Part shown: positions 1 to 64,000 of the stretch, piece by piece | Position numbering within the stretch: the stretch's first letter is position 1 | How the letters are laid out: every line of letters starts with the position of its first letter | Assembly (NCBI GenBank): GCA_965231065.1 | Contig: OZ246410.1 | Location: forward strand, 193,473 to 257,472 | Direction of reading: 5' to 3' | Origin: an uncultured Methanosarcinales archaeon | GTDB lineage: Archaea; Nanobdellota; Nanobdellia; Woesearchaeales; UBA10107 | Length of the DNA stretch: 64,000 nt | Notes under the pieces: generated by a model | What the model was told of the DNA's origin: nothing | Databases searched by the model: none | What the model saw: the letters and a program-made list of their open reading frames with translations, nothing else | Made by a program: the position numbers and the translations under genes

Positions 1-130
1 GTAACTTTAATTTTGATTTTATATTCGGAACAGTTGCATCTCCGATGAAGACTAATTCAGAATAACCAAGCTGTTCTGCCATCTTGATGAATTCTTTCTC
101 ATCTCCGGAAGAAATAACATACTCTCTCAT
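1..130 (-). CDS. Partial CDS (N-terminus only, MREYVISSGDEKEFIKMAEQLGY...), function unknown; start ATG overlaps the stop of the upstream gene (ATGA)
   Basis: Reverse-strand reading from position 130 gives an open frame running off the window edge; 4-nt start/stop overlap with the TtuA-like gene suggests an operon. Confidence 0.3.
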   Translation of the reverse strand, partial: MREYVISSGDEKEFIKMAEQLGYSELVFIGDATVPNIKSKLKL

Positions 131-1086
131 TGTTTGAGAGTCACCAAACCAGCATCACAGACATTATGCATCGCCTCGAATCGTGCGACCGCTGCATCAA
201 TCTTGAGATTCTTGACAGAAGGATCCTTTACGGCATTCAGAATATTGCATGTCTGACAGAGTTCATGTGAGCTCGGTTCATCGCAGATACTGCATAGTTT
301 TGCCTCGGTAATTGACTTGAAATATGATCGTAATTTCGTATTCTGACTTAGAACATTCCTCACCAGATTGAATTTCTTCTCAGGCATGACTTCAAGTTCC
401 GTATAGAATCTCCTCGAAGCCTTGACCGAGCACGGACACCAGCCGTAATGAACATCAAACTGTTTGATTTTCGAATACCGTTCGACTTCATCCTCGAATA
501 CAAAATACATCGGTTTGACTCGTTTAACGAATGTCTTGCTCGAAATGTTGCTTGTTAATGGACCGACCCGTGCGACTTGTTTCAGATTCCCTCCGAATAA
601 AGTCATGAACATACCATCTGCTTCATCATCGAGGTTATGTCCGGTCAAAAGTATCTGCGCACCGAGTTTCTTGCTGTATTTATTCAGAAGATATCTTCGT
701 AAGGTGCCACAGATACTGCATGACGTCTTGTTGAATCCACGCTCTTCCATGATCGCCATGATGTGGCATAATTTATAGCCGAATTCTTTCTCCAATGAGA
801 TCTCGTGCAGTTTGATATCTTCTTTAGTGCAGAACTTTTTTAGATTTTCGAGACTTTCATCCGAATAGCAGCCGATATGAGCGTTGATCGTTATAGCTTC
901 TACGGGGTAACCGAACTTCTTCATCAGATATAACAATACAGTAGAATCCTTACCGCCAGAAGCGGCGACTAATAATTTCTCGTTTCTGTCAAATAGACCA
1001 AACTCTGAGATCGTTTCCCTGACCCGATTCTCGAAATTTGTTACAAATTCATTATCGGAAAGCCGTTCTGTATCTATATACTCCAC
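127..1086 (-). CDS. PP-loop ATPase of the TtuA/Ncs6 (tRNA 2-thiolation) family
   Basis: SGGKDS PP-loop motif near the N-terminus, C-terminal CxxC...CxxC zinc finger, ~320 aa, as in TtuA/NcsA tRNA thiouridine synthetases. Confidence 0.7.
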   Translation of the reverse strand: MEYIDTERLSDNEFVTNFENRVRETISEFGLFDRNEKLLVAASGGKDSTVLLYLMKKFGYPVEAITINAHIGCYSDESLENLKKFCTKEDIKLHEISLEKEFGYKLCHIMAIMEERGFNKTSCSICGTLRRYLLNKYSKKLGAQILLTGHNLDDEADGMFMTLFGGNLKQVARVGPLTSNISSKTFVKRVKPMYFVFEDEVERYSKIKQFDVHYGWCPCSVKASRRFYTELEVMPEKKFNLVRNVLSQNTKLRSYFKSITEAKLCSICDEPSSHELCQTCNILNAVKDPSVKNLKIDAAVARFEAMHNVCDAGLVTLKQ

Positions 1087-1170
1087 AATATAGTTCCAAA
1101 AAGTACGATATTATAATACTTCGCAAAGATTTTAAAAAGGACAGAGATAATCATGCTCTTGAGGTGATGT

Positions 1171-1512
1171 ATGTTGAAAAAACAGCATTATAGTTGGTTA
1201 TATATTATTTCTGTGTTGATTGCAGTGCTCGCAGCATTTGTGAATATCGCATCAACAACGACCATAGCGACAGTATTGGCAGTGCTTGGTCTGATCATTG
1301 GATTTGCCAATGTACCACGCAAGGAGTCCACTGAATTCCTGACAGCAACTGTTGCTTTGATCGTAGCAGGTATCGCAGCGAAAGGCTTAGAAAACATTGC
1401 GGTCATCGGCGTATTTGTGCCAGGAATCCTGACGAATTTGATAGCATTATTTGCTCCCGCGGCGATTGTTGTTGCGTTGAAAGCATTGAATTCGACAGCG
1501 CGAGAAAAGTAA
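1171..1512 (+). CDS. Small hydrophobic membrane protein (3-4 predicted TM helices), unknown function
   Basis: 113-aa ORF, strongly hydrophobic with Ala/Ile/Val-rich helices; followed by a hairpin terminator. Confidence 0.45.
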   Translation: MLKKQHYSWLYIISVLIAVLAAFVNIASTTTIATVLAVLGLIIGFANVPRKESTEFLTATVALIVAGIAAKGLENIAVIGVFVPGILTNLIALFAPAAIVVALKALNSTAREK

Positions 1513-1521
1513 ATTCTTATA

Positions 1522-1550
1522 ATGGCCCAAAAGGCCATTTATATTGTTTT
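1522..1550 (+). terminator. Perfect hairpin atggcc-caaaa-ggccat followed by a T-rich tract (ttatattgtttt)
   Basis: 6-bp GC-rich palindromic stem at 1522-1538 immediately after the stop codon at 1510-1512, then oligo-T; archaeal terminators are typically oligo-T. Confidence 0.4.
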
Positions 1551-1649
1551 AAATGGTTATTAGATGATTCTTTAAGAAACGGCTTTGACCACAAACCCAC
1601 CAAAAACACGCATAAAAAGTATTTAAACAGAGACTTCATATGAGTTAAT

Positions 1650-1979
1650 ATGTGCATAAAACAGCTCAAGGAAGTCTATAAAAGAGACATCTATAACGAA
1701 AAAAACGTCCATATTCGTGAAAGACATGAAGATAACGTGAAGAAACAAATGGATGTCATTCTTGGCGTCTTATTGGCAGGAGGGTTTACCACTTTTGCTA
1801 AGACCCTAATTAGTTTATTAATATTTTCTTCATTGACAATCTTCCTTCTTGTCGTCTATCTATTCATTACAAACACATATCTCAAAGAGTATGCACGATA
1901 TACTGATGAATTGATAAGAGGAAAAGATGATAAGAAAAAGTCAAAATCTGGATTTTTTAGAAAATTATTTTCAGTTTAA
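1650..1979 (+). CDS. Hypothetical membrane protein (two TM helices, basic C-terminus)
   Basis: 109-aa ORF with hydrophobic segments ILGVLLAGGF... and LLIFSSLTIFLLVVYLF. Confidence 0.4.
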   Translation: MCIKQLKEVYKRDIYNEKNVHIRERHEDNVKKQMDVILGVLLAGGFTTFAKTLISLLIFSSLTIFLLVVYLFITNTYLKEYARYTDELIRGKDDKKKSKSGFFRKLFSV

Positions 1980-2202
1980 CGGTCGTATATTCTCTCCCAT
2001 TATGTTCACTCTTCTTATGATGAATCAGTTCAATAAACCCAAAATAAGCCAGTTCTTCAAGCTGTGTCTTGATTGTCAGATTGTTAGTTCCTGTCTTGGT
2101 CTCTAACTCACGTATACTCAGTTCGCCCTTCCTTAACAGTTCCATAATCTCCTTTTTGATGTCTAGGGCTTTTCTCCGTGCCATGCCACTAATTAATCGC
2201 AA
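1957..2202 (-). CDS. Small winged-helix DNA-binding protein (ArsR/PadR-like size class)
   Basis: 81 aa; helix-turn-helix-like segment LRKGELSIRELETKTGTNNLTIKTQLEEL followed by a beta-wing; a typical small archaeal wHTH. Confidence 0.4.
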   Translation of the reverse strand: MRLISGMARRKALDIKKEIMELLRKGELSIRELETKTGTNNLTIKTQLEELAYFGFIELIHHKKSEHNGREYTTVKLKIIF

Positions 2203-2240
2203 TATTTATATATGACAATGCCACGAATTGATAGCATGAA

Positions 2241-3119
2241 ATGGAGAATTTTAGATTAGGGGTATCTAATTTGACACATAAAAATAAGGAAGATAATTTA
2301 TCAGCGATCAAAGACTACTCCAAAAAGTTCTTTTCAAATCATCACGCCGTCTCAATATTGATTATTGGTGTTGTTCTTGGATCACTCGTTGTCTTTGCTG
2401 TTCCTCTTCCTTATTCTGTTGAAGAAAATTATACAGCAAAAGTTCCATTTACATTTAAAGAGAACTACACGGATAAAGAACCATATTCAGCAAAGGAAGA
2501 TTACGTCGAAATAGAACCATATCAAGCACAAATTCCTTATGTTGAAAAAGAACCTTACGAGGCTACTGAGACATATTCAGAACAAGAACCATACACAGAT
2601 ACAGAATGTCATAATGAGCCATTAGGTCATAATGAAGAACAAACAGTTTGCGATGATTCGGGTTTCTGGAATGATGCACATATTTCAGTCAGAGTGAATA
2701 ATCTGGATACAAATAATGGCGGATCATTCAGCATATGGCTCGGATTCAATCTGCAAACAGGAGGTACGACGGGCGGAACATTCTCCCAATATATACAAGC
2801 AGGAAGCTCGTATACATTTAGCTACACATCGTCTGCCGATACTAATGGATGTACTTATCACATGACTTCAATACCTAGCAAAGAGATTTGTGAACAAGTC
2901 ATCAAATACAGAGATGTTCAGAAGACAAGGACAGTGACTAAATATCGAGATGTCACTAAATATAACACAGTCACTAAATATAGAAATGTCACGAAGCAAA
3001 AGGATGTAACGCTGTACAAAGATGTCACCAAACAAAGGGATACGACAGGTTACAGGGATGAACTGACGGAGAGAACGGTCACAAGATTCTCTACATTGTT
3101 CTCGAGAATGATAGAATAA
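2241..3119 (+). CDS. N-terminally TM-anchored protein with two distinct internal tandem-repeat arrays (five ~12-aa E-x-Y-x-x-x-E-P-Y repeats; C-terminal ~7-8-aa VTKYRDVTK repeats)
   Basis: TM helix AVSILIIGVVLGSLVVFAV; repeats ENYTAKVPF / ENYTDKEPY / EDYVEIEPY / IPYVEKEPY / ETYSEQEPY; C-terminal KYRDVQKTRTVTKYRDVTKYNTVTKYRNVTKQKDVTLYKDVTKQRD; repeat also visible in DNA as gtcactaaatat. Confidence 0.55.
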   Translation: MENFRLGVSNLTHKNKEDNLSAIKDYSKKFFSNHHAVSILIIGVVLGSLVVFAVPLPYSVEENYTAKVPFTFKENYTDKEPYSAKEDYVEIEPYQAQIPYVEKEPYEATETYSEQEPYTDTECHNEPLGHNEEQTVCDDSGFWNDAHISVRVNNLDTNNGGSFSIWLGFNLQTGGTTGGTFSQYIQAGSSYTFSYTSSADTNGCTYHMTSIPSKEICEQVIKYRDVQKTRTVTKYRDVTKYNTVTKYRNVTKQKDVTLYKDVTKQRDTTGYRDELTERTVTRFSTLFSRMIE

Positions 3120-3370
3120 AGCAATGCGTCTAATTTTTCGTAAATTTTAAAAAGGATGCCTCATTAATATGGTATAAAGAGGTTATGGACACTTTTATGA
3201 AAGGACATACTTTAAGAGTACATAATTCTATTCAACTACTCGCAGTAGGCAAGGAAAGCTATATAAGTAAGGTGAATTCCCAGAATTTAGATTGGGGATG
3301 GATAATATTTAATTAAGAAATTTAGACTACTTGCGACATTTATTTCCTTTTCCTTTCACAAAAAAGGAAG

Positions 3371-3445
3371 CGCGCCAGAGGGGATTTGAACCCCCGACCT
3401 TTCGGTTAGCATCCGATTGCACAATCCGGGCTATGCTACTGGCGC
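3371..3445 (-). tRNA. tRNA, 75 nt, hand-folded anticodon GCU (nominally Ser) but with only a 5-nt variable loop; isotype uncertain
   Basis: Minus-strand read GCGCCAG-UA-GCAU-AGCCCGGAUU-GUGC-A-AUCGG-AUGCUAA-CCGAA-AGGUC-GGGGG-UUCAAAU-CCCCU-CUGGCGC-G: 7-bp acceptor, 4-bp D stem, canonical T-loop UUCAAAU, G15/C48, U33, discriminator G73, no encoded CCA. Confidence 0.7.
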
Positions 3446-3466
3446 GTGATTTATTTTGAAAAAATG

Positions 3467-3557
3467 TGCCACCGCTGGGAATTGAACCCAGATCATTGAC
3501 ATGCGACTGTCTATCCAGCTTACAAGGCTGGTACTCTATCCTTTAAGCTACGGTGGC
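3467..3557 (-). tRNA. tRNA, 91 nt, anticodon UGU (Thr) by hand fold, with a 23-nt insertion at the variable-loop position (possible non-canonical intron or long extra arm)
   Basis: Minus-strand read GCCACCG-UA-GCUU-AAAGGAUA-GAGU-A-CCAGC-CUUGUAA-GCUGG-[AUAGACAGUCGCAUGUCAAUGAU]-CUGGG-UUCAAUU-CCCAG-CGGUGGC-A; perfect 5-bp anticodon stem, 7-bp acceptor, T-loop UUCAAUU. Confidence 0.7.
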
Positions 3558-3891
3558 ACAATATTTTCTTTATATGGATTTTAAATTTGGTAATTTAAAA
3601 CCCCCTTTTAGTCTTGCGACTATTTTTCACTTACTCAGTTCTTGCAAATGACCTTCGTTTGCCCTCGCTGAATCAGCGAAAAAATATATTGTTTATGTGA
3701 TACGCAGGATAATTTGTGATAAGGCAAACAGAAGGTGTTCCTTTTAGAAATCACCAAGCTGTTTAGAGTATAAACTCCAATTTTTAGGATGTATTACTCA
3801 TTTATATACCTTATGAATGTATTTTCATAGAATCTGACTATTTATTTACGTAAAATTAGAATTTTGTCGAAATAATCCCGACAGAAAATAA

Positions 3892-4086
3892 CTAATTCTT
3901 CAATTCCCAATAGAGATTATTCGTGCCTCTGCGTTTATTGATATAACCTTTCTTATAGAGGATTTGAAGATTCTTCAAAGCTCCGCCCCAGCTCATCTGA
4001 GTTCCTGTTGCGACCTCATTCGTATTGGATTCTCCTCTATTTCCAAGAAAATGGATGATTAGTTTTTGATTTCGATTAAGATTCAT
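3892..4086 (-). CDS. Small winged-HTH DNA-binding protein
   Basis: 64 aa; HTH-like NEVATGTQMSWGGALKNLQILYKKGYI followed by a basic wing; 4-nt overlap with the upstream AbrB-like gene suggests an operon. Confidence 0.4.
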   Translation of the reverse strand: MNLNRNQKLIIHFLGNRGESNTNEVATGTQMSWGGALKNLQILYKKGYINKRRGTNNLYWELKN

Positions 4087-4337
4087 TCGTTCACAATCTC
4101 CACTTCAAGTCTTTGATGATTATCTTTATCAGAATACACTCTAAACAATAATTTATTTCCTTTCTTGAGCTTCAATCGTCTAGTTATGAACTGCGGTATA
4201 CGACAGAAGAGCTGACCTCTATTCTCACCCAGGATAGCTTCTTCTTGTTCTGGATAATGACCTTCCATGATCGCTTTAATATCACTCTTTCTCTGTTCTT
4301 CGGGTACTTCTTTAATTAATTCTGTCTTTTTCACCAT
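4083..4337 (-). CDS. Small AbrB/SpoVT (swapped-hairpin)-like DNA-binding protein
   Basis: 84 aa; C-terminal segment GQLFCRIPQFITRRLKLKKGNKLLFRVY resembles the AbrB/MazE-type looped-hinge helix motif (RIP...L.L..G..L). Confidence 0.35.
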   Translation of the reverse strand: MVKKTELIKEVPEEQRKSDIKAIMEGHYPEQEEAILGENRGQLFCRIPQFITRRLKLKKGNKLLFRVYSDKDNHQRLEVEIVNE

Positions 4338-4339
4338 TG

Positions 4340-5628
4340 TTATTTATCATATGAATACTTATATTTAAATTTAACTATTTCATATGAAAAATCGGAATGT
4401 TTAAATATATATTCACATTTATCATATGAATAATGAGAAAGATAAAAGAGATCGAATTTGAGATTGAAGTCTCGAATCAGGATATGGAATTTGTTAAAAT
4501 CAGGAAGAAGATTGTCTATGACTGAAATCCAAACACTACTAGAACCAAAGAGAAAGGTCTCATTACCAAAGAAGAGAAGAACCTATCCTCAGAAGTGGCA
4601 TTTCTATTATCAAGCATCACGAACAGAAAAGCTCATGTTCTTCCGAATCATCAAGGACGCTGTCGATTATCTCGATATTGAGGCAAAATACAAGGGAACA
4701 GGCAGACCACCAGCAAATATCAAGGATATTGTGAAAGCTCTCTGTATCAAAGGCTATTGCGGTCTATCGTCATGGAGAATCGAATCTGAATTGAAATTAG
4801 CACAAACCTTTGGAATTATTAATAAGGTCTATAAGCGTTCAGCCTTGAACAATTATCTCAATAACAAATATGTAGTTGAGATTCTGAAAGAACTTCTAAA
4901 GACCATTGCAGAACCATTACAGGAGATTGAAGAGACAGTTGCCATAGATGCGACAGGAATGGCAAGTTCCTATGGGAAAAAGAGATGGGTTGAAGTAAGA
5001 TTAACTCATCGTCTCAGAAAAGACTTTGCCAAACTCCATATAATTTCAGGAGTGAAATCAAATATAATCTTTTCTGCTGATGTTACGGAAGGAACTTCAA
5101 GCGATAGTCCACATCTTAAAGAGTTGCTTGAAGAATTACGATTCAAACCAAGAGAATTTGTTGCTGATGCCGGATACATATCAAAAGACAATGTTATTGC
5201 GATATCTGACAAAGGCATCAAGCCGTTCATCATGCCAAGAAAGAACATAACAGGACAAAGAGGCGGTAGTGCATCATGGAGATACTTAATTCGTCTTTGG
5301 AAAGAAAACAAAGAAATCTTTCTCATGCACTATCACGCAAGATCAAATGTCGAAAGTACATTTAGTATGTTGAAAAGAAAGTTCGGCGACTATGTCAGAG
5401 CAAAGAATATCATCGGGCAGACTGCCGACATATTATCAAAAGTTGTCTGTTTGAATGCAGTCATCCTATCAGAAGCAATGCTAGAATATGGAATTAGGAC
5501 ACGCTTCCAAAATGATGGATTTCCTTACACCCAAGAACAGCCATATAATGAGTTTGTGGTCAAATAGAGCCTTTATGGTCAAAGCCTTAAGAAACAAAAC
5601 GTTTAAATATGGGTATCATTAAAGAGTA
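4340..5628 (+). mobile_element. Approximate extent of an IS element carrying the IS4/IS5-family transposase; ends not resolved
   Basis: Transposase ORF flanked by AT-rich non-coding sequence containing gtttaaatat motifs on both sides (4399-4408 and 5601-5610) and three tcatatgaa repeats on the left; no clean terminal inverted repeat could be defined by eye. Confidence 0.4.
4458..5567 (+). CDS. DDE transposase, IS4/IS5 (DDE_Tnp_1) superfamily
   Basis: 369 aa; IDATG (D1), VADAGY (D2) and C-terminal YHARSNVESTFSMLKRKFG (the Y-x2-R-x3-E-x6-K signature of IS4/IS5 transposases). Confidence 0.8.
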   Translation: MRLKSRIRIWNLLKSGRRLSMTEIQTLLEPKRKVSLPKKRRTYPQKWHFYYQASRTEKLMFFRIIKDAVDYLDIEAKYKGTGRPPANIKDIVKALCIKGYCGLSSWRIESELKLAQTFGIINKVYKRSALNNYLNNKYVVEILKELLKTIAEPLQEIEETVAIDATGMASSYGKKRWVEVRLTHRLRKDFAKLHIISGVKSNIIFSADVTEGTSSDSPHLKELLEELRFKPREFVADAGYISKDNVIAISDKGIKPFIMPRKNITGQRGGSASWRYLIRLWKENKEIFLMHYHARSNVESTFSMLKRKFGDYVRAKNIIGQTADILSKVVCLNAVILSEAMLEYGIRTRFQNDGFPYTQEQPYNEFVVK

Positions 5629-8136
5629 GTGAAAATGTTGGGGCAAAAAAAGTTCATCGGACTGTTAAGTGTATTCTTGATCTTATTCAGCGTATTGCCA
5701 GCATTCGCTTTGCAAGAACAGTTTGATGTTGTCTCGGCAAAATCAATTGCTGCATGTTCAAATGGTGTCACGACAGATTCTATAACCATCAGAAACACCG
5801 GAGACATCGAAAGTGGATTCACTATTTCTGATTCAGGATCTGCTTCTGAGTTCACTACGTTTTCTGAGACATCGGTTTCAGTAAAACCAGGTGAATCAAA
5901 GACTGTATTTGCGTACATGAGTCCGAGTGGCAGAAAAGGCAACTATGATCTTAGCGCTATCATAACCAGTGCATTAGGAGAAAAGAAATCAGTTTCACAA
6001 TCAATTGAAGTGCAGAACTGCGCAAACATGCAAGTCTCGATCAAGACTCCGACAGTCACGGTAAATCCATGTCAGGTCTCTCAGTTTAGCTTCGATATCG
6101 CAAACACCGGTGATTATGCCGAGACATATGACTTCAAGGTCAAAGGACTCGAAGGATACACGACAGTAAGCACTAACAGCATATTCCTTGCTCCACAAGA
6201 GAGAAAGCAGATCGATGTGTTTGTCAATCCTTCCTGTAATATTTATGGACAAAAAGAATTGACATTGCAAACGACAGCACGAACAAGCCAATATGTAGCT
6301 CAAGCACACGTTGTGTTGAATATCCTACAGAATTATGAGTATGCAGTCGCAGTACAACCACAGGTAACTGTCTGTAACGCAAAGCAAATCGCAATTCCAA
6401 TCAGCATCGCGAACAAAGTACCGTTTGTGAATCAATATGACATCACAATCCATGGTCCAAATTTCTTGAAGCAGGAAGCACGACGTGTTGAACTCGGACC
6501 GTACATGAGCGGCATCACAAATCTATTCACCGTCGCAGATCATGCAGGAAGTTACCCGATCGACATCATTGTCAAATCAGTCAGGGGCGATGTCATCAAG
6601 GCAGGAACACAGAATCTTACGGTCGAGAACTGCTACGATGCGAATGTCAATATCGAGAATCCGTCTGATATCGTCATTGCAGGAAACAAAGCAAGCTACA
6701 AGGTCACGATCCTAAATCAAGGAACAAAAACAGACAGTTACACATTCGAACTGAATGCGCCTTCATTCGTTACATTCAGCGGCACGACACTACAGTTGAA
6801 TCCAAAAGAATCAAAGACGCTGACTCTTGAAGCGAATGTGCCTTCGAACGTCACCGGTTCATTTGTTGCAGTCCTGAAAGCAATTTCAAAAGAAACAGGC
6901 ATCGTCAAAGGGGACAAGATACAGATTAGTGTCTTGAGTCCTGACAAGGCATATAGCTTAAAGATATCACCACGACACTTACGAGTCTTATTCGGACAGG
7001 ATGCAGTCATACTTGGTCTGCAGAATAAAGGAATCTTACCAGCGACGTATGATTTCAGCTTGAAAGCACCATCATGGATGAAATTAGCGCAGAATTCCAT
7101 AACACTACAGCCAGGCGAAAAGAAAGATGTCTTTATCGCGACAAGTGCAGACAAGAAGAAGAATCAGGTCGCCAACTACGAAGCATCAGTCACTGCGACA
7201 GTCAAAGGGTCTGTCGGATTTGTCTCTAAATTCAACATCAGTTTACGAGAAGTGACATTGTTACAGGAGTTATATATTTTCTCTGTAAAATACATGTACT
7301 TCTTAATCGCAGGAGCTGTTGTACTCCTTATCTTACTATTCATCCTTATCTTTGGAAACAGAATCGCACGCAGATACAGAGCTTGGAAGATTAAGCGAGC
7401 TGAAATAGCGAAGATCAAGGCTGAATTGAAACAGCGAAGGAAAGAAGAGAAGCTTGCGAAGAAATTGATGAAGGAATCATTGAAACGATCACATCCTTCA
7501 AAATTCTGGAAGCGATTCTTTGGTGTCTTATTCATATTAGTTGCATTAGTATTGCTCACGGGCGCTGTCCTGTATGGAATCGGTTACGGTCCTATTGCTC
7601 AGGAATTCTTCAAACAGAAGCAGGCAGAGACTAAGTTTGCGCCGATCGTCAAGGTCAATACGACAGGATTGGAAGCATATGGCAATACGGTCATCGTACG
7701 AGGCACCGATGATGTCATTGTTCCTATCATCGTCAAGAATAATTTCGATAATGATCTCACCTTTGGTGTCGAAGTCAATCAGAAATGGATCAAGACCAAT
7801 GTTAAGGAGATTCGATTGGAAGCAGGCGACGAAGAAGTCATTAAATTACGAATAACACCGAGCGCGACTGAAGACGGCGTCTATAAGATCAGAGTCTCAG
7901 CACAGCTTGAACAAGAGGACAAGATCTACAACGAGGATATCACGCTCAACATCAGGAAAAAGAATGTACTGAGAGATATATTGAATTATGTACCGTATGT
8001 TGTTGGCGGAATCGTTGTTTTGATCGCTGGCTTATATTTCTATAAGAAACGAAAGAGAGAGTCAAGGGAAGCATTTGCTTCACGAAAGGCAAAACCTGCA
8101 CGGAAGATTGAAGTTTCTTTGCCGAAGAAAAGATAA
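5629..8136 (+). CDS. Large (835 aa) exported membrane/surface protein with signal peptide, at least four CARDB/Ig-like repeat modules, three TM segments and Lys/Arg-rich coiled regions
   Basis: N-terminal signal MKMLGQKKFIGLLSVFLILFSVLPAFA; repeated N-x-G...Y.F modules (SITIRNTGDIESGFTISDSG, SFDIANTGDYAETYDFKVKG, VTILNQGTKTDSYTFELNAPSF, LGLQNKGILPATYDFSLKAPSW); TM helices near residues 545-570, 625-650 and 785-805; K/R-rich stretches. Confidence 0.65.
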   Translation: MKMLGQKKFIGLLSVFLILFSVLPAFALQEQFDVVSAKSIAACSNGVTTDSITIRNTGDIESGFTISDSGSASEFTTFSETSVSVKPGESKTVFAYMSPSGRKGNYDLSAIITSALGEKKSVSQSIEVQNCANMQVSIKTPTVTVNPCQVSQFSFDIANTGDYAETYDFKVKGLEGYTTVSTNSIFLAPQERKQIDVFVNPSCNIYGQKELTLQTTARTSQYVAQAHVVLNILQNYEYAVAVQPQVTVCNAKQIAIPISIANKVPFVNQYDITIHGPNFLKQEARRVELGPYMSGITNLFTVADHAGSYPIDIIVKSVRGDVIKAGTQNLTVENCYDANVNIENPSDIVIAGNKASYKVTILNQGTKTDSYTFELNAPSFVTFSGTTLQLNPKESKTLTLEANVPSNVTGSFVAVLKAISKETGIVKGDKIQISVLSPDKAYSLKISPRHLRVLFGQDAVILGLQNKGILPATYDFSLKAPSWMKLAQNSITLQPGEKKDVFIATSADKKKNQVANYEASVTATVKGSVGFVSKFNISLREVTLLQELYIFSVKYMYFLIAGAVVLLILLFILIFGNRIARRYRAWKIKRAEIAKIKAELKQRRKEEKLAKKLMKESLKRSHPSKFWKRFFGVLFILVALVLLTGAVLYGIGYGPIAQEFFKQKQAETKFAPIVKVNTTGLEAYGNTVIVRGTDDVIVPIIVKNNFDNDLTFGVEVNQKWIKTNVKEIRLEAGDEEVIKLRITPSATEDGVYKIRVSAQLEQEDKIYNEDITLNIRKKNVLRDILNYVPYVVGGIVVLIAGLYFYKKRKRESREAFASRKAKPARKIEVSLPKKR

Positions 8137-8160
8137 CTAAATTCTAAACTTAAAATAAAG

Positions 8161-8233
8161 TGGGGACGCCAGGATTTGAACCCGGATTTGCCGCTCTGGA
8201 GGCGGCAGTACTGCCAGGTTATACTACATCCCC
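8161..8233 (-). tRNA. tRNA-Trp (anticodon CCA), 73 nt
   Basis: Minus-strand read GGGGAUG-UA-GUAU-AACCUGGCA-GUAC-U-GCCGC-CUCCAGA-GCGGC-AAAU-CCGGG-UUCAAAU-CCUGG-CGUCCCC-A; canonical cloverleaf, U33, anticodon CCA. Confidence 0.85.
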
Positions 8234-8259
8234 TTGGCTAAGATTTCTGAATACGATTC

Positions 8260-8604
8260 TTATTTAAAACTTATCCTATCGCCAACAGACGTATTCAATG
8301 AGTTTCCTGCTGACAGTTCAATAATGTACTTTGCTCTGCCGGAAACACACCATCTCCATGGTTTCACATTTCTAACTATTTTCGTAACCTGTTTTTTTCC
8401 ATCCAAGAATAAAATATCAATAGCGAAACGCATAAAGAAGGTATGAATCATTTTATTATTTTCTATATAGAAATTAAATATCATACCACGACCTAGAAAA
8501 GTATCCTTTAATCTGAACATCAAACCAAGTGTTTGATGTAGTGGATTTCTCGCAAATTCAGCTTTTCTTGCCAAAATCCTGCTTTTTGTCACATTCCGTA
8601 TCAT
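8260..8604 (-). CDS. DUF192 (COG1430-type) protein of unknown function
   Basis: 114 aa; LGLMFR...GMIF.F......MHTFFMRFAIDILFLD...KPW pattern is characteristic of the DUF192 fold. Confidence 0.55.
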   Translation of the reverse strand: MIRNVTKSRILARKAEFARNPLHQTLGLMFRLKDTFLGRGMIFNFYIENNKMIHTFFMRFAIDILFLDGKKQVTKIVRNVKPWRWCVSGRAKYIIELSAGNSLNTSVGDRISFK

Positions 8605-8649
8605 CTAAAACCTCTTAATGGCCAGATATAGGCCTTAAATCATCAAATC

Positions 8650-8669
8650 TCCATCGGAAATGAAGGGGT
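8650..8669 (+). promoter_or_regulatory. Origin recognition box (ORB)-like element tccatcggaaatgaaggggt, an exact 20-nt match to the ORB at 20085-20104
   Basis: Dyad TCCA-NNN-GGAAA followed by a G-string AGGGGT, the architecture of archaeal Orc1/Cdc6 ORB sites; identical 20-mer (reverse complement) found in the cdc6-proximal origin region. Confidence 0.55.
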
Positions 8670-8766
8670 ATTTCCCTCTCCAAACTACATATTGACAAAA
8701 CAACAGTATTTATAAATAGGCGGTTGTTTATAAAACTTATAAATCAGCAGTAGTGGGGGGAAATGT

Positions 8767-9333
8767 ATGGCTGAAGAAAAACTTGACATAAAGATAGTAA
8801 ACATCGTTGTAGCGTCTTCTCTAGAACACGATATTCCTTTAGAAAAAATGGCTGCGACATTGAGTAATACCGAATATAATCCTGAGCAATTTCCAGGATT
8901 AGTCATCAGAATCAAAGAACCAAAGACATCTGCACTGATTTTCAGTTCAGGCAAGATCGTCTGCACTGGCGCAAAGACATTAGATGAAGTAAGAAAGTGT
9001 ATTGACAAGATCATACAGAGCCTTGAGAAGATCAATGTAAAGATCACGGTGACACCTGTCATCACGATCCAGAACATTGTCGCATCCGGTTCAATCGGCA
9101 TGGATTTGAACTTGAATTCATTGGCAATGAAGCTCGACAACACTGAATACGAACCAGAACAATTCCCAGGACTCGTATACAAAGTCAAGATCACAAAGAA
9201 TACTGACAAACCATTCAATGCGACATTCTTGTTGTTCAGCAACGGAAAGATCGTCTGTACCGGTACAAAGAGTGAAGAGCAGGTAAAGATAGCCGTACGA
9301 CAGTTGATTGAGAATTTGAAAAAGGTTAAATAA
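8767..9333 (+). CDS. tbp: TATA-box binding protein (TBP)
   Basis: 188 aa with two direct repeats (NTEYNPEQFPGLVIRIKEP...SGKIVCTGAKT / NTEYEPEQFPGLVYKVKIT...NGKIVCTGTKS), diagnostic of TBP. Confidence 0.92.
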   Translation: MAEEKLDIKIVNIVVASSLEHDIPLEKMAATLSNTEYNPEQFPGLVIRIKEPKTSALIFSSGKIVCTGAKTLDEVRKCIDKIIQSLEKINVKITVTPVITIQNIVASGSIGMDLNLNSLAMKLDNTEYEPEQFPGLVYKVKITKNTDKPFNATFLLFSNGKIVCTGTKSEEQVKIAVRQLIENLKKVK

Positions 9334-9342
9334 AAGTACTCT

Positions 9343-11376
9343 TTGGTGAAAGAGGGACCAATGGAGGCTGCTGAACAAGTTAGGAAGTTTGAAGAGTTTT
9401 TTGACATGCACTACAATGCAGAGCTGTCAGAACAGATACGTAAAGGCCTTGATTTTCTCATTGTTGATTTCTCTAAGCTATCCAAATTCGATCCTGAGCT
9501 CGCAACACTATTGCTCGAGGACCCTGAGAATGTTCTAAAAGCGGCAGAGATCGCTGTCAGCAATTTCACCACTACACGACAGCCTTCTAATTTTACTATC
9601 CGCGTCTCAAATCTTCCTGCGACTCAAAGAATAACCATCCGGGACATCAGAAGCAAACACATCGGGAAGATGCTTTCTCTCCAAGGACTAGTAAGACAGA
9701 AGACTGATGTCAGACCGCAGGTCACCAGCTCACGGTTTGAATGTCCTGCGTGCGGCACAGTCATCCCTATCCTGCAATTAGACTCAAAATTCAGAGAGCC
9801 AAGCAGCTGTGGCTGCGGAAGAAAGGGAAAATTCAGACTATTGAGCAAGGAATTAGTCGATGCGCAGGGAATTGTTCTGGAAGAGATTACTGATCAGCTC
9901 GATAGCGGAGAACAGCCAAAGAAAATCAACATATTGCTGAAGAAAGATCTCGTATCACCGTTATCAGATAAACGCACTAATCCTGGAACAAAGATAGCAA
10001 TCGTCGGTATCCTCAAGGAAGTACCCATCTTAGCGCGTGATGGTGGCAAACTCACTAAGTTCGATTTGCTGATTGAGTCAAACTATGTCGAATCCATGGA
10101 AGAAGGATTCAAGGATCTTTTAATCGATGAGGGAGATATGAAACAGATCGTCGCGCTTTCAAAAGACAAATATTTATTCGAGAAATTTACCCTCGGTATC
10201 GCACCAAGCATCTATGGTCACGAAAAGATCAAGGAAGCATTGATTCTTCAGTTAGTGGGCGGAGTCAGACAGATGCGAAAGGACGGTGTTGCGACCAGAG
10301 GAGATATCCACATACTTCTCATCGGTGATCCCGGATCGGGTAAATCTCAGTTGTTGAAACGAATCTCTGTTGTTGCACCAAAAGCACGATATGTGTCCGG
10401 AAAAGGCGCATCAGCAGCAGGATTGACTGCAGCAGTCGTAAAAGATGAATTTTTAGGCGGTTGGAGTCTGGAAGCTGGCGCGTTAGTACTAGCGAATCAG
10501 GGCATCTGCATCATAGATGAGTTAGATAAGATGGGCAAAGATGACCGGGCAGCGATGCACGAGGCACTGGAACAGCAGACAATCTCTATTTCCAAAGCAA
10601 ATATCCAAGCGACACTTCGTTCTGAAACAACATTATTGGCAGCTGCAAATCCGAAGATGGGCCGATTCGATCCATTCGAGCCGATCGGAAAGCAGATTGA
10701 TCTGCCAAATACATTGATCAACAGATTTGATCTCATCTTCCCGATCAAAGACCTGCCGGATGAAGATAAGGATGATAAATTAGCCAGTTTTATCCTTGGT
10801 CTGCACCAAAAAGAGGCAAAAGAACAGGAAATATCGAAAGATCTCCTCAGGAAATATATCGCCTATGCGAAACAGGCGATCGTCCCTAAGCTCACTGATG
10901 AAGCGATGGAAGAGATCAAGAGTTACTATATGAAGATGCGAGCGTCCGGAGAAGGAGAAGGCTCCTATCGTTCTGTTCCTATTTCAGCACGACAGCTTGA
11001 AGCATTAGTACGTCTTGCAGAAGCATCAGCGAAGTTGAGATTAAGCAGCATTGTGGAAAAGAAAGATGCGCAGCGTGCTGTTGAACTGTTACACTACTGT
11101 CTGAGCCAGATCGGTATCGATCCTGAGACAGGTAAGATCGATATCGACAGGATCACGACCGGAATCACCGCTACCCAACGAAATAAAGCGCACAGCATCA
11201 AAGAGATAATTGCTGAATTGGAATCTAAATTAGGAAAATCAATACCGATCGAAGAGATTATGAAGGAAGCAAAAACAAAAGGTATTGAGGATTCTCAGAC
11301 AGAAGAGATCATTGAACGTTTAAAGAGGGATGGCGACTTATTTGAACCGAGACATGGATTCATCTCGAGAATCTAG
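9343..11376 (+). CDS. mcm: MCM replicative helicase
   Basis: 677 aa; N-terminal C4 zinc motif CPACG...CGCG, Walker A GDPGSGKSQLL, Walker B CIIDELDKM, sensor/arginine finger SARQLEALVRLAEA, C-terminal winged helix. Confidence 0.93.
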   Translation: MVKEGPMEAAEQVRKFEEFFDMHYNAELSEQIRKGLDFLIVDFSKLSKFDPELATLLLEDPENVLKAAEIAVSNFTTTRQPSNFTIRVSNLPATQRITIRDIRSKHIGKMLSLQGLVRQKTDVRPQVTSSRFECPACGTVIPILQLDSKFREPSSCGCGRKGKFRLLSKELVDAQGIVLEEITDQLDSGEQPKKINILLKKDLVSPLSDKRTNPGTKIAIVGILKEVPILARDGGKLTKFDLLIESNYVESMEEGFKDLLIDEGDMKQIVALSKDKYLFEKFTLGIAPSIYGHEKIKEALILQLVGGVRQMRKDGVATRGDIHILLIGDPGSGKSQLLKRISVVAPKARYVSGKGASAAGLTAAVVKDEFLGGWSLEAGALVLANQGICIIDELDKMGKDDRAAMHEALEQQTISISKANIQATLRSETTLLAAANPKMGRFDPFEPIGKQIDLPNTLINRFDLIFPIKDLPDEDKDDKLASFILGLHQKEAKEQEISKDLLRKYIAYAKQAIVPKLTDEAMEEIKSYYMKMRASGEGEGSYRSVPISARQLEALVRLAEASAKLRLSSIVEKKDAQRAVELLHYCLSQIGIDPETGKIDIDRITTGITATQRNKAHSIKEIIAELESKLGKSIPIEEIMKEAKTKGIEDSQTEEIIERLKRDGDLFEPRHGFISRI

Positions 11377-11378
11377 AT

Positions 11379-12002
11379 ATGGACCAACCCACACAGTCAC
11401 AGCCCAGACAAACAGCGTACATCGTGAAGGTAGTGGATATTCTCAAAGGAGTGTTTGTTAAAGAATCAGGATGGAATCCGAGCTACATCATGATTGGTGA
11501 TAAACAGGTTGCAAGAGCGAATATTATTGGTGTGATTATCAGTATCGCTGATGCTGAAAATACACAGACCATTGTCATCGATGATGGCACTGGCAAGATC
11601 ACTGCACGGAGTTTTGAGAAAAAATTCACGACCGTAGTCGGTGATGCGGTGATGATGGTCGGCAGGATACGACAATACGGCTCTGAGATATATATAGCTC
11701 CCGAGATCATCAAGAAGATTGATCCGCGATGGAATGCAGTATGGAAGAAGCAAGCATTGAACAATGAAACTGCCGAGCCAAAGACATCAGTAGGACAAAA
11801 AACAGCTGAAATCAAAATCGATGATCATCGTAAGACCAGAACAGAATCAATCATCGATAAGATAAAAGAATTGGATGATGGCAGCGGTGCTGATTATGAA
11901 GCAATCATGAAATTTGTGTCTGATGAAAAGATACTCTCTAATCTCATCCTCAATGGCGAGATCTTTGAGATTAAACCAGGTAAATTAAAAGTTCTTGACT
12001 AA
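11379..12002 (+). CDS. OB-fold + C-terminal winged-helix protein (RPA32/Stn1-like architecture), translationally coupled to mcm
   Basis: 207 aa; OB-fold-like core ANIIGVIISI...TIVIDDGTGKITARSF...VGDAVMMVGRI..YGSEIYIAPEII; C-terminal ~60 aa resemble an RPA32C-type wH; starts 3 nt after the mcm stop. Confidence 0.45.
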   Translation: MDQPTQSQPRQTAYIVKVVDILKGVFVKESGWNPSYIMIGDKQVARANIIGVIISIADAENTQTIVIDDGTGKITARSFEKKFTTVVGDAVMMVGRIRQYGSEIYIAPEIIKKIDPRWNAVWKKQALNNETAEPKTSVGQKTAEIKIDDHRKTRTESIIDKIKELDDGSGADYEAIMKFVSDEKILSNLILNGEIFEIKPGKLKVLD

Positions 12003-12883
12003 TAGAAAAAGGGTGTGATGTATGCTTCGATGATGCCTGCCATCGCGAGGATGAGTAATGATAAAATAATAAGATTTGAAGTATCAAATGCGATCTTCTG
12101 GAAATTTTTTGTCATGATATCTTTTCTCACAATCGAGACTGAAATGATACCACCTGCTAACGCAGCCACAAAATAAGCCATGATTTCAGGGATACCGTGG
12201 ATGAAATAACGTAGTATTGCGCTTGAGTACCCGCCCAGATTAACCAGAACAACATTTCCTTTATTTGAGAAAACATAGCTCTTGATCAATGCACCCATGG
12301 CGACGGAGATAACGGATGCATTCCATGCAAGGATGAATATTGATCCTGCACCGAAGAAAAAGGAGAACAATAAGCAGAACGTCAGAACCTTGACATTATT
12401 AAAAAAGATCTTCGAGAATAATGCGAAGCCACTGGTAGCATAGCTATCGGCGATTCCGTAACTATCGACTCCGGTGACACTCCCCTGAATGGTGGCACCG
12501 CTATTGATATCTGAGATGGTTCGTGTCTGAACTGAAAATATTGATTGACTCATCTCAGAAGGAAGAACTACATACCAAGTCGTGAATGCCAAGGTAATGC
12601 CAATGAATAAAAATACGAAAAATAATAATGCTTTGCCGTGCTCTTCGAGCAATGAACGTTCTTCATCAATGTAATCAATCTTCTCTTCTTCCATCTTGAG
12701 CGTTGTGTAGATCAATGGTATGCACATCATCACCGTAAAGAATACAGAGATGAGTCCGGCATATTCCCTGAACACCCATAAGCTCAAAGCAAGTGCAACT
12801 GATGCATACAAAAATCCGAAAAAGAACATTTCCCATGGATGTTTTTCAGCTGTCCAGGGACTGATTAATGCCTCGAAGACCAT
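11999..12883 (-). CDS. DUF95/SpoIIM-family integral membrane protein
   Basis: 294 aa polytopic membrane protein; conserved C-terminal ILRYFIHGIPEIMAYFVAALAGGII segment typical of the DUF95 (stage II sporulation protein M-like) family. Confidence 0.55.
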   Translation of the reverse strand: MVFEALISPWTAEKHPWEMFFFGFLYASVALALSLWVFREYAGLISVFFTVMMCIPLIYTTLKMEEEKIDYIDEERSLLEEHGKALLFFVFLFIGITLAFTTWYVVLPSEMSQSIFSVQTRTISDINSGATIQGSVTGVDSYGIADSYATSGFALFSKIFFNNVKVLTFCLLFSFFFGAGSIFILAWNASVISVAMGALIKSYVFSNKGNVVLVNLGGYSSAILRYFIHGIPEIMAYFVAALAGGIISVSIVRKDIMTKNFQKIAFDTSNLIILSLLILAMAGIIEAYITPFFY

Positions 12884-12972
12884 TCATTAAAAGTCGTATA
12901 CAGCGTATTTAAAGCTTTCGCAGGGTCTGTAAAAACGAAGCTTTTAAATAACAACTGAGCCTCAGAAATCGC

Positions 12973-13380
12973 ATGGCTGAGATGTATGAAACATTGCTGA
13001 AACGAGGCATGAAACAGCTTCCTGAAGTCGTAGTAGAGATATCTCGGTTCGAGACACCGAAAGTCAAAGGACATATCCAGGGCAATAAGACGATCATCAG
13101 CAACATCAATGAGATTGTCGAGAAATTACGAAGACCTGCTGCGCATATTGTCAAATTCTTGCTCAAAGAATTAGCGACACCGGGCGAGATACGGGGAAAT
13201 TTCTTGGTACTAGGAACAAAAATATCTGCTTCACGAGTCAATGAAAAACTAGAAGAGTATGTGCAGAGATACGTCATTTGCCCGGAATGCAAGAAACCTG
13301 ATACGAAACTGAAGAAAGAAGGCGGATTCACATTCATCATATGTCAGGCATGCGGTGCCAAGAAAACTGTAAAAGAATGA
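12973..13380 (+). CDS. Translation initiation factor 2 beta subunit (aIF2-beta)
   Basis: 135 aa; C-terminal C4 zinc ribbon CPECKKPDT...CQACG and the conserved central helix of e/aIF2-beta. Confidence 0.85.
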   Translation: MAEMYETLLKRGMKQLPEVVVEISRFETPKVKGHIQGNKTIISNINEIVEKLRRPAAHIVKFLLKELATPGEIRGNFLVLGTKISASRVNEKLEEYVQRYVICPECKKPDTKLKKEGGFTFIICQACGAKKTVKE

Positions 13381-13673
13381 TTGTAAAGATACACGAAACA
13401 AAAAATGGAGTGGTCGTCGCAGTCGTAGATAAAGAGCTCATCGGTCAGGTATTCGAAGAAGGAGATCTGCAATTGGATCTGACTTCAAAATTCTATAAAG
13501 GAGATCAGAAAATGCCGGAAGAGATCGGCGATCTCATGCGAAATGCATACGGTGTAAATCTTGTTGGTGAACGAACCATCGCATTAGCGATCGAAGAAGG
13601 CATCATTGATGAAACAGCAGTCAGAAAGATAAAAAACACCCCATACTATCAAGGAACGGTCGATGCTGATTAA
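13377..13673 (+). CDS. DUF424 (COG2412-type) archaeal protein of unknown function
   Basis: About 98 aa starting at MIVKIHETKNG; VVAVVDKELIGQVFEEGDLQL...FYKGDQ pattern matches the DUF424 family; start overlaps the aIF2-beta stop. Confidence 0.45.
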   Translation: MIVKIHETKNGVVVAVVDKELIGQVFEEGDLQLDLTSKFYKGDQKMPEEIGDLMRNAYGVNLVGERTIALAIEEGIIDETAVRKIKNTPYYQGTVDAD

Positions 13674-16600
13674 CCGAACCATGCTCCGAGTCCGACTTGT
13701 TTCTCTTTGTCCCTGCCAAACATCGATTCCAGCCTATATCTGATGAGATCAAGACTGTCTTTCAGATAATCATCACAGCCATATCTCTGTGCGAGACTGA
13801 TGGAGGGTTCAAGATACTTTACGATAGAACCTTCTGAGATGGTAAATATCAACCGACCGCCACATTTGGTGCATTTTCCAACGAGAGGGGTACGACGATA
13901 GCTCTCATTGCAATTAGAGCATCTGAATTTCTGCATCGAGAACTTTCGAAGATTACCTCGTGTATCTTTCATGAAATGTTTTTCGATGACCAATCGAGCG
14001 ACATCGGACATATTGACAGCTCTGATCTTTCGTGCAAGTTCCATCTGTCCCTTTAGTTTTTCTTCAAGCGTCGGTAGTGTTTTATATGCAGAACAATGAG
14101 CTCCTGAGTTAAAATCAGAGACATCATGAGTGAATCCGATACCTTCATACTGGTTTGGCGTGCCTAAGAATTCTCCCAATCGTTTGATACCGACTTCCCA
14201 GGGAGGACTGATCTTCTGGGCTGCTTCGTAGAATTCGAGAGGATATTTCCAGACTACATCGAGTTTATGGATCATATCATCGACTTCTGCGGGGTTGAGG
14301 ATCGCAGTCAGGACTAATGGTGCATCCATAGTTCTTCCGCCTCTGTTGTCAGGTAGAAATTGACGAGAAAAATTCAAAAGTCCATCCATGAGGAGCATAA
14401 CGCAGCACTCATCACCATCACAATCACGTCTCATCGCTGCGTGATACAACGGATGCGCAAGCATGCCCGCGGTCTGTGAAAATCCGATGATCCGTGCGAC
14501 TGTTCCTGCAGAAATATGGGGAGCCAGTCCAATAACGAGGTGTCCGATCAGATCATCTGACTTTTTCAGATTGTAGTACGGTTCTAATCCATAAAATCGT
14601 ACCAAGAGATCATCTACGAAATTGGCGACATTGAATAGTACTTCGCTTGCGGGAGAATCAAGGGTATCTTTTCCTGCAGGAAGAATCATATCCTGTGGCT
14701 TGAGCTCGATGACCTGATCATCATCTACTATCTCATCGCCATGGATATCAACGGTGTATCCAAGTTCCTTGATCTTTGCGACTGTATTTCCTATTTCCTT
14801 CAGTTTGAAATGGGTGATCGGTATCTCTGACATATCGTATCGGGTAGTGCCGTCTTTATTGACAGATACATCATGTCGTGCGCGGAGTATTCCTTTTGCA
14901 AAATGTTCTGGTAGATGATCTTTATTTGCTGTTCCTTTGACTCCTTTGATCATATCGGGGACATTTTTCAGATCAAGCATTTTGAGCACACTATCGTAAA
15001 TTCTGGTAAAATTTATTTCTGTCTGTGCATACGTCCTGTTTTTGCCATGCTGTGGGCAGGTGTCTTTCATCTGTACGCCACAGCTAGCACAATAGAAGCG
15101 TTTCTCTGTCTTCTGTTTACATTGCTCACAAACATTGAAGACAGTATCCCGTTTACAAGCGATGCAATGTCGTAATGGAAATTCGGCATTCACCTTGCCT
15201 ATACCAAGTACTGATTGGAAGGATCGCATTCTGCCACCTTCTTCTCCGACAGGAAATAATACATGCGGTGCACCGATGAGCTTACGCATCTTCGCTTTCT
15301 CAGGGCGTCCCATTCGGGCACCGATGAAGGTTCCTGATTTATCACGGATGGTGATGCCGGAAATGATGCTGAGCAATTCAATGATTGATTTATCTTTACC
15401 TTCTTCGATTATTGCTCTTCGTGCTGGGTTTTTCAGACCAAGCGTATATAAGAATGCCTCTGCATCATCTTTTTCGACGATCGCATCTTCAGTCGCCATG
15501 CTATGCGGCAAACCGATGAGCTCGAGATATCTCTTCTGAGGATCTCCTTTCTTTACCGGAACGATTATCTTCTTTACTTTGTCATCATCGATCTCGATTT
15601 TTGACTTTGATAATAGATCATAAACCTCAAGAAGCTGTTCATGAGACAGAACATTCCAATGATAGGTATATCGCGGATGCAATGGTACATTTAATTTCTC
15701 AGCCATCTTGATTGCTGCTTTAGCAGATAAATGAGCACTTGTTGGATTCTTGAACAGGTGAGCAAGAGTTTCGGTAGGTATTTCGACAAGTGCGGAGAGT
15801 TTCTCAATGTCCAGCGTCCCGAACATACCAATGACTGCTTTCTCGATCTCCTGCACATACCACTCTTCACAATAACCGCAGGGAACTAACGGATGTGCAC
15901 GATCAAAGAAATCACCATAGGAAAACAACATATCTCCCAAGTAGAGTATCTCATCGACCTCTGGGTTAAGCCTCTTAGCTTCATTAAAATCATCAAGTCT
16001 GATCACAGAGCCATTTTCCATCAATACAATCGGGCCTTCAATGGAATCGCAAACTGCGATCGCTGCTGCTTTTCCCGGGCGCTCTACCTTTAGTTGTGTC
16101 CCGATAGCTACGTAATCATCTAAGACAGCCATTGTTGCCGGATGAATACAGGCGGCAGAGTATCCGCTGACTCGTGATCGCCCATACCGTAATCTGAATC
16201 CGCCATGAGCGAGTGGATGTGTCAATACTGGTCTGCCACCAACTAAATCAACGATAAAAGTATTGTCTGCGGAAACTTTCGGCTTGTCATCTTTTTTAGT
16301 TTCTGTCTTTTTTCCTGATTTAACTTCTTTCTGAATCTTCAAAAATGAACCGAGGAAATCCCAATCTAAGCCAAAATCCTTGCCCCATTTCTGTAGTTCT
16401 TTCCATACTTTCGGCGCTTTGAGTGCAAGCATGGAAAGGACCAAACACATCCCTCCTCGTATTTTGTTTGTCGGAATTCGGGGAAGATCCTTGTAGTTGC
16501 TCACATCGAGTTTCTCAGTTGGATCGCCGGTAATCTCGATCGGCAATATCTTTGCAAGATGTTTTGTCTCTTGCTCACTGGGGCGATATTGCAGATTGGT

Positions 16601-17221
16601 GACTCGCTCGTGATAATCCTCGAGCTCTGTAAAAAATCGATTTACTTCATTTGCATCTGGATCATAGACATCATACCCCATGATCTTCCGTATATAATCA
16701 GCCAGTACAACCGAGAACGCAGCGGCGGTGCCTCCAGCGCCTCTCACCGGACCGGCATAGCTCATCGCAAGATATTCCTTGCCATCTTTTCGTTTTTTAA
16801 TATGCAGTTCAACAAATCCTTCTAGCGGAGCTGAGACGATACCAACCGTGTGGTATGCAAATCCTGTCCTGATGCCAACTTCCATCGCTTCACGTTTGTC
16901 TTTGAACGTACAGAATTTTTCTTTTGCTACCTCTTCAGCGATGAGCAAGGCTACTTCCCATGAAAGTGGTTTATACTTCTGCTCGAGTTCATGAATCCTC
17001 TGCGGAACTCCTTTACCAATCAGTTGCGGTGCGACCGCAGAGATTAAACCCTCTACACGCTCTGCCATATTTCTTGCGAGAGGAATATCAACCTTCGGCT
17101 CGGGATCAAATCCCTGTGCACGTGCCTTTGCTGCGATGAGATATGCTTTGTCAGTATCTCTCTCAAGTGCATCAAAGTAGCTCTTCATCTGCTCGCTGCA
17201 GACAATTGAAGTGCCAGTCAT
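13670..17221 (-). CDS. DNA polymerase II (PolD) large catalytic subunit DP2
   Basis: 1183 aa; long conserved PolD-L architecture with multiple zinc-binding Cys clusters (CxxC...CxxC) and a C-terminal Cys cluster; no intein evident; 4-nt overlap with the DP1 gene. Confidence 0.92.
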   Translation of the reverse strand: MTGTSIVCSEQMKSYFDALERDTDKAYLIAAKARAQGFDPEPKVDIPLARNMAERVEGLISAVAPQLIGKGVPQRIHELEQKYKPLSWEVALLIAEEVAKEKFCTFKDKREAMEVGIRTGFAYHTVGIVSAPLEGFVELHIKKRKDGKEYLAMSYAGPVRGAGGTAAAFSVVLADYIRKIMGYDVYDPDANEVNRFFTELEDYHERVTNLQYRPSEQETKHLAKILPIEITGDPTEKLDVSNYKDLPRIPTNKIRGGMCLVLSMLALKAPKVWKELQKWGKDFGLDWDFLGSFLKIQKEVKSGKKTETKKDDKPKVSADNTFIVDLVGGRPVLTHPLAHGGFRLRYGRSRVSGYSAACIHPATMAVLDDYVAIGTQLKVERPGKAAAIAVCDSIEGPIVLMENGSVIRLDDFNEAKRLNPEVDEILYLGDMLFSYGDFFDRAHPLVPCGYCEEWYVQEIEKAVIGMFGTLDIEKLSALVEIPTETLAHLFKNPTSAHLSAKAAIKMAEKLNVPLHPRYTYHWNVLSHEQLLEVYDLLSKSKIEIDDDKVKKIIVPVKKGDPQKRYLELIGLPHSMATEDAIVEKDDAEAFLYTLGLKNPARRAIIEEGKDKSIIELLSIISGITIRDKSGTFIGARMGRPEKAKMRKLIGAPHVLFPVGEEGGRMRSFQSVLGIGKVNAEFPLRHCIACKRDTVFNVCEQCKQKTEKRFYCASCGVQMKDTCPQHGKNRTYAQTEINFTRIYDSVLKMLDLKNVPDMIKGVKGTANKDHLPEHFAKGILRARHDVSVNKDGTTRYDMSEIPITHFKLKEIGNTVAKIKELGYTVDIHGDEIVDDDQVIELKPQDMILPAGKDTLDSPASEVLFNVANFVDDLLVRFYGLEPYYNLKKSDDLIGHLVIGLAPHISAGTVARIIGFSQTAGMLAHPLYHAAMRRDCDGDECCVMLLMDGLLNFSRQFLPDNRGGRTMDAPLVLTAILNPAEVDDMIHKLDVVWKYPLEFYEAAQKISPPWEVGIKRLGEFLGTPNQYEGIGFTHDVSDFNSGAHCSAYKTLPTLEEKLKGQMELARKIRAVNMSDVARLVIEKHFMKDTRGNLRKFSMQKFRCSNCNESYRRTPLVGKCTKCGGRLIFTISEGSIVKYLEPSISLAQRYGCDDYLKDSLDLIRYRLESMFGRDKEKQVGLGAWFG

Positions 17222-18684
17222 TGTTCAGTCTGTCCTGAGAAGTTCAAGACTTTTACCTCTCGCGTCTTTAAGTTGATGATCGGGATTCGTCCAGGATCAG
17301 GAACATGACCTACTTTCTCCTGGAATGATGTTCTTGATTGGAAGCAACTACCGATGATGCCGGTGATGACGCCTTTGTAGGTGAATACCGCTGACTTGTG
17401 AACATCACCCGATACAAAGATATCAGGAATTTTGTCTATGACAAGGTGATCCTGCTCTGTTGGGAGATGTGGGTTACCATCATAGGTCGGTGCAAGATGT
17501 CTCTTTTGCAATAATAATCTCATGACCAGATCAGCACGTTCACTGATATTTGGTTTTTGAATACGAATGCTTTCTACCTTGTCTGCATAATGATTGTATG
17601 AATATCCGTGATACATAAGGATGTCAAAACCTGCAAATCCATCACGGCTTGCGATGTTAACTAGCGCTGGATTGCTCACCATGGTGACATTGGGCATATC
17701 CCAAAGCCCTTCACAGTATTCCCGTGGCAACGGAGGCTGCGGTTCAGCAAGATGGACTACATCGTGATTACCGGGACAAACGATGATCTTGATATCCTGT
17801 GGGATTTGTTTGATATATTCTATAAACTTAGTATACTGACCGCGATAGGTGAGAATATCGAGCTCCTCTTTCTGCGAGGGATACACTGAAATACCATCAA
17901 CAAGATCGCCGGTCACTACGACATACTTCACTTTTGATGCGATATCACGCTGACGTTCGTTGCCAACCTCGCCTCTGAGCCAATTGACAAATTTAACAAA
18001 TTCCTCCTCGAGAAACTGTTTTGATCCCACATGGATATCTGAGATGAACAGTACATACTCTTCGACGGGTGATTTTTTAATTTCCTTGGTCACAGGAATA
18101 TCAGGGAAATATAACTCATTCGCAAAAATGATATTCTTGCCCATCGAGCCGGAGATACCGATGACCTCATCATCCACAATATCATTTGCCCGTGCGAGCA
18201 GATCCGCTTTATTTTTACTGAAAAAGACCTTGATCGATCCGGTCGGATCTTCCGCAGTCAACATGACGCCGCTTTTAGTCTCTTCTTTGGTATACACCAT
18301 GCCAATGATCGATACTTGTTCACGTTCTGGTTTGCCTTTCAATCGCCCGATAGAGACTGCATTCTCGAGGTTGTTCCGTTGCTGAAGAATGCGTTTCAAG
18401 ATGCTATATCGTGAATTAAAGTGGTTGATGAAATCCTGGACCACGATCTTTTTCGGCTGTTCTTTATACGAGAAGACCACTCTTACTTTTCCGTCGCGGC
18501 CTGACTGACTCGGCAATGGTCTCGGATCAGTCTGTTGTTCCAGTCTTTTGTTGATGAGATCAAATACCTGCCGAGTATCATTCGCCGCATTGAGAATATC
18601 GAGGAATTCAGGCTCAAGAAGTACTTTTTGCTCAAGCAGAAACTGTACAATTCTCTTTTTTTTATGCTGTAACTCTTGATTCAT
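17218..18684 (-). CDS. DNA polymerase II (PolD) small exonuclease subunit DP1
   Basis: 488 aa; N-terminal OB region and C-terminal calcineurin-like phosphoesterase motifs (FISDIHVGS, VVVTGDLVDG, VCPGNHD, GHYH) typical of PolD DP1. Confidence 0.9.
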   Translation of the reverse strand: MNQELQHKKKRIVQFLLEQKVLLEPEFLDILNAANDTRQVFDLINKRLEQQTDPRPLPSQSGRDGKVRVVFSYKEQPKKIVVQDFINHFNSRYSILKRILQQRNNLENAVSIGRLKGKPEREQVSIIGMVYTKEETKSGVMLTAEDPTGSIKVFFSKNKADLLARANDIVDDEVIGISGSMGKNIIFANELYFPDIPVTKEIKKSPVEEYVLFISDIHVGSKQFLEEEFVKFVNWLRGEVGNERQRDIASKVKYVVVTGDLVDGISVYPSQKEELDILTYRGQYTKFIEYIKQIPQDIKIIVCPGNHDVVHLAEPQPPLPREYCEGLWDMPNVTMVSNPALVNIASRDGFAGFDILMYHGYSYNHYADKVESIRIQKPNISERADLVMRLLLQKRHLAPTYDGNPHLPTEQDHLVIDKIPDIFVSGDVHKSAVFTYKGVITGIIGSCFQSRTSFQEKVGHVPDPGRIPIINLKTREVKVLNFSGQTEQ

Positions 18685-18739
18685 GGTGGGTAAAAATCAT
18701 CGGTGTGTAACGTATGTTACGGAACGGAGATGATCTCGC

Positions 18740-19978
18740 CTATGCTACAAATCCAAAACTCTTTTCCAATATTTCTTTCGCTTTTGCCTTGGTTGTGTTC
18801 TGGATTGCTAATGTTATCTTTCGTGTCCTTCCATATCGTCCCTTGGAGACGACCTTCCCATTGATGATACCGAGCATATCAAGTTCGGCGATGATATCAG
18901 AGACTCTCCGCTGTGTTAAGGGACGCAGATGGATATTGTCGCATATTTTTTTGTATAATTCATAGATATCACCGGTAAATAAATTTTCGTCCCGGTCCTT
19001 TGATTTCAGGTCAGCGGCATCCTCATTCATCCGCATGATCGAGTATAATATTGCCTGGTGCTGCTTTGGCTGTGTGGTAATGATATCAAGTATCCTATCT
19101 TTTTCAATCTTTTCTTCTGCGATATCAATATGTTTGATAGTGACTTTCTGTTCATCGTTTCGTTCTGCTAATTCTCCTGCGACTCTTAACAATTCCAAAG
19201 CTCTTCGTGCATCGCCGTGTTCTCGTGCTGCATAAGCAGCGCATTTCTCGATGACTCCCATCTCGACAGATCCTGGCTTGAAAGCCTCTTTTGCCCGTTG
19301 ATTAAGGATATCTTGCAATTGTAATGCGTTGTATGGCGGAAATACGATCTCTTCTTCAGATAAAGAACTCTTTACCCGTGGATCAAGCATATCAGTAAAG
19401 ACAAGGCTATTTGAAATACCAATCAATGATATCTGCGCGTTTTTTAGTTCAGAATTAATTCTAGTGAGTGTGTAGAGAATCTCATCTCCTGTCTTTTCAA
19501 CCAATTGATCAATCTCATCAAGGATAAGCAAGAGGAGTTGTTTTTTACTGTCGACTAGATGGGTAAAGATACGATAGACTTCTTGCGTCGGAAGTCCTGT
19601 TTTCGGTACTTCGCTGCCCATCGAACGTATCAATTCAGCGATGAGCCGATATTCAGTGTCAGCGGTATTTCTTAACTTACAGTTAACATAGATAACTGAA
19701 AGATTGATGTTTCGTTCTTTCGCTAATGTAAGTAGATTGTTAGTGACATATCGCACTGAGAGTGTTTTTCCGCTGCCAGTCTTTCCATAGATGAATAGAT
19801 TGGATGGTTTTTGGTATAATAGTGCAGAACCGAGTATATTCGCTACCTGCTCGATCTGCTGATCCCTATGTTGGATCGTATCGGGATTGTAATTCGACTG
19901 GAGTGTTGATTTATCGCTAAAGAGAAATTCTTTTTTTAGAAAATTTTCGAAGAATCCTTTTAGCTTGTTTTCTTTCAT
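18740..19978 (-). CDS. cdc6: Orc1/Cdc6 replication initiator
   Basis: 412 aa; AAA+ Walker A GKTGSGKTLSV, Walker B LLILDEID, C-terminal winged helix; sits beside an ORB-containing AT-rich region and upstream of the polD genes. Confidence 0.92.
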   Translation of the reverse strand: MKENKLKGFFENFLKKEFLFSDKSTLQSNYNPDTIQHRDQQIEQVANILGSALLYQKPSNLFIYGKTGSGKTLSVRYVTNNLLTLAKERNINLSVIYVNCKLRNTADTEYRLIAELIRSMGSEVPKTGLPTQEVYRIFTHLVDSKKQLLLLILDEIDQLVEKTGDEILYTLTRINSELKNAQISLIGISNSLVFTDMLDPRVKSSLSEEEIVFPPYNALQLQDILNQRAKEAFKPGSVEMGVIEKCAAYAAREHGDARRALELLRVAGELAERNDEQKVTIKHIDIAEEKIEKDRILDIITTQPKQHQAILYSIMRMNEDAADLKSKDRDENLFTGDIYELYKKICDNIHLRPLTQRRVSDIIAELDMLGIINGKVVSKGRYGRTRKITLAIQNTTKAKAKEILEKSFGFVA

Positions 19979-20484
19979 GTCTACCCCTTTAATTCTCCAA
20001 ACGAAATAAAGGTATATAAAAGTTGTGATTTGGTGTTTAAAGACGTTTATAGTGTGATATATGTAGTTTAGAGTATATACACCGACCCCTTCATTTCCGA
20101 TGGAAACCTAGTGTAGTGTAGTGTGTATGTGTTAATCAATAATTAATTATAAACAATTTACTTATTTTATACTTTCATCATCAAATCACTTACTACTAAC
20201 TACTTATATTGTTTTCTATATAGAAAATAAATAATATAAATAATAAATAACTTTTCAGTTAAATTTTAATAGAGGTTGAGTGTGTTGTAAATGTTGTTTA
20301 AAGAAGTTCTAGTAGAAACGAAGGGGTGGGTGTGATATATATTATTTTTGCTATTTCATAGTAGCAAAATAATGAAAAGGTTTATATATTAGTTTAAAGT
20401 TTGTCATCCAGAGATTACGATAAAATCGCTTTAAACGATTCCTGTAAGGTGTATAGGCGCTAAGTACTTAGAGGAAACAAAACC
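19979..20484. promoter_or_regulatory. Probable chromosomal replication origin (oriC): AT-rich DUE flanked by inverted ORB elements at 20085-20104 (minus sense) and 20304-20327 (plus sense)
   Basis: About 500-nt non-coding AT-rich spacer upstream of cdc6; accccttcatttccgatgga at 20085-20104 and aagttctagtagaaacgaaggggt at 20304-20327 both carry the ORB G-string GAAA-N-GAAGGGGT in opposite orientation around the most AT-rich 200 nt. Confidence 0.6.
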
Positions 20485-21300
20485 ATGATTGTAAAGAAAG
20501 AATTTTTGAAGAAACTAAAAGACTTCGGTCTCAATACTTACGAAAGTAAATTATGGACAGCACTTCTTTCAAGAGGAGTCTCAACTGCTGGAGAACTTTC
20601 TGATATCGCAAATGTTCCGCGATCACGATCATATGATGTTCTAGAGTCATTAGAGAAGAAAGGTTTCATCATAATGAAGATCGGCAAGCCGATAAAATAC
20701 ATCGCAGTACCTCCAGATGAGATCGTCACTCGTGTCAAGAAGAAAATAGAAGATGAATCTAAATCACAACTAAGCGCTCTTGATGAATTAAAAGAATCAG
20801 ACATTCTTGATGAGTTGAAATTATTGCATAAGAATGGCGTCGAACTTATTGAGCCAGGTGATTTAACTGGTATCATAAAGGGAAGAAATAATCTCTATAA
20901 TCACTTGGAAGCTATGATGAAATCAGCTACAAAATCAATCTGTATCTTCACTACAAAAGATGGCCTTATCAGGAAATCAGATTCATTCAAGGTTGTTTTC
21001 AAGAAATTGGCTGAGCGAGGTATTTCAATCAGAATCGCAGCTCCTATTGACGCTGAAGTCGCTTCGATTGTGGCTTCTTTGAAGGATGTCGCAACCGTTA
21101 AGAATATTCCTGATGTGGCTGGCAGATATTGCTTGATTGACGGCAAGGAAGCGATCTTTATGCTTCTTGATGATGCTGAAGTCCACCCTTCATACGACTG
21201 TGGTGTTTGGATCAACACTCCTTATTTCGCAAAGGCATTGCAAGCGCAGTTCGATGCTCTTTGGAATGTTTCTGAAGAGAAAATGGTTAAGAGAAACTGA
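20485..21300 (+). CDS. TrmB-family transcriptional regulator (N-terminal wHTH + C-terminal effector-binding domain)
   Basis: 271 aa; N-terminal LNTYESKLWTALLSRGVSTAGELSDIANVPRSRSYDVLESLEKKGF is a textbook TrmB HTH; paralog of 28198-29004. Confidence 0.7.
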   Translation: MIVKKEFLKKLKDFGLNTYESKLWTALLSRGVSTAGELSDIANVPRSRSYDVLESLEKKGFIIMKIGKPIKYIAVPPDEIVTRVKKKIEDESKSQLSALDELKESDILDELKLLHKNGVELIEPGDLTGIIKGRNNLYNHLEAMMKSATKSICIFTTKDGLIRKSDSFKVVFKKLAERGISIRIAAPIDAEVASIVASLKDVATVKNIPDVAGRYCLIDGKEAIFMLLDDAEVHPSYDCGVWINTPYFAKALQAQFDALWNVSEEKMVKRN

Positions 21301-21303
21301 ACA

Positions 21304-21657
21304 ATGAAAAGAAATTCTTCTGTTGATGATATTGTTGATAACTATTCACAGTTGACTTCTGGTAATTGGGAAGAAACAACAATGTGTGAGAAAGGAGATT
21401 CTATTAATAATTATCACGACGGAGCCATATTGAAAAATTGTAATGTGTGTGGAAATCGAATGAATAAAAAAATACTATATAGAACAATTGAACGGCCGGA
21501 GTTAACTAAAAAATACTTTTTTGGTCTAATCAGTGGTGAGCGAATTTTTGATGTTGAACTTTTAAGATTGGGAAATAATGGAAAACCAACTGGAAAGCCA
21601 ATTAAAATAGAAACTGGTACACCTTATTCTTCTTTCGTTCGCGCAATTGGTCATTAG
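21304..21657 (+). CDS. Hypothetical protein with a CxxC motif
   Basis: 117-aa ORF immediately after the TrmB gene; CNVCGNRM motif; no recognisable family. Confidence 0.3.
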   Translation: MKRNSSVDDIVDNYSQLTSGNWEETTMCEKGDSINNYHDGAILKNCNVCGNRMNKKILYRTIERPELTKKYFFGLISGERIFDVELLRLGNNGKPTGKPIKIETGTPYSSFVRAIGH

Positions 21658-21740
21658 TCCTGTTAGCGATCTTCTTGTTAAAAATCAAAGAAACCTTTAA
21701 AAAGTCTCATATTCTTCAGTTGTCCTAAAGAGGTGTCGAA

Positions 21741-21956
21741 ATGGTTTTAAGCTTAGAAGGGGTCATTCTTGCGATCATCGTAGCTACATTAGCGGCTATT
21801 GTTTACAGTCTCAGATTCTTAGTTCTGTTAGAAAGAAGATTGCTTAGGATCGATTACAACATCGAAAAGATAGCGATGCGTATCGCGTCTGAAGAGTCCA
21901 GAATCGAACACGAAGAGAAGGCAATTCTCAGTAGGATATCGAAGAAGCGACGATAA
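21741..21956 (+). CDS. Small single-TM protein, unknown
   Basis: 71 aa; hydrophobic N-terminus GVILAIIVATLAAIVYSLRFLVLL followed by a charged tail. Confidence 0.3.
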   Translation: MVLSLEGVILAIIVATLAAIVYSLRFLVLLERRLLRIDYNIEKIAMRIASEESRIEHEEKAILSRISKKRR

Positions 21957-22819
21957 TGACATTCAGCAGGCATTTCAACGTCACACGTTCTGCAGTCTCT
22001 CACATCAGTCATATCATCAGCAGGACAAGAAAAGCAGATATTTCTCAGCTCATAAAAAAACTGCATGAAGCGAAACACACTATCTTCTCGAAAAAGAATG
22101 CTGAACCGATGATGAAAAACGCAGTCAATTACATCACACAACCAATTACTACTAAAACACCATCGAAAGCGAAAGAAGAGATCCTCAGAAGAATCCAATC
22201 TTCGCTTAGCCACGTGAATGAATCACATAAGCGTATCGCTGAATACGGTCAGGGAAAAATAAAGAATGGCATGAATGTATTTACATATGGTTATTCATCG
22301 TATGTCCTGAATCTCCTCATCAAAGCAAAGGAAGAGGGAATCAAATTCAGAGTTATTACAACGCAGGCGATGCCATCTGGCAGCGGAAAACAGCTTTCCT
22401 CACAATTAATGAAGTACCATATTCCCGTTCGCTATTATGCAGACGCAGCACTGCGTCTCGCCATAAAAGAATCAGATCTTGTATTTCTTGGCGCAGAGGT
22501 CATCTCAAGTCATGGACAGATTTTCAACACAATAGGATCCGAGTTAGTCGCTGAAATCGCGAATTCCAATGGAGTGCCGGTTTATATTTGCGCTGACAGT
22601 TGGAAGTTCAATCCTGCAGTCACGAAAGAATATGAATCGAGAGAAACCTTACGTCCTGCACATGAGCTCTGGTCACGATCACCGAAGAGCATCTCAATTA
22701 TGAACTATGGATTTGAAAAGGTTCACCCAAAACTCATCACCGGCATCATCACCGAATTTGGCATCTACAAGCCGGTACACATGCTGGCGATGATAAAAGA
22801 ACAGTATCCCTGGATATAA
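21956..22819 (+). CDS. eIF-2B alpha/beta/delta family protein (aIF-2B subunit-like)
   Basis: 287 aa; conserved core VFTYGYSSYV...ITTQAMPSGSGKQL...FLGAEVISSHGQIFNTIGS...VPVYICADSWKF typical of the IF-2B/MTNA/R15P-isomerase fold; the length fits the short aIF-2B-alpha-like class. Confidence 0.65.
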   Translation: MTFSRHFNVTRSAVSHISHIISRTRKADISQLIKKLHEAKHTIFSKKNAEPMMKNAVNYITQPITTKTPSKAKEEILRRIQSSLSHVNESHKRIAEYGQGKIKNGMNVFTYGYSSYVLNLLIKAKEEGIKFRVITTQAMPSGSGKQLSSQLMKYHIPVRYYADAALRLAIKESDLVFLGAEVISSHGQIFNTIGSELVAEIANSNGVPVYICADSWKFNPAVTKEYESRETLRPAHELWSRSPKSISIMNYGFEKVHPKLITGIITEFGIYKPVHMLAMIKEQYPWI

Positions 22820-23452
22820 TTATTTTGATTTCTTAACAACTTTTTTTACAACAATTTTCTTAGAAACTTGCGCTTTGACGATCTTCTTCGGGACTTTTAT
22901 TTCAACCGCATCAATCTCTTCCAATGATTCATGCACATGCTGCTGTACAAATACCGGCTCCATTTGTTTTTCTAATGATTCGATCTCCTGAATCATGTGC
23001 TGAATCTTTGCTGCATTATCTTCCTGATTCATCAAAGAGCCGCATTCGGGGCATTTGAATTCGAAATCTGTCGCTTTATCGAATGTCAAGCGCAGACATT
23101 TGTTGCTGCAGATGAAAAAATTGCTATTCTGCTCAGTAACCAATCTTTCTTTGAGCTTCAGAAGCTTCTTTTTCTTCAATTCCTTCATTAAGAATGGAAT
23201 CCGTGATGGCACAAAGGTCCAGTAGTAGATATACCAGCCTTTTTTCCGGTCCTTTTTCCGGGTAAACTCAACGAGATTAGAATCATAAAGTCGATACAGC
23301 TTATTTCGTATAGTGTTGATCTCTTCCTTCAGCTGTTCCGCTAGCGTGAATTCAGACACGTTTTTCTTGCCCTTGAGAACCCCAATTAGCGGAAGCACAT
23401 CCTGTCCCGCTACATCTTCGATAACACCTGCTATTGCATCGTCTTCTTTCAT
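22820..23452 (-). CDS. tfe: Transcription factor E alpha (TFE/TFIIE-alpha homolog)
   Basis: 210 aa; N-terminal winged helix (VLPLIGVLKGKKNVSEFTLAEQL...KLYRLYDSNLVEF) and zinc ribbon CSNKC...CPECG, then a Lys-rich tail. Confidence 0.7.
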   Translation of the reverse strand: MKEDDAIAGVIEDVAGQDVLPLIGVLKGKKNVSEFTLAEQLKEEINTIRNKLYRLYDSNLVEFTRKKDRKKGWYIYYWTFVPSRIPFLMKELKKKKLLKLKERLVTEQNSNFFICSNKCLRLTFDKATDFEFKCPECGSLMNQEDNAAKIQHMIQEIESLEKQMEPVFVQQHVHESLEEIDAVEIKVPKKIVKAQVSKKIVVKKVVKKSK

Positions 23453-23604
23453 CGTGGATAAGGCCTAAACGTCTCTATTGACCAGGGATAACCATTGGGG
23501 AAACATGTTTATATACCTTTCTTTTCAAACGTCTTTATTTATAAATAGAGATATATACATTATATATCCTGTTTTTATTAGAAAGGTATTTAAAGCAACT
23601 ACTT

Positions 23605-23910
23605 TTGAAAAAGTCTATGGTAGAAGGAAGACGAAAATCAAGATCCAAGCGAAGGCTTCAGCGAAGAACACCTGGCAATAAGATAGTTATCCACTATATC
23701 GGCAGGAAGCATGCCTTACCACAATGCGCAAACTGTGGTGGATTGTTGAAAGGAGTACCTCGTGCATCAAGCAATGAGATCCAGAATATGTCAAAATCAC
23801 AACGAAGGCCGGAACGGCCTTATGGCGGCGTCTTATGTTCACCTTGTTCCCGAAGAACAATCATGCATCGGGTGCGAAATATCTTTTCATTATCAAAGAA
23901 AGTAGCCTGA
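23605..23910 (+). CDS. rpl34e: Ribosomal protein L34e (start may be at the internal MVEGRRKS, 23617)
   Basis: RRKSRSKRRLQRRTPGNKIVIHY...CANCGGLLKGVP...RPERPYGGVLCSPC matches the L34e consensus. Confidence 0.8.
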   Translation: MKKSMVEGRRKSRSKRRLQRRTPGNKIVIHYIGRKHALPQCANCGGLLKGVPRASSNEIQNMSKSQRRPERPYGGVLCSPCSRRTIMHRVRNIFSLSKKVA

Positions 23911-23945
23911 GGATTCGGCAACGAACTCAGCAGTAGGAGGCAACT

Positions 23946-24338
23946 ATGGAAATCGGAAGAGTATGTGTAAAACTGGCCGGCAGAGATGCTGGCAGAGTAT
24001 GTGTTGTTGTTGACCAGTTAGATGGCAACTTTGTTCTTATTGATGGTAATGTCAGAAGGAAACGATGCAATGCGATGCATCTTGAACCGTTAGCAGAAGT
24101 CTTAAAGCTCAAGAAAAACGCGTCTCATGCAGATGTCGCTACAGAATTCAAGAAATTGAATCTTGAGATGTGGCACACCAAACCGAAGAAGGCAGCGCCA
24201 CGGACAGTTGCGGTACGAAAAGCAGCGAATGCGAATAAAGGAGTAAAGCCCAAGAAAACTGAAACTCCGAAGTCAGCTGAACCAAAAAAGGTTGAGCATA
24301 AGAAAGAAGCGAAACCAAAAGCCGCGAAGAAAGAATAA
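23946..24338 (+). CDS. rpl14e: Ribosomal protein L14e with a Lys-rich C-terminal extension
   Basis: GRVCVKLAGRDAGRVCVVVDQLDGNFVLIDGNVRRKRCNAMHLEP is the L14e/KOW signature; the C-terminal about 50 aa are KKAAPK-type low complexity. Confidence 0.8.
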   Translation: MEIGRVCVKLAGRDAGRVCVVVDQLDGNFVLIDGNVRRKRCNAMHLEPLAEVLKLKKNASHADVATEFKKLNLEMWHTKPKKAAPRTVAVRKAANANKGVKPKKTETPKSAEPKKVEHKKEAKPKAAKKE

Positions 24339-24638
24339 TTACGCAATCGCTTCTATTTCTTGCATTAATTTTTTTATTCTTTGTAAATATCTATTGATAT
24401 TGAAGTTTTGTTCTCCTTCATAGGCATATTCGACTTCTTTGATCTTCGTAATATCATTATAGAGACCTTCAAGATATTCGAGCATGGTGTCTTTATTAGA
24501 ATTATTTATTTTCTTATTTTTGAGCTCTACTTCTATCTCTTTCAGATTATGTTCCTGGATATCGCTGAGCCTGAACTCCTTATAGGTCTCTTTCTTATAC
24601 GTTTCACTGTCCGGGAACTCCTCATCCTGAAATGGCAT
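24339..24638 (-). CDS. Hypothetical acidic protein
   Basis: 99-aa ORF, Glu/Lys-rich, no recognisable motif. Confidence 0.3.
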   Translation of the reverse strand: MPFQDEEFPDSETYKKETYKEFRLSDIQEHNLKEIEVELKNKKINNSNKDTMLEYLEGLYNDITKIKEVEYAYEGEQNFNINRYLQRIKKLMQEIEAIA

Positions 24639-24689
24639 ATGTTCTAGAAGTGAATTGATTATTTAAGGTTTGTTCTATATTGTTTATAT

Positions 24690-24929
24690 TTATTTTTCTC
24701 TGAAGAAGTATTTGAGCTCTACTCCTATAACGGCAGCGAAGCGTTTTATACCATATTTAATGTATTCTGTTGTCTGAGCGCCTGGTAGTGGTGTATTTAT
24801 TACACGAGCTTTTTTGAGATCAAGTTCGTAATCAGTGACATAATTTTTCTGCGAAATACCTCTAACAATATTAGGATGATCGACATCAATCCATTTGGTA
24901 TAGTCTAATCTTGCTTCAAGTGAGTTCAT
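24690..24929 (-). CDS. Hypothetical small protein, start overlaps pheT stop (ATGA)
   Basis: 79-aa ORF in operon position downstream of pheT. Confidence 0.3.
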   Translation of the reverse strand: MNSLEARLDYTKWIDVDHPNIVRGISQKNYVTDYELDLKKARVINTPLPGAQTTEYIKYGIKRFAAVIGVELKYFFREK

Positions 24930-26584
24930 TTTTTCATAACCTCGAACAATTCGCTCAGATTCAATTCAAAAGCAGCGACCGGCATCTCCAATCCGAAATT
25001 TACCAACACCTGTGGATGTACTTCGCCAATGTATGCAATATCAATCCCATTCACTGAAGCTCGTGCCACCCGTCCAGGAATGAATGAATTATGATCTGCC
25101 TCTTTCACAGAATATGTGACACCGATCAGTTTCATAAGACGTTCGAATTTCTGCCTTGCTTCAGTATAATTCGCTTGTTTGTGACATGATGTGATTGCCA
25201 GTCGTATGTGTTCCATCACACCTGTTTCTGATTTTCCCATTTTATCCCACTTAAACACAGTTCCGATCTCAAAGATTTTCTGCGGGTATTCGTTATCCTT
25301 GTTCTGCTGCAATGCCTGCAACAGGCTTGGCAATATCATTCCACGCAATGAGTTATAATCGACGGTTAATGAGTTCGCTAATCGTATAGGTTTAGAATCA
25401 ACCCGCATCTTCTTTGTCTGCGCTTCAGTATCGATGATGTGTGTCGAGTTCATCTCATCAAGATTCATGCCGACCAAAATATTAGCGATCTTTGATCTGA
25501 ATTTTTCGAATTCGTCTTCTTTACCAACGGTCGCGACATTCGGAATCTCTTCCTTGAAATTATCGTAGCCGTAGGCGATCGCGATATCTTCGACTAGATC
25601 AATCGGATGTAATATGTCTGCACGATACGCAGGAACAAGGACCTGTTTGTTCACATAACCGAAACCCATCTTCTCCAAAAGTTCTTTCATCTGATTTTCT
25701 TTCAGATCAAGTCCCAAACGCTTATTGACATAGGCAACATCAAGTTTCATAACATCAGGTTTAAGATCGGGAGTTCTGATAGTCTTTCCTTTATACGTGA
25801 CATCGACAGATTGCACTGAACCTCCCATGTCAGCTAAAGAAACTACAATCATATTCAAGCACTTCTTAAGGACTTCTAGATCGAATCCAGTACATTCAAC
25901 GAATACCTCTGTCGTACTTCCTTCTACTCTACCGACTTCATCTGAATTGATAATTGGCGGCATCGACAATATCTTTCCTTTCGCATCGATAAAAACAGGA
26001 TACTTTGACTGTCCGTTCAAGAGATGTCGATATTCTTTACCTGTCGGATGTGATTCTAAAATCTGTGCACCAGTCATAACTTTCGTACTCTCTAATGGCC
26101 TAAATCGTATCTCATTAGGAGTCTTTGCAGTATACATAATAGGGAATGTTATTTTATCCAAAGGATATACGCCAATAGCACATCGTTTTCGATGTCTTCC
26201 GTATGTGATGTGTAATTTTTCCTGGATTTTGATGATTTCTTTGATCTTTTCATCATTGAATCTTAATCCTTTTACAATTGCACAAGCCGTGAACGGCCTA
26301 ACACTCATCATCGAGGGATCAACAATAACTTTTTGTCTGGATTCAGATACTGCATAATTCCTTAACCCCTTCTTGATTCCCAAGAATGATGCGAATGCCC
26401 TTCCAAATCCCTGTTCACTGAGAAGATCAGGTCTGTTCGGAAAAATCTCCAGTTTAATCTCATCTTTCGTAAGATCTTCGACCGGCGTTCCAAACATCGA
26501 GATCTTATATTTTAGATCTGTGTCTGATAATTTCTTACTGACAATCTGTTCCACACTCTTCCGATTCAGGTCAATGGTTGGCAT
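24926..26584 (-). CDS. pheT: Phenylalanyl-tRNA synthetase beta subunit (archaeal type)
   Basis: 552 aa; B3/B4 and B5 domains and a C-terminal class II-like core; operon with pheS (1-nt overlap). Confidence 0.9.
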   Translation of the reverse strand: MPTIDLNRKSVEQIVSKKLSDTDLKYKISMFGTPVEDLTKDEIKLEIFPNRPDLLSEQGFGRAFASFLGIKKGLRNYAVSESRQKVIVDPSMMSVRPFTACAIVKGLRFNDEKIKEIIKIQEKLHITYGRHRKRCAIGVYPLDKITFPIMYTAKTPNEIRFRPLESTKVMTGAQILESHPTGKEYRHLLNGQSKYPVFIDAKGKILSMPPIINSDEVGRVEGSTTEVFVECTGFDLEVLKKCLNMIVVSLADMGGSVQSVDVTYKGKTIRTPDLKPDVMKLDVAYVNKRLGLDLKENQMKELLEKMGFGYVNKQVLVPAYRADILHPIDLVEDIAIAYGYDNFKEEIPNVATVGKEDEFEKFRSKIANILVGMNLDEMNSTHIIDTEAQTKKMRVDSKPIRLANSLTVDYNSLRGMILPSLLQALQQNKDNEYPQKIFEIGTVFKWDKMGKSETGVMEHIRLAITSCHKQANYTEARQKFERLMKLIGVTYSVKEADHNSFIPGRVARASVNGIDIAYIGEVHPQVLVNFGLEMPVAAFELNLSELFEVMKK

Positions 26585-28116
26585 TATTTCATCAACATCT
26601 TCATATTACGTAGATATGCAAGATCATTTTTGTATGTTTCACGAATATCTTTGATGCTCCAGTATTCCATTGCAATTCTCCCTAGTCCAAGACCCCATGC
26701 AAGTACCGGAACTTCACGTCCTATCAATGTCTTAGTCACTTCAGGTCTGAACATACCTGCTCCCCCTAACTCAACCCATTCCTTCTTGACGGGATTGAAC
26801 ACTTCCACTTCAACGCTTGGTTCTGTATAAGGGAAATGCGCCGGTCGTAAGCGTACATCAGTAAATCCTAATTTGCCGAAGAATTGGCGCAAATATCCAA
26901 GCAGATGTCTGAAATTTACGTTCTCATCAACGACAATACCTTCGACTTGCTCGAATTCAAAGAGATGCTTCCAATCCATAGTCTCGTTCCTGAACACTCT
27001 GCTGATTGCGAAATATTTTTTTGGAAGATCCTTATTTGACAATGAAGATAGTTTCTTTGCGCTTAATGGTGTACAGTGTGTTCGCATGAGCACTTCCTTA
27101 GCAAGTGTTTCATTCCATTGACTTCTCCATCCTTTGCTGCCTGTATTCCCGCCATTTTCGTGGACGTCCTTGATCTTCTTGAAATCTTTCGGTAGTTTTC
27201 CAAGCAAGATCTTTCCTTTCTCATCAGCTACATAGAACGTATCCTGCATCGTCCGTGCCGGATGATCCTGCGGAACGAATAGCGAATCCAAATCCCAATA
27301 GCTCGTCTCACAGTAGTTTCCAGTCATCTCTTCAAAGCCCATCTCCAGTAATATCTTTTTCATATATCTAATGGCTTGGCTGATGAAATGTCGTTTTGCT
27401 GAATTGATTTCTGGTACGTTGATTGTGACATCATACTTCCTGAATTTCTTACTTTCCCATTGTCCTGATTTCAACAGCTCAGGAGTCACTGCTTCGATGA
27501 GATCAACCTTCTCAAGTTTCTGCTTCGCAAGCATCCTGCCAAGCTCAGTGAGTTCGATGGTTTTTATCTTTATGATCTTCTTCTGCACAATCTGCTTTCG
27601 TTTCGATAGTTGTTCAAGCGCGAATTGTTCTTCTGCCCCTAATTTCTTGATTTCAATAGCTCCTGCACTTACTCTATTGAGAAATTGTTCTTCAGAACTA
27701 ATTTTTCCTAATGATCGTTTACCATGATCAGTGATTGAAATCTTTCCATTGCTCATCTGAACCGCTGCTTTCTGTTTTAATATACCGATCGCGATACCAA
27801 ACTCTTCTCTGCCGAGTTTTTTCATGAGCTCATCGACAGAAACAGAACTTCCTTTCAATTCCAATAGCATGCGTCGTTCTGGTAAACCAATCTTAACGTA
27901 GTGTCTGCCATTACTGTCTAATTCTATGAATTCATCTTCAGTAGCATTAATGCGGAGAATTTTCTTATTTTCAAGCCATTGCAATGCCCGCATCGCCTCA
28001 ACTTCCTGCAAGCCTGATTTTTCAACTAGTGCAGCGAGCGTTTTTACACTATTCAGGAAGGGAACTACCTTCCGTTCCAAAGGGTGTAGCCCTTCGATAA
28101 GCTCTTTGATGTCCAT
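26584..28116 (-). CDS. pheS: Phenylalanyl-tRNA synthetase alpha subunit (archaeal/eukaryal type)
   Basis: Class II motifs: motif 1 region, FRNE (motif 2, AISRVFRNETMD), motif 3 GAGMFRPEV...GLGLGRIAM; likely start at MDIKELIEG (28116) rather than the ORF-track start. Confidence 0.9.
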   Translation of the reverse strand: MDIKELIEGLHPLERKVVPFLNSVKTLAALVEKSGLQEVEAMRALQWLENKKILRINATEDEFIELDSNGRHYVKIGLPERRMLLELKGSSVSVDELMKKLGREEFGIAIGILKQKAAVQMSNGKISITDHGKRSLGKISSEEQFLNRVSAGAIEIKKLGAEEQFALEQLSKRKQIVQKKIIKIKTIELTELGRMLAKQKLEKVDLIEAVTPELLKSGQWESKKFRKYDVTINVPEINSAKRHFISQAIRYMKKILLEMGFEEMTGNYCETSYWDLDSLFVPQDHPARTMQDTFYVADEKGKILLGKLPKDFKKIKDVHENGGNTGSKGWRSQWNETLAKEVLMRTHCTPLSAKKLSSLSNKDLPKKYFAISRVFRNETMDWKHLFEFEQVEGIVVDENVNFRHLLGYLRQFFGKLGFTDVRLRPAHFPYTEPSVEVEVFNPVKKEWVELGGAGMFRPEVTKTLIGREVPVLAWGLGLGRIAMEYWSIKDIRETYKNDLAYLRNMKMLMK

Positions 28117-28197
28117 AGAGAATACTGCTCTTTGGCACTTTATATACTTTTTTAATAGAAGAGACGATAAACAGCTCAAATAACTATAAAGAAATAA

Positions 28198-29004
28198 TTA
28201 CTTGGAAGGTGCTTTCATGCCTTTCCAGGATAACTCAAACAGTTCTTCGACTGCAGATGCGAAGAACGGGCTATTGATCCAGATACCGACGTCATAGGTT
28301 GGATGGACTTCTTCATCATCTAAGATCATAAAGACCATCTCTTTTCCATCAACAATAGTGAATCGTGCTTTCGTGTTACTGTTTTTCACTTCAGCGACTG
28401 ATGATATGTCTTTGATTGCTGCTGCATTCTCTTTCGTGAACGGCGCTGCGATTCTGACTCTGACTCCTCGTTTCTTGAGTTTTTCAAGTACCGGCTTCAA
28501 TCCTTCTACTTTTCTCATCAATCCTTGTGCTGTCGTCATGATCGTGACTGATTTCTCTGCACCTTTGATGACTAATTCTAAATGATTGTATAAATTATGC
28601 CGCCCTTTCAAACTTCCGGAAAGATCGCTTGGCTCGATTAATTCAACACCTTGTGTATGGAGTGCACTCAATTCATCCAGAACATCAGTGCCTTTCAATT
28701 CATCAAGGCGCGTCGTCATCGTCTTCGCATCTTCAGCAACATTTTTCTTGACTCGTTCAAGAACTTCTTCAGGCGGTACGGCAACGTATTTGATTGGTTT
28801 TCCTAATTTCGTGATTGCAAATCCTTTTTTTTCAAGTGATTCGAGAACATCATAAGATCGTGATCGCGGAACATTTGCGATATCGCTTAATTCACCTGCT
28901 GTAGAAACACCGCGTGAGAGCAATGCAGTCCAAATCTTGACTTCGTACAGATTTAAGTTGAAATATCTTCTTAATTTTGCTAAAAACTCCTCTTTAACTA
29001 CCAT
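28198..29004 (-). CDS. TrmB-family transcriptional regulator, paralog of 20485-21300 in inverted orientation
   Basis: 268 aa; shares an identical 38-aa HTH segment WTALLSRGVSTAGELSDIANVPRSRSYDVLESLEKKGF with the first copy, including a 29-nt identical DNA stretch gatatcgcaaatgttccgcgatcacgatc. Confidence 0.7.
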   Translation of the reverse strand: MVVKEEFLAKLRRYFNLNLYEVKIWTALLSRGVSTAGELSDIANVPRSRSYDVLESLEKKGFAITKLGKPIKYVAVPPEEVLERVKKNVAEDAKTMTTRLDELKGTDVLDELSALHTQGVELIEPSDLSGSLKGRHNLYNHLELVIKGAEKSVTIMTTAQGLMRKVEGLKPVLEKLKKRGVRVRIAAPFTKENAAAIKDISSVAEVKNSNTKARFTIVDGKEMVFMILDDEEVHPTYDVGIWINSPFFASAVEELFELSWKGMKAPSK

Positions 29005-29155
29005 CTAAACACCCTCCTTTCCTCTATACAGAATACTACTACTATTAAAAGGTTATGTTTTTTTATCTATTTGCGAGAGACTAAGATTATTTAATAATGA
29101 TTTAAAAAAGAATCAGGTAATCTATATTCTGCAGAATACATCTCATCGCAATATC

Positions 29156-30211
29156 TCAATCAAGTTGATAACGCAATAATGCAGCGATCCCACCCAATCC
29201 ATCTAACTGTTTGCCGCCTTCATGATCAGATGAGACAATCATGATTTTTCCTTTCATAGAATTCACTTTCTTCAGTATATAATCGACACGGTCAAAAGAA
29301 TTTTCTTCTCTTGTCTTCTGAATATATGAATCAGTCACCAATAGAATCTTGACTGCACCGGCATCGGTCGCTTTCTCGACTTCATCGATTCCATATTTCG
29401 CGAGCTTTCCGGTCATGATATCCTTCAGTAATTCTTCGACTAATGCGATTTCTTCGACTGCGCGGCTTTCTTTGAGAGCTGTTTCTACCTCTGGACGCTT
29501 CAATACTTCATTGAATGCGGTCTTATCGGCAGATGAGCACGTCGCGACCAGTATTTTCTTCCTGAGCTCCTGATCTTTGATCTGCTTGAGCAAATAGTCT
29601 TTCCAAAATGCAGGACTCGCAACCACAATACGTTCAATGCCATATCGTTTTACATATTCAGATATCTGATCAGCGATCTTCTGATAGAATGTACCTTCTG
29701 TCTTGGTATCTTCTCCTTTTTTTGGCAGATCACTCTTAATTTCAGATAGATATTCGTATCCATATGTCTTTGCATATGCAAAATGCGCTTCATCCCTGTC
29801 AAATACCACCAACAGAACTTTTGGCTGCTGCTCAGCACTCGCTTCTTTTAATTTCTCTATCTGAAAATCAAGCCATTCTTCTTTTTCTATAGTGATGATG
29901 CTATTCAATTCAACATTGAATGTATGGTGTGTACCACGTGGCACATCCTCGGGTCCTTCCTGGATGATGCCAGAGACGCGTAATATATCGGTCTGTTTAT
30001 GGAATTCTGTTTTCTCTACAATGAGACTCAAGAACACAGGCTTTTTTACAACCTTCTGATTCATTGCTTCACCGATTTTTATTTTACGAAGCGTTTCTCC
30101 TTTGACTATGTCCTTTGGATCGATAATCTGTGACAAGTACCAAAGGTCGTCTAAGGTCGTAATCTTGACCTTTGCCCCTCCTTTTTTAAAGTCGGAAAAG
30201 ATGATTTTCAT
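29156..30211 (-). CDS. Pelota/Dom34 (mRNA surveillance, eRF1-like)
   Basis: About 351 aa from MKIIFSDFKKG; three-domain eRF1-like pattern with conserved central RVSGII...PRGTHHT and C-terminal GGIAALLRY. Confidence 0.8.
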   Translation of the reverse strand: MKIIFSDFKKGGAKVKITTLDDLWYLSQIIDPKDIVKGETLRKIKIGEAMNQKVVKKPVFLSLIVEKTEFHKQTDILRVSGIIQEGPEDVPRGTHHTFNVELNSIITIEKEEWLDFQIEKLKEASAEQQPKVLLVVFDRDEAHFAYAKTYGYEYLSEIKSDLPKKGEDTKTEGTFYQKIADQISEYVKRYGIERIVVASPAFWKDYLLKQIKDQELRKKILVATCSSADKTAFNEVLKRPEVETALKESRAVEEIALVEELLKDIMTGKLAKYGIDEVEKATDAGAVKILLVTDSYIQKTREENSFDRVDYILKKVNSMKGKIMIVSSDHEGGKQLDGLGGIAALLRYQLD

Positions 30212-30260
30212 CACTGTAAAACAGAAAAACATATATATAAAACCCCTTCTTTTAAGCTGT

Positions 30261-31442
30261 ATGTTACGTAAAAGAGGGCAAGCAGGCGCTGCAGCAGGTT
30301 TTGTTGCGATTGTAGCAGGTTTAATTGTCCTCTATATTCTACTATTGCCTGCAGATGTGCGTGATTCGTTATTGCAGCAGACAACAACATCAGGAACAGG
30401 TTCTCAGCAGACCACAACACTTTCAAAGAATGTATTGGTATTTGAACATCCAGGAACGTTAGACCCGGTAAAGCTCAGAGATAGAGAAAAGATACTTGAT
30501 TCTTTCAATCTATATTCAGAAAAGACAGCAGTGGTCTTGAAATCAGCTCCTGCGGTACGTTTGGAAAGCGGTTGGTTGCAGAAAAAAACATATAATCTAT
30601 CATTTGCTGTTGACGATCTTAAAAATACAGAGAATTATGTGCTCGCATTCGATGTAGCACAATCATCCGGTAATGTTATCATTTCCTTGAATGGAAAGGA
30701 AATCTATAATTCACAAGTATCGATCGGAAATGTCGAGCCGATCGCGATCGAACGATCAGACATACAGAGTCAAAATTCATTGATACTTTCAGTTTCGGGA
30801 GTTGGTTTAGCTTTCTGGAAGTTGAATGCGTATGATCTCAAGAATCTCCGCGTCATCGCTGATTTCACCGATATCAGTAAGCGTGTGTATAAGAATTTCT
30901 TTGTCATATCCGCGACTGAAAAAGAGAATTTCGACCACACAAAGCTCAATTTCGTACCGAACTGCCTAACAACGAAGGTTGGACCATTGAAGATCGCCAT
31001 CAATGATCGTGATCTTCCCTATTCGGCAATTCCTGACTGTGGATTATTGTCAACAATAGAATTTGATCCGAACTACCTCAAGCAAGGAGAGAACGTCATT
31101 ACATTCAGCGCAGAAGAAGGAAGTTACTTCGTCGATAGTGTTTCCATAAGATCAGAATTGAAGCAACTCACGTATCCATTCTATTACTTTGAACTAAAGA
31201 CAGATGACAAGCAGAAGATAGACAACAGTACTGCAAATCTCACTCTTGATCTTAATTTCGCAGATCTTGAAGATAAAGAAGGAGAGTTGAATGTCAACGG
31301 TCATCTGAGCAGTATACTCACCAGTAATTCGACCTTTTTCAAGAATCTGAAGGAATTGTCCAAAGAAGGGCAGAACTACATACAGATCGTCCCGAAGACA
31401 ATCTTGAATATCGTCGATCTGAAAGTCTCACTTATCAAATAA
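30261..31442 (+). CDS. Signal-anchored exported protein (N-terminal TM, Thr-rich linker, ~330-aa extracytoplasmic domain), unknown function; first gene of a five-gene surface cluster
   Basis: Likely start MLRKRGQAGAAAGFVAIVAGLIVLYILLLPA (the ORF-track start further upstream overlaps pelota); linker QQTTTSGTGSQQTTT; no recognisable catalytic motif. Confidence 0.5.
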   Translation: MLRKRGQAGAAAGFVAIVAGLIVLYILLLPADVRDSLLQQTTTSGTGSQQTTTLSKNVLVFEHPGTLDPVKLRDREKILDSFNLYSEKTAVVLKSAPAVRLESGWLQKKTYNLSFAVDDLKNTENYVLAFDVAQSSGNVIISLNGKEIYNSQVSIGNVEPIAIERSDIQSQNSLILSVSGVGLAFWKLNAYDLKNLRVIADFTDISKRVYKNFFVISATEKENFDHTKLNFVPNCLTTKVGPLKIAINDRDLPYSAIPDCGLLSTIEFDPNYLKQGENVITFSAEEGSYFVDSVSIRSELKQLTYPFYYFELKTDDKQKIDNSTANLTLDLNFADLEDKEGELNVNGHLSSILTSNSTFFKNLKELSKEGQNYIQIVPKTILNIVDLKVSLIK

Positions 31443-31459
31443 TTCTTATGAGAGGATGA

Positions 31460-33100
31460 ATGGCAGTAAAAGAAACAGAGATTGATAGACTTCATGAAGA
31501 GGCATTGCGAGAGAATGCAGCGATACGACAGGAAGAAATACGAGCAAGAGCAGCTGAACGTGCACGTGTACAGGAGCGAAGAAGCTCCAAAGATGATCCT
31601 CCGGAGACCGAGACTCCTTTCTTCTCAGCAAAAGCAAGTTTCTCCTGGCTCTTACTATTGTGTATCATCAACGATTTCTATGATTGGTATTCTGGCTACC
31701 AGATCAATCCAATCTCATTAGGGATTGATGCATTCACTTTCATTGTCTTTTACCTCAACGGGTTCAAGAGCGGCACCAAGTTCTTTTTATTGCTCACTAC
31801 AGCATTGCTTGACTTTATCTTGCCTGGACCTTTGGCAGGCTGGGGCATTGCACCGCAGCTGACGGGTATTATCATCATTATCCCCTGGTGGGTTGTCTTC
31901 GCTCTGATATCAAAATATTCATTCGGTATCGAATCAAAATTTGCGGATTCGATCGCTATTGTAGGATTCATCGTCGGTGTATTCCTGTTGACACCATTCC
32001 TATTGACATCACCGACTGATACCGTCATCAATCAAAAATGGGTGCATACTACCTGGGATGTAGTCTCAAATGCATTCTCGAATGCAGGATCTTCGGTTTC
32101 ATTAGGATGGAAACAGATACAGTGCAGTTATTTCAGTATTTCTGAAGAAGCAAAATCAGCATGTGTGCAGGATTTGACAAAGGCAAACCAAGAGGACCAA
32201 TTAAAAAATCTTAAGGTGCAAGAAATACCAGGGTCCGGATTCTCTGCAGAATTTACTGAAATCGGTGTCCAGACAGGAGATACACTTCTGGACAACAAGA
32301 TACCGGTGCGCATCTCTGCAGTCAATAATCTTCAGACACCAATCACACTTGAGTTCGCGTGCGGTCTTGAAGGAAGAGCAGGAGGAACGGTTGTTCCGAC
32401 AACAAAAATTGTTGCGAAAGGAAGACTACCATTACAAGAAAGTTCGGTGAGCTGTGAAAATCTTGATATATCGAAGCGAGGCACACCGACATTCTACTTC
32501 AACATGACTGCGAAAGATGTGTCATCATCAGGAGATAAGGAGATCTTCATCGTCAGCGATGCTGCGAAGACCGCAGTCTTATCACAATACGAGGGCATCT
32601 CAGAGAATAAAGTATTGTTGTTATCAAGAGAATTCGGAGAATTCTTGAGAGCGACACAAAGCAGATTGAGTCCGAGAGTAGCTGCAGATGATTTAGTGCA
32701 GCCAATAATCAGAGTCGGTGTCACGACATCCATTGAAGCTGAACAGATATTGGTATATGGTATCAAGCCAGGGTTGAAGACACAATTTGCTTTATTCTTA
32801 AAGAACAATGGTAAAGGATCGATCGCAAACATCAAGAAAATCACATTCAAGCTCCCTGATGATTTCGCTTTCGATGTGAGTGATTGTGGCATCACCGATG
32901 CTAAACTGCAAAGTACCGATTGGAGAAGAATCACTGTCGGAAATCTCCAACGTGTCGCATTGTGTACCATTGAAGTTAGAGGCGAAAAACAATATCCAAA
33001 CCAAATTGATTCACGGTTATTCACGGCAACAGTCGAGTATGACTATGTATTATCAAAAGGCATCGATGTTAACATCGCACCAGGAATTGTGACCACATGA
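31460..33100 (+). CDS. Polytopic membrane protein: cytoplasmic charged coiled N-terminus, about five TM helices, ~350-aa extracytoplasmic C-terminal domain ending in a YxY motif shared with the downstream paralogs
   Basis: N-terminus EIDRLHEEALRENAAIRQEEIRARAAERARVQERR; TM helices WLLLLCIINDFY, FLLLTTALLDFILPGPLAGW, IIIIIPWWVVFALI, IVGFIVGVFLLTPFLL; C-terminus TATVEYDYVLSKGIDVNI. Confidence 0.5.
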   Translation: MAVKETEIDRLHEEALRENAAIRQEEIRARAAERARVQERRSSKDDPPETETPFFSAKASFSWLLLLCIINDFYDWYSGYQINPISLGIDAFTFIVFYLNGFKSGTKFFLLLTTALLDFILPGPLAGWGIAPQLTGIIIIIPWWVVFALISKYSFGIESKFADSIAIVGFIVGVFLLTPFLLTSPTDTVINQKWVHTTWDVVSNAFSNAGSSVSLGWKQIQCSYFSISEEAKSACVQDLTKANQEDQLKNLKVQEIPGSGFSAEFTEIGVQTGDTLLDNKIPVRISAVNNLQTPITLEFACGLEGRAGGTVVPTTKIVAKGRLPLQESSVSCENLDISKRGTPTFYFNMTAKDVSSSGDKEIFIVSDAAKTAVLSQYEGISENKVLLLSREFGEFLRATQSRLSPRVAADDLVQPIIRVGVTTSIEAEQILVYGIKPGLKTQFALFLKNNGKGSIANIKKITFKLPDDFAFDVSDCGITDAKLQSTDWRRITVGNLQRVALCTIEVRGEKQYPNQIDSRLFTATVEYDYVLSKGIDVNIAPGIVTT

Positions 33101-34029
33101 AGAAATTAATTTTAGTTATAACCTTAACTCTGGTGCTCTCAGGATGTACTTCCCTGTTAAAAGGAGGCCAAAATGCAGATATCCAGGGCAGTGACGGATT
33201 GGTCATGACCATCGGAAGATTGCCATCAGAAGTATCGGTCGGACAGGGTCTGCAGATACCGATTCAATTGGAAAATGTCGGTGTGCATAAAGTTGAGAAT
33301 GTGATACTCTCCATCTCCGGTTACAACCCTCAGTATGTGCATTTTAACGGATTGCCAAAGATAGAAGGCATTAATTTAGATGGCAGAAGTACATTTGTGC
33401 CGGTCGGAGAGAAGACAACAAAATTCTTCACGATTGATTCGATTACGTTACCAGATTATAAGGAGTTGCAGCAGACATTTGAAGCATATGCATGCTATCA
33501 ATACAAAACAGAAGCATCGCCTGTCGTCTGCATCAACCCGCAGCTTACGTTTGGTCTGACAGATATGAAATCCGGATGCACGTTCTACGATGCACAGATC
33601 AGTCCAAGTCAAGGTGCACCATTAGCTGTCACAAAAGTAGAATCATTCTACTACACCAATCAACATGATATTGAATTCAGAATCAGCGTACAAGATGTCT
33701 CTGGAAAAGGAGTTGTCTTAGATAGTTTAGCATACGGAAAACGCTGCTTAGGAACCGAAGCGCTCAAGACAGAAGATCTTAATACCATAAAAGTCGATGC
33801 ATTCATGAGCGGGCAGAAGCTCCCTTGTTATGTCGGTGAGACGCAGACAGACAAATTCCTTCTTCAGAATAATCTCAATGCAAACGAGTATTCGATACGA
33901 TGTGTCGCGAAGATCGATCCAGCAGAGCCAGCATTCACGACACCACTGAGCATCACGTTGTCATATGGATATGCGATCGGTAAATCATTCACCATTACAC
34001 TCAAGAACCCTTCCTTCGGCAGATCTTAA
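33097..34029 (+). CDS. Lipoprotein-like exported protein, paralog 1 of 3 (N-terminal Ig/CARDB-like module + six-Cys domain)
   Basis: Signal + lipobox MKKLILVITLTLVLSGC; LQIPIQLENVGVHKVENVILSISGYNPQYV; conserved Cys framework YACYQYKTEASPVVCINPQ...SGC...KRC...LPCY...IRC; C-terminal LSITLSYGYAIGK; start overlaps upstream stop (ATGA). Confidence 0.55.
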   Translation: MKKLILVITLTLVLSGCTSLLKGGQNADIQGSDGLVMTIGRLPSEVSVGQGLQIPIQLENVGVHKVENVILSISGYNPQYVHFNGLPKIEGINLDGRSTFVPVGEKTTKFFTIDSITLPDYKELQQTFEAYACYQYKTEASPVVCINPQLTFGLTDMKSGCTFYDAQISPSQGAPLAVTKVESFYYTNQHDIEFRISVQDVSGKGVVLDSLAYGKRCLGTEALKTEDLNTIKVDAFMSGQKLPCYVGETQTDKFLLQNNLNANEYSIRCVAKIDPAEPAFTTPLSITLSYGYAIGKSFTITLKNPSFGRS

Positions 34030-34076
34030 TAAATCAGACTGAAACATTTATATAATAAAGGGGGTTAATCCTGCAC

Positions 34077-34982
34077 ATGAACAAGCGAATCCCATTCCTG
34101 TTTTTAGTTCTGTTACTTCTCTCTTCCTGTGTCGGTACACGGACTGCTCAGACTAAAGAACAGGCAGCTTTAACCGATGATGCGCACCGGGGTGTCAAGG
34201 GGGTCACAATAAATTTCATCAAGAACAATCCGCCGGACATCGCATTCTCAGGAAATCCATTAGATATTGTTGTTGAAGTAAAAAATGAAGGAGCAGCGAC
34301 AGTCACCGGATCAAACCTCTTCCTTTCGGGATATGATCCAGTCATCTTCAAGATCAATCCGCGATTCAAGACACTTGATCGCCTTGAAGGCAGGACAAAA
34401 TTCAACACCTTTGGTGGTTACGATACTGCTGAATTCAAATCTGAAAACGTATTCTTACCACAGGGAACTGATACTTTGGATCAGACATTCCTCGCAAGCT
34501 TATGTTATGTGTACAGAACAGAAGCGCGAATTCCTGTCTGCATCGATCCAAGTCCTTTCTCGGTATTGGAGAATGAAGCATGCAGAGTCACGAATCCATC
34601 AGTCGGTGGTGGGCAAGGAGGTCCGGTATCGGTATCTGCAGTACGGGAAGATCCAGCGCCAGGACAAGTTGGATTCTACATAACCGTCGCAAACCAAGGA
34701 GATGGTATTGTTGTTGATCAGTTCTCTATGAGAGACTGTCCGAGTCCTCTGAATTTCGATGATGTTGATTCGGTTCAATACAGTGTAGCTCTTTCAGGAA
34801 AACCAGGAGACTGTAAACCAACCGGTAAACTCAGACTAGCAAATAAACAGGGAAGCCTGTATTGTATATTCAAGTTAGACAGTATATCTGCGACTGCATT
34901 CACAACTGTCCTTGAAATCAACCTTGATTATGGTTATCTGACACAGAAGACAAAGGCTGTAAAGGTTAAGAGCCTCAGTTAG
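34077..34982 (+). CDS. Lipoprotein-like exported protein, paralog 2 of 3
   Basis: MNKRIPFLFLVLLLLSSC signal/lipobox; PLDIVVEVKNEGAATVTGSNLFLSGYDPVIF; SLCYVYRTEARIPVCIDPS...EAC...RDC...GDC...LYC; C-terminal LEINLDYGYLTQK. Confidence 0.55.
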   Translation: MNKRIPFLFLVLLLLSSCVGTRTAQTKEQAALTDDAHRGVKGVTINFIKNNPPDIAFSGNPLDIVVEVKNEGAATVTGSNLFLSGYDPVIFKINPRFKTLDRLEGRTKFNTFGGYDTAEFKSENVFLPQGTDTLDQTFLASLCYVYRTEARIPVCIDPSPFSVLENEACRVTNPSVGGGQGGPVSVSAVREDPAPGQVGFYITVANQGDGIVVDQFSMRDCPSPLNFDDVDSVQYSVALSGKPGDCKPTGKLRLANKQGSLYCIFKLDSISATAFTTVLEINLDYGYLTQKTKAVKVKSLS

Positions 34983-35014
34983 GCGAAACATTTATATTCT
35001 ATCCTGGTTCTAAG

Positions 35015-35959
35015 ATGTGCATGAAAAGAGAGGTATTGATTCTGTTAGCGATCTTCTTATTAGTATTCGTTCCTGCCTGTAAAAAACAGGAAACAGCAGT
35101 CGTTGGAAAAGCATTTGTCGGTGGCAGCAAAGGATTAACATTAAGTTTCCTTCCGGGTGCACCTCCTGATTCTGTCTTTGATACTGATAATCCATTTGCT
35201 ATAAGTATACGATTAGAGAATGTCGGAGAATTCAATATCGATAAGGTTGCTGATGCAACAGTCGAAATTACCGGCATTGATCCTGCTGACTTTGGCGTCA
35301 CCAAGAATGATCTGCACAAAGATTCATCAGATACGCTGACGAGCGCAAGTCTTGACTCTGCAGGAAAAGTGGTTCAGGGGTCTGCTGCGGTTATTGATTT
35401 TGATAATTTACAATATAAGAAGAAAGTAAGCGGTACCTTCTCATTCCCGCTCATCGCAAGCGTCTGTTATGAATATGGAACAAAAGCACAGTCACAATTA
35501 TGCGTCCTCAAGGATCTTGCAGGAAAGACAACAGAAATACGATTCTGTGATCCGAATAATCAAAATATCGCATCAGAGAGTTCAGGAGCGCCTGTACAGG
35601 TTGTCTCCATGAGCGAGAATGTTCTTGGTTCAAATAAGGTAGCATTTTCATTCAGGATACGAAATGTAGGTACTGGCACATTACATCAGCAAGGCAAGGA
35701 ATGTTCTACTGCGATTGCAGACAAGGATAAGGTCTGGGTCGAGGTTATGGATACCGGATTAGGCGCATTGAGCTGTTCAGGATTGAAAGACGGCACTGAT
35801 AAGACAGGATATGTTACCTTATTCAACAATGAAGCGACTGTTCGGTGCACGCAGACAGTCGATACACCGACTGATTTGGTCAAGGTAATCGATGTCAATC
35901 TGCGATACGGATACAAGGAATCAATTCAGAAGACGTTGCAAGTCAAAGAATCAAGTTAA
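35015..35959 (+). CDS. Lipoprotein-like exported protein, paralog 3 of 3
   Basis: MCMKREVLILLAIFLLVFVPAC signal/lipobox; PFAISIRLENVGEFNIDKVADATVEITGIDPADF; SVCYEYGTKAQSQLCVLKD...RFC...KEC...LSC...VRC; C-terminal IDVNLRYGYKES. Confidence 0.55.
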   Translation: MCMKREVLILLAIFLLVFVPACKKQETAVVGKAFVGGSKGLTLSFLPGAPPDSVFDTDNPFAISIRLENVGEFNIDKVADATVEITGIDPADFGVTKNDLHKDSSDTLTSASLDSAGKVVQGSAAVIDFDNLQYKKKVSGTFSFPLIASVCYEYGTKAQSQLCVLKDLAGKTTEIRFCDPNNQNIASESSGAPVQVVSMSENVLGSNKVAFSFRIRNVGTGTLHQQGKECSTAIADKDKVWVEVMDTGLGALSCSGLKDGTDKTGYVTLFNNEATVRCTQTVDTPTDLVKVIDVNLRYGYKESIQKTLQVKESS

Positions 35960-35973
35960 ACTTCTTAGATTAA

Positions 35974-36933
35974 TTATTTTTGCCCTGCTAATGCGACACT
36001 TGCCAAGAACGCTTCCAGTTGCACGAATTCATCGCTTCCTTCTGAAATTCTAAATTCAGCTTCTCCGCATTTCTCGATGAGCATCATTTGCTTTCGTTGA
36101 TCTATGCTGATATCAATCAATTCTTTTTGGATCTGCTTTATGACGTCCAGTCCTGATAGACCATAACTGGTCATTACATTCAGCAATTCATTCCGTGCTT
36201 CGATAAATTTATTCGATAATGCCAGTTCCATGACCTTTTTTATTTCTTTTGGTCGTGCGACACTTGCCAATGAGTAGACGAGATCTTCGCCGATGTTTTT
36301 GTCGATCGCCGAACAGCTCTGCAGGATATTCTCCAACCGTCGTACATCTCCCTCGCAAATACCAACTAAGACATTTTTTGCGGCATCCGTGATAGTTATT
36401 TTTTCCTCTGCTTCGATACGTTTCATAATCTCGAGCAGATCTGCTTTTTCCAACGGCTTGAATCGAAAGATTGCGCATCGCGACTGGATCGGATCAATAA
36501 TTTTTGAAGAATAATTACATGACAGAATGAAGCGGCACGTCTGCGTATAATTTTCCATAGTTCTTCTCAATGCTTGTTGCGCTTCGCTCGTCAAGGCGTC
36601 ACACTCATCAAGGTAGATGATCTTGAACGGCACATCACCAATCGCCCGAGTTCGGGCGAAATCCTTGACTTTATTCCTGATGATGTCGATACCACGTTCA
36701 TCCGATGCATTCAATTCAAGAACATTGGCACGCCAGTTATCACCGAAGAGTTCATGCGCGATGCACAATGATAGGGTCGTCTTTCCAACACCTGCTGGAC
36801 CAGAAAACATCAAATGCGGCATATTTTTCTGATGCACGAATGCTTTTACCTTTGCGACTACTTCTTTCTGCCCTTTTACTTCAGAAAATGTCTTTGGACG
36901 GAACTTTTCAGTCCATATTGTATGCTCAATCAT
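35974..36933 (-). CDS. rfcS: Replication factor C small subunit (clamp loader)
   Basis: 319 aa; Walker A GPAGVGKTT, DEAD-like Walker B IIYLDECDALT, SRC motif ...QSRCAIFRF; no intein. Confidence 0.92.
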   Translation of the reverse strand: MIEHTIWTEKFRPKTFSEVKGQKEVVAKVKAFVHQKNMPHLMFSGPAGVGKTTLSLCIAHELFGDNWRANVLELNASDERGIDIIRNKVKDFARTRAIGDVPFKIIYLDECDALTSEAQQALRRTMENYTQTCRFILSCNYSSKIIDPIQSRCAIFRFKPLEKADLLEIMKRIEAEEKITITDAAKNVLVGICEGDVRRLENILQSCSAIDKNIGEDLVYSLASVARPKEIKKVMELALSNKFIEARNELLNVMTSYGLSGLDVIKQIQKELIDISIDQRKQMMLIEKCGEAEFRISEGSDEFVQLEAFLASVALAGQK

Positions 36934-36975
36934 GGTAGCATGAGAACGTGCGTCATATAAAAAAGTATTGAAACC

Positions 36976-37254
36976 TTATGCGACGTCTTCTTCAGAGATA
37001 ACTAAGAAGTCTCCAATAGCCTGGACTGCACTGAATGGGATCAATATATTTCCCTGACCGTCTTTTTCAAGTTCAAGCTTCGTGGAATAGGGAGTAGGAT
37101 TTGTTAAAACAAGGTGTATTAATTCCCCTGATTTTGTCTCAAAAGTGATATCGCCAACCATACCAAACTTCTTTCCGGTCTTAGAAACGATCATTTTACC
37201 TATAAGTTCTTTAGAAAGCCTCTTGTCGTCTTCAGCCATTTGTTTAAACACCAA
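36976..37254 (-). CDS. PRC-barrel domain protein
   Basis: 92 aa; LIGKMIVSKTGKKFGMVGDITFETKSGELIHLVL...ILIPFSAVQAIGDFLVI is a typical PRC-barrel. Confidence 0.55.
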   Translation of the reverse strand: MVFKQMAEDDKRLSKELIGKMIVSKTGKKFGMVGDITFETKSGELIHLVLTNPTPYSTKLELEKDGQGNILIPFSAVQAIGDFLVISEEDVA

Positions 37255-37347
37255 TTATTATGAAAAATCAAGCTAATCTTGTATTTAAAGCTTTTGTTTT
37301 ATAAGTCAGGGGAAGGTTTAAAAACGCCTCCCACTCATTCAAAATGC

Positions 37348-38364
37348 ATGGATCCGGAGCAGAGATTTAGCCTGATTACAAGAAATCTTCAGGAAGTCAT
37401 ATCTGAAAAGGAGCTCAAAGACCTACTCAAGACAAAAAAAGAGATCACGGTCTATTGGGGAACCATGCCGACCGGTAGTCCTCATGTCTCATATTTTGTC
37501 CCGTTTCTCAAACTCGGCGATTTTCTCAAGGCAGGATTGAAGGTAAAGATCCTGATCGCCGATCTCCATGCAGCACTCGATGGTGTTTCCTGGGATGTTT
37601 TAGAAAACAGGCAGAAATATTATGAGAAAATAATTCCTGAGATGATCAAGGCAATCGGCGTCGATACAAAAAAATTGGAATTTGTCCGCGGAAGCTCTTT
37701 CCAGATGAAACCTGATTATTTTGAAGACGTTCTGAAGCTCAGCATGAAAAATAATGTGCATGACTGTATCAAAGCAGCTTCAGAAGTCGTAAAATTAGAA
37801 GAGAATCCAAAGCTTGGAGGATTACTATATCCGATTATGCAATCACTTGATGAAGAATATCTCAAGGCGGACATCCAATTCGGTGGGCAGGATCAGCGTA
37901 AAATTCTTGTATTTGCGAGGGAAAATCTCCCCCGGATAGGATATAAGGCACGTGTTGAGCTCATGAATCCGATCGTGCCCGGACTGATCGGTAAAAAGAT
38001 GAGTTCTTCGATACCAGGAACAAAGATCGATGTCTTGGACGATGAAGAGACAGTGAAGACAAGAATTAATAACGCAGAATGTATTGCCGGAGATCCAAAT
38101 AATGGATTGATGGGGTTCCTCAAGTACGTCATTTTCGTCATGAAGGAAGACAATAAGAAGAAATTTACAGTCGAACGGCCCCAAAAATACGGTGGCAATA
38201 TGTCTTATTCAAATTATGATGCATTGGAGGCTGATTTCATCGCGAAAAAATTGCATCCGCTCGATCTCAAAAATGCAGTTGCAAAAGAAATCAATGATTT
38301 GCTTGCACCGATACGAAAACAGAACAAGGTATTGCAGTCATTATACGCAAAAGCATATCCATAA
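37348..38364 (+). CDS. tyrS: Tyrosyl-tRNA synthetase (archaeal type)
   Basis: Strong resemblance to archaeal TyrRS: ILIADLHAALDG, ENPKLGGLLYPIMQ, KMSSS, C-terminal ERPQKYGGNMSYSNYDALEADFIAKKLHPLDLKNAVAKEINDLLAPIRK; likely start at MDPEQRF. Confidence 0.85.
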   Translation: MDPEQRFSLITRNLQEVISEKELKDLLKTKKEITVYWGTMPTGSPHVSYFVPFLKLGDFLKAGLKVKILIADLHAALDGVSWDVLENRQKYYEKIIPEMIKAIGVDTKKLEFVRGSSFQMKPDYFEDVLKLSMKNNVHDCIKAASEVVKLEENPKLGGLLYPIMQSLDEEYLKADIQFGGQDQRKILVFARENLPRIGYKARVELMNPIVPGLIGKKMSSSIPGTKIDVLDDEETVKTRINNAECIAGDPNNGLMGFLKYVIFVMKEDNKKKFTVERPQKYGGNMSYSNYDALEADFIAKKLHPLDLKNAVAKEINDLLAPIRKQNKVLQSLYAKAYP

Positions 38365-38395
38365 ATTTATAAAAGGAAAATAACTCCCAATCACC

Positions 38396-39541
38396 ATGCC
38401 TAAGAAAACTGATGAAGAAGTCATCGAAAAGGTAATGTATGGCTATTCTGTCGAGACTTCCCAATTGGAAGAAGAGAACAAACTCCTGAAGCAGAGTCTT
38501 GACCATCTTAAATCAGAATTGAAGAAATTCCAGACACCGCCACTCATGGTCGCCGAGGTAAAGGAAGTCATCAATGAAAACTGCCTCATTAAGTTAAATA
38601 ATGGCAATGAGTTCTTTGTCACTACTTCTGCAAGTGCAGGAAGATTAGTCCCTGGTGATTTTGTATTAGTGGAGCAGAAAAATCTAACTATCGTAAAAAA
38701 AATCAATGCATCTCCAACATTCAATGTCGAGAAATTTGTCATCATGGAGAAGCCAAAGCTTTCGTGGGCTGATATCGGCGGTTTGGGAAAACAGTCTGCG
38801 GAGATACAGGAAGTCATTGAGCTCCCCCTGAAGAAACCGGAATTATTTAAGAAGATAGGTATTCAACCGCCGAAAGGAATACTGTTATACGGTCCGCCAG
38901 GCACTGGTAAGACACTGTTAGCGAAAGCAGTTGCCGCATCGACGAATTCAACATTCATTGAGGTTGTTGGTTCTGAATTGGTTCAGAAGTTCATTGGTGA
39001 AGGAGCCAAATTAATCAAGGAGATTTTCCAATTAGCACGCGCAAAGGCACCATCAGTGATATTTATCGATGAGATCGATGCGCTCGCTGCAAAGAGAATC
39101 GAGATGGGTACATCAGGAGAGCGAGAAGTTCAAAGGACATTCATGCAGTTCCTTGCAGAGATCGACGGGTTCAAGCCATTAGACAATGTTAAAATTATCG
39201 GCTGTACGAACAGAAAGGATATATTGGATCCTGCAATTACAAGACCAGGTCGATTAGATAGGTTGATACATGTACCGAACCCTGATTTAGATGGCGTCAA
39301 ACAAATATTCAAGATCCATTCATCCAAGATGAAGCTTGGCAAGGTAAATATCGATGCAATAACGAAAAAGATGGAAGGCATGTCGGGCGCAGAGATACAT
39401 GCAGTCTGTACTGAAGCTGGTTATTTCGCGATCAGAAAGAATAGATTCACTATTTCAAAGCAAGATTTCGACTCAGCCATCGAGAAAGTTCTCAGTTCTG
39501 AACAGACAGAAGGCAAAGATTTCATGGGAATGTTCGGGTAA
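38396..39541 (+). CDS. pan: Proteasome-activating nucleotidase (PAN, Rpt-like AAA ATPase)
   Basis: N-terminal coiled coil, OB segment, AAA module with Walker A GPPGTGKT, Walker B VIFIDEIDAL, second region of homology; 381 aa. Confidence 0.85.
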   Translation: MPKKTDEEVIEKVMYGYSVETSQLEEENKLLKQSLDHLKSELKKFQTPPLMVAEVKEVINENCLIKLNNGNEFFVTTSASAGRLVPGDFVLVEQKNLTIVKKINASPTFNVEKFVIMEKPKLSWADIGGLGKQSAEIQEVIELPLKKPELFKKIGIQPPKGILLYGPPGTGKTLLAKAVAASTNSTFIEVVGSELVQKFIGEGAKLIKEIFQLARAKAPSVIFIDEIDALAAKRIEMGTSGEREVQRTFMQFLAEIDGFKPLDNVKIIGCTNRKDILDPAITRPGRLDRLIHVPNPDLDGVKQIFKIHSSKMKLGKVNIDAITKKMEGMSGAEIHAVCTEAGYFAIRKNRFTISKQDFDSAIEKVLSSEQTEGKDFMGMFG

Positions 39542-39645
39542 AGTAATGTTGCCTGCTCGGCAGTTACTCAATCTCATCATGTATCAGAGGGTGTTCACTT
39601 CACTCATTGCAGGCATATTCTATAATAACGACAAACTTTTTAAAG

Positions 39646-40464
39646 CTATTGGATAAGAATGTCAATACAGATTCTGAATGTCCTCGGCGCGTAGTCCCCT
39701 GTCTTTATCACTCTGAGGATCTTGCAGTTCTTTTTCAGTTTCTTGCACATCGTTAATATATCTTTCTTGGCATTTCCAAATTCTTCTTCCTTGGCAAACG
39801 AGTAGAGGTGAATCACCGTTCCTTTCTTTGCAACGGTGTATACTTCTTTCAGGTGTTTGATTGCAGTCTTTGGCAACGGCATTACAATTCTGTCGAATTT
39901 TTCATCGAGGTTTGGAATTATTTTCTTAACATCCCCCTTTAACACAACGGCATTTCTGATCTTATTCAGTTTGATATTCTTCAATGCATATGTATGGGCA
40001 ATAGGATTTGCTTCGATTGCTGTAACTTTTCTTGCTTTCTTTGCTATCTGGATTGTATAGGGTCCGCAGCCGGCAAACATAACCAGTACTGATTCATATG
40101 GTTTCACCAGATTCACAATACGCTGGCGTTCTGTACCTGAACGGGGTGAGAAATAGACTTTCTCGACATCCACCAACAACCGTGTACCATTCTCTATATG
40201 CATCGTCTCTGTACGTTTTTCTCCTGCAAGCATGGTGAGTTTTGAAATGCGGTACTTTCCTGAGTATTTTCTTACTTTCTTGCACACTACTTTAATGTTC
40301 TTATGGAGTTTCATGACTGCTTCTGCAATCAATTTCTCTTTTTTCTTCAACTGAGAAGGCATTTCGATAAATATAGCGATATCTCCAACAATGTCGAATG
40401 AACTCGGAACTATGGCTAATTCTTTCTTGTTTAATTTCCCTTTCAAATATTCTTTTAATTTCAA
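39646..40464 (-). CDS. tRNA (guanine37-N1)-methyltransferase Trm5/Taw22 family (Met-10+ like)
   Basis: 272 aa; class I SAM-MTase motif VLVMFAGCGPYTIQIA and the Trm5-type NPIAH-like catalytic region (ANPIAHTYALKNIKLN). Confidence 0.65.
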   Translation of the reverse strand: MKLKEYLKGKLNKKELAIVPSSFDIVGDIAIFIEMPSQLKKKEKLIAEAVMKLHKNIKVVCKKVRKYSGKYRISKLTMLAGEKRTETMHIENGTRLLVDVEKVYFSPRSGTERQRIVNLVKPYESVLVMFAGCGPYTIQIAKKARKVTAIEANPIAHTYALKNIKLNKIRNAVVLKGDVKKIIPNLDEKFDRIVMPLPKTAIKHLKEVYTVAKKGTVIHLYSFAKEEEFGNAKKDILTMCKKLKKNCKILRVIKTGDYAPRTFRICIDILIQ

Positions 40465-41495
40465 AAGAAGTCCCCTAATCCTTTCTGTTTTCCTTTCTTA
40501 TCTTCTTCCTGGAGTTCATCGAGTGTTTTCTCGACACGTTCCCTGCTAAATTCATGTTTTTCTACCAGTAACCGAAGCACCGTATCCCTATCGACCGGTT
40601 TCCATTTTAGTTTGTAGTCTTTGGTGACGGGCATATGTTTAATCACATCGAATACTTCTTTCCACCCAAAAGCAAAGAATGTGTCCCATTCCACCTCTTC
40701 GAACAATGCATCGAAATCCTTGCCGTGTTTTTGTACAAGTTTGATTGCTTTGTGAGGTCCGATGCCCTTTATACCGCCGATATTGAAATCAGTACCTACT
40801 AATATTCCAATGACAATGAGTTGATCCTGTGTTAGCTCATTTTTCTCTAGTGTCTCTTTCAACTCTACGATGACCGGTCTAACCTTTTCATAGCTTAACT
40901 TATTCTTTGTCTTCTTCCTTTCTGAAATAGTCAGGTTCTGGACCATACGCGGCACTCCGAATAATAAACAGTCATAATCCTGACTCACTTCGGCATAGAA
41001 ATCTCCTTGCTTTACCATGAATGCGGCTTGTGCTTCTCCTTCAGACGGTGCCTGTATGACGGGAAACCCAAGTGCATCGAGGAGCTCTTTGCTTTCATCA
41101 ATCATTTCTCGAGTCAGCATCGATGTTCGTGCAGCATATTTCTTCATTGTGGCGACATCTTGCCGTTCTTTCGCTATCTCATACTCGACCTGTGCTTGTT
41201 TTTTAAGCTCGATACGTCGTTCAACTTCTTTTTTCTTCAATTCTGGTTTTTTACCATCAAACACAAAAGCTAATTCAATGCCCATCCTCCTCAATCGAGT
41301 CATTCGGCTGAACAAACCTATGAGATGTGACGTTGTTCTTCCCTTCGAATCTGTCAATAAGGAGCCGTCACGCTGTCTGATTGAGCTCAAGAACTGGAAT
41401 ATCACATTCATTGAGTCGACTACCAGTTTCTTTCCCTTGAGGTCTTCGAACTCTATCTCATGACGTACGGTGAGGTCTTTGATATCTGTACCCAT
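40461..41495 (-). CDS. fen: Flap endonuclease FEN-1
   Basis: 344 aa; XPG-N and XPG-I nuclease regions with the conserved acidic residues, helix-hairpin-helix GIGPHKAIKL, C-terminal PIP-like tail (QKGLGDFF). Confidence 0.9.
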   Translation of the reverse strand: MGTDIKDLTVRHEIEFEDLKGKKLVVDSMNVIFQFLSSIRQRDGSLLTDSKGRTTSHLIGLFSRMTRLRRMGIELAFVFDGKKPELKKKEVERRIELKKQAQVEYEIAKERQDVATMKKYAARTSMLTREMIDESKELLDALGFPVIQAPSEGEAQAAFMVKQGDFYAEVSQDYDCLLFGVPRMVQNLTISERKKTKNKLSYEKVRPVIVELKETLEKNELTQDQLIVIGILVGTDFNIGGIKGIGPHKAIKLVQKHGKDFDALFEEVEWDTFFAFGWKEVFDVIKHMPVTKDYKLKWKPVDRDTVLRLLVEKHEFSRERVEKTLDELQEEDKKGKQKGLGDFF

Positions 41496-41570
41496 AGAAA
41501 AAAGAAAAGAATAAGGCTTTATATGCCTTACTCAACCAAGACTTGCATCCTGGTTGGATTAGCTGCCTTT

Positions 41571-42158
41571 TTACTTGACTCGAACGTATACCGATTTCGT
41601 TGTTTCTGATAATTCCTGATCGAATTCAGTATCGATCACTTGGAAGAACGTCACATCAAAACGGTATGATCCAGGTACTGTCTTTACTCCTGGTTTCGTC
41701 TCATCTTTCGGTCTGAATTCAAGTGGTACGAACTGACCGCCTTTCTCGAGCAAGAACTTTGTTGTTTCAGCAGACCTGATCCATGTCATCATGGTGTTTT
41801 TATCCGATTCGATCTTGTTGCTACTCTTGTCTCGTCCTTCGATGAATGTTATCTTGGCAAAGTAGGTTCCTGGTTGCCTGTTGACTAGATTGAACATAGA
41901 ACCGAAGACAACATAATCTCCAACAGCGACTTCTTTATTATTTATAGGCAGGAAGAACGATTCTGTTATGTCATTCTTTGATTCTGTATCCGCTTTGACC
42001 TGAGCCTGTATATCATCTTCTGGCGTTGCCGCGTTATTTGTCACAGTACTCGGTTGTGCTTGTTTGATGCCTGTTGTCTGGATCGATGTAGTCTCTGTTC
42101 TTGCACAGGCGGCTAACATCAATAGAACAAGGCTCAATATTACTAGTGTTCGTTTCAT
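41571..42158 (-). CDS. Lipoprotein-like secreted protein, unknown
   Basis: Start at MKRTLVILSLVLLMLAAC (signal + lipobox-like Cys) with a Thr/Gln-rich linker and ~150-aa domain. Confidence 0.4.
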   Translation of the reverse strand: MKRTLVILSLVLLMLAACARTETTSIQTTGIKQAQPSTVTNNAATPEDDIQAQVKADTESKNDITESFFLPINNKEVAVGDYVVFGSMFNLVNRQPGTYFAKITFIEGRDKSSNKIESDKNTMMTWIRSAETTKFLLEKGGQFVPLEFRPKDETKPGVKTVPGSYRFDVTFFQVIDTEFDQELSETTKSVYVRVK

Positions 42159-42177
42159 GTGATATCCCTCCATATTA

Positions 42178-43161
42178 TTAAAGTTGTTTGATTGTGATGT
42201 TTTTAAATTCTTTGGTCAGAAGATCCTGTGCCTTTTTAGTGACCGTACCCGTAGTCATAAGCAGTATTGGCATCTTCTTCATCTGTGCCTGGACGAATAA
42301 CAGGCTCAGATCAGAGTCAGTGATCTTCTGCTTATTCTTTGCTTTGCAGAAATAGATGATGTTCCCCACGGCACTTGGAATCTGTATGATGCCTTCAAAA
42401 TCGCTATTCCGTCTGATCTGCTTTAAATCGACAATCTCTATCTTATTTTGATTGAAGTAATCAGTGACCTTTACCATGAACTCATCAGTTTGATCAATAT
42501 TGATTTGATTTACCTGTGGTATTGGCATCTGAAGTTCTTCTTTTGGTTTATGTACCCTTGCTGGTCTTTTAACAATGTGTTCCCGTGCGCGTTCTTCGAT
42601 CGGCCTGAGGGCTGCTTTCTTTTCTTCTAAGCGCTTAAGATCCTTTTCAATCTCAGAAAGATGCTTCTGAACCTCGTCTTCGACACTCGGTATCTGTTTC
42701 TTCTCAATAACATCAATACTTTTCTTGATGATTGGTTCTGCTTCTGCATCTGAAAGCAAATACCATTTCCAGAATATCTCATTCATCGTATTTGATGATA
42801 CCTGGAGCTGATGCGCGAAATCCTTGATGTCTCTCAATGCGACTCTAATGACTGGCTCCTGTTCTGTGTCGCGAAGCACTTTTGCCTGCTTGAGCATATC
42901 GAATGCTCTCTGCTGCTTATCGTTGAGTTTCTCTCTCAATGATTGAAGCTTCGCTTCTTGCCCCATGACATAATACACCGGACTGCCGCCGACCTTCGTG
43001 TTCGATATCTTCAAAACTTTTGTGTCAACTAATTCAGAAAGTAACGCACCGGCAAACATGACGTTGATGCCGAGTTCTTTTGTCAACTGTACCGGAAGCA
43101 ACGGACCGCGGGTCCGGACGATCTGCAACGCTTTCTCTTTGATGTCTAACACTAAATTCAT
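42178..43161 (-). CDS. Two winged-helix-like domains + coiled coil + C-terminal restriction-endonuclease-like (Mrr_cat-type) domain protein, unknown function
   Basis: 327 aa; N-terminal wH-like PLLPVQLTKELGINVMFAGALLSELVDTKVLKI; C-terminal DFEGIIQIPSAVGNIIYFCKAK resembles the Mrr_cat D-x-G-I-D...hhh-Q/C-K core. Confidence 0.4.
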   Translation of the reverse strand: MNLVLDIKEKALQIVRTRGPLLPVQLTKELGINVMFAGALLSELVDTKVLKISNTKVGGSPVYYVMGQEAKLQSLREKLNDKQQRAFDMLKQAKVLRDTEQEPVIRVALRDIKDFAHQLQVSSNTMNEIFWKWYLLSDAEAEPIIKKSIDVIEKKQIPSVEDEVQKHLSEIEKDLKRLEEKKAALRPIEERAREHIVKRPARVHKPKEELQMPIPQVNQINIDQTDEFMVKVTDYFNQNKIEIVDLKQIRRNSDFEGIIQIPSAVGNIIYFCKAKNKQKITDSDLSLLFVQAQMKKMPILLMTTGTVTKKAQDLLTKEFKNITIKQL

Positions 43162-43192
43162 ACAGTCCCCAACCTATGCTGTAATATAAAGA

Positions 43193-43717
43193 TTATGGTC
43201 GCTTCCAACTGATCTCGTAATAGGTCACGTCTTCTTCATCATCAACAATTCCTATGAGAAGTCTTTTTTTAGTCGAATGCGCGACTCTGTTCTTGGAAGC
43301 GAAATCATGCCAGGTCAGTATATCTGATTCATGTACCGGAAAAATAACCCACTTCGCATGATCTTCTCCCGGATTCACTCCTTTATCATACGCTCTGAAC
43401 TCTGCTCCAAACTTCAATGCGGTCTTGACAATATAGCCTCGGTCCCTCAGATCGCGATAGACGGCATATTTTGTCTCAAAGTCTTTGATATTTCTGCGTG
43501 CCTTTTTCAAATAGGTTTCGGTGCTTAGTTCTTTCTTTCCGAAACGGATGATGATGCGTTCTTTTTCAAGTAGATAGAGTGCTTCGAACAGAGAAAGTAC
43601 CACATTGGATCTCTTGATGGTTCCAAACCGTCCTTTATTGTACAGTTCCCGTGCTGCATCAGATGCTTCAGTGATGACGCCCCGCTCGAGAAACCGCGCT
43701 TCTATGGGTTTTTGCAT
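43193..43717 (-). CDS. endA: tRNA-splicing endonuclease catalytic subunit (EndA), short single-domain type
   Basis: 174 aa; catalytic region YLKKARRNIKDFETKYAVYRDLRDRGYIVKTALKFGAEFRAYDKG...HAKWVIFPV with the conserved Tyr/His/Lys triad. Confidence 0.85.
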   Translation of the reverse strand: MQKPIEARFLERGVITEASDAARELYNKGRFGTIKRSNVVLSLFEALYLLEKERIIIRFGKKELSTETYLKKARRNIKDFETKYAVYRDLRDRGYIVKTALKFGAEFRAYDKGVNPGEDHAKWVIFPVHESDILTWHDFASKNRVAHSTKKRLLIGIVDDEEDVTYYEISWKRP

Positions 43718-43810
43718 TATTTTGATTAATTTAGGAGCTTATTTAAACGTATTTAATTTCTATATAGAAAATAAATATGATTAAATACACACAACTTTCA
43801 TTTTATTTTT

Positions 43811-44710
43811 ATGGATGTTGTTATTTTAGGAACCTCTTCAATGGTTCCCACCAAAGAACGGAATCCAGTCAGTGTTTTCATTAGTTACAAGGGTGACGGC
43901 ATTCTTATCGATTGTGCTGAAGGCTCACAGAAGCAGATGAATATCGCAGGCATCTCCCGATCAAAGGTCAACAAGATCTTAATCAGTCACTGGCATGGCG
44001 ATCATATTGCCGGATTGATTGGTTTATTGCAGACAATCGGTAACAAGGAGCAGCGGCCTACCATCGAAGTGTATGGTCCTGTCGGCACAAAGAATTACTT
44101 TAAACACTTATTGCAGAGTTGTTACTTTGATGTCCGTATCGATCTTAAAATCAAGGAACTCAATCCGAAGAAAGTCGATAAGTTCTTTGAGAATGATGAC
44201 TATGAATTGTATGCAACCGCTTTGGAACACTCAGTCCCTTGTATTGGATATAGTTTTGTAGAAAAATCACGTAGAAATATCGATGTCTCGTATTTGAAGA
44301 AGCACAAGATCAAGGAAGGGCCTCATCTTGAGCAATTGAAGCAAGGCAAAGATATTGTCGTTGAAGGAAAGAAAATAAAAGCAAAGGATGCAACGTATTT
44401 AGTTCCTGGCAAGAAGGTATCGTATGTCATGGATACGATATATACAACAAATGCGGTGAAACTGGCGAAAGACGCTGATCTGCTTTTGTGCGAATCAACC
44501 TATCACAGTGGTCTTCAGGACAAGGCAGATGAGTACAAACACATGACAGCTACCCAAGCAGCGCAGATTGCTTCACAGGCAAACGTGAAACAACTCGTTA
44601 TAACTCATTTTTCTCAGAGATATAAAGAAGTTTCGGGTTTGCTCGAGGAAGCAAAGATGATTTTCCCGAATACACGTGATGCTTTTGATCTTATGAAGAT
44701 CACGTTGTAA
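43811..44710 (+). CDS. rnz: Ribonuclease Z (tRNA 3-prime endonuclease, metallo-beta-lactamase fold)
   Basis: 299 aa; HxHxDH motif ISHWHGDHIAG and downstream His/Asp ligands (TATALEHS, ITHFSQRY). Confidence 0.85.
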   Translation: MDVVILGTSSMVPTKERNPVSVFISYKGDGILIDCAEGSQKQMNIAGISRSKVNKILISHWHGDHIAGLIGLLQTIGNKEQRPTIEVYGPVGTKNYFKHLLQSCYFDVRIDLKIKELNPKKVDKFFENDDYELYATALEHSVPCIGYSFVEKSRRNIDVSYLKKHKIKEGPHLEQLKQGKDIVVEGKKIKAKDATYLVPGKKVSYVMDTIYTTNAVKLAKDADLLLCESTYHSGLQDKADEYKHMTATQAAQIASQANVKQLVITHFSQRYKEVSGLLEEAKMIFPNTRDAFDLMKITL

Positions 44711-44740
44711 TTCTTTTCACTACAGAATTTTCATTTCAGA

Positions 44741-44938
44741 ATGATGACTAAAGATTATATAGGTGCTTGTTTTTCAAAATCATTGATGGCGATTCTCAAC
44801 AAACAACAACAGCAGGCAAAACAGGTGTTTGATGAAAAAATCCGTGATTTGGCATTCAAGAAGAACATCACTTTCGCTGAAGCACGCAAAATGATCGAGT
44901 CGAATCAAAGCGATTTGGGTTCTTTCCGATTTAGATGA
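44741..44938 (+). CDS. Hypothetical small protein (65 aa)
   Basis: Short ORF between rnz and hjc; Gln-rich; weak support. Confidence 0.25.
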   Translation: MMTKDYIGACFSKSLMAILNKQQQQAKQVFDEKIRDLAFKKNITFAEARKMIESNQSDLGSFRFR

Positions 44939-44991
44939 CCACAAGACAACTACGGATAACACTTTTAAACTCAAACTTCTTCATATTTTAA

Positions 44992-45375
44992 ATGAACACC
45001 AAGGCAAAAGGCACGAACGCTGAACGTGAACTACTACATCTTCTGAATACAAACGGTTTTGCCTGCTTCAGAGCTGCCGGTTCTGGCTCTATGAAATATC
45101 CCTGTCCTGATCTTATCGCAGGCAACAACATACGAAAGCTTGCGATAGAGGTAAAGATCACTGGAACGGGATACCAGCATCTGACCAAGAAAGAAGTCGA
45201 AGAACTAAGCCAATTCGCTTCCTTATTCGGTGCAGAAGCATGGTTCGCGGTCAAATTCAAGGATTGGTTTTTCCTGACACCCGAGGATATTAATAAGACA
45301 GAACAGAATTACTCTGTCACGGAAGAAATAGCACAGCGAAAAGGACTTTCATTCGAAGAATTAATACACTTTTAA
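44992..45375 (+). CDS. hjc: Holliday junction resolvase Hjc
   Basis: 127 aa; KGTNAERELLHLLNTNGFACFRAAGSGS...PDLIAGNNIRKLAIEVK matches the archaeal Hjc PD-(D/E)xK core. Confidence 0.8.
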   Translation: MNTKAKGTNAERELLHLLNTNGFACFRAAGSGSMKYPCPDLIAGNNIRKLAIEVKITGTGYQHLTKKEVEELSQFASLFGAEAWFAVKFKDWFFLTPEDINKTEQNYSVTEEIAQRKGLSFEELIHF

Positions 45376-46107
45376 GAGTTTTCTTAAGATAATCGAGAAG
45401 AATATCGCAGACAACACATACGTTCCGAGCCATCCTAATCTCCAGCCAAGCAAGTTCAAAATCTTTTTCTGTTGATAGTTAATTTGGATACTTTTGACAA
45501 TACCATCATTTATTTTTGTAAGTGCAGGAGCATATATTTGTTCATCAGTGATGATCACATCCTTTGTATAACTCTTGTTATTTATCTTCCATTCGAGGAG
45601 ATATTCTCCTGAAACTCCTTTCAGATTCCATGTTACAGCTGGAGTAGCATCTTTCGTAGCGTTATCGATGATGGTAAGACCTTTTGGAACAATTAATTCA
45701 GCAGTTCCTGTGTATTTATCGAAATTAACTGAAACCATGAACGGTGTATTTTCTGTGAGTGGATTGTATGCTAAATTAGCGTTCAACCATCCAAATAATA
45801 TGATGATTGGCAGTAGTGTGATGAACGTCGACTTCATCGAGTGCGAGAACATGACCATCTGCTTATCCATCATCTGCTTATGGATTCCCATCGCTTTCTT
45901 CTGGTCGTGCATACTCGCTTTCGCTTCTTTCTGGAGTTTCGCGATCTGCTCTTTCAGATTCTTCATCAAGAGCTGATCAGTCGTGTATTTGTAGATGATG
46001 ACGGTCAATAAAGCAATACAAAATGAGATTAAGATAACGAACCAGAGTATGCCGATAGAGTGCAGTATTGGTGTAAATACAGGAGTCAGGAACGCACCTA
46101 GAACCAT
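45361..46107 (-). CDS. DUF106-family membrane protein (archaeal Oxa1/YidC-like insertase candidate) with an unusually long extracytoplasmic insertion
   Basis: TM1, Lys/Gln-rich coiled region (LKEQIAKLQKEAKASMHDQKKAM), TM2/TM3; conserved synteny immediately downstream of secY; about 110-aa insert between TM2 and TM3. Confidence 0.5.
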   Translation of the reverse strand: MVLGAFLTPVFTPILHSIGILWFVILISFCIALLTVIIYKYTTDQLLMKNLKEQIAKLQKEAKASMHDQKKAMGIHKQMMDKQMVMFSHSMKSTFITLLPIIILFGWLNANLAYNPLTENTPFMVSVNFDKYTGTAELIVPKGLTIIDNATKDATPAVTWNLKGVSGEYLLEWKINNKSYTKDVIITDEQIYAPALTKINDGIVKSIQINYQQKKILNLLGWRLGWLGTYVLSAIFFSIILRKLLKVY

Positions 46108-47508
46108 TTATTCGCCACCCATGAATTTCCTCATGGCAGGATTCATATCCATCATATGCTGTCGTGCAACATCTTCATAGAGCTTGTAGATGATCATGAC
46201 CGTAAGCAAAAGACCGGTTCCGTTCGTCAATGCGCCAGAGAGGTCTGCAAAGCTTGCCAATAAACCAACTGATAGTGCACCCATAACTGTCAAGGGACCG
46301 ATGTATCTATCTAGAATCGATTCTAAGATCCGTTCATCTCTTCTAAATCCTGGTATCTGCAAACCCGAATTCATGATCTGTTTAGCCTGTGAACGTGCAT
46401 CCATGCCTGATGTCTGTACCCAGAACATACCAAACACAACTGCGCCGGTCATCATAAGGATAACGAACACTAATGCATTCAGATAGGCATGTAATCCAAT
46501 GAAGAGTGTTCCTTGTTTGATGATGGTGCCAATAATATTTGGAGGACTGATGTACGAAACCAATCCTGACGCTGGACTGTTACCGATAAATGTTCCTAGG
46601 ATAGGGAAGCCAGCATTCTGCAGCAATCGTGCCCATAATTGGATATTTGCAAACAATGCTGAAACTAAGATGACGGGAATATTTGATGTATACATGAAGT
46701 TCAGTGGCCATCGGATACCATATCCTCTGACTCTGCCGAAGCTCAATGGCAATTCAACTTTCATCGATTGTGCATAGACCGCTACCATGAAGATAGCAAC
46801 AGTCGCTACGACCGATGATAACATCAGTAGTGCAGTGGTCGGATCACCTGCAAGTAGACTTTGGAATAATGCAGGAATCGCTCCGGTCATAATCTCCGGA
46901 TTACTCGGAGACGGCAGTGGACTCAGTGCTCGTACAAAGATACTCTTCGAGACGCCTGCAGCGATGAATAACGAAAGACCGGAACCAAAGCCCCATTTCG
47001 ATGAAACTTCATCCATGAGCATAATGAGGAATCCTCCTATGAAAAGTTGTGCGACAAGCACTAGCTCAAGGGTAAAGTATAGTGCAGTTCCCTTTAGTTC
47101 AACCGCGGGTGCTAAACCGCCAAAAAATACATAGATGACTCCTTCGAATAAGATGAAAAAGAGCGACAATAGTTTCTGCGTTCCCTGGAACCGCATCTTG
47201 CCTTCATGACTTTGAAGGTCGAACTTGACAATACCTGCACCGTTCAATAATTGCAATACGATCGATGCGGTAACAATAGGACCGATTCCCAATGAGATTA
47301 AAGAACCAAACTCAGCGCCAAGGATTAATGAGAGCAATTCAAATGTCTGCAATGCATTCTGCCCCAGACCATACAAAGGAATGACCTGCAGTAAGAAAAA
47401 GATGATTAGAATCGATAACGTCCACATCAATTTTGTCTTGAACGTCAGCCGTTCCTTCGGCTTTGCCACTTCAGGCAGGTTTTCTAGCAGTTTGTCGTAA
47501 AAAGACAT
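46108..47508 (-). CDS. secY: Preprotein translocase SecY
   Basis: 466 aa, 10-TM SecY/Sec61-alpha pattern; canonical position after L15. Confidence 0.93.
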   Translation of the reverse strand: MSFYDKLLENLPEVAKPKERLTFKTKLMWTLSILIIFFLLQVIPLYGLGQNALQTFELLSLILGAEFGSLISLGIGPIVTASIVLQLLNGAGIVKFDLQSHEGKMRFQGTQKLLSLFFILFEGVIYVFFGGLAPAVELKGTALYFTLELVLVAQLFIGGFLIMLMDEVSSKWGFGSGLSLFIAAGVSKSIFVRALSPLPSPSNPEIMTGAIPALFQSLLAGDPTTALLMLSSVVATVAIFMVAVYAQSMKVELPLSFGRVRGYGIRWPLNFMYTSNIPVILVSALFANIQLWARLLQNAGFPILGTFIGNSPASGLVSYISPPNIIGTIIKQGTLFIGLHAYLNALVFVILMMTGAVVFGMFWVQTSGMDARSQAKQIMNSGLQIPGFRRDERILESILDRYIGPLTVMGALSVGLLASFADLSGALTNGTGLLLTVMIIYKLYEDVARQHMMDMNPAMRKFMGGE

Positions 47509-47518
47509 TGTCCCCTTT

Positions 47519-47953
47519 TTATTCAGTCTTATCCGCAGTGACCGTACCGCCTGCTGCAGATATTTTCTTCACAGCCCGTTCTGTTGCAGAACTGACTGTT
47601 ATAGTGATAGGATACTTTATCGTTCCTTTGCTTAAAAGCTTTGTGTAACCAAGCGCAGTAAGATTGATATCATACGCTGTTCCTTTCTTCTCAAATTTCC
47701 TGTGTTCGATCATCAGTTCAATATCACCGACATTGATAGGATTATGTTTTGTGGTGCTTCTTGATATGAAGCCGATCTTATGGAATCTGCCGTACTTCCA
47801 CATACTTGGTTTTTTAGTATCTGATCGTTTACCAGAACCTGCATTGCCTTTACCACCGCGGCTACCTGAGCCTCGTCTTTTCTTCTTCTCGCCCCATCCA
47901 TGAGTATGGTGGCCTCGCATTCTGCTGTCTTTTGTTCGTTTTCGTGTTGGCAT
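47519..47953 (-). CDS. rpl15: Ribosomal protein uL15
   Basis: GGKGNAGSGKR glycine-rich loop; position between L30 and secY. Confidence 0.9.
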   Translation of the reverse strand: MPTRKRTKDSRMRGHHTHGWGEKKKRRGSGSRGGKGNAGSGKRSDTKKPSMWKYGRFHKIGFISRSTTKHNPINVGDIELMIEHRKFEKKGTAYDINLTALGYTKLLSKGTIKYPITITVSSATERAVKKISAAGGTVTADKTE

Positions 47954-47954
47954 A

Positions 47955-48314
47955 TTAGATCATCCGTTTTATCAAGTCATTAATCGCATCTCCTCGATTT
48001 CCGAGACCACCGCCTGAGGTAAACTCTTTTTTGATGCCTTTTCGTCCGTATCCTTTTCTCGGACTGTTAAGATTATAATGTTTTGCCTCTCCTTTTTTGC
48101 TATGCAGGAGCTTGATAGTCTCTTCTGAGATCTCACCAAACGTGACATAGTTCTTGATCTTGTTGATCATGCCAATGATACTTGGCGTTCCGCTGACAAT
48201 GACACAGACATTTCTTTTTCGCAAATTCAGCATACTGAGTGTATCTTTGATATCAGGATGAAGACCTTTCAATCCTCTGATCAAGATTATTGCTATTTTC
48301 TTTTCGTTTGCCAT
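47955..48314 (-). CDS. rpl30: Ribosomal protein uL30 (ORF-track start at 48338 would overlap S5; internal start MANEKK at 48314 more likely)
   Basis: IAIILIRGLKGLHPDIKDTLSMLNLRKRNVCVI is the L30 ferredoxin-like core. Confidence 0.85.
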   Translation of the reverse strand: MANEKKIAIILIRGLKGLHPDIKDTLSMLNLRKRNVCVIVSGTPSIIGMINKIKNYVTFGEISEETIKLLHSKKGEAKHYNLNSPRKGYGRKGIKKEFTSGGGLGNRGDAINDLIKRMI

Positions 48315-48315
48315 T

Positions 48316-49104
48316 TTATTCCTTGAGTTTGTTTCCATCTAAGATACCGAGATCTCCGGTGTATTTATCCTGAACTTTGACCATTGATAGCATCTTCAGC
48401 GCTTTTTCGCATGCTTTGATGAGATTGATCTTGCTGGTTGTCTTGCCGAATGTCCTTGACCAGACATCCTTGATGCCTGCCAGTGCAAGTATCTTCTGAC
48501 ATTCCTTCTCTACTTTCAATCCTGTTCCCTTCGGAGCTGGTCGTAATATGATTTCACAAGAGCTGACTTTGCCGCTGACTTCATAGGGGATACTGTGCGG
48601 TGTCTTACAGTTGCATTGCCATGAACCGCATCCTCTGCGAAGTCGCATCAGGCCTAATTTTGCATTGCGCAATGATTTTTCTCGTGCTGGAACTGTTTCC
48701 TTGCTCTTGCCGTATCCAATGCCGACAAAACCGTTCTTGTTTCCGATAATTGCGTATGTTGCGAATTTCGGCTTATTACCTTCCTGTGTCTTCTTTTGGG
48801 TCTGTTTGAATGCTTTTCGTTTACCGCCACCGAATTTACCTTTTGACTGACCGACCAGCAAGAGATCAGATTGCGGATTATCTAACAATGCATCGACGAT
48901 CTGTGATTCCTTGATCTTGAGTCCTTTGTCGAATATCATGTTGAGATCATTCACTTCACCACTCTTGACTTTTCTGCCTAATTCAGTGATCGGTTTCCAG
49001 CCTGAGATCTCTTCCTTTGTCTTTTCGATGACTGCTTCGTCGATAGGAACGACAACTTCTGCAGCCACTACTTCTTCTGGTTTTGGTATTTGTTCGTCGC
49101 TCAT
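48316..49104 (-). CDS. rps5: Ribosomal protein uS5 with N-terminal extension
   Basis: dsRBD-like and S5 C-terminal domain (GRKRAFKQTQ..., GTGLKVEKECQKILALAGIKDVWSRTFG). Confidence 0.9.
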   Translation of the reverse strand: MSDEQIPKPEEVVAAEVVVPIDEAVIEKTKEEISGWKPITELGRKVKSGEVNDLNMIFDKGLKIKESQIVDALLDNPQSDLLLVGQSKGKFGGGKRKAFKQTQKKTQEGNKPKFATYAIIGNKNGFVGIGYGKSKETVPAREKSLRNAKLGLMRLRRGCGSWQCNCKTPHSIPYEVSGKVSSCEIILRPAPKGTGLKVEKECQKILALAGIKDVWSRTFGKTTSKINLIKACEKALKMLSMVKVQDKYTGDLGILDGNKLKE

Positions 49105-49613
49105 TTCTTACCTTTTATTTTTGTCAGAAGCTCATCAAACTGCTTCTTGACATCTATTTTTTTATAATCAGCAATATGTTTTCCGTGAATACGATCTTCT
49201 TTCGGCATGACCACTGGATCATGGGAAACTTGTAATCCTGCGTCGACAGCACCCTTGAGCACTGCATACAACTTTGATCCTTTGATTGGTCTATATAACC
49301 CAAGATCCAATATCGCTTCATTGATCTTTGCCTGTTTTGCCTTGTTTCCTGCAAGATAACCGACTAAATACGCAGCTGGTGTATTGTTTCCTGACAGTTT
49401 CCAGCCAAGTTTCTTAAGATCATGTGATGTTGCACTTGCCACGATCTTATCTCCCTGTGGTTCGTATAAGATGATCTGAGTGATAATGTGTTTCAAAGAT
49501 CTTCGTACGACAAAGCGCGGCATACGCGAGGTAAGCATAGCTATTCGTTTCTTGTAATTTGTCTTGCCTGATCGTTTCCTTCTGAATGGTATTACTTGTC
49601 GCTTGTTCTTCAT
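49101..49613 (-). CDS. rpl18: Ribosomal protein uL18
   Basis: L18P/L5e family core (RFVVRRSLKHIITQII...AAYLVGYLAGNKA). Confidence 0.88.
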   Translation of the reverse strand: MKNKRQVIPFRRKRSGKTNYKKRIAMLTSRMPRFVVRRSLKHIITQIILYEPQGDKIVASATSHDLKKLGWKLSGNNTPAAYLVGYLAGNKAKQAKINEAILDLGLYRPIKGSKLYAVLKGAVDAGLQVSHDPVVMPKEDRIHGKHIADYKKIDVKKQFDELLTKIKGKK

Positions 49614-49616
49614 GGT

Positions 49617-50045
49617 TTATGCCTTCAGTATTCCCTTCTCTTCTAAGTAGAGTGATATGTGTCGTTTGCTTCTGAAAAATCCGCCCTTGACCTTTCGGTA
49701 GAGGTCGCGGTATAGTTCATGATTGATCTTATTGGATGCTTCCAGTGATCTGACGAATCTTCGCTGTAACCGCACTTTGTTGACCCAAAGCCGCTTTCTG
49801 GTATCACCGCGCGAGCTTGCGACTCCTTTTCTGCTTCCGGTTCCTGTTGATCGTCCTGATTCCTTGACTCTTCCTCGTGAAACGCCTTTCTTCGGGACTT
49901 CTATGATGCTTCCAAGGCTAATGAGTCGTTTGATGTCACTGGTTGTGATCGCTTCCTTGATCTCATCCAACTTAGTCTCGTCAAGCAGTACTCTTCGTGG
50001 TGAGCATCCTAATATCTGCCCTGCAAGTCGTTTTTGTAGTTTCAT
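49617..50045 (-). CDS. rpl19e: Ribosomal protein L19e
   Basis: MKLQKRLAGQILGCSPRRVLLDETKLDEI is the L19e N-terminus. Confidence 0.88.
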   Translation of the reverse strand: MKLQKRLAGQILGCSPRRVLLDETKLDEIKEAITTSDIKRLISLGSIIEVPKKGVSRGRVKESGRSTGTGSRKGVASSRGDTRKRLWVNKVRLQRRFVRSLEASNKINHELYRDLYRKVKGGFFRSKRHISLYLEEKGILKA

Positions 50046-50614
50046 TTTTGAGCCTTCGTCAAGAGTTTATCCTTTTCCTGTTTCTCATGAACCTGCTTCT
50101 CTTCAGCAGTCAGTTCTTCTTTCTTCTGTCCCTTTTGCTCTTTCTTTGATTTCTTCGCTGTTCGTTCAGCATGAATCGCTTTCTTCTGTTCTTTTCTCTT
50201 CTTGAATGATTCCTGCAGCTTGCTTGCATGGTCTGCCTTGAGATTCAGGATGCTGATGCCGTGTTTCTGCAACTCTTGGATAATGAGCAATCTCTTTCGA
50301 TTACCGACATTCTTGCCGATGATAGCACCATGATGCGCCTTGTTCAGCAATGAAATATGATTCAATGAATTGATCACGACCGGTATCAGACCTGACTGAT
50401 GCAATCCTCGTACTAATCTATTTGTCCTGAAACCGGGCTTGACCTTTTTCGGATGACCAGCAAACTGATGTCTCAGCTTTGTGTGACGACCATCTGGTTT
50501 TCTCCACTTATCATTAATTCGTTTTCGGTCACCGTAGCCTGCTCTGATGAATTTCGGTTTCCTTCGCTTCGCGATTTTCCTGATTGCCAATAATTGTTTT
50601 ATGTCTGCTGCCAT
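50042..50614 (-). CDS. rpl32e: Ribosomal protein L32e (start probably MAADIKQ at 50614; C-terminal Lys-rich extension)
   Basis: RRKPKFIRAGYGDRKRINDKWRKPDGRHTKLRH...GFRTN is the L32e signature; the longer ORF-track start would overlap L6. Confidence 0.85.
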   Translation of the reverse strand: MAADIKQLLAIRKIAKRRKPKFIRAGYGDRKRINDKWRKPDGRHTKLRHQFAGHPKKVKPGFRTNRLVRGLHQSGLIPVVINSLNHISLLNKAHHGAIIGKNVGNRKRLLIIQELQKHGISILNLKADHASKLQESFKKRKEQKKAIHAERTAKKSKKEQKGQKKEELTAEEKQVHEKQEKDKLLTKAQK

Positions 50615-50615
50615 G

Positions 50616-51161
50616 TTAGATTGCCTTTCCGTTCCTCTCAATAAGGAATATTCCATCCTGGAATGCTCTTCGATCTTTATTCGTGATCCGACATAACTGC
50701 TCGATCCGTGATGCCGCTTCACCGACTTTTTCGACATCAGCTCCTGTGATTGTGATCTTGTCTCCTTGTATCTTCAATTGTACGTCTTTTGACAGTTCTA
50801 TTTTTCGTGGAATCTTCTCACCAAAAAAGTTCTTCACTACCAATACCGCTCCTTCCATCGCGACTTGTATAGGGAAGTGACTTGCACAAATCTTTAGTTT
50901 GTATTCATTATTATCCTTTACTCCCGCGATGATGTTTCTGATGTGAGATCGCATTGTCGCAACCATGCGTTTTTGTTTCTTTGAAGCGTCCTTCGCTGAG
51001 ACGATGACCTTTGTTCCTTCTGTCTTGATATTAATCTTGAGATCACTCCAGGTCCGCTTTGCCTCTCCAAACTTTCCTTTCGCAACAACCGTATTCTTAT
51101 CTATCGCGATGGTAACTCCTTCTGGAATCTCGACTGATTGTTTTAATTCTGCAAGTCTCAT
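50616..51161 (-). CDS. rpl6: Ribosomal protein uL6
   Basis: Two-domain L6 pattern (VEIPEGVTIAIDKNTVVAKGKFGEAKRTW...). Confidence 0.9.
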   Translation of the reverse strand: MRLAELKQSVEIPEGVTIAIDKNTVVAKGKFGEAKRTWSDLKINIKTEGTKVIVSAKDASKKQKRMVATMRSHIRNIIAGVKDNNEYKLKICASHFPIQVAMEGAVLVVKNFFGEKIPRKIELSKDVQLKIQGDKITITGADVEKVGEAASRIEQLCRITNKDRRAFQDGIFLIERNGKAI

Positions 51162-51163
51162 GA

Positions 51164-51553
51164 TTAGTAGCAGTATGCTAAGAGCTTTCCTCCTAATTTC
51201 TTTTCCTTTGCTTGAATGTGTGTCATGATGCCTTTATTGGTTGTGACGATGATAATGCCGAAATCCTTTGCCGGTAAAAATCGCTTCTCGAATTTCTCGT
51301 ATTCACCAAGGGTGACCGAAAAGCGAGGCTTGATCGCACCGCATTTATTGATCTTGCCGAGTAGTTCTACCTGTAATCTACTTCCTTTGCTGTCCTTGTG
51401 CTCTTTCGCAGCACCGATATAGCCGTTCTTGTGCATCGCTGCAAGGACTTCCTTGATGATCTTGGACATCGGGAATAAGACTACTTCGGTCCTGCTGATC
51501 TTTTCAGAATTCATAATATCTGAAAGCGCCGCTGCGAGTGTATCGTTCATCAT
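51164..51553 (-). CDS. rps8: Ribosomal protein uS8
   Basis: MNDTLAAALSDIMNSEKISRTEV N-terminus and C-terminal S8 fold. Confidence 0.9.
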   Translation of the reverse strand: MMNDTLAAALSDIMNSEKISRTEVVLFPMSKIIKEVLAAMHKNGYIGAAKEHKDSKGSRLQVELLGKINKCGAIKPRFSVTLGEYEKFEKRFLPAKDFGIIIVTTNKGIMTHIQAKEKKLGGKLLAYCY

Positions 51554-51566
51554 TGTGTTTTGTTCC

Positions 51567-51764
51567 TCAACTGAATTTCTTGAATCCTAATTTCTGGGCA
51601 TAATCTCTGAAGCAATGCCTGCATAGGTTCAAGCCATATTTTCCTACATGTCCGCCGACGCGAAGGCAGATACTGCATTTCTTTGTTGATGCGCCGCAGT
51701 TTCGTTCTTTTGGGACATTATGCTTGTTATATTTCTTGATCTTTCCGGGTTTTCCCTTGATCAT
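51567..51764 (-). CDS. rps14: Ribosomal protein uS14 (zinc-binding type)
   Basis: CGASTKKCSICLRVGGHVGKYGLNLCRHCFRDYAQKLGFKK with C4 zinc motif; start likely MIKGKPGK. Confidence 0.85.
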   Translation of the reverse strand: MIKGKPGKIKKYNKHNVPKERNCGASTKKCSICLRVGGHVGKYGLNLCRHCFRDYAQKLGFKKFS

Positions 51765-51793
51765 GTTCAATATTTTTCGATAGTCACTTACGG

Positions 51794-52315
51794 TCATTCT
51801 TGTTCACCTATCTTTACTTTGAATGCTTGTCTCATGAATTCCATCGCATCGTTCCTGGTGATTTTGTGTCGTAATGGTATTTTCTTGGTCTGGATCTTTC
51901 GTTTCTTGATTCTGAATCCCGGTCGTTCTAAAGTGATGCAGACTTCAAATCCGATGATACCGATTTCTGGATCATATTTGACTGAAGGAATATCAATGTA
52001 CTCGTGGATGCCGAATGCGACATTGCCATTATCATCAAACTGTTTCTCGACCAATACATTATTCTTTGCCTGAAGTAATCGCGCCAAGACTTCCTGTGCC
52101 TGTTTTCTTCGAAGCGTTATCTTACAGCCGATCGGCAATCCTGGTCGCAGTCCCCATGCAGGGATTCTTTTCTGCGTGATTGTCTTCACTGGCTCGATGC
52201 CAGTGATATTCTTGAGTAGCTTGACTCCTTTATCGAGGAGCGCAGTATTCTTTCCTGCTCCTATATTGAGAGTAACCTTCTCTATCCGTATATTTCTTGA
52301 TACGTTTTGTTTCAT
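51794..52315 (-). CDS. rpl5: Ribosomal protein uL5 (start likely MKQNVSR at 52315)
   Basis: IRIEKVTLNIGAGKN...L5 core; the upstream in-frame extension would overlap S4e. Confidence 0.88.
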   Translation of the reverse strand: MKQNVSRNIRIEKVTLNIGAGKNTALLDKGVKLLKNITGIEPVKTITQKRIPAWGLRPGLPIGCKITLRRKQAQEVLARLLQAKNNVLVEKQFDDNGNVAFGIHEYIDIPSVKYDPEIGIIGFEVCITLERPGFRIKKRKIQTKKIPLRHKITRNDAMEFMRQAFKVKIGEQE

Positions 52316-52316
52316 T

Positions 52317-53006
52317 TTAGTGTAGTGTGACTGCTGGTTTATTCTTGCCGATGACAAAGCAGTAGTCTGTCTTTGTCTCGATAGTTTCTTTTTCTGATTT
52401 GATCGTGATAGTATTTCCTTTGATCTCTTCGATCGTGCCTGTCTTGCCAAGACCCTTGCCGCCAGTCAGCAAGACTAATGCACCTTTCTCGAACTTGAAG
52501 TGATTTAGGATCTTCTGGTCAGGAACACTGATGATGACGCTGTCTCTTGATTGGTACTCTTTCTTGTCAACCAATACTGTCCTGCCATCTGATAATCGTA
52601 ATTGTGTCTTTCCTTGGTACTGTCCTTTGCCGTTGATCTTGCAGAGTTTTTCTTTTGCTTCCTTCTCATCTACTTTAACCAATGTCAATTTTCTGAACTT
52701 ATTCAGTGAGATCCGGTAACTTTCCTTGAGATCCGGTATTGATATGATATCCATCAGACCGATCATGAATCTATGGTCTTTTCTTCGCACGCCGTCAACT
52801 AACACAGTCTTGTTTGAAAGTATCTGCTTGACTTCTCGAGTAGTATTACCGTAGTGCAAAATCTCTCTGAATGCGAGGACCAAGGGCATGCCTTCTGCCA
52901 ATGAATGTGTTCCTGGTCGCGGTCGAGCTACCCATGCGACTCCTTTTTTCTGCTTAACAGTCCAGGTTGTCGGCATCGCCAATCGTTTCATGTGATTCTT
53001 TACCAT
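52317..53006 (-). CDS. rps4e: Ribosomal protein S4e
   Basis: MVKNHMKRLAMPTTWTVKQKK N-terminus and KOW-containing S4e architecture. Confidence 0.9.
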   Translation of the reverse strand: MVKNHMKRLAMPTTWTVKQKKGVAWVARPRPGTHSLAEGMPLVLAFREILHYGNTTREVKQILSNKTVLVDGVRRKDHRFMIGLMDIISIPDLKESYRISLNKFRKLTLVKVDEKEAKEKLCKINGKGQYQGKTQLRLSDGRTVLVDKKEYQSRDSVIISVPDQKILNHFKFEKGALVLLTGGKGLGKTGTIEEIKGNTITIKSEKETIETKTDYCFVIGKNKPAVTLH

Positions 53007-53007
53007 T

Positions 53008-53400
53008 TTATTTTGATTTTCCTCTTCGTTCCAGTATCATTTTTCTTCGTTTGTCATCAAGCACCAGTTCGTGTAGTATGACTTTTGAAGGATTGATCGG
53101 GTAGAGTGACTTCGTTCCATCTGTCTTGGTACGGTCGGTTCCCTCGATGAATATCTTCTGCTTCTTTGTGTTCACTGCACTGATCTTGCCGATGTGTCCT
53201 GCGTAACTGCCACGGACAATCTTTACCTTATCGCCTGTTCTCACTGAGAGACTTCTGGTCTTGTATTTTGCAGTTAGTTCCTCTGATAATCGTGCAGCCA
53301 TGAATTTTCTTTTTGTATGTAACGGAGCGTTCGCTCTGAATTTGATCTGCTTTCTCGGTTGCGTGCTTCTCTTCCATGAATTAACGAATTCTTTTTCCAT
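53008..53400 (-). CDS. rpl24: Ribosomal protein uL24 (KOW)
   Basis: KVRTGDKVKIVRGSYAGHIGKI KOW motif. Confidence 0.88.
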   Translation of the reverse strand: MEKEFVNSWKRSTQPRKQIKFRANAPLHTKRKFMAARLSEELTAKYKTRSLSVRTGDKVKIVRGSYAGHIGKISAVNTKKQKIFIEGTDRTKTDGTKSLYPINPSKVILHELVLDDKRRKMILERRGKSK

Positions 53401-53401
53401 A

Positions 53402-53803
53402 TTACAAGATTATCCTCGCTACTTTCTGGATTCCGGGCCATCGCTCTGCTGCTTCTTTCGCGATCGGTCCTTTGAAGATCGTTCCTTTCGGGTTTCCTTT
53501 CTCGTCTTTGAGTATAACGACTGCATTATCCTCGAATTTGATTCTGGTACCGTCTGGTCTTCGGTATTCTTTCTTCTGACGTACGATTGTCGCATAGGTG
53601 ACAGTCTTTCGCATCTCTGGCGTACCTTTCTTGACTGCCACCAGGATCAAGTCACCGATGCCGCAGCTTGGTTTCTGACCCTTTCTTGTTTTCTTATTGA
53701 TGACTGAAACAATCCTGACTATTTTCGCTCCTGAGTTATCGCAGGTCTCAATCTCTGAACCATGATTGAATCCCCGTGTGATTGTTGCTTTTACTGATTG
53801 CAT
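53402..53803 (-). CDS. rpl14: Ribosomal protein uL14
   Basis: 133 aa L14 beta-barrel consensus (ITRGFNHGSEIETCDNSGAK...). Confidence 0.9.
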   Translation of the reverse strand: MQSVKATITRGFNHGSEIETCDNSGAKIVRIVSVINKKTRKGQKPSCGIGDLILVAVKKGTPEMRKTVTYATIVRQKKEYRRPDGTRIKFEDNAVVILKDEKGNPKGTIFKGPIAKEAAERWPGIQKVARIIL

Positions 53804-53804
53804 T

Positions 53805-54128
53805 TTATGCTACCTTCTCGATTACGACGAAATGTTTTGTCTTACTGATCGGTCTGCACTGCATGATCCTGACCTTATCGCCTTTCTTCACCGTCAGGCA
53901 TTCAGGATTGTGCGCTTTGACTTTTGATCGCTGTGTCTCGTATCGCTCGTATTTTGGAACATAGGTTGTTCGGTCCCATGATACTGAAACTGATTTTGAC
54001 ATCCTGTCTGATACGACAGTGCCGATGAATATTCTACCATGAACGCTCAAGCTACCATGGAATGGGCAATGATCATCATTGCATGCCTTTTCTGGCGCTT
54101 TCACATCAATTCCTATGTTTGTTTTCAT
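53805..54128 (-). CDS. rps17: Ribosomal protein uS17
   Basis: OB-fold S17 pattern; GTVVSDRMSKSVSVSWDRT... Confidence 0.88.
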   Translation of the reverse strand: MKTNIGIDVKAPEKACNDDHCPFHGSLSVHGRIFIGTVVSDRMSKSVSVSWDRTTYVPKYERYETQRSKVKAHNPECLTVKKGDKVRIMQCRPISKTKHFVVIEKVA

Positions 54129-54355
54129 GTTTTGATTCTCTCTTCTGTTCTTTTTGCGATATCTGTACCGGATATCTTTTTCCCGTCAATCTCAAAGACA
54201 CATTGGTCCTTGACGATCTTCTTTACCGTTCCATCGATTTCGATGGAAAGGATGTTCTTGGTCTCATCGATGACCGTACCTTTCATCCCGACGAGGGACT
54301 TGTTTTTTGATTCGATGATTGTGATTGTCTTACCGATGAGTTCTTCTTTGATCAT
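54125..54355 (-). CDS. rnp1: RNase P protein component 1 (Rpp29/Pop4 homolog)
   Basis: 76 aa Sm-like LIGKTITIIESKNKSLVGMKGTVIDETKNILSIE; conserved archaeal position between S17 and SUI1. Confidence 0.75.
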   Translation of the reverse strand: MIKEELIGKTITIIESKNKSLVGMKGTVIDETKNILSIEIDGTVKKIVKDQCVFEIDGKKISGTDIAKRTEERIKT

Positions 54356-54660
54356 TTGATCTCGATGGTCTCCGGGCTGAATCCCGCTTCGACCAAGGCT
54401 GCCATGACCTTCTGCTTGTGGTTTCCCTGCAGTTCGATTCGTTCTTCAACGATCGAGCCACCGCACGCAAGCTTGTTCTTCAGCTTCTTGATGAGATCTC
54501 TCATATCGATCTGTTTGTCTCCTATGCCGTCGATGATGGTGACCACCTTACCGAATTTCTTTTCAGTGGTGTACACCTTTATCTTCTGACTTTCCTTTGC
54601 GATTGATTCACAAACGCAAAGTTCTTTTGGTAGACCGCAGGTTTGGCAAACTTCGCTCAT
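54352..54660 (-). CDS. Translation initiation factor SUI1 (aIF1)
   Basis: 102 aa; N-terminal CQTCGLPKELCVC zinc knuckle and SUI1 fold (KFGKVVTIIDGI...ACGGSIVE...IELQGNH). Confidence 0.85.
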   Translation of the reverse strand: MSEVCQTCGLPKELCVCESIAKESQKIKVYTTEKKFGKVVTIIDGIGDKQIDMRDLIKKLKNKLACGGSIVEERIELQGNHKQKVMAALVEAGFSPETIEIK

Positions 54661-54866
54661 TCGTTTTTTGCCGACCTCGTCTTATCTTTATTCATGAGTG
54701 TCATAATGCGTGCGATATTCTTCTTCGCCTGTTTGATCAAGCCCGGGCTCTTCATTGCCGTGCCAGTTGATGCCTGTGCATTTAATTTTATCAATTCTTT
54801 TCTGAATTCAGCCAATTTATTCTGATATTCTCCCTTGTCCAGGTCCATGACTTCCTTCCGTTTCAC
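54657..54866 (-). CDS. rpl29: Ribosomal protein uL29
   Basis: 69 aa helical L29 consensus (LAEFRKELIKLNAQASTG). Confidence 0.85.
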   Translation of the reverse strand: MKRKEVMDLDKGEYQNKLAEFRKELIKLNAQASTGTAMKSPGLIKQAKKNIARIMTLMNKDKTRSAKNE

Positions 54867-55666
54867 TGTGGTTCACCTGGCTTTTGTTCTGTCTTTGGTT
54901 TTGGAGTTCGTTTTTGTTTTGATTCTGATGATGGTACTGTTTGTTCTGTTGTCTCAGGTTTCTTCGCTGCTTCTGTTTTTTGTTTTCGTGAACCTTTCTT
55001 CGCTTTCTTCTTCGCTTCTTTCTCTTCATCTGCTTTCTTTTCGATCGCAGCGTTTTCCTCTACTGTTGTCTCTTCATAGACTTTGATATCATCCGGCAAT
55101 TCAAGGTCCGGCGGCATGATGCGTACCTGTACACCGACCGTACCGGTCTTCAGGTTCGCTGAAGTAATTGCTTTCTTGACACCGTTCATCGCGATATCGC
55201 CGCATTTCTTCAGGTAGCCAGCGTAGAATCGCCATGACTTTGCCCGTGCTGATGGGATCTTTCCTGAGATAAGTATTTCAATGCCTCGCGCTCCTGAGTT
55301 CATGACATCTGCTAATATTTTGTGTGCGATGCCTTTAAATCGTTGTGTGCCGAATCGTTCCATCGTGGATGCGATCTTTTCTGCGACGATCTGAGGATCA
55401 AGATTTACATTCTCGATCTCGGCAATCTCTATCTGTGGATTCTCGAGATTGAATTTGTTCTTCATGGTCAGGGTCAATTCCTTGATGTTTGCACCCTTCT
55501 TACCGACAATCAATCCTGGTCGAGATGCATAAATGATAATCTTGATGCCTGATGGCGTCTTGACTAGTTTTGTATGACTCAAGCCGACATTGGTAAGTGT
55601 GCTCGCTATGTATTTCTCGATAAGATATTCCCGCATGTTCTGACTGACGATCTGTCGCTCTATCAT
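54863..55666 (-). CDS. rps3: Ribosomal protein uS3 with a long Lys/Glu-rich C-terminal tail
   Basis: KH domain and S3-C domain; C-terminal ~70 aa are KKADEEKEAKKKAKK-type low complexity. Confidence 0.9.
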   Translation of the reverse strand: MIERQIVSQNMREYLIEKYIASTLTNVGLSHTKLVKTPSGIKIIIYASRPGLIVGKKGANIKELTLTMKNKFNLENPQIEIAEIENVNLDPQIVAEKIASTMERFGTQRFKGIAHKILADVMNSGARGIEILISGKIPSARAKSWRFYAGYLKKCGDIAMNGVKKAITSANLKTGTVGVQVRIMPPDLELPDDIKVYEETTVEENAAIEKKADEEKEAKKKAKKGSRKQKTEAAKKPETTEQTVPSSESKQKRTPKPKTEQKPGEPQ

Positions 55667-56130
55667 TTCTTCTTCGCTCCCTTGTACTGTCGCTTTTCTA
55701 CTTTCTTCTCTTCAAGGACTATTTCTACATGAGCTCGTTTGCCTTCGCCTGGAGTTCTGCCTCCTCGTGGTTGCGGTGGTGCTCGATGAGCGTTCATGTG
55801 TGTGATATATAAGTCTTTGTTGAGACCTTTGTTATTCGCATTTGCTTCTGCGCTTTCGATAAGCTTGAGTATTTCCCGTGAGACATTTCTTGGATATCTT
55901 CCACCGGCGATGCCTGGCTTATGTGCCACATCTGCGTTATGTCTCTTGAATGGAATCGCCATCTTCATCTCCAATACGCGATGTAAGATGTTCTTTGCAG
56001 CAACCGTACTTCTGTATCTTAGGAAATTACATACCTCAACAGATTCTTTCGGAGAGATCGGCAGACTGACACCTACTGCACGCGCCATCTTGGCTTCGTC
56101 ATATCCGTTGTAGGTGTACTTATATGCCAT
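55663..56130 (-). CDS. rpl22: Ribosomal protein uL22
   Basis: 155 aa L22 consensus. Confidence 0.88.
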   Translation of the reverse strand: MAYKYTYNGYDEAKMARAVGVSLPISPKESVEVCNFLRYRSTVAAKNILHRVLEMKMAIPFKRHNADVAHKPGIAGGRYPRNVSREILKLIESAEANANNKGLNKDLYITHMNAHRAPPQPRGGRTPGEGKRAHVEIVLEEKKVEKRQYKGAKKK

Positions 56131-56132
56131 GT

Positions 56133-56516
56133 TTAATGCACCGATGCGCTCGCACTAGATCGTGTCGCGCCGATACCTGCTGCTCCGTGTTTGACTGGTT
56201 TTCTGGTGAGTGCGAATTCTCCTAATCGATGGCCAAGTAATTCTTCGGTGATCATGACTGGTTGGAATTCCTTGCCACTGTGGACTTTGATTGTCTTGCC
56301 GATCATCTCAGGAATAATGACCATGTCCCGTGCATGTGTCTCTATGTTATTCTTTCCTGCTCTGATCTCGCTCAATAAGTGTTTTTCAACGTCAGTCATT
56401 CCTCGCTTGAGATGCCTTCGTTCTTTTGAAGGAATCAAAAGCATGAACTCCTGTAGACTCATCTCTTTCAACTGTGCTACTGTCTTTCCTTTAAATGCAA
56501 ATTCTTTCTTGATCAT
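56133..56516 (-). CDS. rps19: Ribosomal protein uS19
   Basis: KTIKVHSGKEFQPVMITEELLGHRLGEFALTRK is the S19 signature. Confidence 0.9.
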   Translation of the reverse strand: MIKKEFAFKGKTVAQLKEMSLQEFMLLIPSKERRHLKRGMTDVEKHLLSEIRAGKNNIETHARDMVIIPEMIGKTIKVHSGKEFQPVMITEELLGHRLGEFALTRKPVKHGAAGIGATRSSASASVH

Positions 56517-57226
56517 CGTTTCATACCTGTCCTTCGTGGTCTGATCTTACCGACCTTTCTTCCTGCTGGTGCATATTTTGGAGCGATTGTTGGCTTACCT
56601 TTATGGTGGCTTGATTTACCACCGTATGGATGGTCGACTGCGTTCATCGAGATACCGCAGACAATTGGATATAATTTATTTCGCGCGTGCTTCGCATGAT
56701 ACTTTCGTCCTGCTTTATAGAACGGCTTTTCAGTCCTTCCTGCTCCTGCGACAGAACCGATTTGTGCTCGGCAGTTTGGATCGAAATCCTTCTCTTTTTT
56801 TGATGGCATCAATAATCTGACTGATTTTTCTGATCGTGAAAGTACTTTTCCGAATGTTCCTGAAGTTCGTGCGAATTTACCGCCATCTCCAGGAACATTT
56901 TCGATATTGCAGATGACGGTGCCTTCAGGAATCTGTTTTAATGGCAGTGCATTGCCGTTTTCAGGAGGCGCATTGACTCCTGATTTCAATTCATCGCCGA
57001 CTCGCAATCCGTCTGAGGCAATCATGAGTACGTCTTCTCCATTTGTATATTTGACCTTGCACAATGGCGCGAAATGACCCGCACAATGAACAATGTCATA
57101 GATTCTTCCTGAGAGGACTTCTTTGTCCAATTTTCTGTGTGAAGCTTGTCCGACATAGTTGAAACTCAATGCCCGATATCGTGGCGTTCCCCGTCCTCGT
57201 CGTTGTGCGATTAAATTCTTACCCAT
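56513..57226 (-). CDS. rpl2: Ribosomal protein uL2
   Basis: GRNAxGxxxHPYGGG-type region (SMNAVDHPYGGKSSHHKG) and the L2 beta-barrel. Confidence 0.92.
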   Translation of the reverse strand: MGKNLIAQRRGRGTPRYRALSFNYVGQASHRKLDKEVLSGRIYDIVHCAGHFAPLCKVKYTNGEDVLMIASDGLRVGDELKSGVNAPPENGNALPLKQIPEGTVICNIENVPGDGGKFARTSGTFGKVLSRSEKSVRLLMPSKKEKDFDPNCRAQIGSVAGAGRTEKPFYKAGRKYHAKHARNKLYPIVCGISMNAVDHPYGGKSSHHKGKPTIAPKYAPAGRKVGKIRPRRTGMKR

Positions 57227-57227
57227 C

Positions 57228-57488
57228 TTAGATCAATCCTAATTGTGTCGCGATCTCGATCGCTGGTGTTTCTTTGCTGAAGGTGACGTATGCTTTCTTA
57301 TCGCCTTGTGGTGTGATGTGTGTGGTCACTTTCGCTATCTTGACCTTGAACATTTTTTCAAATGCCTGTTTGATCTCCTGCTTTGTTGCTTTGAACGCTA
57401 CCGTGAAGATCAATTTGTTCTCTGATTCCATCATTCTGATGGATTTTTCAGTTGCGGATGGTCTCTTGATAACTTGGTCGATTTCCAT
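57228..57488 (-). CDS. rpl23: Ribosomal protein uL23
   Basis: 86 aa L23 consensus (KLIFTVAFKATKQEIKQAFEKMFKVKIAKV). Confidence 0.88.
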   Translation of the reverse strand: MEIDQVIKRPSATEKSIRMMESENKLIFTVAFKATKQEIKQAFEKMFKVKIAKVTTHITPQGDKKAYVTFSKETPAIEIATQLGLI

Positions 57489-57490
57489 GA

Positions 57491-58417
57491 TTATGCGCTC
57501 TTCTTTGCCGCTACCTTCTTAAGGGCTGGCTTTGTTGTTTTAACCGCTGGTTTCTTAGCTAGTGGTGTGATTGTCTTGATTTCTTTTTGCTCAGTCTGTC
57601 CTTTGTAATCTTCAGTGAATAATTTCTGAGTATGTAATGCATCAATCGCTTCTTCTGTCCATAGTGTCAGTCGTCCGGGGTGGCATCCTGGCGCTAACAG
57701 TTCTGCGTTCAGGTTCTTTGCTAAGCACACATCGACACCGGGTATGTTCCGTGCTGCCTTTGCCAATGCGCATTCTTTTGAAACGACGAATAATGGACCG
57801 ATTTTGTTCTGAAGTTTTCTTCCTCTGTTCTTTCCTTTCCCTGCACGAACCTTTCGTACTGATGTTCTTTCAAGTTCTTCCGCGAATCCTAGTTTATCCA
57901 ATGTCTTGGCGACATCCTTTGTCTTTGTCGCTGATTCTATTTTATTATCAAGTATGAATGGGAATTCTTTCGGTATGCGGTGTCCTCGCTTCTTCACTAA
58001 GTCTGCGACAACAGTCGCTGCGATCGCTGATCTGATTGCCATTCGATTTTCTTTCTCGTTCACTTTCTGTGTCCAGACTTTGTCTGTCTTTGGCGGATGC
58101 GCTGATCGACCACCGACGGTACCTGGCATCTTTGCACCGACCCAGTTGAATTGTGTTCCGGATCTGCTCAATACCTTTCTCGGGACTCGTGAAATACCAT
58201 GACCGTAGGTTGTCTTGTAATCTCGTCTTCGCTTGGATACTTGCGCTGCATGTCGCTGACCTGCTTCCGGATCTGTTCCGTATGCCTGTCTGGTCGCTGC
58301 TTGGATTGACAATACTGATCGCTGGATGAGATCGAATCTGACTGGTTCAGAGAACTGACTCGGTAGATCCTTACTTCCTTTCTCTGTCCTGTTTCCATCC
58401 ATTATTTTCAGTTTCAT
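57491..58417 (-). CDS. rpl4: Ribosomal protein uL4 (L1e) with an Ala/Lys-rich C-terminal tail
   Basis: 308 aa; L4 core then C-terminal PLAKKPAVKTTKPALKKVAAKKSA. Confidence 0.9.
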   Translation of the reverse strand: MKLKIMDGNRTEKGSKDLPSQFSEPVRFDLIQRSVLSIQAATRQAYGTDPEAGQRHAAQVSKRRRDYKTTYGHGISRVPRKVLSRSGTQFNWVGAKMPGTVGGRSAHPPKTDKVWTQKVNEKENRMAIRSAIAATVVADLVKKRGHRIPKEFPFILDNKIESATKTKDVAKTLDKLGFAEELERTSVRKVRAGKGKNRGRKLQNKIGPLFVVSKECALAKAARNIPGVDVCLAKNLNAELLAPGCHPGRLTLWTEEAIDALHTQKLFTEDYKGQTEQKEIKTITPLAKKPAVKTTKPALKKVAAKKSA

Positions 58418-58499
58418 GATCGTGAATTCCCTCAGCAGTTACTCTTCGTCATCATGTGTATCAGACGGGGATAACCTCATCATCGGTTCATTATTGTTT

Positions 58500-58515
58500 A
58501 GGAACGTTAGTTCCT
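58500..58515 (-). promoter_or_regulatory. Perfect hairpin AGGAAC-GTTA-GTTCCT inside the unusually long (119-nt) L3-L4 intercistronic spacer; a second small hairpin CGGC-TAT-GCCG at 58525-58535
   Basis: Seen directly in sequence; L3 and L4 are normally adjacent or overlapping in archaeal operons. Confidence 0.3.
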
Positions 58516-58536
58516 AAGCTTGAACGGCTATGCCGC

Positions 58537-59523
58537 TCATTGTTTTGAGTGAGTACTTATGTATGTGATCGAAGGAGCTTCCTTCGTGATCATGTGGTTT
58601 GGTCTTGTAGCTGTATTAAATCGGATAAGTCTTTTTGCAGTGCCTGCGATTGATCCTCGCAACATGACATATGTATATTTGACCATGCCGTAATGATGAT
58701 AACCGCCCTTGACATTGATTTCTTCGGGCTTGTCTGAGATTTTGAGAATTTGTTTGTTGAAATCGACTCGTTGATGATAACCGTGCTGACCTGCATGAGA
58801 TACACGGTACATGACGTGACCCTGTCCGGACCAACCGCCTAATGAACCCGGGTTTCTGATTGACTTTTCTGATTTGTGTCTTCTTTTTCCGATGCCGAAT
58901 CTTCGGATAGGACCTTGGTAACCATGACCTCGTGTGATTGCGTGGATATCAACCTGATTTCCTTCTGTGAATATCTCTTTGACCGTTATTTCCTTTCCTA
59001 ATTTTTCTTTTGCGTATGCTAATTGATCTTCTTTGGAACCGCCGATAGCGACTTCAAATATCTCTGGTCGTTTCTTAAGATTGATTAATTTTGGCTGTGT
59101 ATAGACGAGAATCGTTAATGCGTCAAAATCTTTTGCAGAAATAGCGTTTATCTGTTCTTCATTATGTTTTTTTGGTTTTGTTAATTTTCTTTCAACAAGC
59201 TCTTTGTCAAGATTTTTTGCGTTGAATTGGGTCTTTGGTTGCAACCCATATGGAGAAGAAGTGTAAAGGCGGACTGAAGCGACTTTGAGCGGAGGACATT
59301 CAATGATGGTCACCGGCGCAAAGATCTCCTCGCCTTTTGTCTTGGAGGTCTTGACGTTGTCGATTTGCATGACGTGTGTCATGCCGACCTTGTAACCGGC
59401 GAAGCCTAATGCTTTTTTTTCAGTTGTCGTTGCCCATGATCGGACTCTGGCGTACTGTCTGCTGGCTCTCTTTCTAGGCCAAACCTGCATACTTCCATGT
59501 CTTGGTGATCTTGGATTACCCAT
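58537..59523 (-). CDS. rpl3: Ribosomal protein uL3, first gene of the operon
   Basis: 328 aa L3 consensus (GYKVGMTHV..., W-rich loop). Confidence 0.92.
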   Translation of the reverse strand: MGNPRSPRHGSMQVWPRKRASRQYARVRSWATTTEKKALGFAGYKVGMTHVMQIDNVKTSKTKGEEIFAPVTIIECPPLKVASVRLYTSSPYGLQPKTQFNAKNLDKELVERKLTKPKKHNEEQINAISAKDFDALTILVYTQPKLINLKKRPEIFEVAIGGSKEDQLAYAKEKLGKEITVKEIFTEGNQVDIHAITRGHGYQGPIRRFGIGKRRHKSEKSIRNPGSLGGWSGQGHVMYRVSHAGQHGYHQRVDFNKQILKISDKPEEINVKGGYHHYGMVKYTYVMLRGSIAGTAKRLIRFNTATRPNHMITKEAPSITYISTHSKQ

Positions 59524-59794
59524 TGTTGTTTGGAGCCAATAACTTCTTGTAGAAACATTTGGTTTCGTACTGAAAAAGTCGCTTTTCCAGGCTCTGAACG
59601 TTCATAGTCGCCTATAAACGCATTTATGATTTTAGACGAGATGGGTTATTTATAAAGGTTATGTTTTGAGGAGTTCTGGATAGTAAGAACATGACTTAAT
59701 GACTGTGATATGCATATTGTAGAATATATTTCTATATGGAAGATAAATAATAAGAGGCATAAGTAATATTAACTGAGGCTCTTGAGGTTGTTTT

Positions 59795-60457
59795 ATGGAT
59801 GTTAGAAAACTAGACTGGTTCTATGCGGAACACATCGAAGGCAAGGTAGTTACGTTAAGTGATGAAGAATTACGACATGTCAAGGTGAAACGGGATGCAG
59901 CTGATAAGATCGCAGTATTTGACGGAAAAGGTACTGTTGCGGTAGGTAACTTAGTAAAAGATAAAGTTCATGTGGATTCATTGCATGAATTTCCGAAAGA
60001 TGATTCTTTGATCGTTGCGACTGCTGTTCCAAAAGGTGATCGTTGGGATTGGTTACTACAGAAATTGACCGAACTGAATGTTGCTACTATTATCCCAATG
60101 AAGACAAGATATTCTGTTGTTCTTCCAAAAGAGAAGAAAAGCAGATGGCAGAGAATATTGATTGAGGCATGCAAACAATCAAAAAGAGCATGGCTTCCAG
60201 ATGTTCGTGACTTAATGAATTTCAATGATGTTCTTCAGGAAGAAGGTGACGTTAAGATAATTCTAGATCAGAATGGCAAGTCATTAGCTCCTTCACATAA
60301 GAAAACATTAGTATTAGTTGGTCCAGAAGGTGGATTTGATGAATTAGAACTTAAAGATGCAGAGAAATCAGGATTTGTCAAAGCTTCTGTCGGTAAGAAT
60401 GTTTTAAGAATTGAGACGGCTGCAGTCGCGGCTGCTGTGATTATAGGAAATCTTTGA
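59795..60457 (+). CDS. RsmE-like (DUF558) 16S rRNA methyltransferase
   Basis: 220 aa; C-terminal LVLVGPEGGFDELE...LGKNVLRIETAAVAA matches the RsmE SPOUT-type signature. Confidence 0.65.
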   Translation: MDVRKLDWFYAEHIEGKVVTLSDEELRHVKVKRDAADKIAVFDGKGTVAVGNLVKDKVHVDSLHEFPKDDSLIVATAVPKGDRWDWLLQKLTELNVATIIPMKTRYSVVLPKEKKSRWQRILIEACKQSKRAWLPDVRDLMNFNDVLQEEGDVKIILDQNGKSLAPSHKKTLVLVGPEGGFDELELKDAEKSGFVKASVGKNVLRIETAAVAAAVIIGNL

Positions 60458-61166
60458 ATCCTTTCTCTTCGATCTCTTTCGCTAATTCATTTCCGCCTGA
60501 TTTCACAATCTTTCCGTCTTTCATGATGTGGACTTCATCCGGATTGAGATATTTTAATATTCTGCTGTAGTGCGTGATCAAAAGTATTCCTCTATTGGAT
60601 CTTGTCTTGCTGATTCCTTCTGCCACTGTCTGTAACGCATCTACATCAAGTCCTGAATCCGTCTCATCTAATATTGCGTACGCAGGATTAAGCATCAATA
60701 ATTGTAGTATCTCTATTCGTTTCTTTTCTCCACCCGAGAAACCGACATTTGTCGCTCGTTGCGCAAGCGCTTCATCGATGTTGAGCTCCTGCATCTTTTC
60801 TTTCAGTAATTTCCTGAAATCAATGACGCCGATCTTCTTTCCGGTAAGATTATTGACTGCAGTTCGAAGGAATGTGCTCAATGTGATTCCATGAATCTCT
60901 TTTGGATACTGGAATGATAAGAATAGACCGGCCTTGGCTCTGATATTTGCAGGTTCTGAAGTTATATCTTTTCCATCGATGATGATATTTCCTTTCATTA
61001 TCTTATACTTTGGATGTCCCATCAACGCATGGGCCAATGTTGACTTTCCAGAACCATTCGGACCCATCAATGCAACAACTTTGCCTTTTTCTACTGAAAA
61101 TGAAACTCCTTTGACGATCTCTTTCCCTTCGATGGCAATATGTAGATCTTTAATCTCGAGTTTCAT
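60441..61166 (-). CDS. sufC: SufC Fe-S cluster assembly ATPase
   Basis: ABC ATPase Walker A GPNGSGKST, signature LSGGEKKR, Walker B ILDETDSGLD; sits in the suf neighbourhood. Confidence 0.9.
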   Translation of the reverse strand: MKLEIKDLHIAIEGKEIVKGVSFSVEKGKVVALMGPNGSGKSTLAHALMGHPKYKIMKGNIIIDGKDITSEPANIRAKAGLFLSFQYPKEIHGITLSTFLRTAVNNLTGKKIGVIDFRKLLKEKMQELNIDEALAQRATNVGFSGGEKKRIEILQLLMLNPAYAILDETDSGLDVDALQTVAEGISKTRSNRGILLITHYSRILKYLNPDEVHIMKDGKIVKSGGNELAKEIEEKGFKDFL

Positions 61167-61572
61167 AGTCCTTGACTGCTCCTTGGATTGTTTTTAATGA
61201 AAGCAATGCGCATTTTATTCTTGTTATATTGATCGGTATGCCTAATAGTCTGTAAACATCCTCGCTTTTCATCTTCTTTATCTCTGCAAGTGATTTTCCT
61301 TTGACTTCATCAGTCAGCATTGAGATAGCTGCTTGTGATATTGCGCAGCCTTGGCCCGTGAATGAAACATCTGTTACCTTATTGTCTTTAATATCCAGGT
61401 AAGCGATTATTTCATCGCCACAAGTCGGATTTAATTCTCGATGTGATATTCCTTTCAATTCTCCTTTATTGTGTGGATGTTTATAATGATCAAGGATATT
61501 CTCTTTGTAGACTTGCTCCTCTTCTGTAAGACTTCCTTCAATTTCCATCACATGCTTCTGGAATTCGCTCAT
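61150..61572 (-). CDS. SufU/IscU-like Fe-S scaffold (NifU N-terminal type)
   Basis: Start likely MSEFQKH; YKHPHNKGEL...NPTCGDEI...FTGQGCAISQAA with the three conserved Cys. Confidence 0.75.
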   Translation of the reverse strand: MSEFQKHVMEIEGSLTEEEQVYKENILDHYKHPHNKGELKGISHRELNPTCGDEIIAYLDIKDNKVTDVSFTGQGCAISQAAISMLTDEVKGKSLAEIKKMKSEDVYRLLGIPINITRIKCALLSLKTIQGAVKDYETRD

Positions 61573-62759
61573 AGTTTGAACACCTTCATCGCTTTCTGTA
61601 GTGACTCTATGAATGCATCGACATCTGCTTTTGTGTTGTAAAATGAGAATGAAGCACGTGAGCATCCTGGGAGCTTTAGTTCTTTCATCAATGGCATAGC
61701 ACAGTGATGTCCTCCCCTTATCGCGATATTATCCCGATTTAAAATTTCAGAAACATCATGCGGATGCATTCCCTCGATGTGGAATGACAGGATCGCTGCT
61801 CTATCTTTTGTTGGTCCGATGATCTTGACATTCTTCAATGATTTTATTCTCTCTAATGTGTAATTGATGAGTTCTTCCTCGTGTTTCTTGATCTTATCAA
61901 GACCGATCGATTGAATGTAGTCGATTGCAGCAGCTAAACCAATAACTCCTGCAATATTCGGCGTTCCCGCCTCGAATCGATGCGGAATCTCCTTCCAAGT
62001 GCTCTTTTCTTTAGTTACCTCTTCTATCATTTCTCCGCCGAATGTAAATGGATCGAGAATTTCTAATTTTTTACCATATAGTACACCGACACCTGTCGGT
62101 CCGAACATCTTATGCGATGAAAATACAAGAAAATCAACATCAAGATCTTTGACATCAACTTTCGTGAATGCAATGGACTGAGCAGCATCAATGACGACAA
62201 TGGTTCCTTTCTCGTGAGCGAATTTTGTTATTTCTTTGATTGGATTGATCGTTCCCAATACGTTTGAGACATGTGTTAATGCGACAATCTTTGTTTTATT
62301 TGTGATCAGTTTCTTTGCAGCATCCATATCCAATCTGAATTCAGAAGTAATTGGGATGAATTTCAATATAGCGCCTGTCTTCTGCGCGATTTGCTGCCAC
62401 GGAACAATGTTTGAATGGTGTTCCATTATACTTAATACGATTTCATCTCCTTTCTTGATATTTTTTAGTCCAAATGCCACAGCATTTAGACTTTCTGTCG
62501 TTCCGCGAGTGAAAACAATCTGATTTTCTTCAGCGTTGATGAATTTTGCGACTGTCTTTCTTGCGTCTTCATATTTTTCTGTCGCTTTTGCTGATAGATT
62601 GTGTAAACTTCGATGCACATTTGAATTATATTTCTCGTAGAATTCTTTTTCAGCGGCGATAACTTGTGAAGGTTTATGACTTGTGGCTGCGTTATCTAAA
62701 TAAACTAATCTTTTTCCATTACTTTTCTCTTTCAGGATTGGGAAGTCTTGCTCATTCAT
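61569..62759 (-). CDS. sufS: Cysteine desulfurase SufS (class V PLP aminotransferase)
   Basis: 396 aa; PLP-Lys region FSSHKMFGPTGVGVLY, catalytic loop RGGHHCAMP. Confidence 0.88.
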   Translation of the reverse strand: MNEQDFPILKEKSNGKRLVYLDNAATSHKPSQVIAAEKEFYEKYNSNVHRSLHNLSAKATEKYEDARKTVAKFINAEENQIVFTRGTTESLNAVAFGLKNIKKGDEIVLSIMEHHSNIVPWQQIAQKTGAILKFIPITSEFRLDMDAAKKLITNKTKIVALTHVSNVLGTINPIKEITKFAHEKGTIVVIDAAQSIAFTKVDVKDLDVDFLVFSSHKMFGPTGVGVLYGKKLEILDPFTFGGEMIEEVTKEKSTWKEIPHRFEAGTPNIAGVIGLAAAIDYIQSIGLDKIKKHEEELINYTLERIKSLKNVKIIGPTKDRAAILSFHIEGMHPHDVSEILNRDNIAIRGGHHCAMPLMKELKLPGCSRASFSFYNTKADVDAFIESLQKAMKVFKL

Positions 62760-62760
62760 C

Positions 62761-64000
62761 TTAATGTCCTTCTATCTCCAATTCAATCAATTTATTCAAT
62801 TCAACGGCATATTCTAATGGCAATGCCTTTGTTATTGGTTCAATAAATCCGGAGACAATCATTTTTACTGCTTCATCCTTTGTTAAACCACGAGACATCA
62901 GGTAGAATATCTCTTCGTCTCCTATTTTGCCGACAGTTGCTTCGTGCGCAGCATCTACCTCTGAATTTTCGATCTTCAGTGTAGGAATCGCATCTGCCTT
63001 GGATATTTCATCCAGAATTAAACTATTACAACGCATGAATGCCTTCGAACCTTTTGCATTCGGTGTGATGTGCACTAGTCCTCTGTATGTCGATATTCCA
63101 CCGCCTTTCGATATTGATTTTGAATCTATGTATGATGTTGTGTTTGGCGCAGCATGCAAAACTTTAGATCCAGTATCTTGGTTCTGTCCAGGTCCTGCGA
63201 ACGCGATGCCTACTGATTCAGAAGACGCTCCCTCTCCGATCAATACAGACATCGGATACAACATCGTTACTTTACTTCCTGTATTTGCGTTTACCCACGT
63301 TATCCGTGCATCTTTGTGCACCATGGCTCGCTTTGTATTCAGATTGTAGACATTCTTTGACCAATTTTCTACTGATGTATATTTCATCTTTGCATTTGGT
63401 AGGACATGAATCTCTACACAGCCTGCATGCAAAGAACTTTCCTGATATCGCGGTGAAGAGCAACCTTCGATATAATGCAGTTCAGCTCCCTCATCGATGA
63501 CGATCAATGTGTGTTCGAACTGTCCGCCTTTCTGAGCGTTCATCCTGAAATATGCCTGCAAAGGCAACTCAACATTGACGTTTTTAGGAATGTAGATGAA
63601 CGTTCCGCCTGACCAGACTGCTGCATGCAGCATCGTGAATTTGTGTGTGGTTACCGGTATACATGATGTCATGAAGTATTTCTTGACCAGTTCAGGATAT
63701 TTATGTATCGCGACATCCATGTTCTCAAATATGACTCCTTTGTCATGGAGTTGTTTCTGGAGATTGTGATAGACAACGCCTGCATCATATTGCGCACCGA
63801 CTCCAGAGAGAACTTTCTTCTCTGCTTCAGGAATGCCCAGTTTATCGAACGTTCGCTTGATCTCTTCAGGAACTTCTTTCCAATCTGTCGTCTCCTTTGC
63901 GTTCGGATCGATATAGTATACTATTTTGTCTAAATCTAGTTCCTTTAATGATGGTCCCCAGTTCGGCAATGGTGCTGCCAAGAATAGTTTCAATCCGTTT
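62761..64000 (-). CDS. sufB: SufB (Fe-S assembly), probably N-terminally truncated by the window edge
   Basis: Conserved SufB core IPKNVNVELPLQAYFRMN...GQFEHTLIVIDEGAELHYIEGCSSP...ENWSKNVYNL; archaeal SufB is usually longer than 410 aa and the ORF runs to the window end. Confidence 0.8.
   Translation of the reverse strand, partial: NGLKLFLAAPLPNWGPSLKELDLDKIVYYIDPNAKETTDWKEVPEEIKRTFDKLGIPEAEKKVLSGVGAQYDAGVVYHNLQKQLHDKGVIFENMDVAIHKYPELVKKYFMTSCIPVTTHKFTMLHAAVWSGGTFIYIPKNVNVELPLQAYFRMNAQKGGQFEHTLIVIDEGAELHYIEGCSSPRYQESSLHAGCVEIHVLPNAKMKYTSVENWSKNVYNLNTKRAMVHKDARITWVNANTGSKVTMLYPMSVLIGEGASSESVGIAFAGPGQNQDTGSKVLHAAPNTTSYIDSKSISKGGGISTYRGLVHITPNAKGSKAFMRCNSLILDEISKADAIPTLKIENSEVDAAHEATVGKIGDEEIFYLMSRGLTKDEAVKMIVSGFIEPITKALPLEYAVELNKLIELEIEGH

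Follow-up and report, generated by a model that had tools for sequence, protein, structure and literature searches.

The minus strand of the window (by which we mean the whole stretch of 64,000 nt that was analysed) carries at 3467..3557 a 91-nt tRNA gene with the anticodon UGU (3522..3524, inside the loop CUUGUAA), referred to below as tRNA(UGU). ARAGORN called it as tRNA-Thr(tgt) at 3466-3557(-), and Rfam RF00005 matched it from 3557 to 3467 over the full model (1-71) with 63.3 bits and E=2e-11 (gathering score 29), a higher score than that of the host tRNA-Trp in the same window (57.6 bits); the Rfam alignment places 20-23 extra nt as an insertion in the variable region. The 5' part reads GCCACCG UA GCUU AAAGGAUA GAGU A CCAGC CUUGUAA GCUGG and is followed by the variable region AUAGACAGUCGCAUGUCAAUGAU and by CUGGG UUCAAUU CCCAG CGGUGGC A; CCA is not encoded. 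The arms and conserved nucleotides of the RF00005 cloverleaf are in place, with an acceptor stem of 7 bp, a D stem of 4 bp that includes two G-U pairs, a perfect anticodon stem, and the conserved tertiary positions U8, A14, G18G19, A21, U33, G53U54U55C56 and A58. The MFE fold of the 91-mer is this cloverleaf plus a GACA/UGUC hairpin (-34 kcal/mol, z = -3.25), and 0 of 200 shuffled 91-mers folded as stably. A preliminary description had reported a UGU tRNA at these positions, leaving out its strand, with a hand-folded cloverleaf (acceptor, D arm with G-U pairs, anticodon stem, loop CUUGUAA), 23 nt between the anticodon and T stems and a GACA/UGUC hairpin within them. The gene is confirmed by ARAGORN and Rfam, the hand fold agrees with Rfam and with the MFE fold, in which the hairpin is also present, and the 23 nt are found at 3492-3514.

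The body of tRNA(UGU) is of the Thr type, as judged from the anticodon, the pairs G1-C72, C2-G71 and C3-G70, the segment GUAGCU at G7-U12 and the start GCCACCGUAGCU. The combination GCC...GUAGCU occurs in 104 of the 106 archaeal tRNA(UGU) genes in our sampled set, and the acceptor stem GCCACCG is the same as in the Thr tRNAs of L020, L045, L092, L094 and L121. The discriminator departs from this type, since tRNA(UGU) has A73 versus U73 in all 106 sampled genes. In H. volcanii, though not in A. pernix, U73 belongs to the Thr determinants (PMC9976931), and the host ThrRS may therefore charge tRNA(UGU) poorly. A73, the A15-U48 pair and the long arm are Leu-like features.

A second tRNA gene of class-I shape, with the anticodon GCU (for the Ser codons AGY), lies on the same strand at 3371..3445 (ARAGORN; Rfam 54.6 bits) and starts 21 nt downstream of the tRNA(UGU) gene. 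This tRNA(GCU) has a 5-nt variable loop and A20, C35, U36 and G73, which is the Arg identity set (PMC9976931); its body is of the Arg type, not the Ser type, and its nearest neighbours are DPANN tRNA-Arg(CCU) genes.

Two small ORFs of the same orientation precede the tRNAs, one of 64 aa with a weak winged-helix/MarR-like match (3892-4086) and one of 84 aa (4083-4337) that is an ORFan, i.e. we found no homologue of its product. The neighbourhood further includes a 109-aa membrane ORF (1650-1979, plus strand), an 81-aa winged-helix ORF (1957-2202, minus strand) and a 292-aa Thr-rich repeat protein (2241-3119, plus strand), and we recognised no nuclease or toxin gene in this cargo. Promoter and terminator signals were assigned by reading the sequence. 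The candidate archaeal promoter box GTTTTAAATTA (3591..3601, minus strand), ~34 nt upstream of the 5' end of tRNA(UGU), resembles those before the host tRNA-Trp (GTTTTAAATAA), the transposase gene and the Ig-like gene (GTTTAAATAT). A T6 run directly 3' of tRNA(UGU) (3459..3464, minus strand) is likely an archaeal terminator, presumably a leaky one, and another T6 run (3360-3365) follows tRNA(GCU).

The extra arm of tRNA(UGU)

The 23-nt variable region (3492..3514, minus strand) can be parsed into positions 44-45 (AU), an 18-nt extra arm AGACAGUCGCAUGUCAAU (3495-3512) and positions 46-48 (GAU). The insert is thus located exactly between 45 and 46, which is the site of the class II arm, and its AU...GAU flanks provide plausible nucleotides 44-45 and 46-48, with G46 and an A15-U48 Levitt pair. 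The GACA/UGUC hairpin, with the loop GUCGCA, occupies 3498-3511; if one A.A mismatch is allowed, its stem lengthens to 7 bp. With 4 bp, 5-6 unpaired nt on the 3' side and -4 kcal/mol by itself, the AU-rich arm is a weak one. Its 18-mer occurs once in the window, which rules out a repeat or MITE there, and inspection of the insert by eye for a K-turn or L7Ae-type motif gave no fitting tandem sheared G.A arrangement. We found no orthologue of tRNA(UGU) with a diverged arm, and covariation support for the arm is accordingly absent.

Class II tRNAs (tRNA-Leu, tRNA-Ser, bacterial tRNA-Tyr and tRNA-Sec) likewise have a stem-loop at 45/46, a variable region of more than 10 nt and a 7/5 cloverleaf. 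The base-paired arm of at least 10 nt at 45/46 that characterizes this class is present in tRNA(UGU) (18 nt, 4-bp stem, 6-nt loop), where an archaeal tRNA-Thr(UGU) would have a variable loop of 4-5 nt rather than 23. Unlike class II tRNAs, however, tRNA(UGU) has a Thr anticodon instead of one for Leu, Ser or Tyr, a body that matches archaeal tRNA-Thr, and a class-I D arm (4-bp stem, 8-nt loop), a class-II D arm being taken as a 3-bp stem or a long D loop, by comparison with the true Leu tRNAs in L071 and L116. The arm itself differs from typical class II arms in being short and AU-rich, with only 4 bp and many unpaired nucleotides on its 3' side. The "aberrant class-II-like arm" offered in the preliminary description as one of two readings fits the insertion site, the AU...GAU flanks and the MFE fold.

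To call such an arm unprecedented for a Thr-type anticodon, as the preliminary description did, was too strong. Class-II-shaped tRNAs with other anticodons are known as nematode nev-tRNAs and bacterial allo-tRNAs (PMC3333845; PMC5389517), and in our scans long variable regions also turned up in other UGU tRNAs (L029, L032, L067, L099, L109 and L125). The nev-tRNAs and allo-tRNAs share with tRNA(UGU) the class-II shape, an anticodon for a class-I amino acid and a scattered, lineage-specific occurrence, and the nev-tRNAs share A73 as well. They differ in origin: nev-tRNAs are eukaryotic tRNA-Leu bodies with a changed anticodon and allo-tRNAs have Ser identity and 8/4 or 9/3 acceptor/T arms, whereas tRNA(UGU) is an archaeal, transposon-borne Thr-like body of normal 7/5 geometry to which an arm has been added, and not a Leu- or Ser-derived one. 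In a pattern scan of contigs, the matches listed were mostly canonical 37/38 introns with A as first base; at least about 6 of them were true variable-region inserts, a lower bound, and none of these was related to tRNA(UGU). A metagenome scan with a D-arm pattern returned only 2 chance matches in non-tRNA sequence, five viral scans yielded solely the unrelated phage tRNA of L125, and searches of viral, phage, plasmid and metagenome sequences brought up no relative of either cargo tRNA.

A unit transposon carrying both tRNA genes

Both tRNA genes lie inside a unit transposon of 4,006 bp (1581..5586), which consists of an IS4-family DDE transposase with passengers and is delimited by terminal inverted repeats (TIRs) and a target-site duplication (TSD). 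The left TIR GGCTTTGACCACAAA (1581..1595, plus strand; 2 matches in 64 kb, 0 expected) is 14/15 identical to the right TIR GGCTTTGACCATAAA (5572..5586, minus strand), the repeat being also given as GGCTTTGACCAYAAA, and a third partial copy is present at 5549-5564. The 9-bp TSD TTAAGAAAC flanks the element as direct repeats at 1572..1580 and 5587..5595 (both plus strand), the left copy being identical in L133, L135 and L136. Four relatives have the same site empty: synteny places the flanking genes next to each other, with the island and both tRNAs missing. A second insertion site from the same community (L134) carries a copy of the element with 100% identical tRNAs; there the flank after the repeat is CGCAAAATC, not TTAAGAAAC, and homology stops at the last TIR base. 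Outside the left end lies a conserved host ORF (1171-1512), and the element is distinct in base composition (31-39% GC versus 41-44%). Empty sites and a second site indicate mobility, and the transposon is recently active.

The transposase (4458..5567, plus strand, 369 aa) is IS4-like and matches PF01609 (Pfam 1.1e-19); it has 532 homologues, one of them named "Transposase IS4-like" by its source, and the nearest are 53-55% identical. With a PF01609-type transposase, 15-bp TIRs and a 9-bp TSD the element can be assigned to the IS4 family, whose IS10/IS50-type members likewise combine terminal inverted repeats with target duplications of 9 bp. IS4-family elements with passengers ("transporter IS" or unit transposons) have the same DDE_Tnp_1 transposase and TIRs with passengers between the ends; unlike those known, this one includes two structurally atypical tRNA genes in its cargo. 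Next to three sister transposases (52-54% identity) there are no tRNAs, the small ORFs flanking them show no homology to the cargo described here, and phage and plasmid searches gave no match. Accessory tRNA genes of viruses are well known, and the tRNAs of this element resemble those of viruses and mobile elements in being accessory; none of the literature that we searched reports an archaeal IS-type transposon with tRNA genes as cargo.

The tRNA-Thr(UGU)/rpS3Ae synteny is conserved in 11 DPANN loci, and the relatives lack the gene studied here, which is hence not the syntenic tRNA of the host. The host's own tRNA-Thr(UGU) would be expected beside rpS3Ae, with U73 and probably an intron at 37/38. 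The preliminary description missed the most telling point, which is the context: tRNA(UGU) is transposon cargo and not a housekeeping tRNA-Thr of the host. For annotation this means that such genes should not be counted as host tRNA-Thr or tRNA-Ser when the completeness of DPANN tRNA sets is judged.

Splicing, charging and decoding

The insert could alternatively be a small non-canonical intron (at 43/44, 44/45 or 45/46), which EndA would cut by way of a very relaxed motif to leave a 73-nt tRNA-Thr. Archaeal introns are known at many non-canonical positions (PMC5829648, PMC4033280), and relaxed-BHB introns (hBH, HBh' and BHL, cleaved by (alpha-beta)2, epsilon2 or L3-loop EndAs) are likewise short inserts outside the anticodon loop; the insert studied here, of 18 nt, is found in a DPANN host with EndA in its genome. 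An Asgard tRNA-Thr(UGU) (L029) has a variable-region insert with HBh'-like geometry. Moreover, each of the three excisions would take out 18 nt and give the loop AUGAU, in which G46 is present and U48 pairs with A15. We enumerated all cut-site pairs exhaustively over tRNA(UGU) with 15-nt flanks, and then only excisions that leave 4-5 nt, and in no case did a BHB, hBH/HBh' or BHL geometry yield a normal tRNA on excision. No candidate with H=4, as in the canonical hBHBh' motif, leaves a tRNA; the best excision leaving a 4-5-nt loop has H=3, h1=1 and h2=0, and the three that yield AUGAU give a central 4-bp helix with at most 3 pairs and flanking helices of 0-2. The minimum of a relaxed intron, a 4-bp helix and at least one 3-nt bulge, with the second site in a loop or disrupted bulge and a tRNA as product, is likewise missing, whereas the same scoring applied to control tRNAs recovered canonical 37/38 introns with H=4 and h1=5-6. 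The only BHB-like fold pairs AUAG with CAAU, including an A.A mismatch, at the cost of melting both the anticodon and the T stem, and the loop that remains has 7 nt; if GACA/UGUC is read as BHL, 10 nt are removed and 13 are left. ARAGORN, which the preliminary description had suggested as a check, reports tRNA-Thr(tgt) without an intron even with the intron search on, and the MFE fold presents no splice sites. Unlike relaxed-BHB introns, then, the insert is a self-contained hairpin without a central 4-bp helix and 3-nt bulges at tRNA-restoring cuts. The "non-canonical intron" of the preliminary description is left unsupported, its proposed search for a BHB or hBH motif in insert and flanks having given none that restores a tRNA, and we regard splicing as very unlikely. 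The EndA of this genome (43193-43717, minus strand, 174 aa) had been described as single-domain and as relevant to which BHB variants can be cleaved. It contains both PF02778 (N-terminal) and PF01974 (catalytic), and among solved structures it is most closely related to the catalytic subunits of M. kandleri and N. equitans; its type does not decide the question (PMC5829648). In favour of an intron, L3-loop DPANN EndAs correlate with disrupted tRNA genes whatever their subunit type (PMC5829648, PMC4033280), and DPANN EndAs may have broad specificity (PMC5829648). In annotation, an intron should not be taken for granted where an archaeal tRNA has a long variable region.

Another reading is that the hairpin arose by accidental insertion into a horizontally acquired tRNA, which now hitch-hikes on the transposon as a neutral or decaying gene with poor expression, poor charging or no use at all. 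Such a fate would agree with the absence of tRNA(UGU) from relatives, with A73, which is atypical for archaeal Thr, with cargo made of ORFans and with the lack of relatives of either tRNA in viral, phage, plasmid and metagenome searches, and the nev-tRNAs show that genes of this kind can persist at very low expression (PMC3333845). The neighbouring tRNA(GCU) is aberrant too: with an Arg body and a Ser anticodon it looks mis-wired, which makes it likelier that both tRNAs are non-functional or have a role other than ordinary decoding. Against decay speak the intact stems and retained tertiary positions of a gene that outscores the host tRNA-Trp, the co-variation of the 15-48 pair to A-U, and the candidate promoter box and terminator runs; the tRNAs are also identical in two variants of the element, though recent spread may explain that. 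On balance we consider this reading, of a neutral or decaying passenger, unlikely. Still less probable, in our view, is that the arm changes identity, so that LeuRS (or SerRS, via the arm) would charge tRNA(UGU) and a wrong amino acid would be inserted at ACA, or that the gene encodes a non-decoding tRNA-like RNA (a processing signal or a nuclease decoy). [quoted passage not shown] However, the D arm is of the class-I/Thr type rather than that of Leu or Ser, the A47c-G47d motif that has been reported for the H. volcanii LeuRS is missing from the arm loop GUCGCA, and G73, which SerRS needs, is absent; the cargo holds no recognised nuclease or toxin gene, and mischarging would harm the element's own products, since ACA and AGT fall at conserved Thr and Ser columns in its transposase and in a host protein. 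A most speculative variant, to which we assign a very small likelihood, is a pair with deliberately mismatched identity and anticodon (Leu-like with UGU, Arg set with GCU) that would serve regulated mistranslation (ACA->Leu, AGY->Arg) or act as decoy or antidote in a conflict over tRNA-targeting systems; this would be the first mobile "mistranslation cassette" in archaea.

We favour, with a probability of roughly 0.55, an accessory mobile tRNA on an IS4-family transposon in a Nanoarchaeia/Woesearchaeota-like DPANN archaeon, a tRNA that keeps its arm and probably accepts Thr. An 18-nt hairpin would have been added to a Thr body between 45 and 46, where leucine and serine tRNAs have their arm. 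A host-like promoter of its own may drive transcription of the gene, perhaps with tRNA(GCU) 21 nt downstream as part of the same unit, and the transcript would be trimmed by RNase P and RNase Z and receive CCA. Most likely unspliced, the hairpin would then project from the elbow region of a class-II-shaped tRNA of ~94 nt. Translation tolerates extra variable-region hairpins, as class II tRNAs, the nev-tRNAs, whose V-arms are retained in the mature RNA (PMC3333845), and aptamer-tagged tRNAs (PMC7590224) show. Since UGU and the pairs G1-C72, C2-G71 and C3-G70 are features that ThrRS normally reads, Thr is the amino acid most likely accepted. If the arm is kept and Thr is charged, a class-I tRNA can gain a class-II-type arm naturally and still work, which would bear on the origin of the two tRNA classes and on how synthetases tolerate or read the arm. 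The presence of two structurally deviant tRNAs on a simple cut-and-paste transposon of a genome-reduced DPANN archaeon also points to transposons as a route for the horizontal spread of decoding capacity, or of mis-decoding.

The genes of the element are not recoded. ACA aligns with conserved Thr in the transposase (103/119 and 105/118), and at conserved columns of the transposase and of a host protein ACA stands for Thr and AGT for Ser, which rules recoding out. Any benefit of tRNA(UGU), if charged with Thr, would presumably be an increased capacity to read ACA, a codon overrepresented in the Thr-rich protein of the element itself: ACA is the commonest Thr codon of the host (42% of its Thr codons), and in the 292-aa protein it reaches 62 per 1000 codons versus 23 in the host, a 2.7-fold enrichment.

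The tRNA gene and its 18-nt insert

On the minus strand, ARAGORN detects a tRNA-Thr(tgt) spanning 3466-3557. The Rfam tRNA model matches it end to end from 3557 to 3467 (63.3 bits, E = 2e-11) and treats the surplus nucleotides as inserted into the variable region. The gene announced in the preliminary description therefore exists at that place, and only its strand had to be added. The transcript of this tRNA(UGU) reads GCCACCG-UA-GCUU-AAAGGAUA-GAGU-A-CCAGC-CUUGUAA-GCUGG-[AUAGACAGUCGCAUGUCAAUGAU]-CUGGG-UUCAAUU-CCCAG-CGGUGGC-A. Its minimum-energy structure in isolation is a cloverleaf with an additional GACA/UGUC hairpin (-34 kcal/mol, z = -3.25; matched by 0 of 200 shuffles), so that both programs and the energy calculation bear out the fold previously drawn by hand. 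The variable region comprises 23 nt, with AU at its 5' end, GAU at its 3' end and 18 nt between. Because AU and GAU fill the normal positions 44-45 and 46-48 (with G46, and U48 pairing with A15), the insert proper (3495-3512, minus strand; AGACAGUCGCAUGUCAAU) lies between positions 45 and 46, the site at which class II tRNAs bear their long arm. Its hairpin has a 4-bp stem and a 6-nt loop, and the stem can be extended to 7 bp with one A.A mismatch (AUAGACA/UGUCAAU) if positions 44-45 join it. The 18-mer has no second copy within the 64-kb window.

The insert had been read either as a small non-canonical intron or as a class-II-like arm. We scored all cut-site pairs in the tRNA and its 15-nt flanks for a bulge-helix-bulge (BHB) motif, defined on each strand, 5' to 3', as an outer helix, 4 nt of central helix, a 3-nt bulge with the cut between its second and third nucleotides, and the other helix. 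Archaeal tRNA-Thr(UGU) genes with ordinary 37/38 introns, taken from the genome scan for UGU tRNAs, served as positive controls; these (L010, L061, L066, L071 and L080) were recovered with a perfect 4-bp central helix and a 5-6-bp outer helix exactly at 37/38. In tRNA(UGU) the scan gave no candidate with a perfect central helix whose excision leaves a tRNA, and the best excision leaving a 4- or 5-nt variable loop forms 3/4 central pairs, its outer helices measuring 1 and 0 bp. The sole BHB-like fold found in the exhaustive scan, AUAG/CAAU (with an A.A mismatch and bulges ACA and GAU, cut after AC and GA), was rejected, as the anticodon and T stems must melt and a 7-nt loop remains; so was a bulge-helix-loop reading of the GACA/UGUC hairpin, which excises only 10 nt and leaves 13. 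ARAGORN with the intron search on reported no intron in this gene.

The splicing endonuclease of the window (EndA, 43193-43717, minus strand), which had been taken for a single-domain protein, carries both the N-terminal and the catalytic domain, and the solved structures nearest to it are those of the M. kandleri enzyme, the catalytic subunit of N. equitans and the alpha4 enzyme of M. jannaschii. The type of EndA cannot exclude splicing, because the specificity of DPANN enzymes is not settled by subunit type and alpha4 enzymes with an 'L3' loop accompany disrupted tRNA genes (PMC5829648). The substrate, as judged from its sequence, argues against splicing. We favour a class-II-like arm over an intron, in agreement with the 45/46 site and with the predicted cloverleaf plus hairpin; the mature length of this tRNA, like its expression and charging, is what we infer from the gene. 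No orthologue with a diverged arm was found in the genome, metagenome, viral and phage/plasmid searches. The gene next to EndA, in divergent orientation (43811-44710, plus strand), encodes a 299-aa protein with a metallo-beta-lactamase fold (Lactamase_B_2) that is possibly RNase Z; on its far side, Logan contigs contain Hjc and SecY. This gene and EndA may make up a small gene pair for tRNA processing.

Identity elements and comparable tRNAs

The body of tRNA(UGU) is of the Thr type: it starts with GCC and has GUAGCU at positions 7-12, as do 104/106 sampled archaeal tRNA(UGU) genes, in several of which the acceptor stem GCCACCG recurs. The D arm is class I (4-bp stem, 8-nt loop), and real Leu tRNAs differ from it. 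There are three deviations, namely the extra arm, A15-U48 instead of G15-C48, and A73, where all 106 sampled genes have U73. Thr identity is determined by acceptor-stem pairs and the anticodon, with U73 counting in H. volcanii and not in A. pernix, and archaeal Leu identity by A73 and a long arm with specific loop bases (PMC9976931). Since the acceptor stem and anticodon are of the Thr type and the arm loop (GUCGCA) lacks the Leu-specific bases, charging by ThrRS would be the most economical expectation, if not a secure one.

A long arm on a Thr-type anticodon was initially considered unprecedented, a view that goes too far in the light of published systems. Nematode nev-tRNAs, whose arm is retained on maturation and which accept Leu (PMC3333845), likewise combine a class II shape with a class I anticodon and A73, but their body is derived from tRNA-Leu rather than being of the Thr type; bacterial allo-tRNAs also have class II shapes with class I anticodons (PMC5389517). 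The architecture is therefore rare, not unprecedented. Apparently new are the gain of an arm by a Thr-type body in an archaeon and the fact that an IS-type transposon carries this tRNA along with a second deviant one; a limited literature search returned no published report of such cargo.

When 185,579 species genomes were scanned for UGU tRNAs that have additional sequence on the 3' side of the anticodon loop, the matches listed were mostly ordinary introns. Among them were at least five true variable-region inserts (L029; L067; L032, a CPR bacterium; L099 and L109, Thiotrichales and Bacillota MAG), in addition to the phage contig L125, none of them showing kinship with tRNA(UGU). Nothing relevant emerged from the metagenome scan, the viral scans, the phage/plasmid BLAST or the sister transposases. 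The tRNA-Thr(UGU) of the Asgard archaeon Candidatus Borrarchaeum weybense (L029, 611-715) has a 35-nt variable-region insert whose geometry is relaxed HBh'-like, with 3/4 pairs in the central helix and 5 bp in the inner one; it is plausibly a genuine 45/46-type intron judging by this geometry, and offers a useful contrast to the gene studied here. In the tRNA-Thr(UGU) of a Coleofasciculaceae cyanobacterium (L067, 5177-5267), which has A73, the variable region is 21 nt long (A-GUC-CGUCGAA-GAC-AUUGGUC) and its layout is much the same as in the window insert. The IMG/VR phage contig L125, with 8 tRNAs, encodes at 1954-2039 a UGU tRNA with the same anticodon arm sequence as tRNA(UGU), a D stem of the class II type (3 bp) and a variable region of 17 nt; this tRNA may combine a class II body with a Thr anticodon. 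In two Balneolales MAGs (L009, 2474-2538; L040, 1347-1410), tRNA(UGU)-like genes have a palindrome or hairpin of ~18 nt (e.g. TCCCGACAGCTGTCGGGA) in place of the variable loop and the 3' half of the anticodon stem, so that the usual stem closure is impossible.

A transposon carrying two atypical tRNAs

The main addition of our analysis is that an IS4-family transposon with recent activity carries tRNA(UGU) as cargo, together with a neighbour just as odd. The neighbour, tRNA(GCU) (3371-3445, minus strand; 54.6 bits), lies 21 nt downstream and has a Ser anticodon, yet a class I shape with a 5-nt variable loop. Its A20, C35, U36 and G73 make up the Arg identity set. The acceptor stem, GCGCCAG, is nearly identical to that of a Woesearchaeotal tRNA-Arg(CCU) (GCGCCTG, G73). 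It looks like an anticodon-shifted Arg-type tRNA, which would misread AGY if charged with Arg; both cargo tRNAs are thus atypical for their anticodons.

The element (1581-5586, 4,006 bp) is bounded by terminal inverted repeats (TIRs) at 1581-1595 (GGCTTTGACCACAAA), just beyond ORF 1171-1512, and, as the inverted copy, at 5572-5586 (GGCTTTGACCATAAA); this sequence has only two matches in 64 kb, where chance would give none. Directly outside both TIRs is a 9-bp target-site duplication (TSD; 1572-1580 and 5587-5595, TTAAGAAAC). Inside are an IS4-type DDE transposase (4458-5567), the two tRNAs, several small ORFs, including ORFans (two of the small ORFs are weakly winged-helix-like), and a 292-aa Thr-rich repeat protein, and GC is 31-39% within against 41-44% outside. 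Together, TIRs, TSD, transposase, cargo and GC difference identify a unit transposon. A homology search with an 84-aa cargo ORF returned nothing relevant. Two sets of tandem DNA repeats lie in frame within the 292-aa ORF (plus strand), one at 2460-2598 with a spacing of 36/72 nt and one at 2931-3002 with a period of 18 nt; they encode EPY- and TKYRDV-type peptide repeats, and the product is variable and probably surface-exposed.

The exact transposase occurs on 4 contigs from other runs of the same study, 3 of which have the same insertion with the same TSD. The fourth (L134, 1-6835, Logan SRR8931230) is 100% identical to window 3079-5586, both tRNAs included; homology ends at the last base of the right TIR, where the flank reads CGCAAAATC... 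in place of the TSD, and left of 3079 there is different cargo, the junction falling inside the last 13 codons of a membrane-protein gene. L134 is a variant or second copy of the element. The tRNAs are identical in all copies, and these observations directly support a mobile, recently active element.

Host context, codon use and expression signals

The window is archaeal (MCM with an archaeal winged helix, EndA), and the named proteins most similar to its PP-loop ATPase are labelled Candidatus Nanoarchaeia, Nanoarchaeota or Woesearchaeota, annotations from which we assign the host to the DPANN archaea. In 4 relatives with a PP-loop protein 68-72% identical, the gene order is MCM, TBP, DUF192, tRNA-Trp, an Ig-like protein of ~835 aa, (a small membrane ORF), PP-loop ATPase and RNase P p30, with no tRNA other than tRNA-Trp in the syntenic region. 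In the window the Ig-like gene (5629 onwards) lies ~4.5 kb away from the PP-loop gene (up to 1086). ORF 1171-1512 represents the conserved small membrane gene and shares 56% identity with the L131 counterpart. The element is absent in the 4 relatives; its insertion site lies immediately upstream of the promoter box that precedes the Ig-like surface-protein gene. Being transposon cargo, missing from relatives and present in a second context, tRNA(UGU) is a mobile, accessory gene, distinct from the housekeeping tRNA-Thr of the host.

For a test of recoding, the transposase and the host PP-loop protein were each aligned with 119 homologues. At strongly conserved columns ACA stands against Thr in 103/119 (transposase) and 105/118 (PP-loop protein), and AGT against Ser in 107/119 and 107/118; the element's genes thus use the standard code, in which Leu or Arg charging would be missense. 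Among Thr codons the host uses ACA most (42% of them, 23 per 1000 codons overall), and in the 292-aa cargo protein its frequency rises to 62 per 1000; the same count revealed no AGY enrichment. Putative expression signals comprise a candidate promoter box, GTTTTAAATTA, ~34 nt upstream of tRNA(UGU), apparently similar to those preceding two protein genes and the host tRNA-Trp, and T6 runs 3' of both cargo tRNAs.

A housekeeping tRNA-Thr(UGU) with U73, usually with a 37/38 intron, adjoins rpS3Ae in Woese-, Pace- and Nanoarchaeial genomes (11 DPANN loci: L024, L031, L061, L066, L071, L075, L079, L080, L104, L108 and L111), and this synteny is a guide to where the host's own tRNA-Thr(UGU) may be sought.

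Follow-up and report, generated by a model that had tools for sequence, protein, structure and literature searches.

Initiator-binding sites inside and outside archaeal origins

The ORBs of archaeal oriC regions, among them those of Sulfolobus oriC1, Pyrococcus oriC, and the Methanomassiliicoccales, are bound by Orc1/Cdc6 and have the consensus CTTCCAGTGGAAACGAAAGGGGT (PMC4153887). The box analyzed here, located at positions 8650 to 8669 of a 64-kb stretch of archaeal DNA (the window, meaning the whole stretch that was analyzed), has the same dyad, G-string, and spacing. In contrast to the boxes of oriC, it is single, has neither an inverted partner nor a DUE, is placed within a promoter region at a distance of 11 kb from the origin, and is without the 3' extension specific to the origins of its clade.

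ORBs that lie near an origin and lack origin activity, as the 8650 box probably does, have been described in Haloarcula hispanica (the oriC2D cluster; PMC3936714) and in Thermococcales (a cluster in dp1; PMC1904270). Those are clusters, however (11 ORBs in oriC2D; an ORB plus mini-ORBs in dp1), that stand directly beside cdc6 and have been interpreted as titration or origin-accessory elements, whereas position 8650 has one box at a fixed distance from the promoter of another operon. Single canonical ORBs away from the cdc6-linked origin are also on record for 'Ca. Methanomassiliicoccus intestinalis', near ftsZ and nifH/nifE (PMC4153887, Table 2), but these were merely catalogued, without shown conservation or a link to replication genes, both of which the 8650 box has.

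In Sulfolobales, Orc1-family proteins bind outside origins and affect transcription (PMC3607249, PMC9738581). Several sites outside the origins are known for the Sulfolobus Orc1 proteins, whose deletion changes transcript profiles (PMC3607249), and Orc1-2 is a genuine regulator of transcription (PMC9738581). Orc1-2, however, is a dedicated non-initiator paralogue for the DNA damage response that binds no origin in vivo, whereas the 8650 box is a canonical ORB whose presumed reader is the initiator. For Orc1-1 and Orc1-3, sites outside origins have been mentioned but not described (PMC3607249). ChIP-chip analysis of Pyrococcus abyssi found oriC to be practically the only Cdc6/Orc1 site (PMC1904270), and extra-origin regulation is therefore not universal. 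A preliminary description of this DNA had stated that ORB-based regulation of replication genes is known in some archaea. The literature offers thinner ground than this implied: non-origin Orc1 sites are indeed mentioned, but merely mentioned (PMC3607249), and Cdc6 binding in Pyrococcus is practically confined to oriC (PMC1904270).

In bacteria, DnaA boxes occur in the promoters of dnaA, nrdAB, and other genes, with DnaA acting as a transcription factor (PMC8203912), and there, as at the 8650 box, an origin-type site is reused upstream of replication genes, that of the initiator itself included. Reuse of this type would, in the present case, couple gene expression to initiator status. The protein family and the domain of life differ, however, and the operon that would be controlled here encodes the replicative helicase along with the general factor TBP.

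We found no description in the literature of a conserved ORB upstream of mcm or tbp, nor any study of an archaeal mcm promoter, and a 2026 preprint on complete Nanobdellota genomes mentions none of ORB, MCM, or TBP. Extra-origin initiator boxes, Orc1-family transcription factors, and catalogued isolated ORBs (PMC4153887) are thus already known, while the conserved link between an ORB and mcm or tbp appears to be new.

Gene neighborhood and the tbp-mcm promoter

The genome of the window belongs to the Woesearchaeota (DPANN), and its MCM homologues are labelled Woesearchaeota or Nanoarchaeota. The gene order is Ig-like membrane protein, DUF192 (-), tbp, mcm, RPA32-like, SpoIIM (-), aIF-2beta, DUF424, PolD DP2 and DP1 (-), orc1/cdc6 (-), origin, and TrmBL2-like regulator. 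The features on which the analysis rests are as follows.

8260 to 8604 (-): DUF192 gene, the divergent neighbor (Pfam DUF192, E = 8e-18)
8650 to 8669 (+): isolated full ORB, TCCATCGGAAATGAAGGGGT, with dyad TCCAnnGGA and G-string GGGGT (PWM score, 33.9; present in 9/9 relatives)
8678 to 8692 (+): 15-nt extension, CTCCAAACTACATAT, a 14/15 match to the reverse complement of 20059 to 20073, beyond origin ORB1
8706 to 8719 (+): TATA box 1 of the tbp operon, GTATTTATAAATAG, starting 39 nt after the ORB; an invariant block in the alignment of nine sequences
8727 to 8744 (+): second and third TATA-like boxes, TTTATAAAA and TTATAAAT
8755 to 8760 (+): ribosome-binding site of tbp, GGGGGG
8767 to 9333 (+): tbp, first gene of the operon (Pfam TBP, E = 6e-59; NCBIfam)
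9361 to 11376 (+): mcm, replicative helicase of 671 aa (P0001; Pfam MCM_N, MCM_OB, MCM, lid, and WH domains)
11379 to 12002 (+): RPA32-like OB-fold protein (P. abyssi RPA32 chain 8aas_B, E = 6e-10; weak Pfam RMI2 match)
13670 to 18684 (-): PolD DP2/DP1
18740 to 19978 (-): orc1/cdc6, presumed reader of the box (Pfam Cdc6_lid and Cdc6_C winged helix; NCBIfam NF001625, score of 515.9 above the cutoff of 501)
20085 to 20104 (-): origin ORB1, identical to the 8650 box, facing cdc6 at 106 nt from its ATG
20105 to 20307 (no strand): origin DUE (79% AT), the least stable duplex in the window
20308 to 20327 (+): origin ORB2, TCTAGTAGAAACGAAGGGGT, a weaker copy inverted relative to ORB1 (PWM score, 23.9)

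The gaps of 27 nt between tbp and mcm and of 2 nt between mcm and the RPA32-like gene make it likely that tbp-mcm-rpa32 is an operon. Throughout the Woesearchaeales, the TBP gene appears to be cotranscribed with mcm and the RPA32-like gene (8767 to 12002 in the window), and aIF-2beta (12973 to 13380) lies nearby, which echoes the linkage of MCM and aIF-2beta reported by Berthon et al. 2008 (PMC2643942). Inteins (Intein_splicing and LAGLIDADG domains) split PolD DP2 in one relative (L175/L176, 14204 to 19168) and MCM in others (P0071 and P0120).

The DUF192-tbp spacer, 162 bp long, is a divergent promoter region, a point absent from the preliminary description, and DUF192 could therefore be affected by the box as well. 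Three consecutive TATA-like boxes (8706 to 8744), the first of them invariant in nine relatives, precede the gene for the TATA-binding protein itself, an arrangement that hints at TBP autoregulation or alternative start sites. A scan of the window for sigma-70 promoters and terminators is inapplicable to archaea and was uninformative.

Identity, copies, and strength of the 8650 box

The 20-mer at 8650 to 8669 (+) recurs as an exact reverse complement at 20085 to 20104, 11.4 kb away, and no third match with at most 3 mismatches exists in the 64-kb window. Shuffled sequence yielded a mean of 0.01 matches, and 0/100 shuffles reached two. With its dyad and G-string at fixed spacing, the box agrees with the pan-archaeal consensus. 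Its G-string end faces tbp, whose ATG (8767) is 97 nt away, and 45 nt separate its dyad end from the start codon of DUF192, which is read divergently (8604, -). Both the identity of the two copies and the placement of the isolated one roughly 100 nt upstream of tbp, in the DUF192-tbp spacer, had been reported in the preliminary description and are hereby confirmed.

A PWM built from 34 DPANN ORBs scored the 8650 box at 33.9, origin ORB1 at 35.9, and origin ORB2 at 23.9, so that the 8650 box equals ORB1 in strength and exceeds ORB2. These are the only three strong ORBs in the window; weaker ORB-like matches at 8039 (PWM score, 14.8; within a coding region) and 30242 (10.9) were judged uninformative. 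Two short-read assemblies made independently from other runs (L001 and L002) have the same sequence upstream of tbp, and the box is therefore no assembly artifact.

The likeness between the 8650 site and ORB1 extends beyond the 20-mer, since both are followed, after 8 nt at the 8650 site and after 11 nt at the origin, by CTCYAAACTACATAT, with 14/15 positions matching. This 15-nt extension at 8678 to 8692 is not conserved among relatives in the alignment of nine sequences and is therefore probably the product of a recent copying or gene conversion event that involved both sites of the window genome. In relatives, moreover, the two boxes differ by several bases, and gene conversion in the window genome may therefore be recent. 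The identical 20-mers with their 15-nt extensions (8650 to 8692 and 20059 to 20104) form an inward-facing inverted repeat that brackets an 11.4-kb island of replication genes from tbp to cdc6.

The origin at 20 kb

ORB1 and ORB2 turn their dyad ends toward the segment from 20105 to 20307, which ranks as the least stable of the whole window at the 60-, 100-, and 200-bp scales. Since this segment of lowest stability lies between inverted boxes and beside orc1/cdc6-dp1-dp2, it is the true origin, in agreement with the preliminary description, which had named a cdc6-linked origin with two inverted ORBs (one of them at 20085 to 20104) on either side of an AT-rich DUE; the origin architecture is the same in relatives. 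An Orc1/Cdc6 with a winged-helix DNA-binding domain is encoded in the same genome (18740 to 19978), with one copy in the window (a single tblastn hit).

The cdc6-proximal ORB lies 94 to 106 nt from the cdc6 ATG, with its G-string toward the gene, in the window and in three relatives (L003, L004, and L175). The tbp box and the cdc6-proximal ORB are thus alike in orientation and in distance from the start codon. A further ORB-like element, TCCAAACGAAATAAAGGTAT at 19996 to 20015 (+), is weak (PWM score, 16.2) and lies on the cdc6 side of ORB1, before the start of the gene; it abuts the cdc6 TATA box and is kept in L003 and L004. Because of its contact with the TATA box, this element would fit a candidate site for autorepression of cdc6 by Orc1.

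Other elements also occur around the origin. A 21-nt sequence, TTTCTATATAGAAAATAAATA, lies in the DUE at 20213 to 20233 and again at 43757 to 43777, in a divergent intergenic region (43718 to 43810); its palindromic core, TTCTATATAGAA, is kept in the DUE of relatives (L003, 17981; L004, 17694), and it may be the binding site of another factor or a promoter element. A TrmBL2-like winged-helix regulator (20485 to 21300, +) adjoins the origin on the side away from cdc6, likewise in L003, in L004, and even in L008, and a paralogue with 60% identity lies 8 kb off at 28225 to 29004 (-). TrmBL2 is a chromatin-like protein in Thermococcales, and an origin-associated role of the TrmBL2-like regulator is therefore conceivable.

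Conservation in close relatives

Nine distinct sequences with MCMs 68 to 100% identical made up the footprint set, for which 8 further relatives were fetched at MCM identities of 68 to 83%. A forward ORB (PWM score, 25.8 to 35.5) is found 91 to 104 nt before the tbp ATG in 9/9 close relatives. In the nine-sequence alignment, pairwise identity is 0.85 within the box, compared with 0.49 and 0.55 in the adjacent spacers, and further conserved islands coincide with the DUF192 start, an invariant TATA box, AGTATTTATAAATAG, a second TATA box, and the ribosome-binding site. Across species, the initiator box keeps a fixed position and orientation relative to the promoter elements, as an initiator-operated promoter would: in 9/9 relatives the ORB lies 27 to 39 nt upstream of TATA box 1, and the corresponding arrangement occurs in 7/7 Poseidoniales loci. 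By this comparative evidence, the box upstream of tbp should be functional.

More distant Woesearchaeales

In more distant Woesearchaeales (MCM identity, 52 to 62%), the gene order is tbp-mcm-rpa32-SpoIIM-ori-cdc6, with the operon only about 2 kb from the origin. We fetched 12 loci of this group without regard to the motif, which, because L135 and L139 have the same upstream sequence, amount to a small sample of 11 distinct loci; a strong box stands upstream of tbp in 4 of the 11, inverted in one of the four. Many lineages must therefore have replaced the box or be able to dispense with it. Four further DPANN loci with ORB-tbp-mcm-rpa32 (L018, L098, L110, and L118) came independently from the pattern scan, and an ORB upstream of tbp-mcm is also present in L130 and L149. 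L098 and L134 have the same layout as the window, namely, ORB, 27 nt, TATA box 1, TATA box 2, SD, and ATG. The upstream neighbor varies by lineage (DUF192, an AI-2E transporter, a GT9 glycosyltransferase, or a wHTH protein) while tbp-mcm is constant, which ties the box to tbp-mcm and not to DUF192.

The GC-rich relative L130 (1134 to 3001) has tbp and mcm in divergent orientation, with a strong ORB at -262 of tbp and a weaker ORB-like box 60 nt upstream of the mcm start; the latter is inverted relative to the tbp box and about 1 kb from it.

An ORB upstream of mcm in Poseidoniales

In Poseidoniales (Marine Group II), the pattern scan found three loci (L026, L040, and L114) with a lone forward ORB about 70 nt before the mcm ATG. 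As a control for selection bias, four loci (L179 to L182) were chosen by MCM identity alone (71 to 87%), and in all four a forward ORB precedes the mcm ATG by 65 to 85 nt and a TATA-like element by about 20 nt; in each 7-kb locus, it is the sole strong PWM match. An ORB thus lies upstream of mcm in 7/7 Poseidoniales loci, four of them chosen blind, in a region divergent with an esterase/hydrolase gene. One MAG has the mcm box on one contig (L114) and, on another (L009), two inverted ORBs separated by 145 bp, as is typical of an origin, next to a beta-CASP RNase gene.

The ORB as a pan-archaeal motif

The pattern TCCANNGGAAAYGAAGGGGT, which fits published ORB consensus sequences (PMC4153887, Table 2), was scanned over 596 Gb of mostly bacterial genomes and matched at least 120 stretches. 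Among the first 120 matches listed, 113 are labelled as archaeal, with many phyla represented; Cdc6 and DP1 are encoded in one more, which bears the label Omnitrophota, and 6 look truly bacterial. A Cdc6 homologue was encoded in the same block of at most 8 kb for 41 of these first 120 listed. Judged by its sequence, the box at 8650 to 8669 is a canonical pan-archaeal ORB.

The preliminary description had conceded that random occurrence throughout the genome, unrelated to replication genes, would point to a generic repeat. In approximately 620 kb of related DNA, however, 37/40 matches with at most 3 mismatches are at origins, in cdc6 promoters, or upstream of tbp or mcm, which argues against a generic repeat.

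Apparently orphan ORBs in other DPANN MAGs were considered as members of a regulon and rejected, since they proved to be mostly origin regions about 2 kb from cdc6 in the context of two winged-helix genes. In Pacearchaeota and other DPANN (L010, L012, L013, L021, L034, L041, L053, L059, L061, L066, L071, L083, L085, L089, L104, and L107), ORBs lie between two conserved winged-helix genes, of about 205 and 100 aa, that are themselves roughly 2 kb from cdc6-dp1-dp2, and they appear within or just before a further open reading frame. In L032, L038, L056, and L094, one or two tandem ORBs lie 70 to 120 bp upstream of the gene for a small (about 134-aa) winged-helix protein, which in L038 is followed by a DUF192 gene.

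Alternative explanations

A second origin, a titration site, and an architectural site are each less likely than a promoter-upstream Orc1/Cdc6 site. A second origin, of a minimal or dormant kind, or a place of helicase loading beside mcm, with the AT-rich TATA region as the unwinding element, is an improbable reading of the 8650 box, even though the ORB is the defining element of origins, a single full ORB can bind Cdc6 tightly (PMC1904270), archaea have multiple and dormant origins (PMC4595724), and some relatives have two boxes upstream of tbp (a tandem pair in L118 and the inverted pair about 1 kb apart in L130). An oriC has at least two ORBs, typically inverted, that flank an unwinding region; the 8650 box stands alone, with no other ORB-like match on either strand within 450 bp (best reverse-strand PWM score, -5.9), and both the clade-specific extension of origin ORBs and the conserved DUE palindrome are missing from the site. 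The 162-bp spacer is occupied by two promoters, and an AT-rich DUE of low stability is absent from it: AT content at the site is 64 to 67%, and the stability windows there rank at the 94th to 99th percentile (64% AT and the 95th to 99th percentile for 8605 to 8766), an ordinary, promoter-like value, whereas the true DUE ranks first. The Poseidoniales box lies about 20 nt from a TATA-like element, in an intergenic region of 43 to 61% GC. A copy of the palindrome TTCTATATAGAA at 8461 to 8472, beyond the dyad end of the box and surrounded by sequence of 80% AT, was considered as a DUE partner and corresponds to the F-Y-I-E codons of the conserved FxIE motif of DUF192; it was rejected as an origin feature because relatives carry synonymous or variant codons there, the AT richness following from the protein sequence. 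The remark in the preliminary description that only one ORB is present, with no DUE of the type found at 20105 to 20300, is borne out by the PWM scan and the stability ranking. Its preference for a regulatory role over a second origin gains support from the lack of a partner ORB within 450 bp and of DUE-like instability, from the position and orientation kept in 9/9 relatives, and from recurrence in distant lineages.

The box might instead be an initiator site that acts near the origin and not on a promoter, either as a titration sink of the datA or oriC2D type or as an architectural anchor that pairs with origin ORB1, which we regard as unlikely. A non-origin ORB cluster does negatively control Haloarcula hispanica oriC2, apparently by titration of Cdc6E (PMC3936714), a second ORB cluster of Thermococcales, in dp1, flanks cdc6 (PMC1904270), and wherever a Woesearchaeales locus includes both the tbp box and the origin, the two are within 5 to 12 kb of each other. 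The inverted repeat of 20-mer and 15-nt extension around tbp to cdc6 would, with its inward-facing boxes on either side of the 11.4-kb island, allow looping. The capacity of one site is negligible, however, compared with the 11 ORBs of oriC2D, and a titration locus would be a cluster of many initiator boxes, where the 8650 locus has a single one (PMC3936714). The orientation of the box and its distance from the tbp start codon and the TATA boxes are fixed, and the link to mcm exists also in Poseidoniales, where one MAG has its inverted ORB pair on a contig other than that of the mcm box (L009 and L114, respectively). Fixed geometry at tbp and the mcm link in Poseidoniales therefore argue for a promoter function over mere nearness to the origin. 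A nonfunctional relic of origin-region rearrangement or chance duplication, or a box read by some other winged-helix protein, is the least probable explanation. The cdc6-dp1-dp2 block is inverted relative to tbp-mcm between the window clade and more distant Woesearchaeales, so rearrangements have occurred nearby, and the 20/20 identity with the 15-nt extension suggests recent copying in the window genome. But the box is kept in 9/9 relatives while its flanks are only about 50% identical, a sign of purifying selection, which speaks against a relic; it stands at the end of the operon far from the inversion breakpoint; L134 and L149 combine a SpoIIM-adjacent origin with a tbp box; and the ORB-mcm link occurs independently in Poseidoniales. 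We know of no candidate reader of the canonical ORB other than Orc1/Cdc6.

A proposed promoter-upstream Orc1/Cdc6 site at the helicase operon

The comparisons show the sequence identity, ORB character, conservation, and geometry of the box and the absence of origin features around it; binding by Orc1, an effect on transcription, and the sign of that effect are inferred. We propose, at a probability of roughly 0.6, that the 8650 box is a single high-affinity Orc1/Cdc6 site upstream of the promoter, which would couple expression of tbp-mcm-rpa32 to the initiator. Orc1/Cdc6 would bind the box as an upstream element at roughly -60 to -105 from the transcription start of tbp-mcm-rpa32, or at about -70 to -89 if TATA box 1 is used. 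The bound protein, with its AAA+ side facing the TATA boxes, would modulate transcription of the helicase operon, and helicase supply would thereby be tied to the level or the nucleotide state of the initiator. The identical box upstream of orc1/cdc6-dp1-dp2 would act likewise on the initiator and PolD, and a side effect on the divergent DUF192 promoter, which is only about 10 to 15 nt away from the dyad end, is conceivable. In Pyrococcus, one full ORB is enough for high-affinity binding of Cdc6/Orc1 (PMC1904270). A counterpoint to the promoter model is that the tbp boxes are without the 3' extension GnGTGTAyATAT carried by the origin ORBs of the clade; in Pyrococcus, sequence around the ORB core matters for binding.

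As to the sign of the regulation, we lean toward activation or recruitment at tbp-mcm. In archaeal promoters, a position upstream of BRE/TATA is typical of activators and recruiters and not of steric repressors, and because the box lies upstream of these elements without overlap, activation or recruitment is favored over steric repression.

Because relatives and very distant archaea alike retain this placement of the box, the initiator probably helps to control expression of the helicase gene. A wider reading is possible but doubtful, namely, that DPANN Woesearchaeales and Thermoplasmatota Poseidoniales have in common a previously undescribed circuit in which Orc1/Cdc6, through a single promoter-upstream ORB, directly controls transcription of mcm and, in Woesearchaeales, also of TBP and the RPA32-like subunit. 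The two outer operons of the 11-kb island, tbp-mcm-rpa32 and cdc6-dp1-dp2, would then be joined into one Orc1-controlled unit by the inward-facing boxes of the window (8650 and 20085), possibly by looping.

For origin prediction, these results are a warning that a lone perfect ORB beside mcm should not be counted as a second origin. A canonical ORB that two distant lineages keep at a set distance before the helicase gene is a concrete, testable cis element for feedback from initiator to helicase, and such feedback, if true, would be an archaeal counterpart of the DnaA-box regulons.

Follow-up and report, generated by a model that had tools for sequence, protein, structure and literature searches.

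The spacer between orc1/cdc6 and a divergent TrmB-family gene is most probably the chromosomal oriC of a Woesearchaeota-like DPANN archaeon, and an origin of the Orc1-1/ORB type. The most fitting description is an origin of the Orc1-1 kind (Sulfolobus oriC1/Aeropyrum), minimal with its two ORBs and set in a Pyrococcus-like gene context. The evidence lies in the sequence elements and their significance, in their conservation and polarity in relatives, in the clade of the initiator and in the adjoining gene string. The spacer is part of a stretch of 64,000 nucleotides, called the window below. A sequence-only reading had anchored the window to the chromosomal origin region. This placement at an Orc1/Cdc6-type origin stands: relatives share the ORB pair with its polarity and also the gene string, and the initiator falls, by sequence comparison, into the Orc1-1 clade.

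The spacer and its neighbouring genes are the following.

19979-20484, 506 nt: spacer between cdc6 (minus strand) and the TrmB-family gene (plus strand)
18740-19978, minus strand: orc1/cdc6 initiator gene, 412 aa, Orc1-1 clade, called with Pfam and NCBIfam; starts 1 nt from the spacer
17218-18684, minus strand: small subunit of PolD, DP1, 488 aa (Pfam DNA_pol_E_B, Metallophos)
13670-17221, minus strand: large subunit of PolD, DP2, 1183 aa (Pfam PolC_DP2 N-terminal, central and catalytic domains)
20485-21300, plus strand: TrmB-family transcription regulator, divergent from cdc6 (Pfam TrmB, 4e-20)

The spacer contains 71.9% A+T, compared with 58.8% for the 64-kb window, in agreement with the strongly AT-rich spacer of about 500 nt described in the sequence-only reading. 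It is among the three longest gaps in a crude gene call of the window; one of the other two is an artefact of the call. A scan against Rfam at gathering thresholds detected no non-coding RNA in the spacer and yielded three tRNAs only, located elsewhere. The initiator protein carries the Pfam domains Cdc6_lid (7e-26) and Cdc6_C (2.5e-25) besides AAA, and passes the NCBIfam equivalog model NF001625, 'ORC1-type DNA replication protein' (515.9 bits, cutoff 501). DP2 exceeds the cutoff of NF003103 (1386 bits, cutoff 1269), and DP1 remains narrowly below that of the small-subunit model NF003118 (443.2 bits, cutoff 445). A gap of 55 nt separates cdc6 from DP1, and the start of DP2 overlaps the stop of DP1 by 4 nt. 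Co-directional cdc6, DP1 and DP2 genes with adjacent or overlapping ends had been claimed from the sequence, and both the Pfam and NCBIfam identities and the gene ends bear this out. The same genes had been called a downstream operon. The gene string is real; its direction has to be corrected, as it runs leftward on the minus strand.

Among solved structures, the best relatives of the Cdc6 protein are Orc1-1 of S. solfataricus (2QBY_A, 8.5e-102) and ORC1 of A. pernix (2V1U_A, 2.5e-94). Weaker matches were obtained with Orc1-3 (2QBY_B, 3.6e-40), 1FNN (8.9e-20) and A. pernix ORC2 (1W5S, 1.9e-15); 1FNN and 1W5S are taken here to be members of the Orc1-2 clade. Judged by these matches, the protein belongs to the ORB-binding Orc1-1 clade, nearer to Orc1-1 than to the Orc1-2 and Orc1-3 paralogues. 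Relatives were collected by scanning one genome per species with the Cdc6 protein, which gave 20 loci (L001-L020) with 55-86% identity. Their labels are mostly Woesearchaeota or Nanoarchaeota, with a few others. As far as such labels indicate the lineage, the window therefore comes from a DPANN archaeon, and the host is Woesearchaeota-like, not a member of the Thermococcales such as Pyrococcus. An identical Cdc6 sequence is present in the assemblies of SRR8931244 and SRR8931243.

Two ORBs and the DNA between them form the core of the spacer.

20085-20106, minus strand: ORB-A, proximal, TTTCCATCGGAAATGAAGGGGT, G-string toward cdc6, 33.1 bits
20306-20327, plus strand: ORB-B, distal, GTTCTAGTAGAAACGAAGGGGT, inverted relative to ORB-A, G-string toward trmB, 27.6 bits
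20107-20305, no strand assigned: AT-rich duplex unwinding element between the ORBs, about 198 nt, 79.3% A+T
20212-20227, no strand assigned: conserved palindrome TTTTCTATATAGAAAA, central within the unwinding element, from the alignment with L001-L003

ORB-A is built from a perfect dyad, TTTCC-ATC-GGAAA, followed by GGGGT. ORB-B has the perfect dyad TTCTA-G-TAGAA and the same GGGGT, and in both the spacer from dyad to G-string is 4 nt. The similarity continues past the G-string as GGGGTsGGTGT, followed by an AT-rich run. ORB-A and ORB-B constitute the inverted repeat I1 of 19 nt (20079-20097 / 20315-20333, 89% complementary). Both agree with the published ORB consensus GTTCCAGTGGAAAC-AAA----GGGGG (PMC1868953).

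The scores derive from a weight matrix of 32 columns, built on 18 cdc6-upstream ORBs from 12 related genomes; the window was excluded to avoid circularity. Applied to 50 shuffles of the window, the matrix reached 22.1 bits at best, with a mean best score of 11.6 bits. Only four matches of at least 12 bits exist in the 64-kb window: ORB-A, ORB-B, 8643-8674 (30.2 bits) and 8032-8063 (19.5 bits). The last of these remains below the shuffle maximum and is treated as chance. A GGGGT at 19983-19987 was considered as part of a third full ORB and rejected, its spacing being different and the matrix giving no score. It may simply be a ribosome-binding site. Conservation in this part is confined to the dyad at 19995-20006, described below.

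By nearest-neighbour energies, no 200-bp duplex of the window is less stable than 20119-20319 (z = 4.98), and no 100-bp duplex less stable than 20142-20242 (85% A+T, z = 4.87). The GC content is down to 15% at 20150-20249. The sequence-only reading had described two oppositely oriented ORBs, each a dyad plus GGGGT G-string, bracketing the most AT-rich 200 nt or so. All of this was recovered: the ORBs to within 1-2 nt and above the shuffle maximum, the short dyads and G-strings in perfect form, and between them the AT-rich DNA that coincides with the least stable 200 bp. The segments between the ORBs of relatives contain 73-97% A+T, each above the average of its own locus.

The palindrome TTTTCTATATAGAAAA is kept in the window and L001-L003 bar two substitutions (A for T in L003, G for A in L002), while the unwinding element around it does not align among these sequences. 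The pattern T[TA]C[TC]ATAT[AT]GAA is present between the ORBs in 8 of 12 relatives and absent from the remaining 117.5 kb of their loci; in shuffled sequences, it was found in 0.025 loci on average. TTTTCTATATAGAAAA is a candidate site for an accessory origin factor. An exact copy at 8460-8473 raised the question of a frequent genome-wide motif. This was rejected, as the copy is explained by the DUF192 coding sequence, in which it encodes FYIEN (FNIEN in L022). The remaining intergenic candidates are copies at 43757 and, less good, at 59729.

The layout was compared with relatives by an ORB scan of 174 kb, covering both strands in 19 relatives with 55-86% Cdc6 identity. Matches of at least 17 bits are nearly all located upstream of cdc6. 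Fourteen relatives offer 450 nt or more upstream of cdc6, and each of them has a proximal ORB on the cdc6 strand, 52-174 nt before the gene. The inverted distal ORB was found in 12 of these 14, starting 212-549 nt upstream in ten and further out in two. Polarity is constant, with dyads inward and G-strings outward. The ORBs recur at equal position and polarity although the spacers of the relatives otherwise fail to align. Among L001-L020, DP1 follows cdc6 in every relative reaching past cdc6 (the contig of L003 ends inside cdc6), and DP2 is next in order wherever the locus reaches that far. The trmB gene adjoins the origin in the closest relatives only (L001-L004). No description of ORBs in DPANN or Woesearchaeota was found in the literature searched.

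Promoter elements beside the ORBs emerged from phylogenetic footprinting. The spacer was aligned with the three closest relatives, L001-L003, and the elements were then checked in the wider set.

20013-20021, minus strand: predicted cdc6 TATA box TTTTATATA, invariant block AACTTTTATATACCTT in the L001-L003 alignment
19995-20006, minus strand: ORB-like dyad TTTCGTTTGGAG, downstream of the cdc6 TATA box and before the start codon
20346-20369, plus strand: trmB palindrome TTTTGCTA-N8-TAGCAAAA, strongly conserved block in the L001-L003 alignment
20381-20390, plus strand: TATA-like box of trmB, strongly conserved block in the L001-L003 alignment

The predicted TATA box is located about 39 nt upstream of the ATG and would serve as cdc6 promoter. 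The pattern YTTCNNNTGGAR occurs at most 90 nt upstream of cdc6 in the window and in 10 of 19 relatives, against a background expectation of 0.0094 per region, taken from the rest of those relatives' loci. The true ORB dyads at 20094 and 8649 likewise fit this pattern. Positioned over the predicted transcription start of cdc6, the dyad at 19995-20006 is a candidate operator for Orc1 autoregulation, and this position would suit a repressor site. The region 20346-20390 would, from its position upstream of trmB, be the trmB regulatory region and lie outside the origin core.

The element had been named Pyrococcus-type. The gene order cdc6-dp1-dp2 justifies this name; the ORB spacer (4 vs 9 nt), the mini-ORB clusters and the ORB cluster in dp1 do not. 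In Pyrococcus abyssi and P. furiosus, cdc6, dp1 and dp2 likewise come in this order directly after oriC. In Pyrococcus, too, two ORBs, there of the long kind, are arranged as an inverted repeat with AT-rich DNA inside; these ORBs measure 34 bp, and the ORB1 and ORB2 oligos of P. furiosus have 9 nt between dyad and G-run (PMC1904270). Pyrococcus differs by numerous mini-ORBs of 13 bp and by an additional cluster of ORBs within dp1. Dyad scans of the spacer gave the two ORBs only and no mini-ORB cluster. An ORB cluster is also absent from dp1, which contains one dyad with one mismatch (17314-17325) and no matrix match of at least 12 bits.

In Sulfolobus oriC1, the inverted ORB2 and ORB3 flank the unwinding element; each is required for activity, and both direct MCM to the intervening DNA (PMC12141716). 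The likeness to the window comprises the initiator, with Orc1-1 as closest solved relative, the inverted ORBs around an AT-rich element beside the initiator gene, and a conserved motif near the middle of the element, where the 11-bp ucm of the Sulfolobales ucm/UBP module sits, compared by position only. By this positional analogy, TTTTCTATATAGAAAA may be the functional counterpart of the Sulfolobus ucm in the DPANN lineage. Differences concern the length of the ORB-DUE-ORB unit (about 130 bp in Sulfolobus vs about 243 bp in the window) and the lack of an adjoining third full ORB, the window pair being accompanied only by a degenerate dyad over the cdc6 start. PolD is absent from Crenarchaeota (PMC3914693), whereas the origin-flanking operon of the window carries it.

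Aeropyrum pernix ORC1 (2V1U) resembles the window in the initiator (2.5e-94) and in the ORB layout of dyad, 4-nt spacer and GGGGT. The 22-bp oligo TCTCCACAGGAAACGGAGGGGT is presumably the ORB of PDB 2V1U. A. pernix oriC1 has four ORBs; the window has two, and the lineages differ (Crenarchaeota vs DPANN). ORB-A agrees with the oligo, as quoted in PMC5376975, at 17/22 positions and the tbp ORB described below at 18/22. Haloferax volcanii oriC1 occupies an orc1-adjacent spacer, with an AT-rich unwinding element amid ORBs and dp1 nearby (PMC1868953). Its ORBs share with those of the window the mini-ORB core and G-string around an AT-rich element. The haloarchaeal oriC1 spacer comprises 1,360 bp, several direct repeats and a halophile-specific extended G-string (PMC1868953); compared with H. 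volcanii oriC1, the element in the window is minimal.

A mechanism can be proposed by analogy with the Sulfolobus, Aeropyrum and Pyrococcus systems, from which Orc1 binding, MCM loading, origin firing and transcriptional feedback are carried over. The adjacent cdc6 would provide an Orc1-1 orthologue. Single Orc1 molecules would bind the two 22-bp ORBs in fixed opposite polarity, dyads inward and G-strings outward. ATP-bound Orc1 would recruit MCM hexamers onto the AT-rich element of about 200 bp between the ORBs, where the duplex would open and bidirectional replication start. Near the middle of the element, TTTTCTATATAGAAAA probably binds an accessory factor. Through the degenerate ORB dyad that covers the predicted start of cdc6 transcription, Orc1 probably exerts feedback on the cdc6-polD operon.

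The match at 8.6 kb is an isolated ORB upstream of tbp and mcm.

8648-8669, plus strand: third ORB TCTCCATCGGAAATGAAGGGGT, 30.2 bits, same as ORB-A over 20 nt
8260-8604, minus strand: DUF192 gene
8767-9333, plus strand: tbp (Pfam TBP, 6.3e-59)
9343-11376, plus strand: mcm, directly after tbp (Pfam MCM, 1.2e-88, MCM_OB, MCM_lid, archaeal MCM winged helix)

The third ORB is situated between DUF192 and tbp, in a spacer of 162 nt; a TATA-like box (8709-8718) follows 39 nt downstream of it, and the oriC ORBs are 11.4 kb away. The tbp-mcm operon (8767-11376) is its presumed target. An inverted partner, a long AT-rich stretch in the spacer and a cdc6 paralogue nearby are all missing at this site. It was compared in 80 metagenome loci centred on TBP homologues, 64 of them with at least 450 nt of upstream sequence. 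Where these 80 loci reach far enough, most show the order tbp-mcm. An ORB of at least 14 bits is located within 600 nt upstream of tbp in 36 of the 64 loci, always on the tbp strand; on the opposite strand, none of the 64 loci has one. Control tiles reached 14 bits in 4 of 527 cases. The distance from this ORB to a conserved AAAAGTATTTATAAATA-like promoter shows sharp peaks at 38 nt (10 cases) and 52 nt (16 cases), and in four loci a second ORB is located 84-85 nt further upstream. Among relatives, the tbp-mcm block varies between the two sides of oriC; the ORB therefore travels with the promoter and not with the origin. Because it is unpaired, lies in a short spacer without AT-rich stretch and has no adjacent cdc6, it is not read as a second origin. 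It is probably a promoter element that responds to Orc1, or an accessory site for Orc1.

An ORB at an mcm promoter was not found described in the literature searched. The nearest precedent is Orc1-2 of Sulfolobus, a paralogue of Orc1 that is reported to regulate transcription (PMC9738581). It is similar in being an Orc1-family protein at promoters. It is a non-initiator paralogue, whereas the sole Orc1 visible in the window belongs to the initiator clade Orc1-1, and the tbp-mcm box has the full form of an origin ORB and shares an identical 20 nt with ORB-A.

Such promoter sites bear on a different explanation of the spacer, according to which its ORBs are purely transcriptional operators of the divergent cdc6-polD and trmB promoters, while replication starts elsewhere or by recombination. 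Each G-string does face a TATA-like box about 54-63 nt away, in the same orientation as at the isolated tbp-mcm ORB and with similar spacing (38 or 52 nt there), yet the inverted partner found in 12/14 relatives at cdc6 is present in 0/64 loci at tbp-mcm. The ORB pairs at cdc6 always enclose a highly AT-rich segment with a conserved central motif of its own, and their inverted arrangement is the one required for origin function in Sulfolobus. Pure regulation would have no need of the least stable 200 bp of the window. Thermococcales cells can reportedly grow without an origin (PMC11005403); a conserved oriC need therefore not be the sole way to start replication, which leaves room for operators, as does the missing skew signal within the 64-kb window. 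Overall, this explanation is unlikely, and the origin interpretation is retained.

Raw cumulative GC skew in the window tracks gene strand only. Four-fold-site GC skew, with gene strand as covariate, gave a side term of -0.029 +/- 0.025 at 20.2 kb and thus no change in the 64-kb window. The side term of four-fold-site AT skew was significant, with the best breakpoint at 39-48 kb and not at 20.2 kb. This breakpoint was rejected as a replication signal and attributed to gene content, as it falls at a presumed ribosomal-protein operon. The operon is presumed from a long string of minus-strand genes. In archaea, the strength and even the polarity of skew vary (PMC1868953). Of the 51 genes to the right of the origin, 33 are minus-strand genes, among them a long string at 45-58 kb, and would run head-on to a rightward fork. 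This predominance is mildly unfavourable to the origin interpretation.

Mostly head-on genes right of 20.2 kb would also fit a spacer that shares its role with further origins or is subordinate to a main origin, located outside the window or at the tbp-mcm ORB. Many archaea have multiple origins (PMC12141716), 64 kb of the genome are visible, and a third full ORB exists at 8648-8669. This site is nevertheless a lone, unpaired ORB in a spacer of 162 nt. When Cdc6 was compared by phmmer with the ORFs of all six frames of the 64-kb window, the gene itself was the sole match and no second paralogue appeared, and the single-copy core of the phylum Nanobdellota is reported to include ORC1/Cdc6 (bioRxiv 10.64898/2026.05.13.725050). 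The sequence-only reading had itself named a GC-skew switch elsewhere, together with additional cdc6 paralogues with their own ORB clusters, as evidence that would speak against a main origin, or against any origin; the window contains a sole cdc6, and its 8.6-kb ORB is unpaired. This alternative is very improbable, and within the 64 kb visible the spacer is the putative main or only origin.

Two further explanations, that the inverted repeat arose by chance where divergent promoters share an AT-rich region or that it marks the two ends of a small mobile element, are effectively refuted: weak inverted repeats are common in AT-rich spacers (34 pairs in 661 nt), but the ORBs score above every shuffle with a matrix built from other genomes and recur, position and polarity kept, in relatives with otherwise unalignable spacers, and the window lacks the scattered extra copies expected of a mobile element.

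With the origin interpretation, the window falls into the replication origin region of a DPANN chromosome, and a large uncultured lineage receives an origin anatomy, comprising an ORB consensus, its polarity, a mid-element motif and a possible autoregulatory dyad. Practical uses are the orientation or rotation of closed Nanobdellota genomes and the estimation of growth rates from metagenome coverage. The recurring tbp-mcm ORB is the more interesting by-product. Binding of Orc1 to this site would constitute a simple wiring from the initiator to the expression of the helicase and a basal transcription factor. The cdc6-polD promoter is framed similarly, by the proximal ORB and the ORB-like dyad over the transcription start. 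It is tentatively proposed, with doubt still slightly prevailing, that the Orc1-1 of Woesearchaeales is also a promoter-bound regulator of a small replication regulon, and that the mid-element motif is the counterpart of ucm. If true, the supply of helicase, TBP, polymerase and the initiator itself would be linked directly to initiator occupancy.

The AT-rich unwinding element between ORB-A and ORB-B, the two origin recognition boxes of the predicted oriC, and the adjoining promoter regions of cdc6 and trmB contain additional elements:

20212-20227, palindrome TTTTCTATATAGAAAA, located centrally in the unwinding element, with further copies at 43757-43770 and 59729-59742
19995-20006, minus strand, ORB-like dyad TTTCGTTTGGAG between the start codon and the TATA box of cdc6
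20346-20369, palindrome TTTTGCTA-N8-TAGCAAAA, with a TATA-like box (20381-20390) shortly downstream, about 100 nt before trmB

The palindrome TTTTCTATATAGAAAA is kept between the ORBs of 8/12 relatives. An exact 14-nt copy occupies the centre of a divergent 93-nt spacer at 43.7 kb of the window and shares the extension AATAAATA with the palindrome in the unwinding element. Another copy (8460-8473) was set aside as a motif, its sequence being accounted for by coding (FYIEN). The dyad before cdc6 is retained in ten of the 19 relatives and may represent an Orc1 autoregulatory operator. Almost no variation was found in TTTTGCTA-N8-TAGCAAAA across the three closest relatives; this palindrome is a likely operator of the TrmB-family gene.

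ORB-type sequences also occur on the tbp-mcm side of the window:

8648-8669, plus strand, full ORB in the upstream region of tbp-mcm, with 20-nt identity to ORB-A
8032-8063, plus strand, weak ORB-like sequence, a dyad without G-string (19.5 bits, under the shuffle maximum)

The full ORB precedes the tbp-mcm TATA box by 39 nt. Among related loci from the metagenome set centred on TBP homologues (L022-L101), it was found in 36 of 64, in every case on the tbp strand. The distribution of its distance to the TATA box in relatives has peaks at 38 and 52 nt. A second ORB occurs 84-85 nt farther upstream in four related loci. The weak sequence, some 600 nt away from the tbp ORB, is located at the 3' end of an ORF for an 835-aa Ig-domain protein and is probably a chance match.

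No ORB is present in the tRNA and transposase region (3371-5567). It comprises two tRNA genes (3371-3557), of which one measures 91 nt and might have an intron or long arm. These are adjoined by the AT-rich segment that ranks second in the window for low stability (4305-4505), followed by a DDE_Tnp_1 transposase gene (4458-5567).

Two features concern coding regions:

45361-58417, minus strand, long and tightly packed gene string
11379-12002, plus strand, 207-aa ORF (orf207), after mcm in most relatives

The gene string, which we take to be the ribosomal-protein operon, would be head-on to a fork moving out from the predicted origin at position 20.2 kb. It is also what drives the breakpoint in AT skew at 39-48 kb. 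For orf207, the sole match was a sub-threshold one to RMI2 (OB-fold), and comparison with NCBIfam gave none; the product may be an uncharacterised OB-fold protein associated with replication.

Several relatives (L009, L015, L016, L018) have the tbp-mcm-orf207 block on the other side of the origin, immediately upstream of cdc6; there SpoIIM follows the block, replaced in L018 by a TrmB-like gene. In the window (8767-13673), L044 and L065, the block is located beyond DP2, the gene for the large PolD subunit. The origin-proximal region is rearranged among relatives, while the replication genes stay near oriC.
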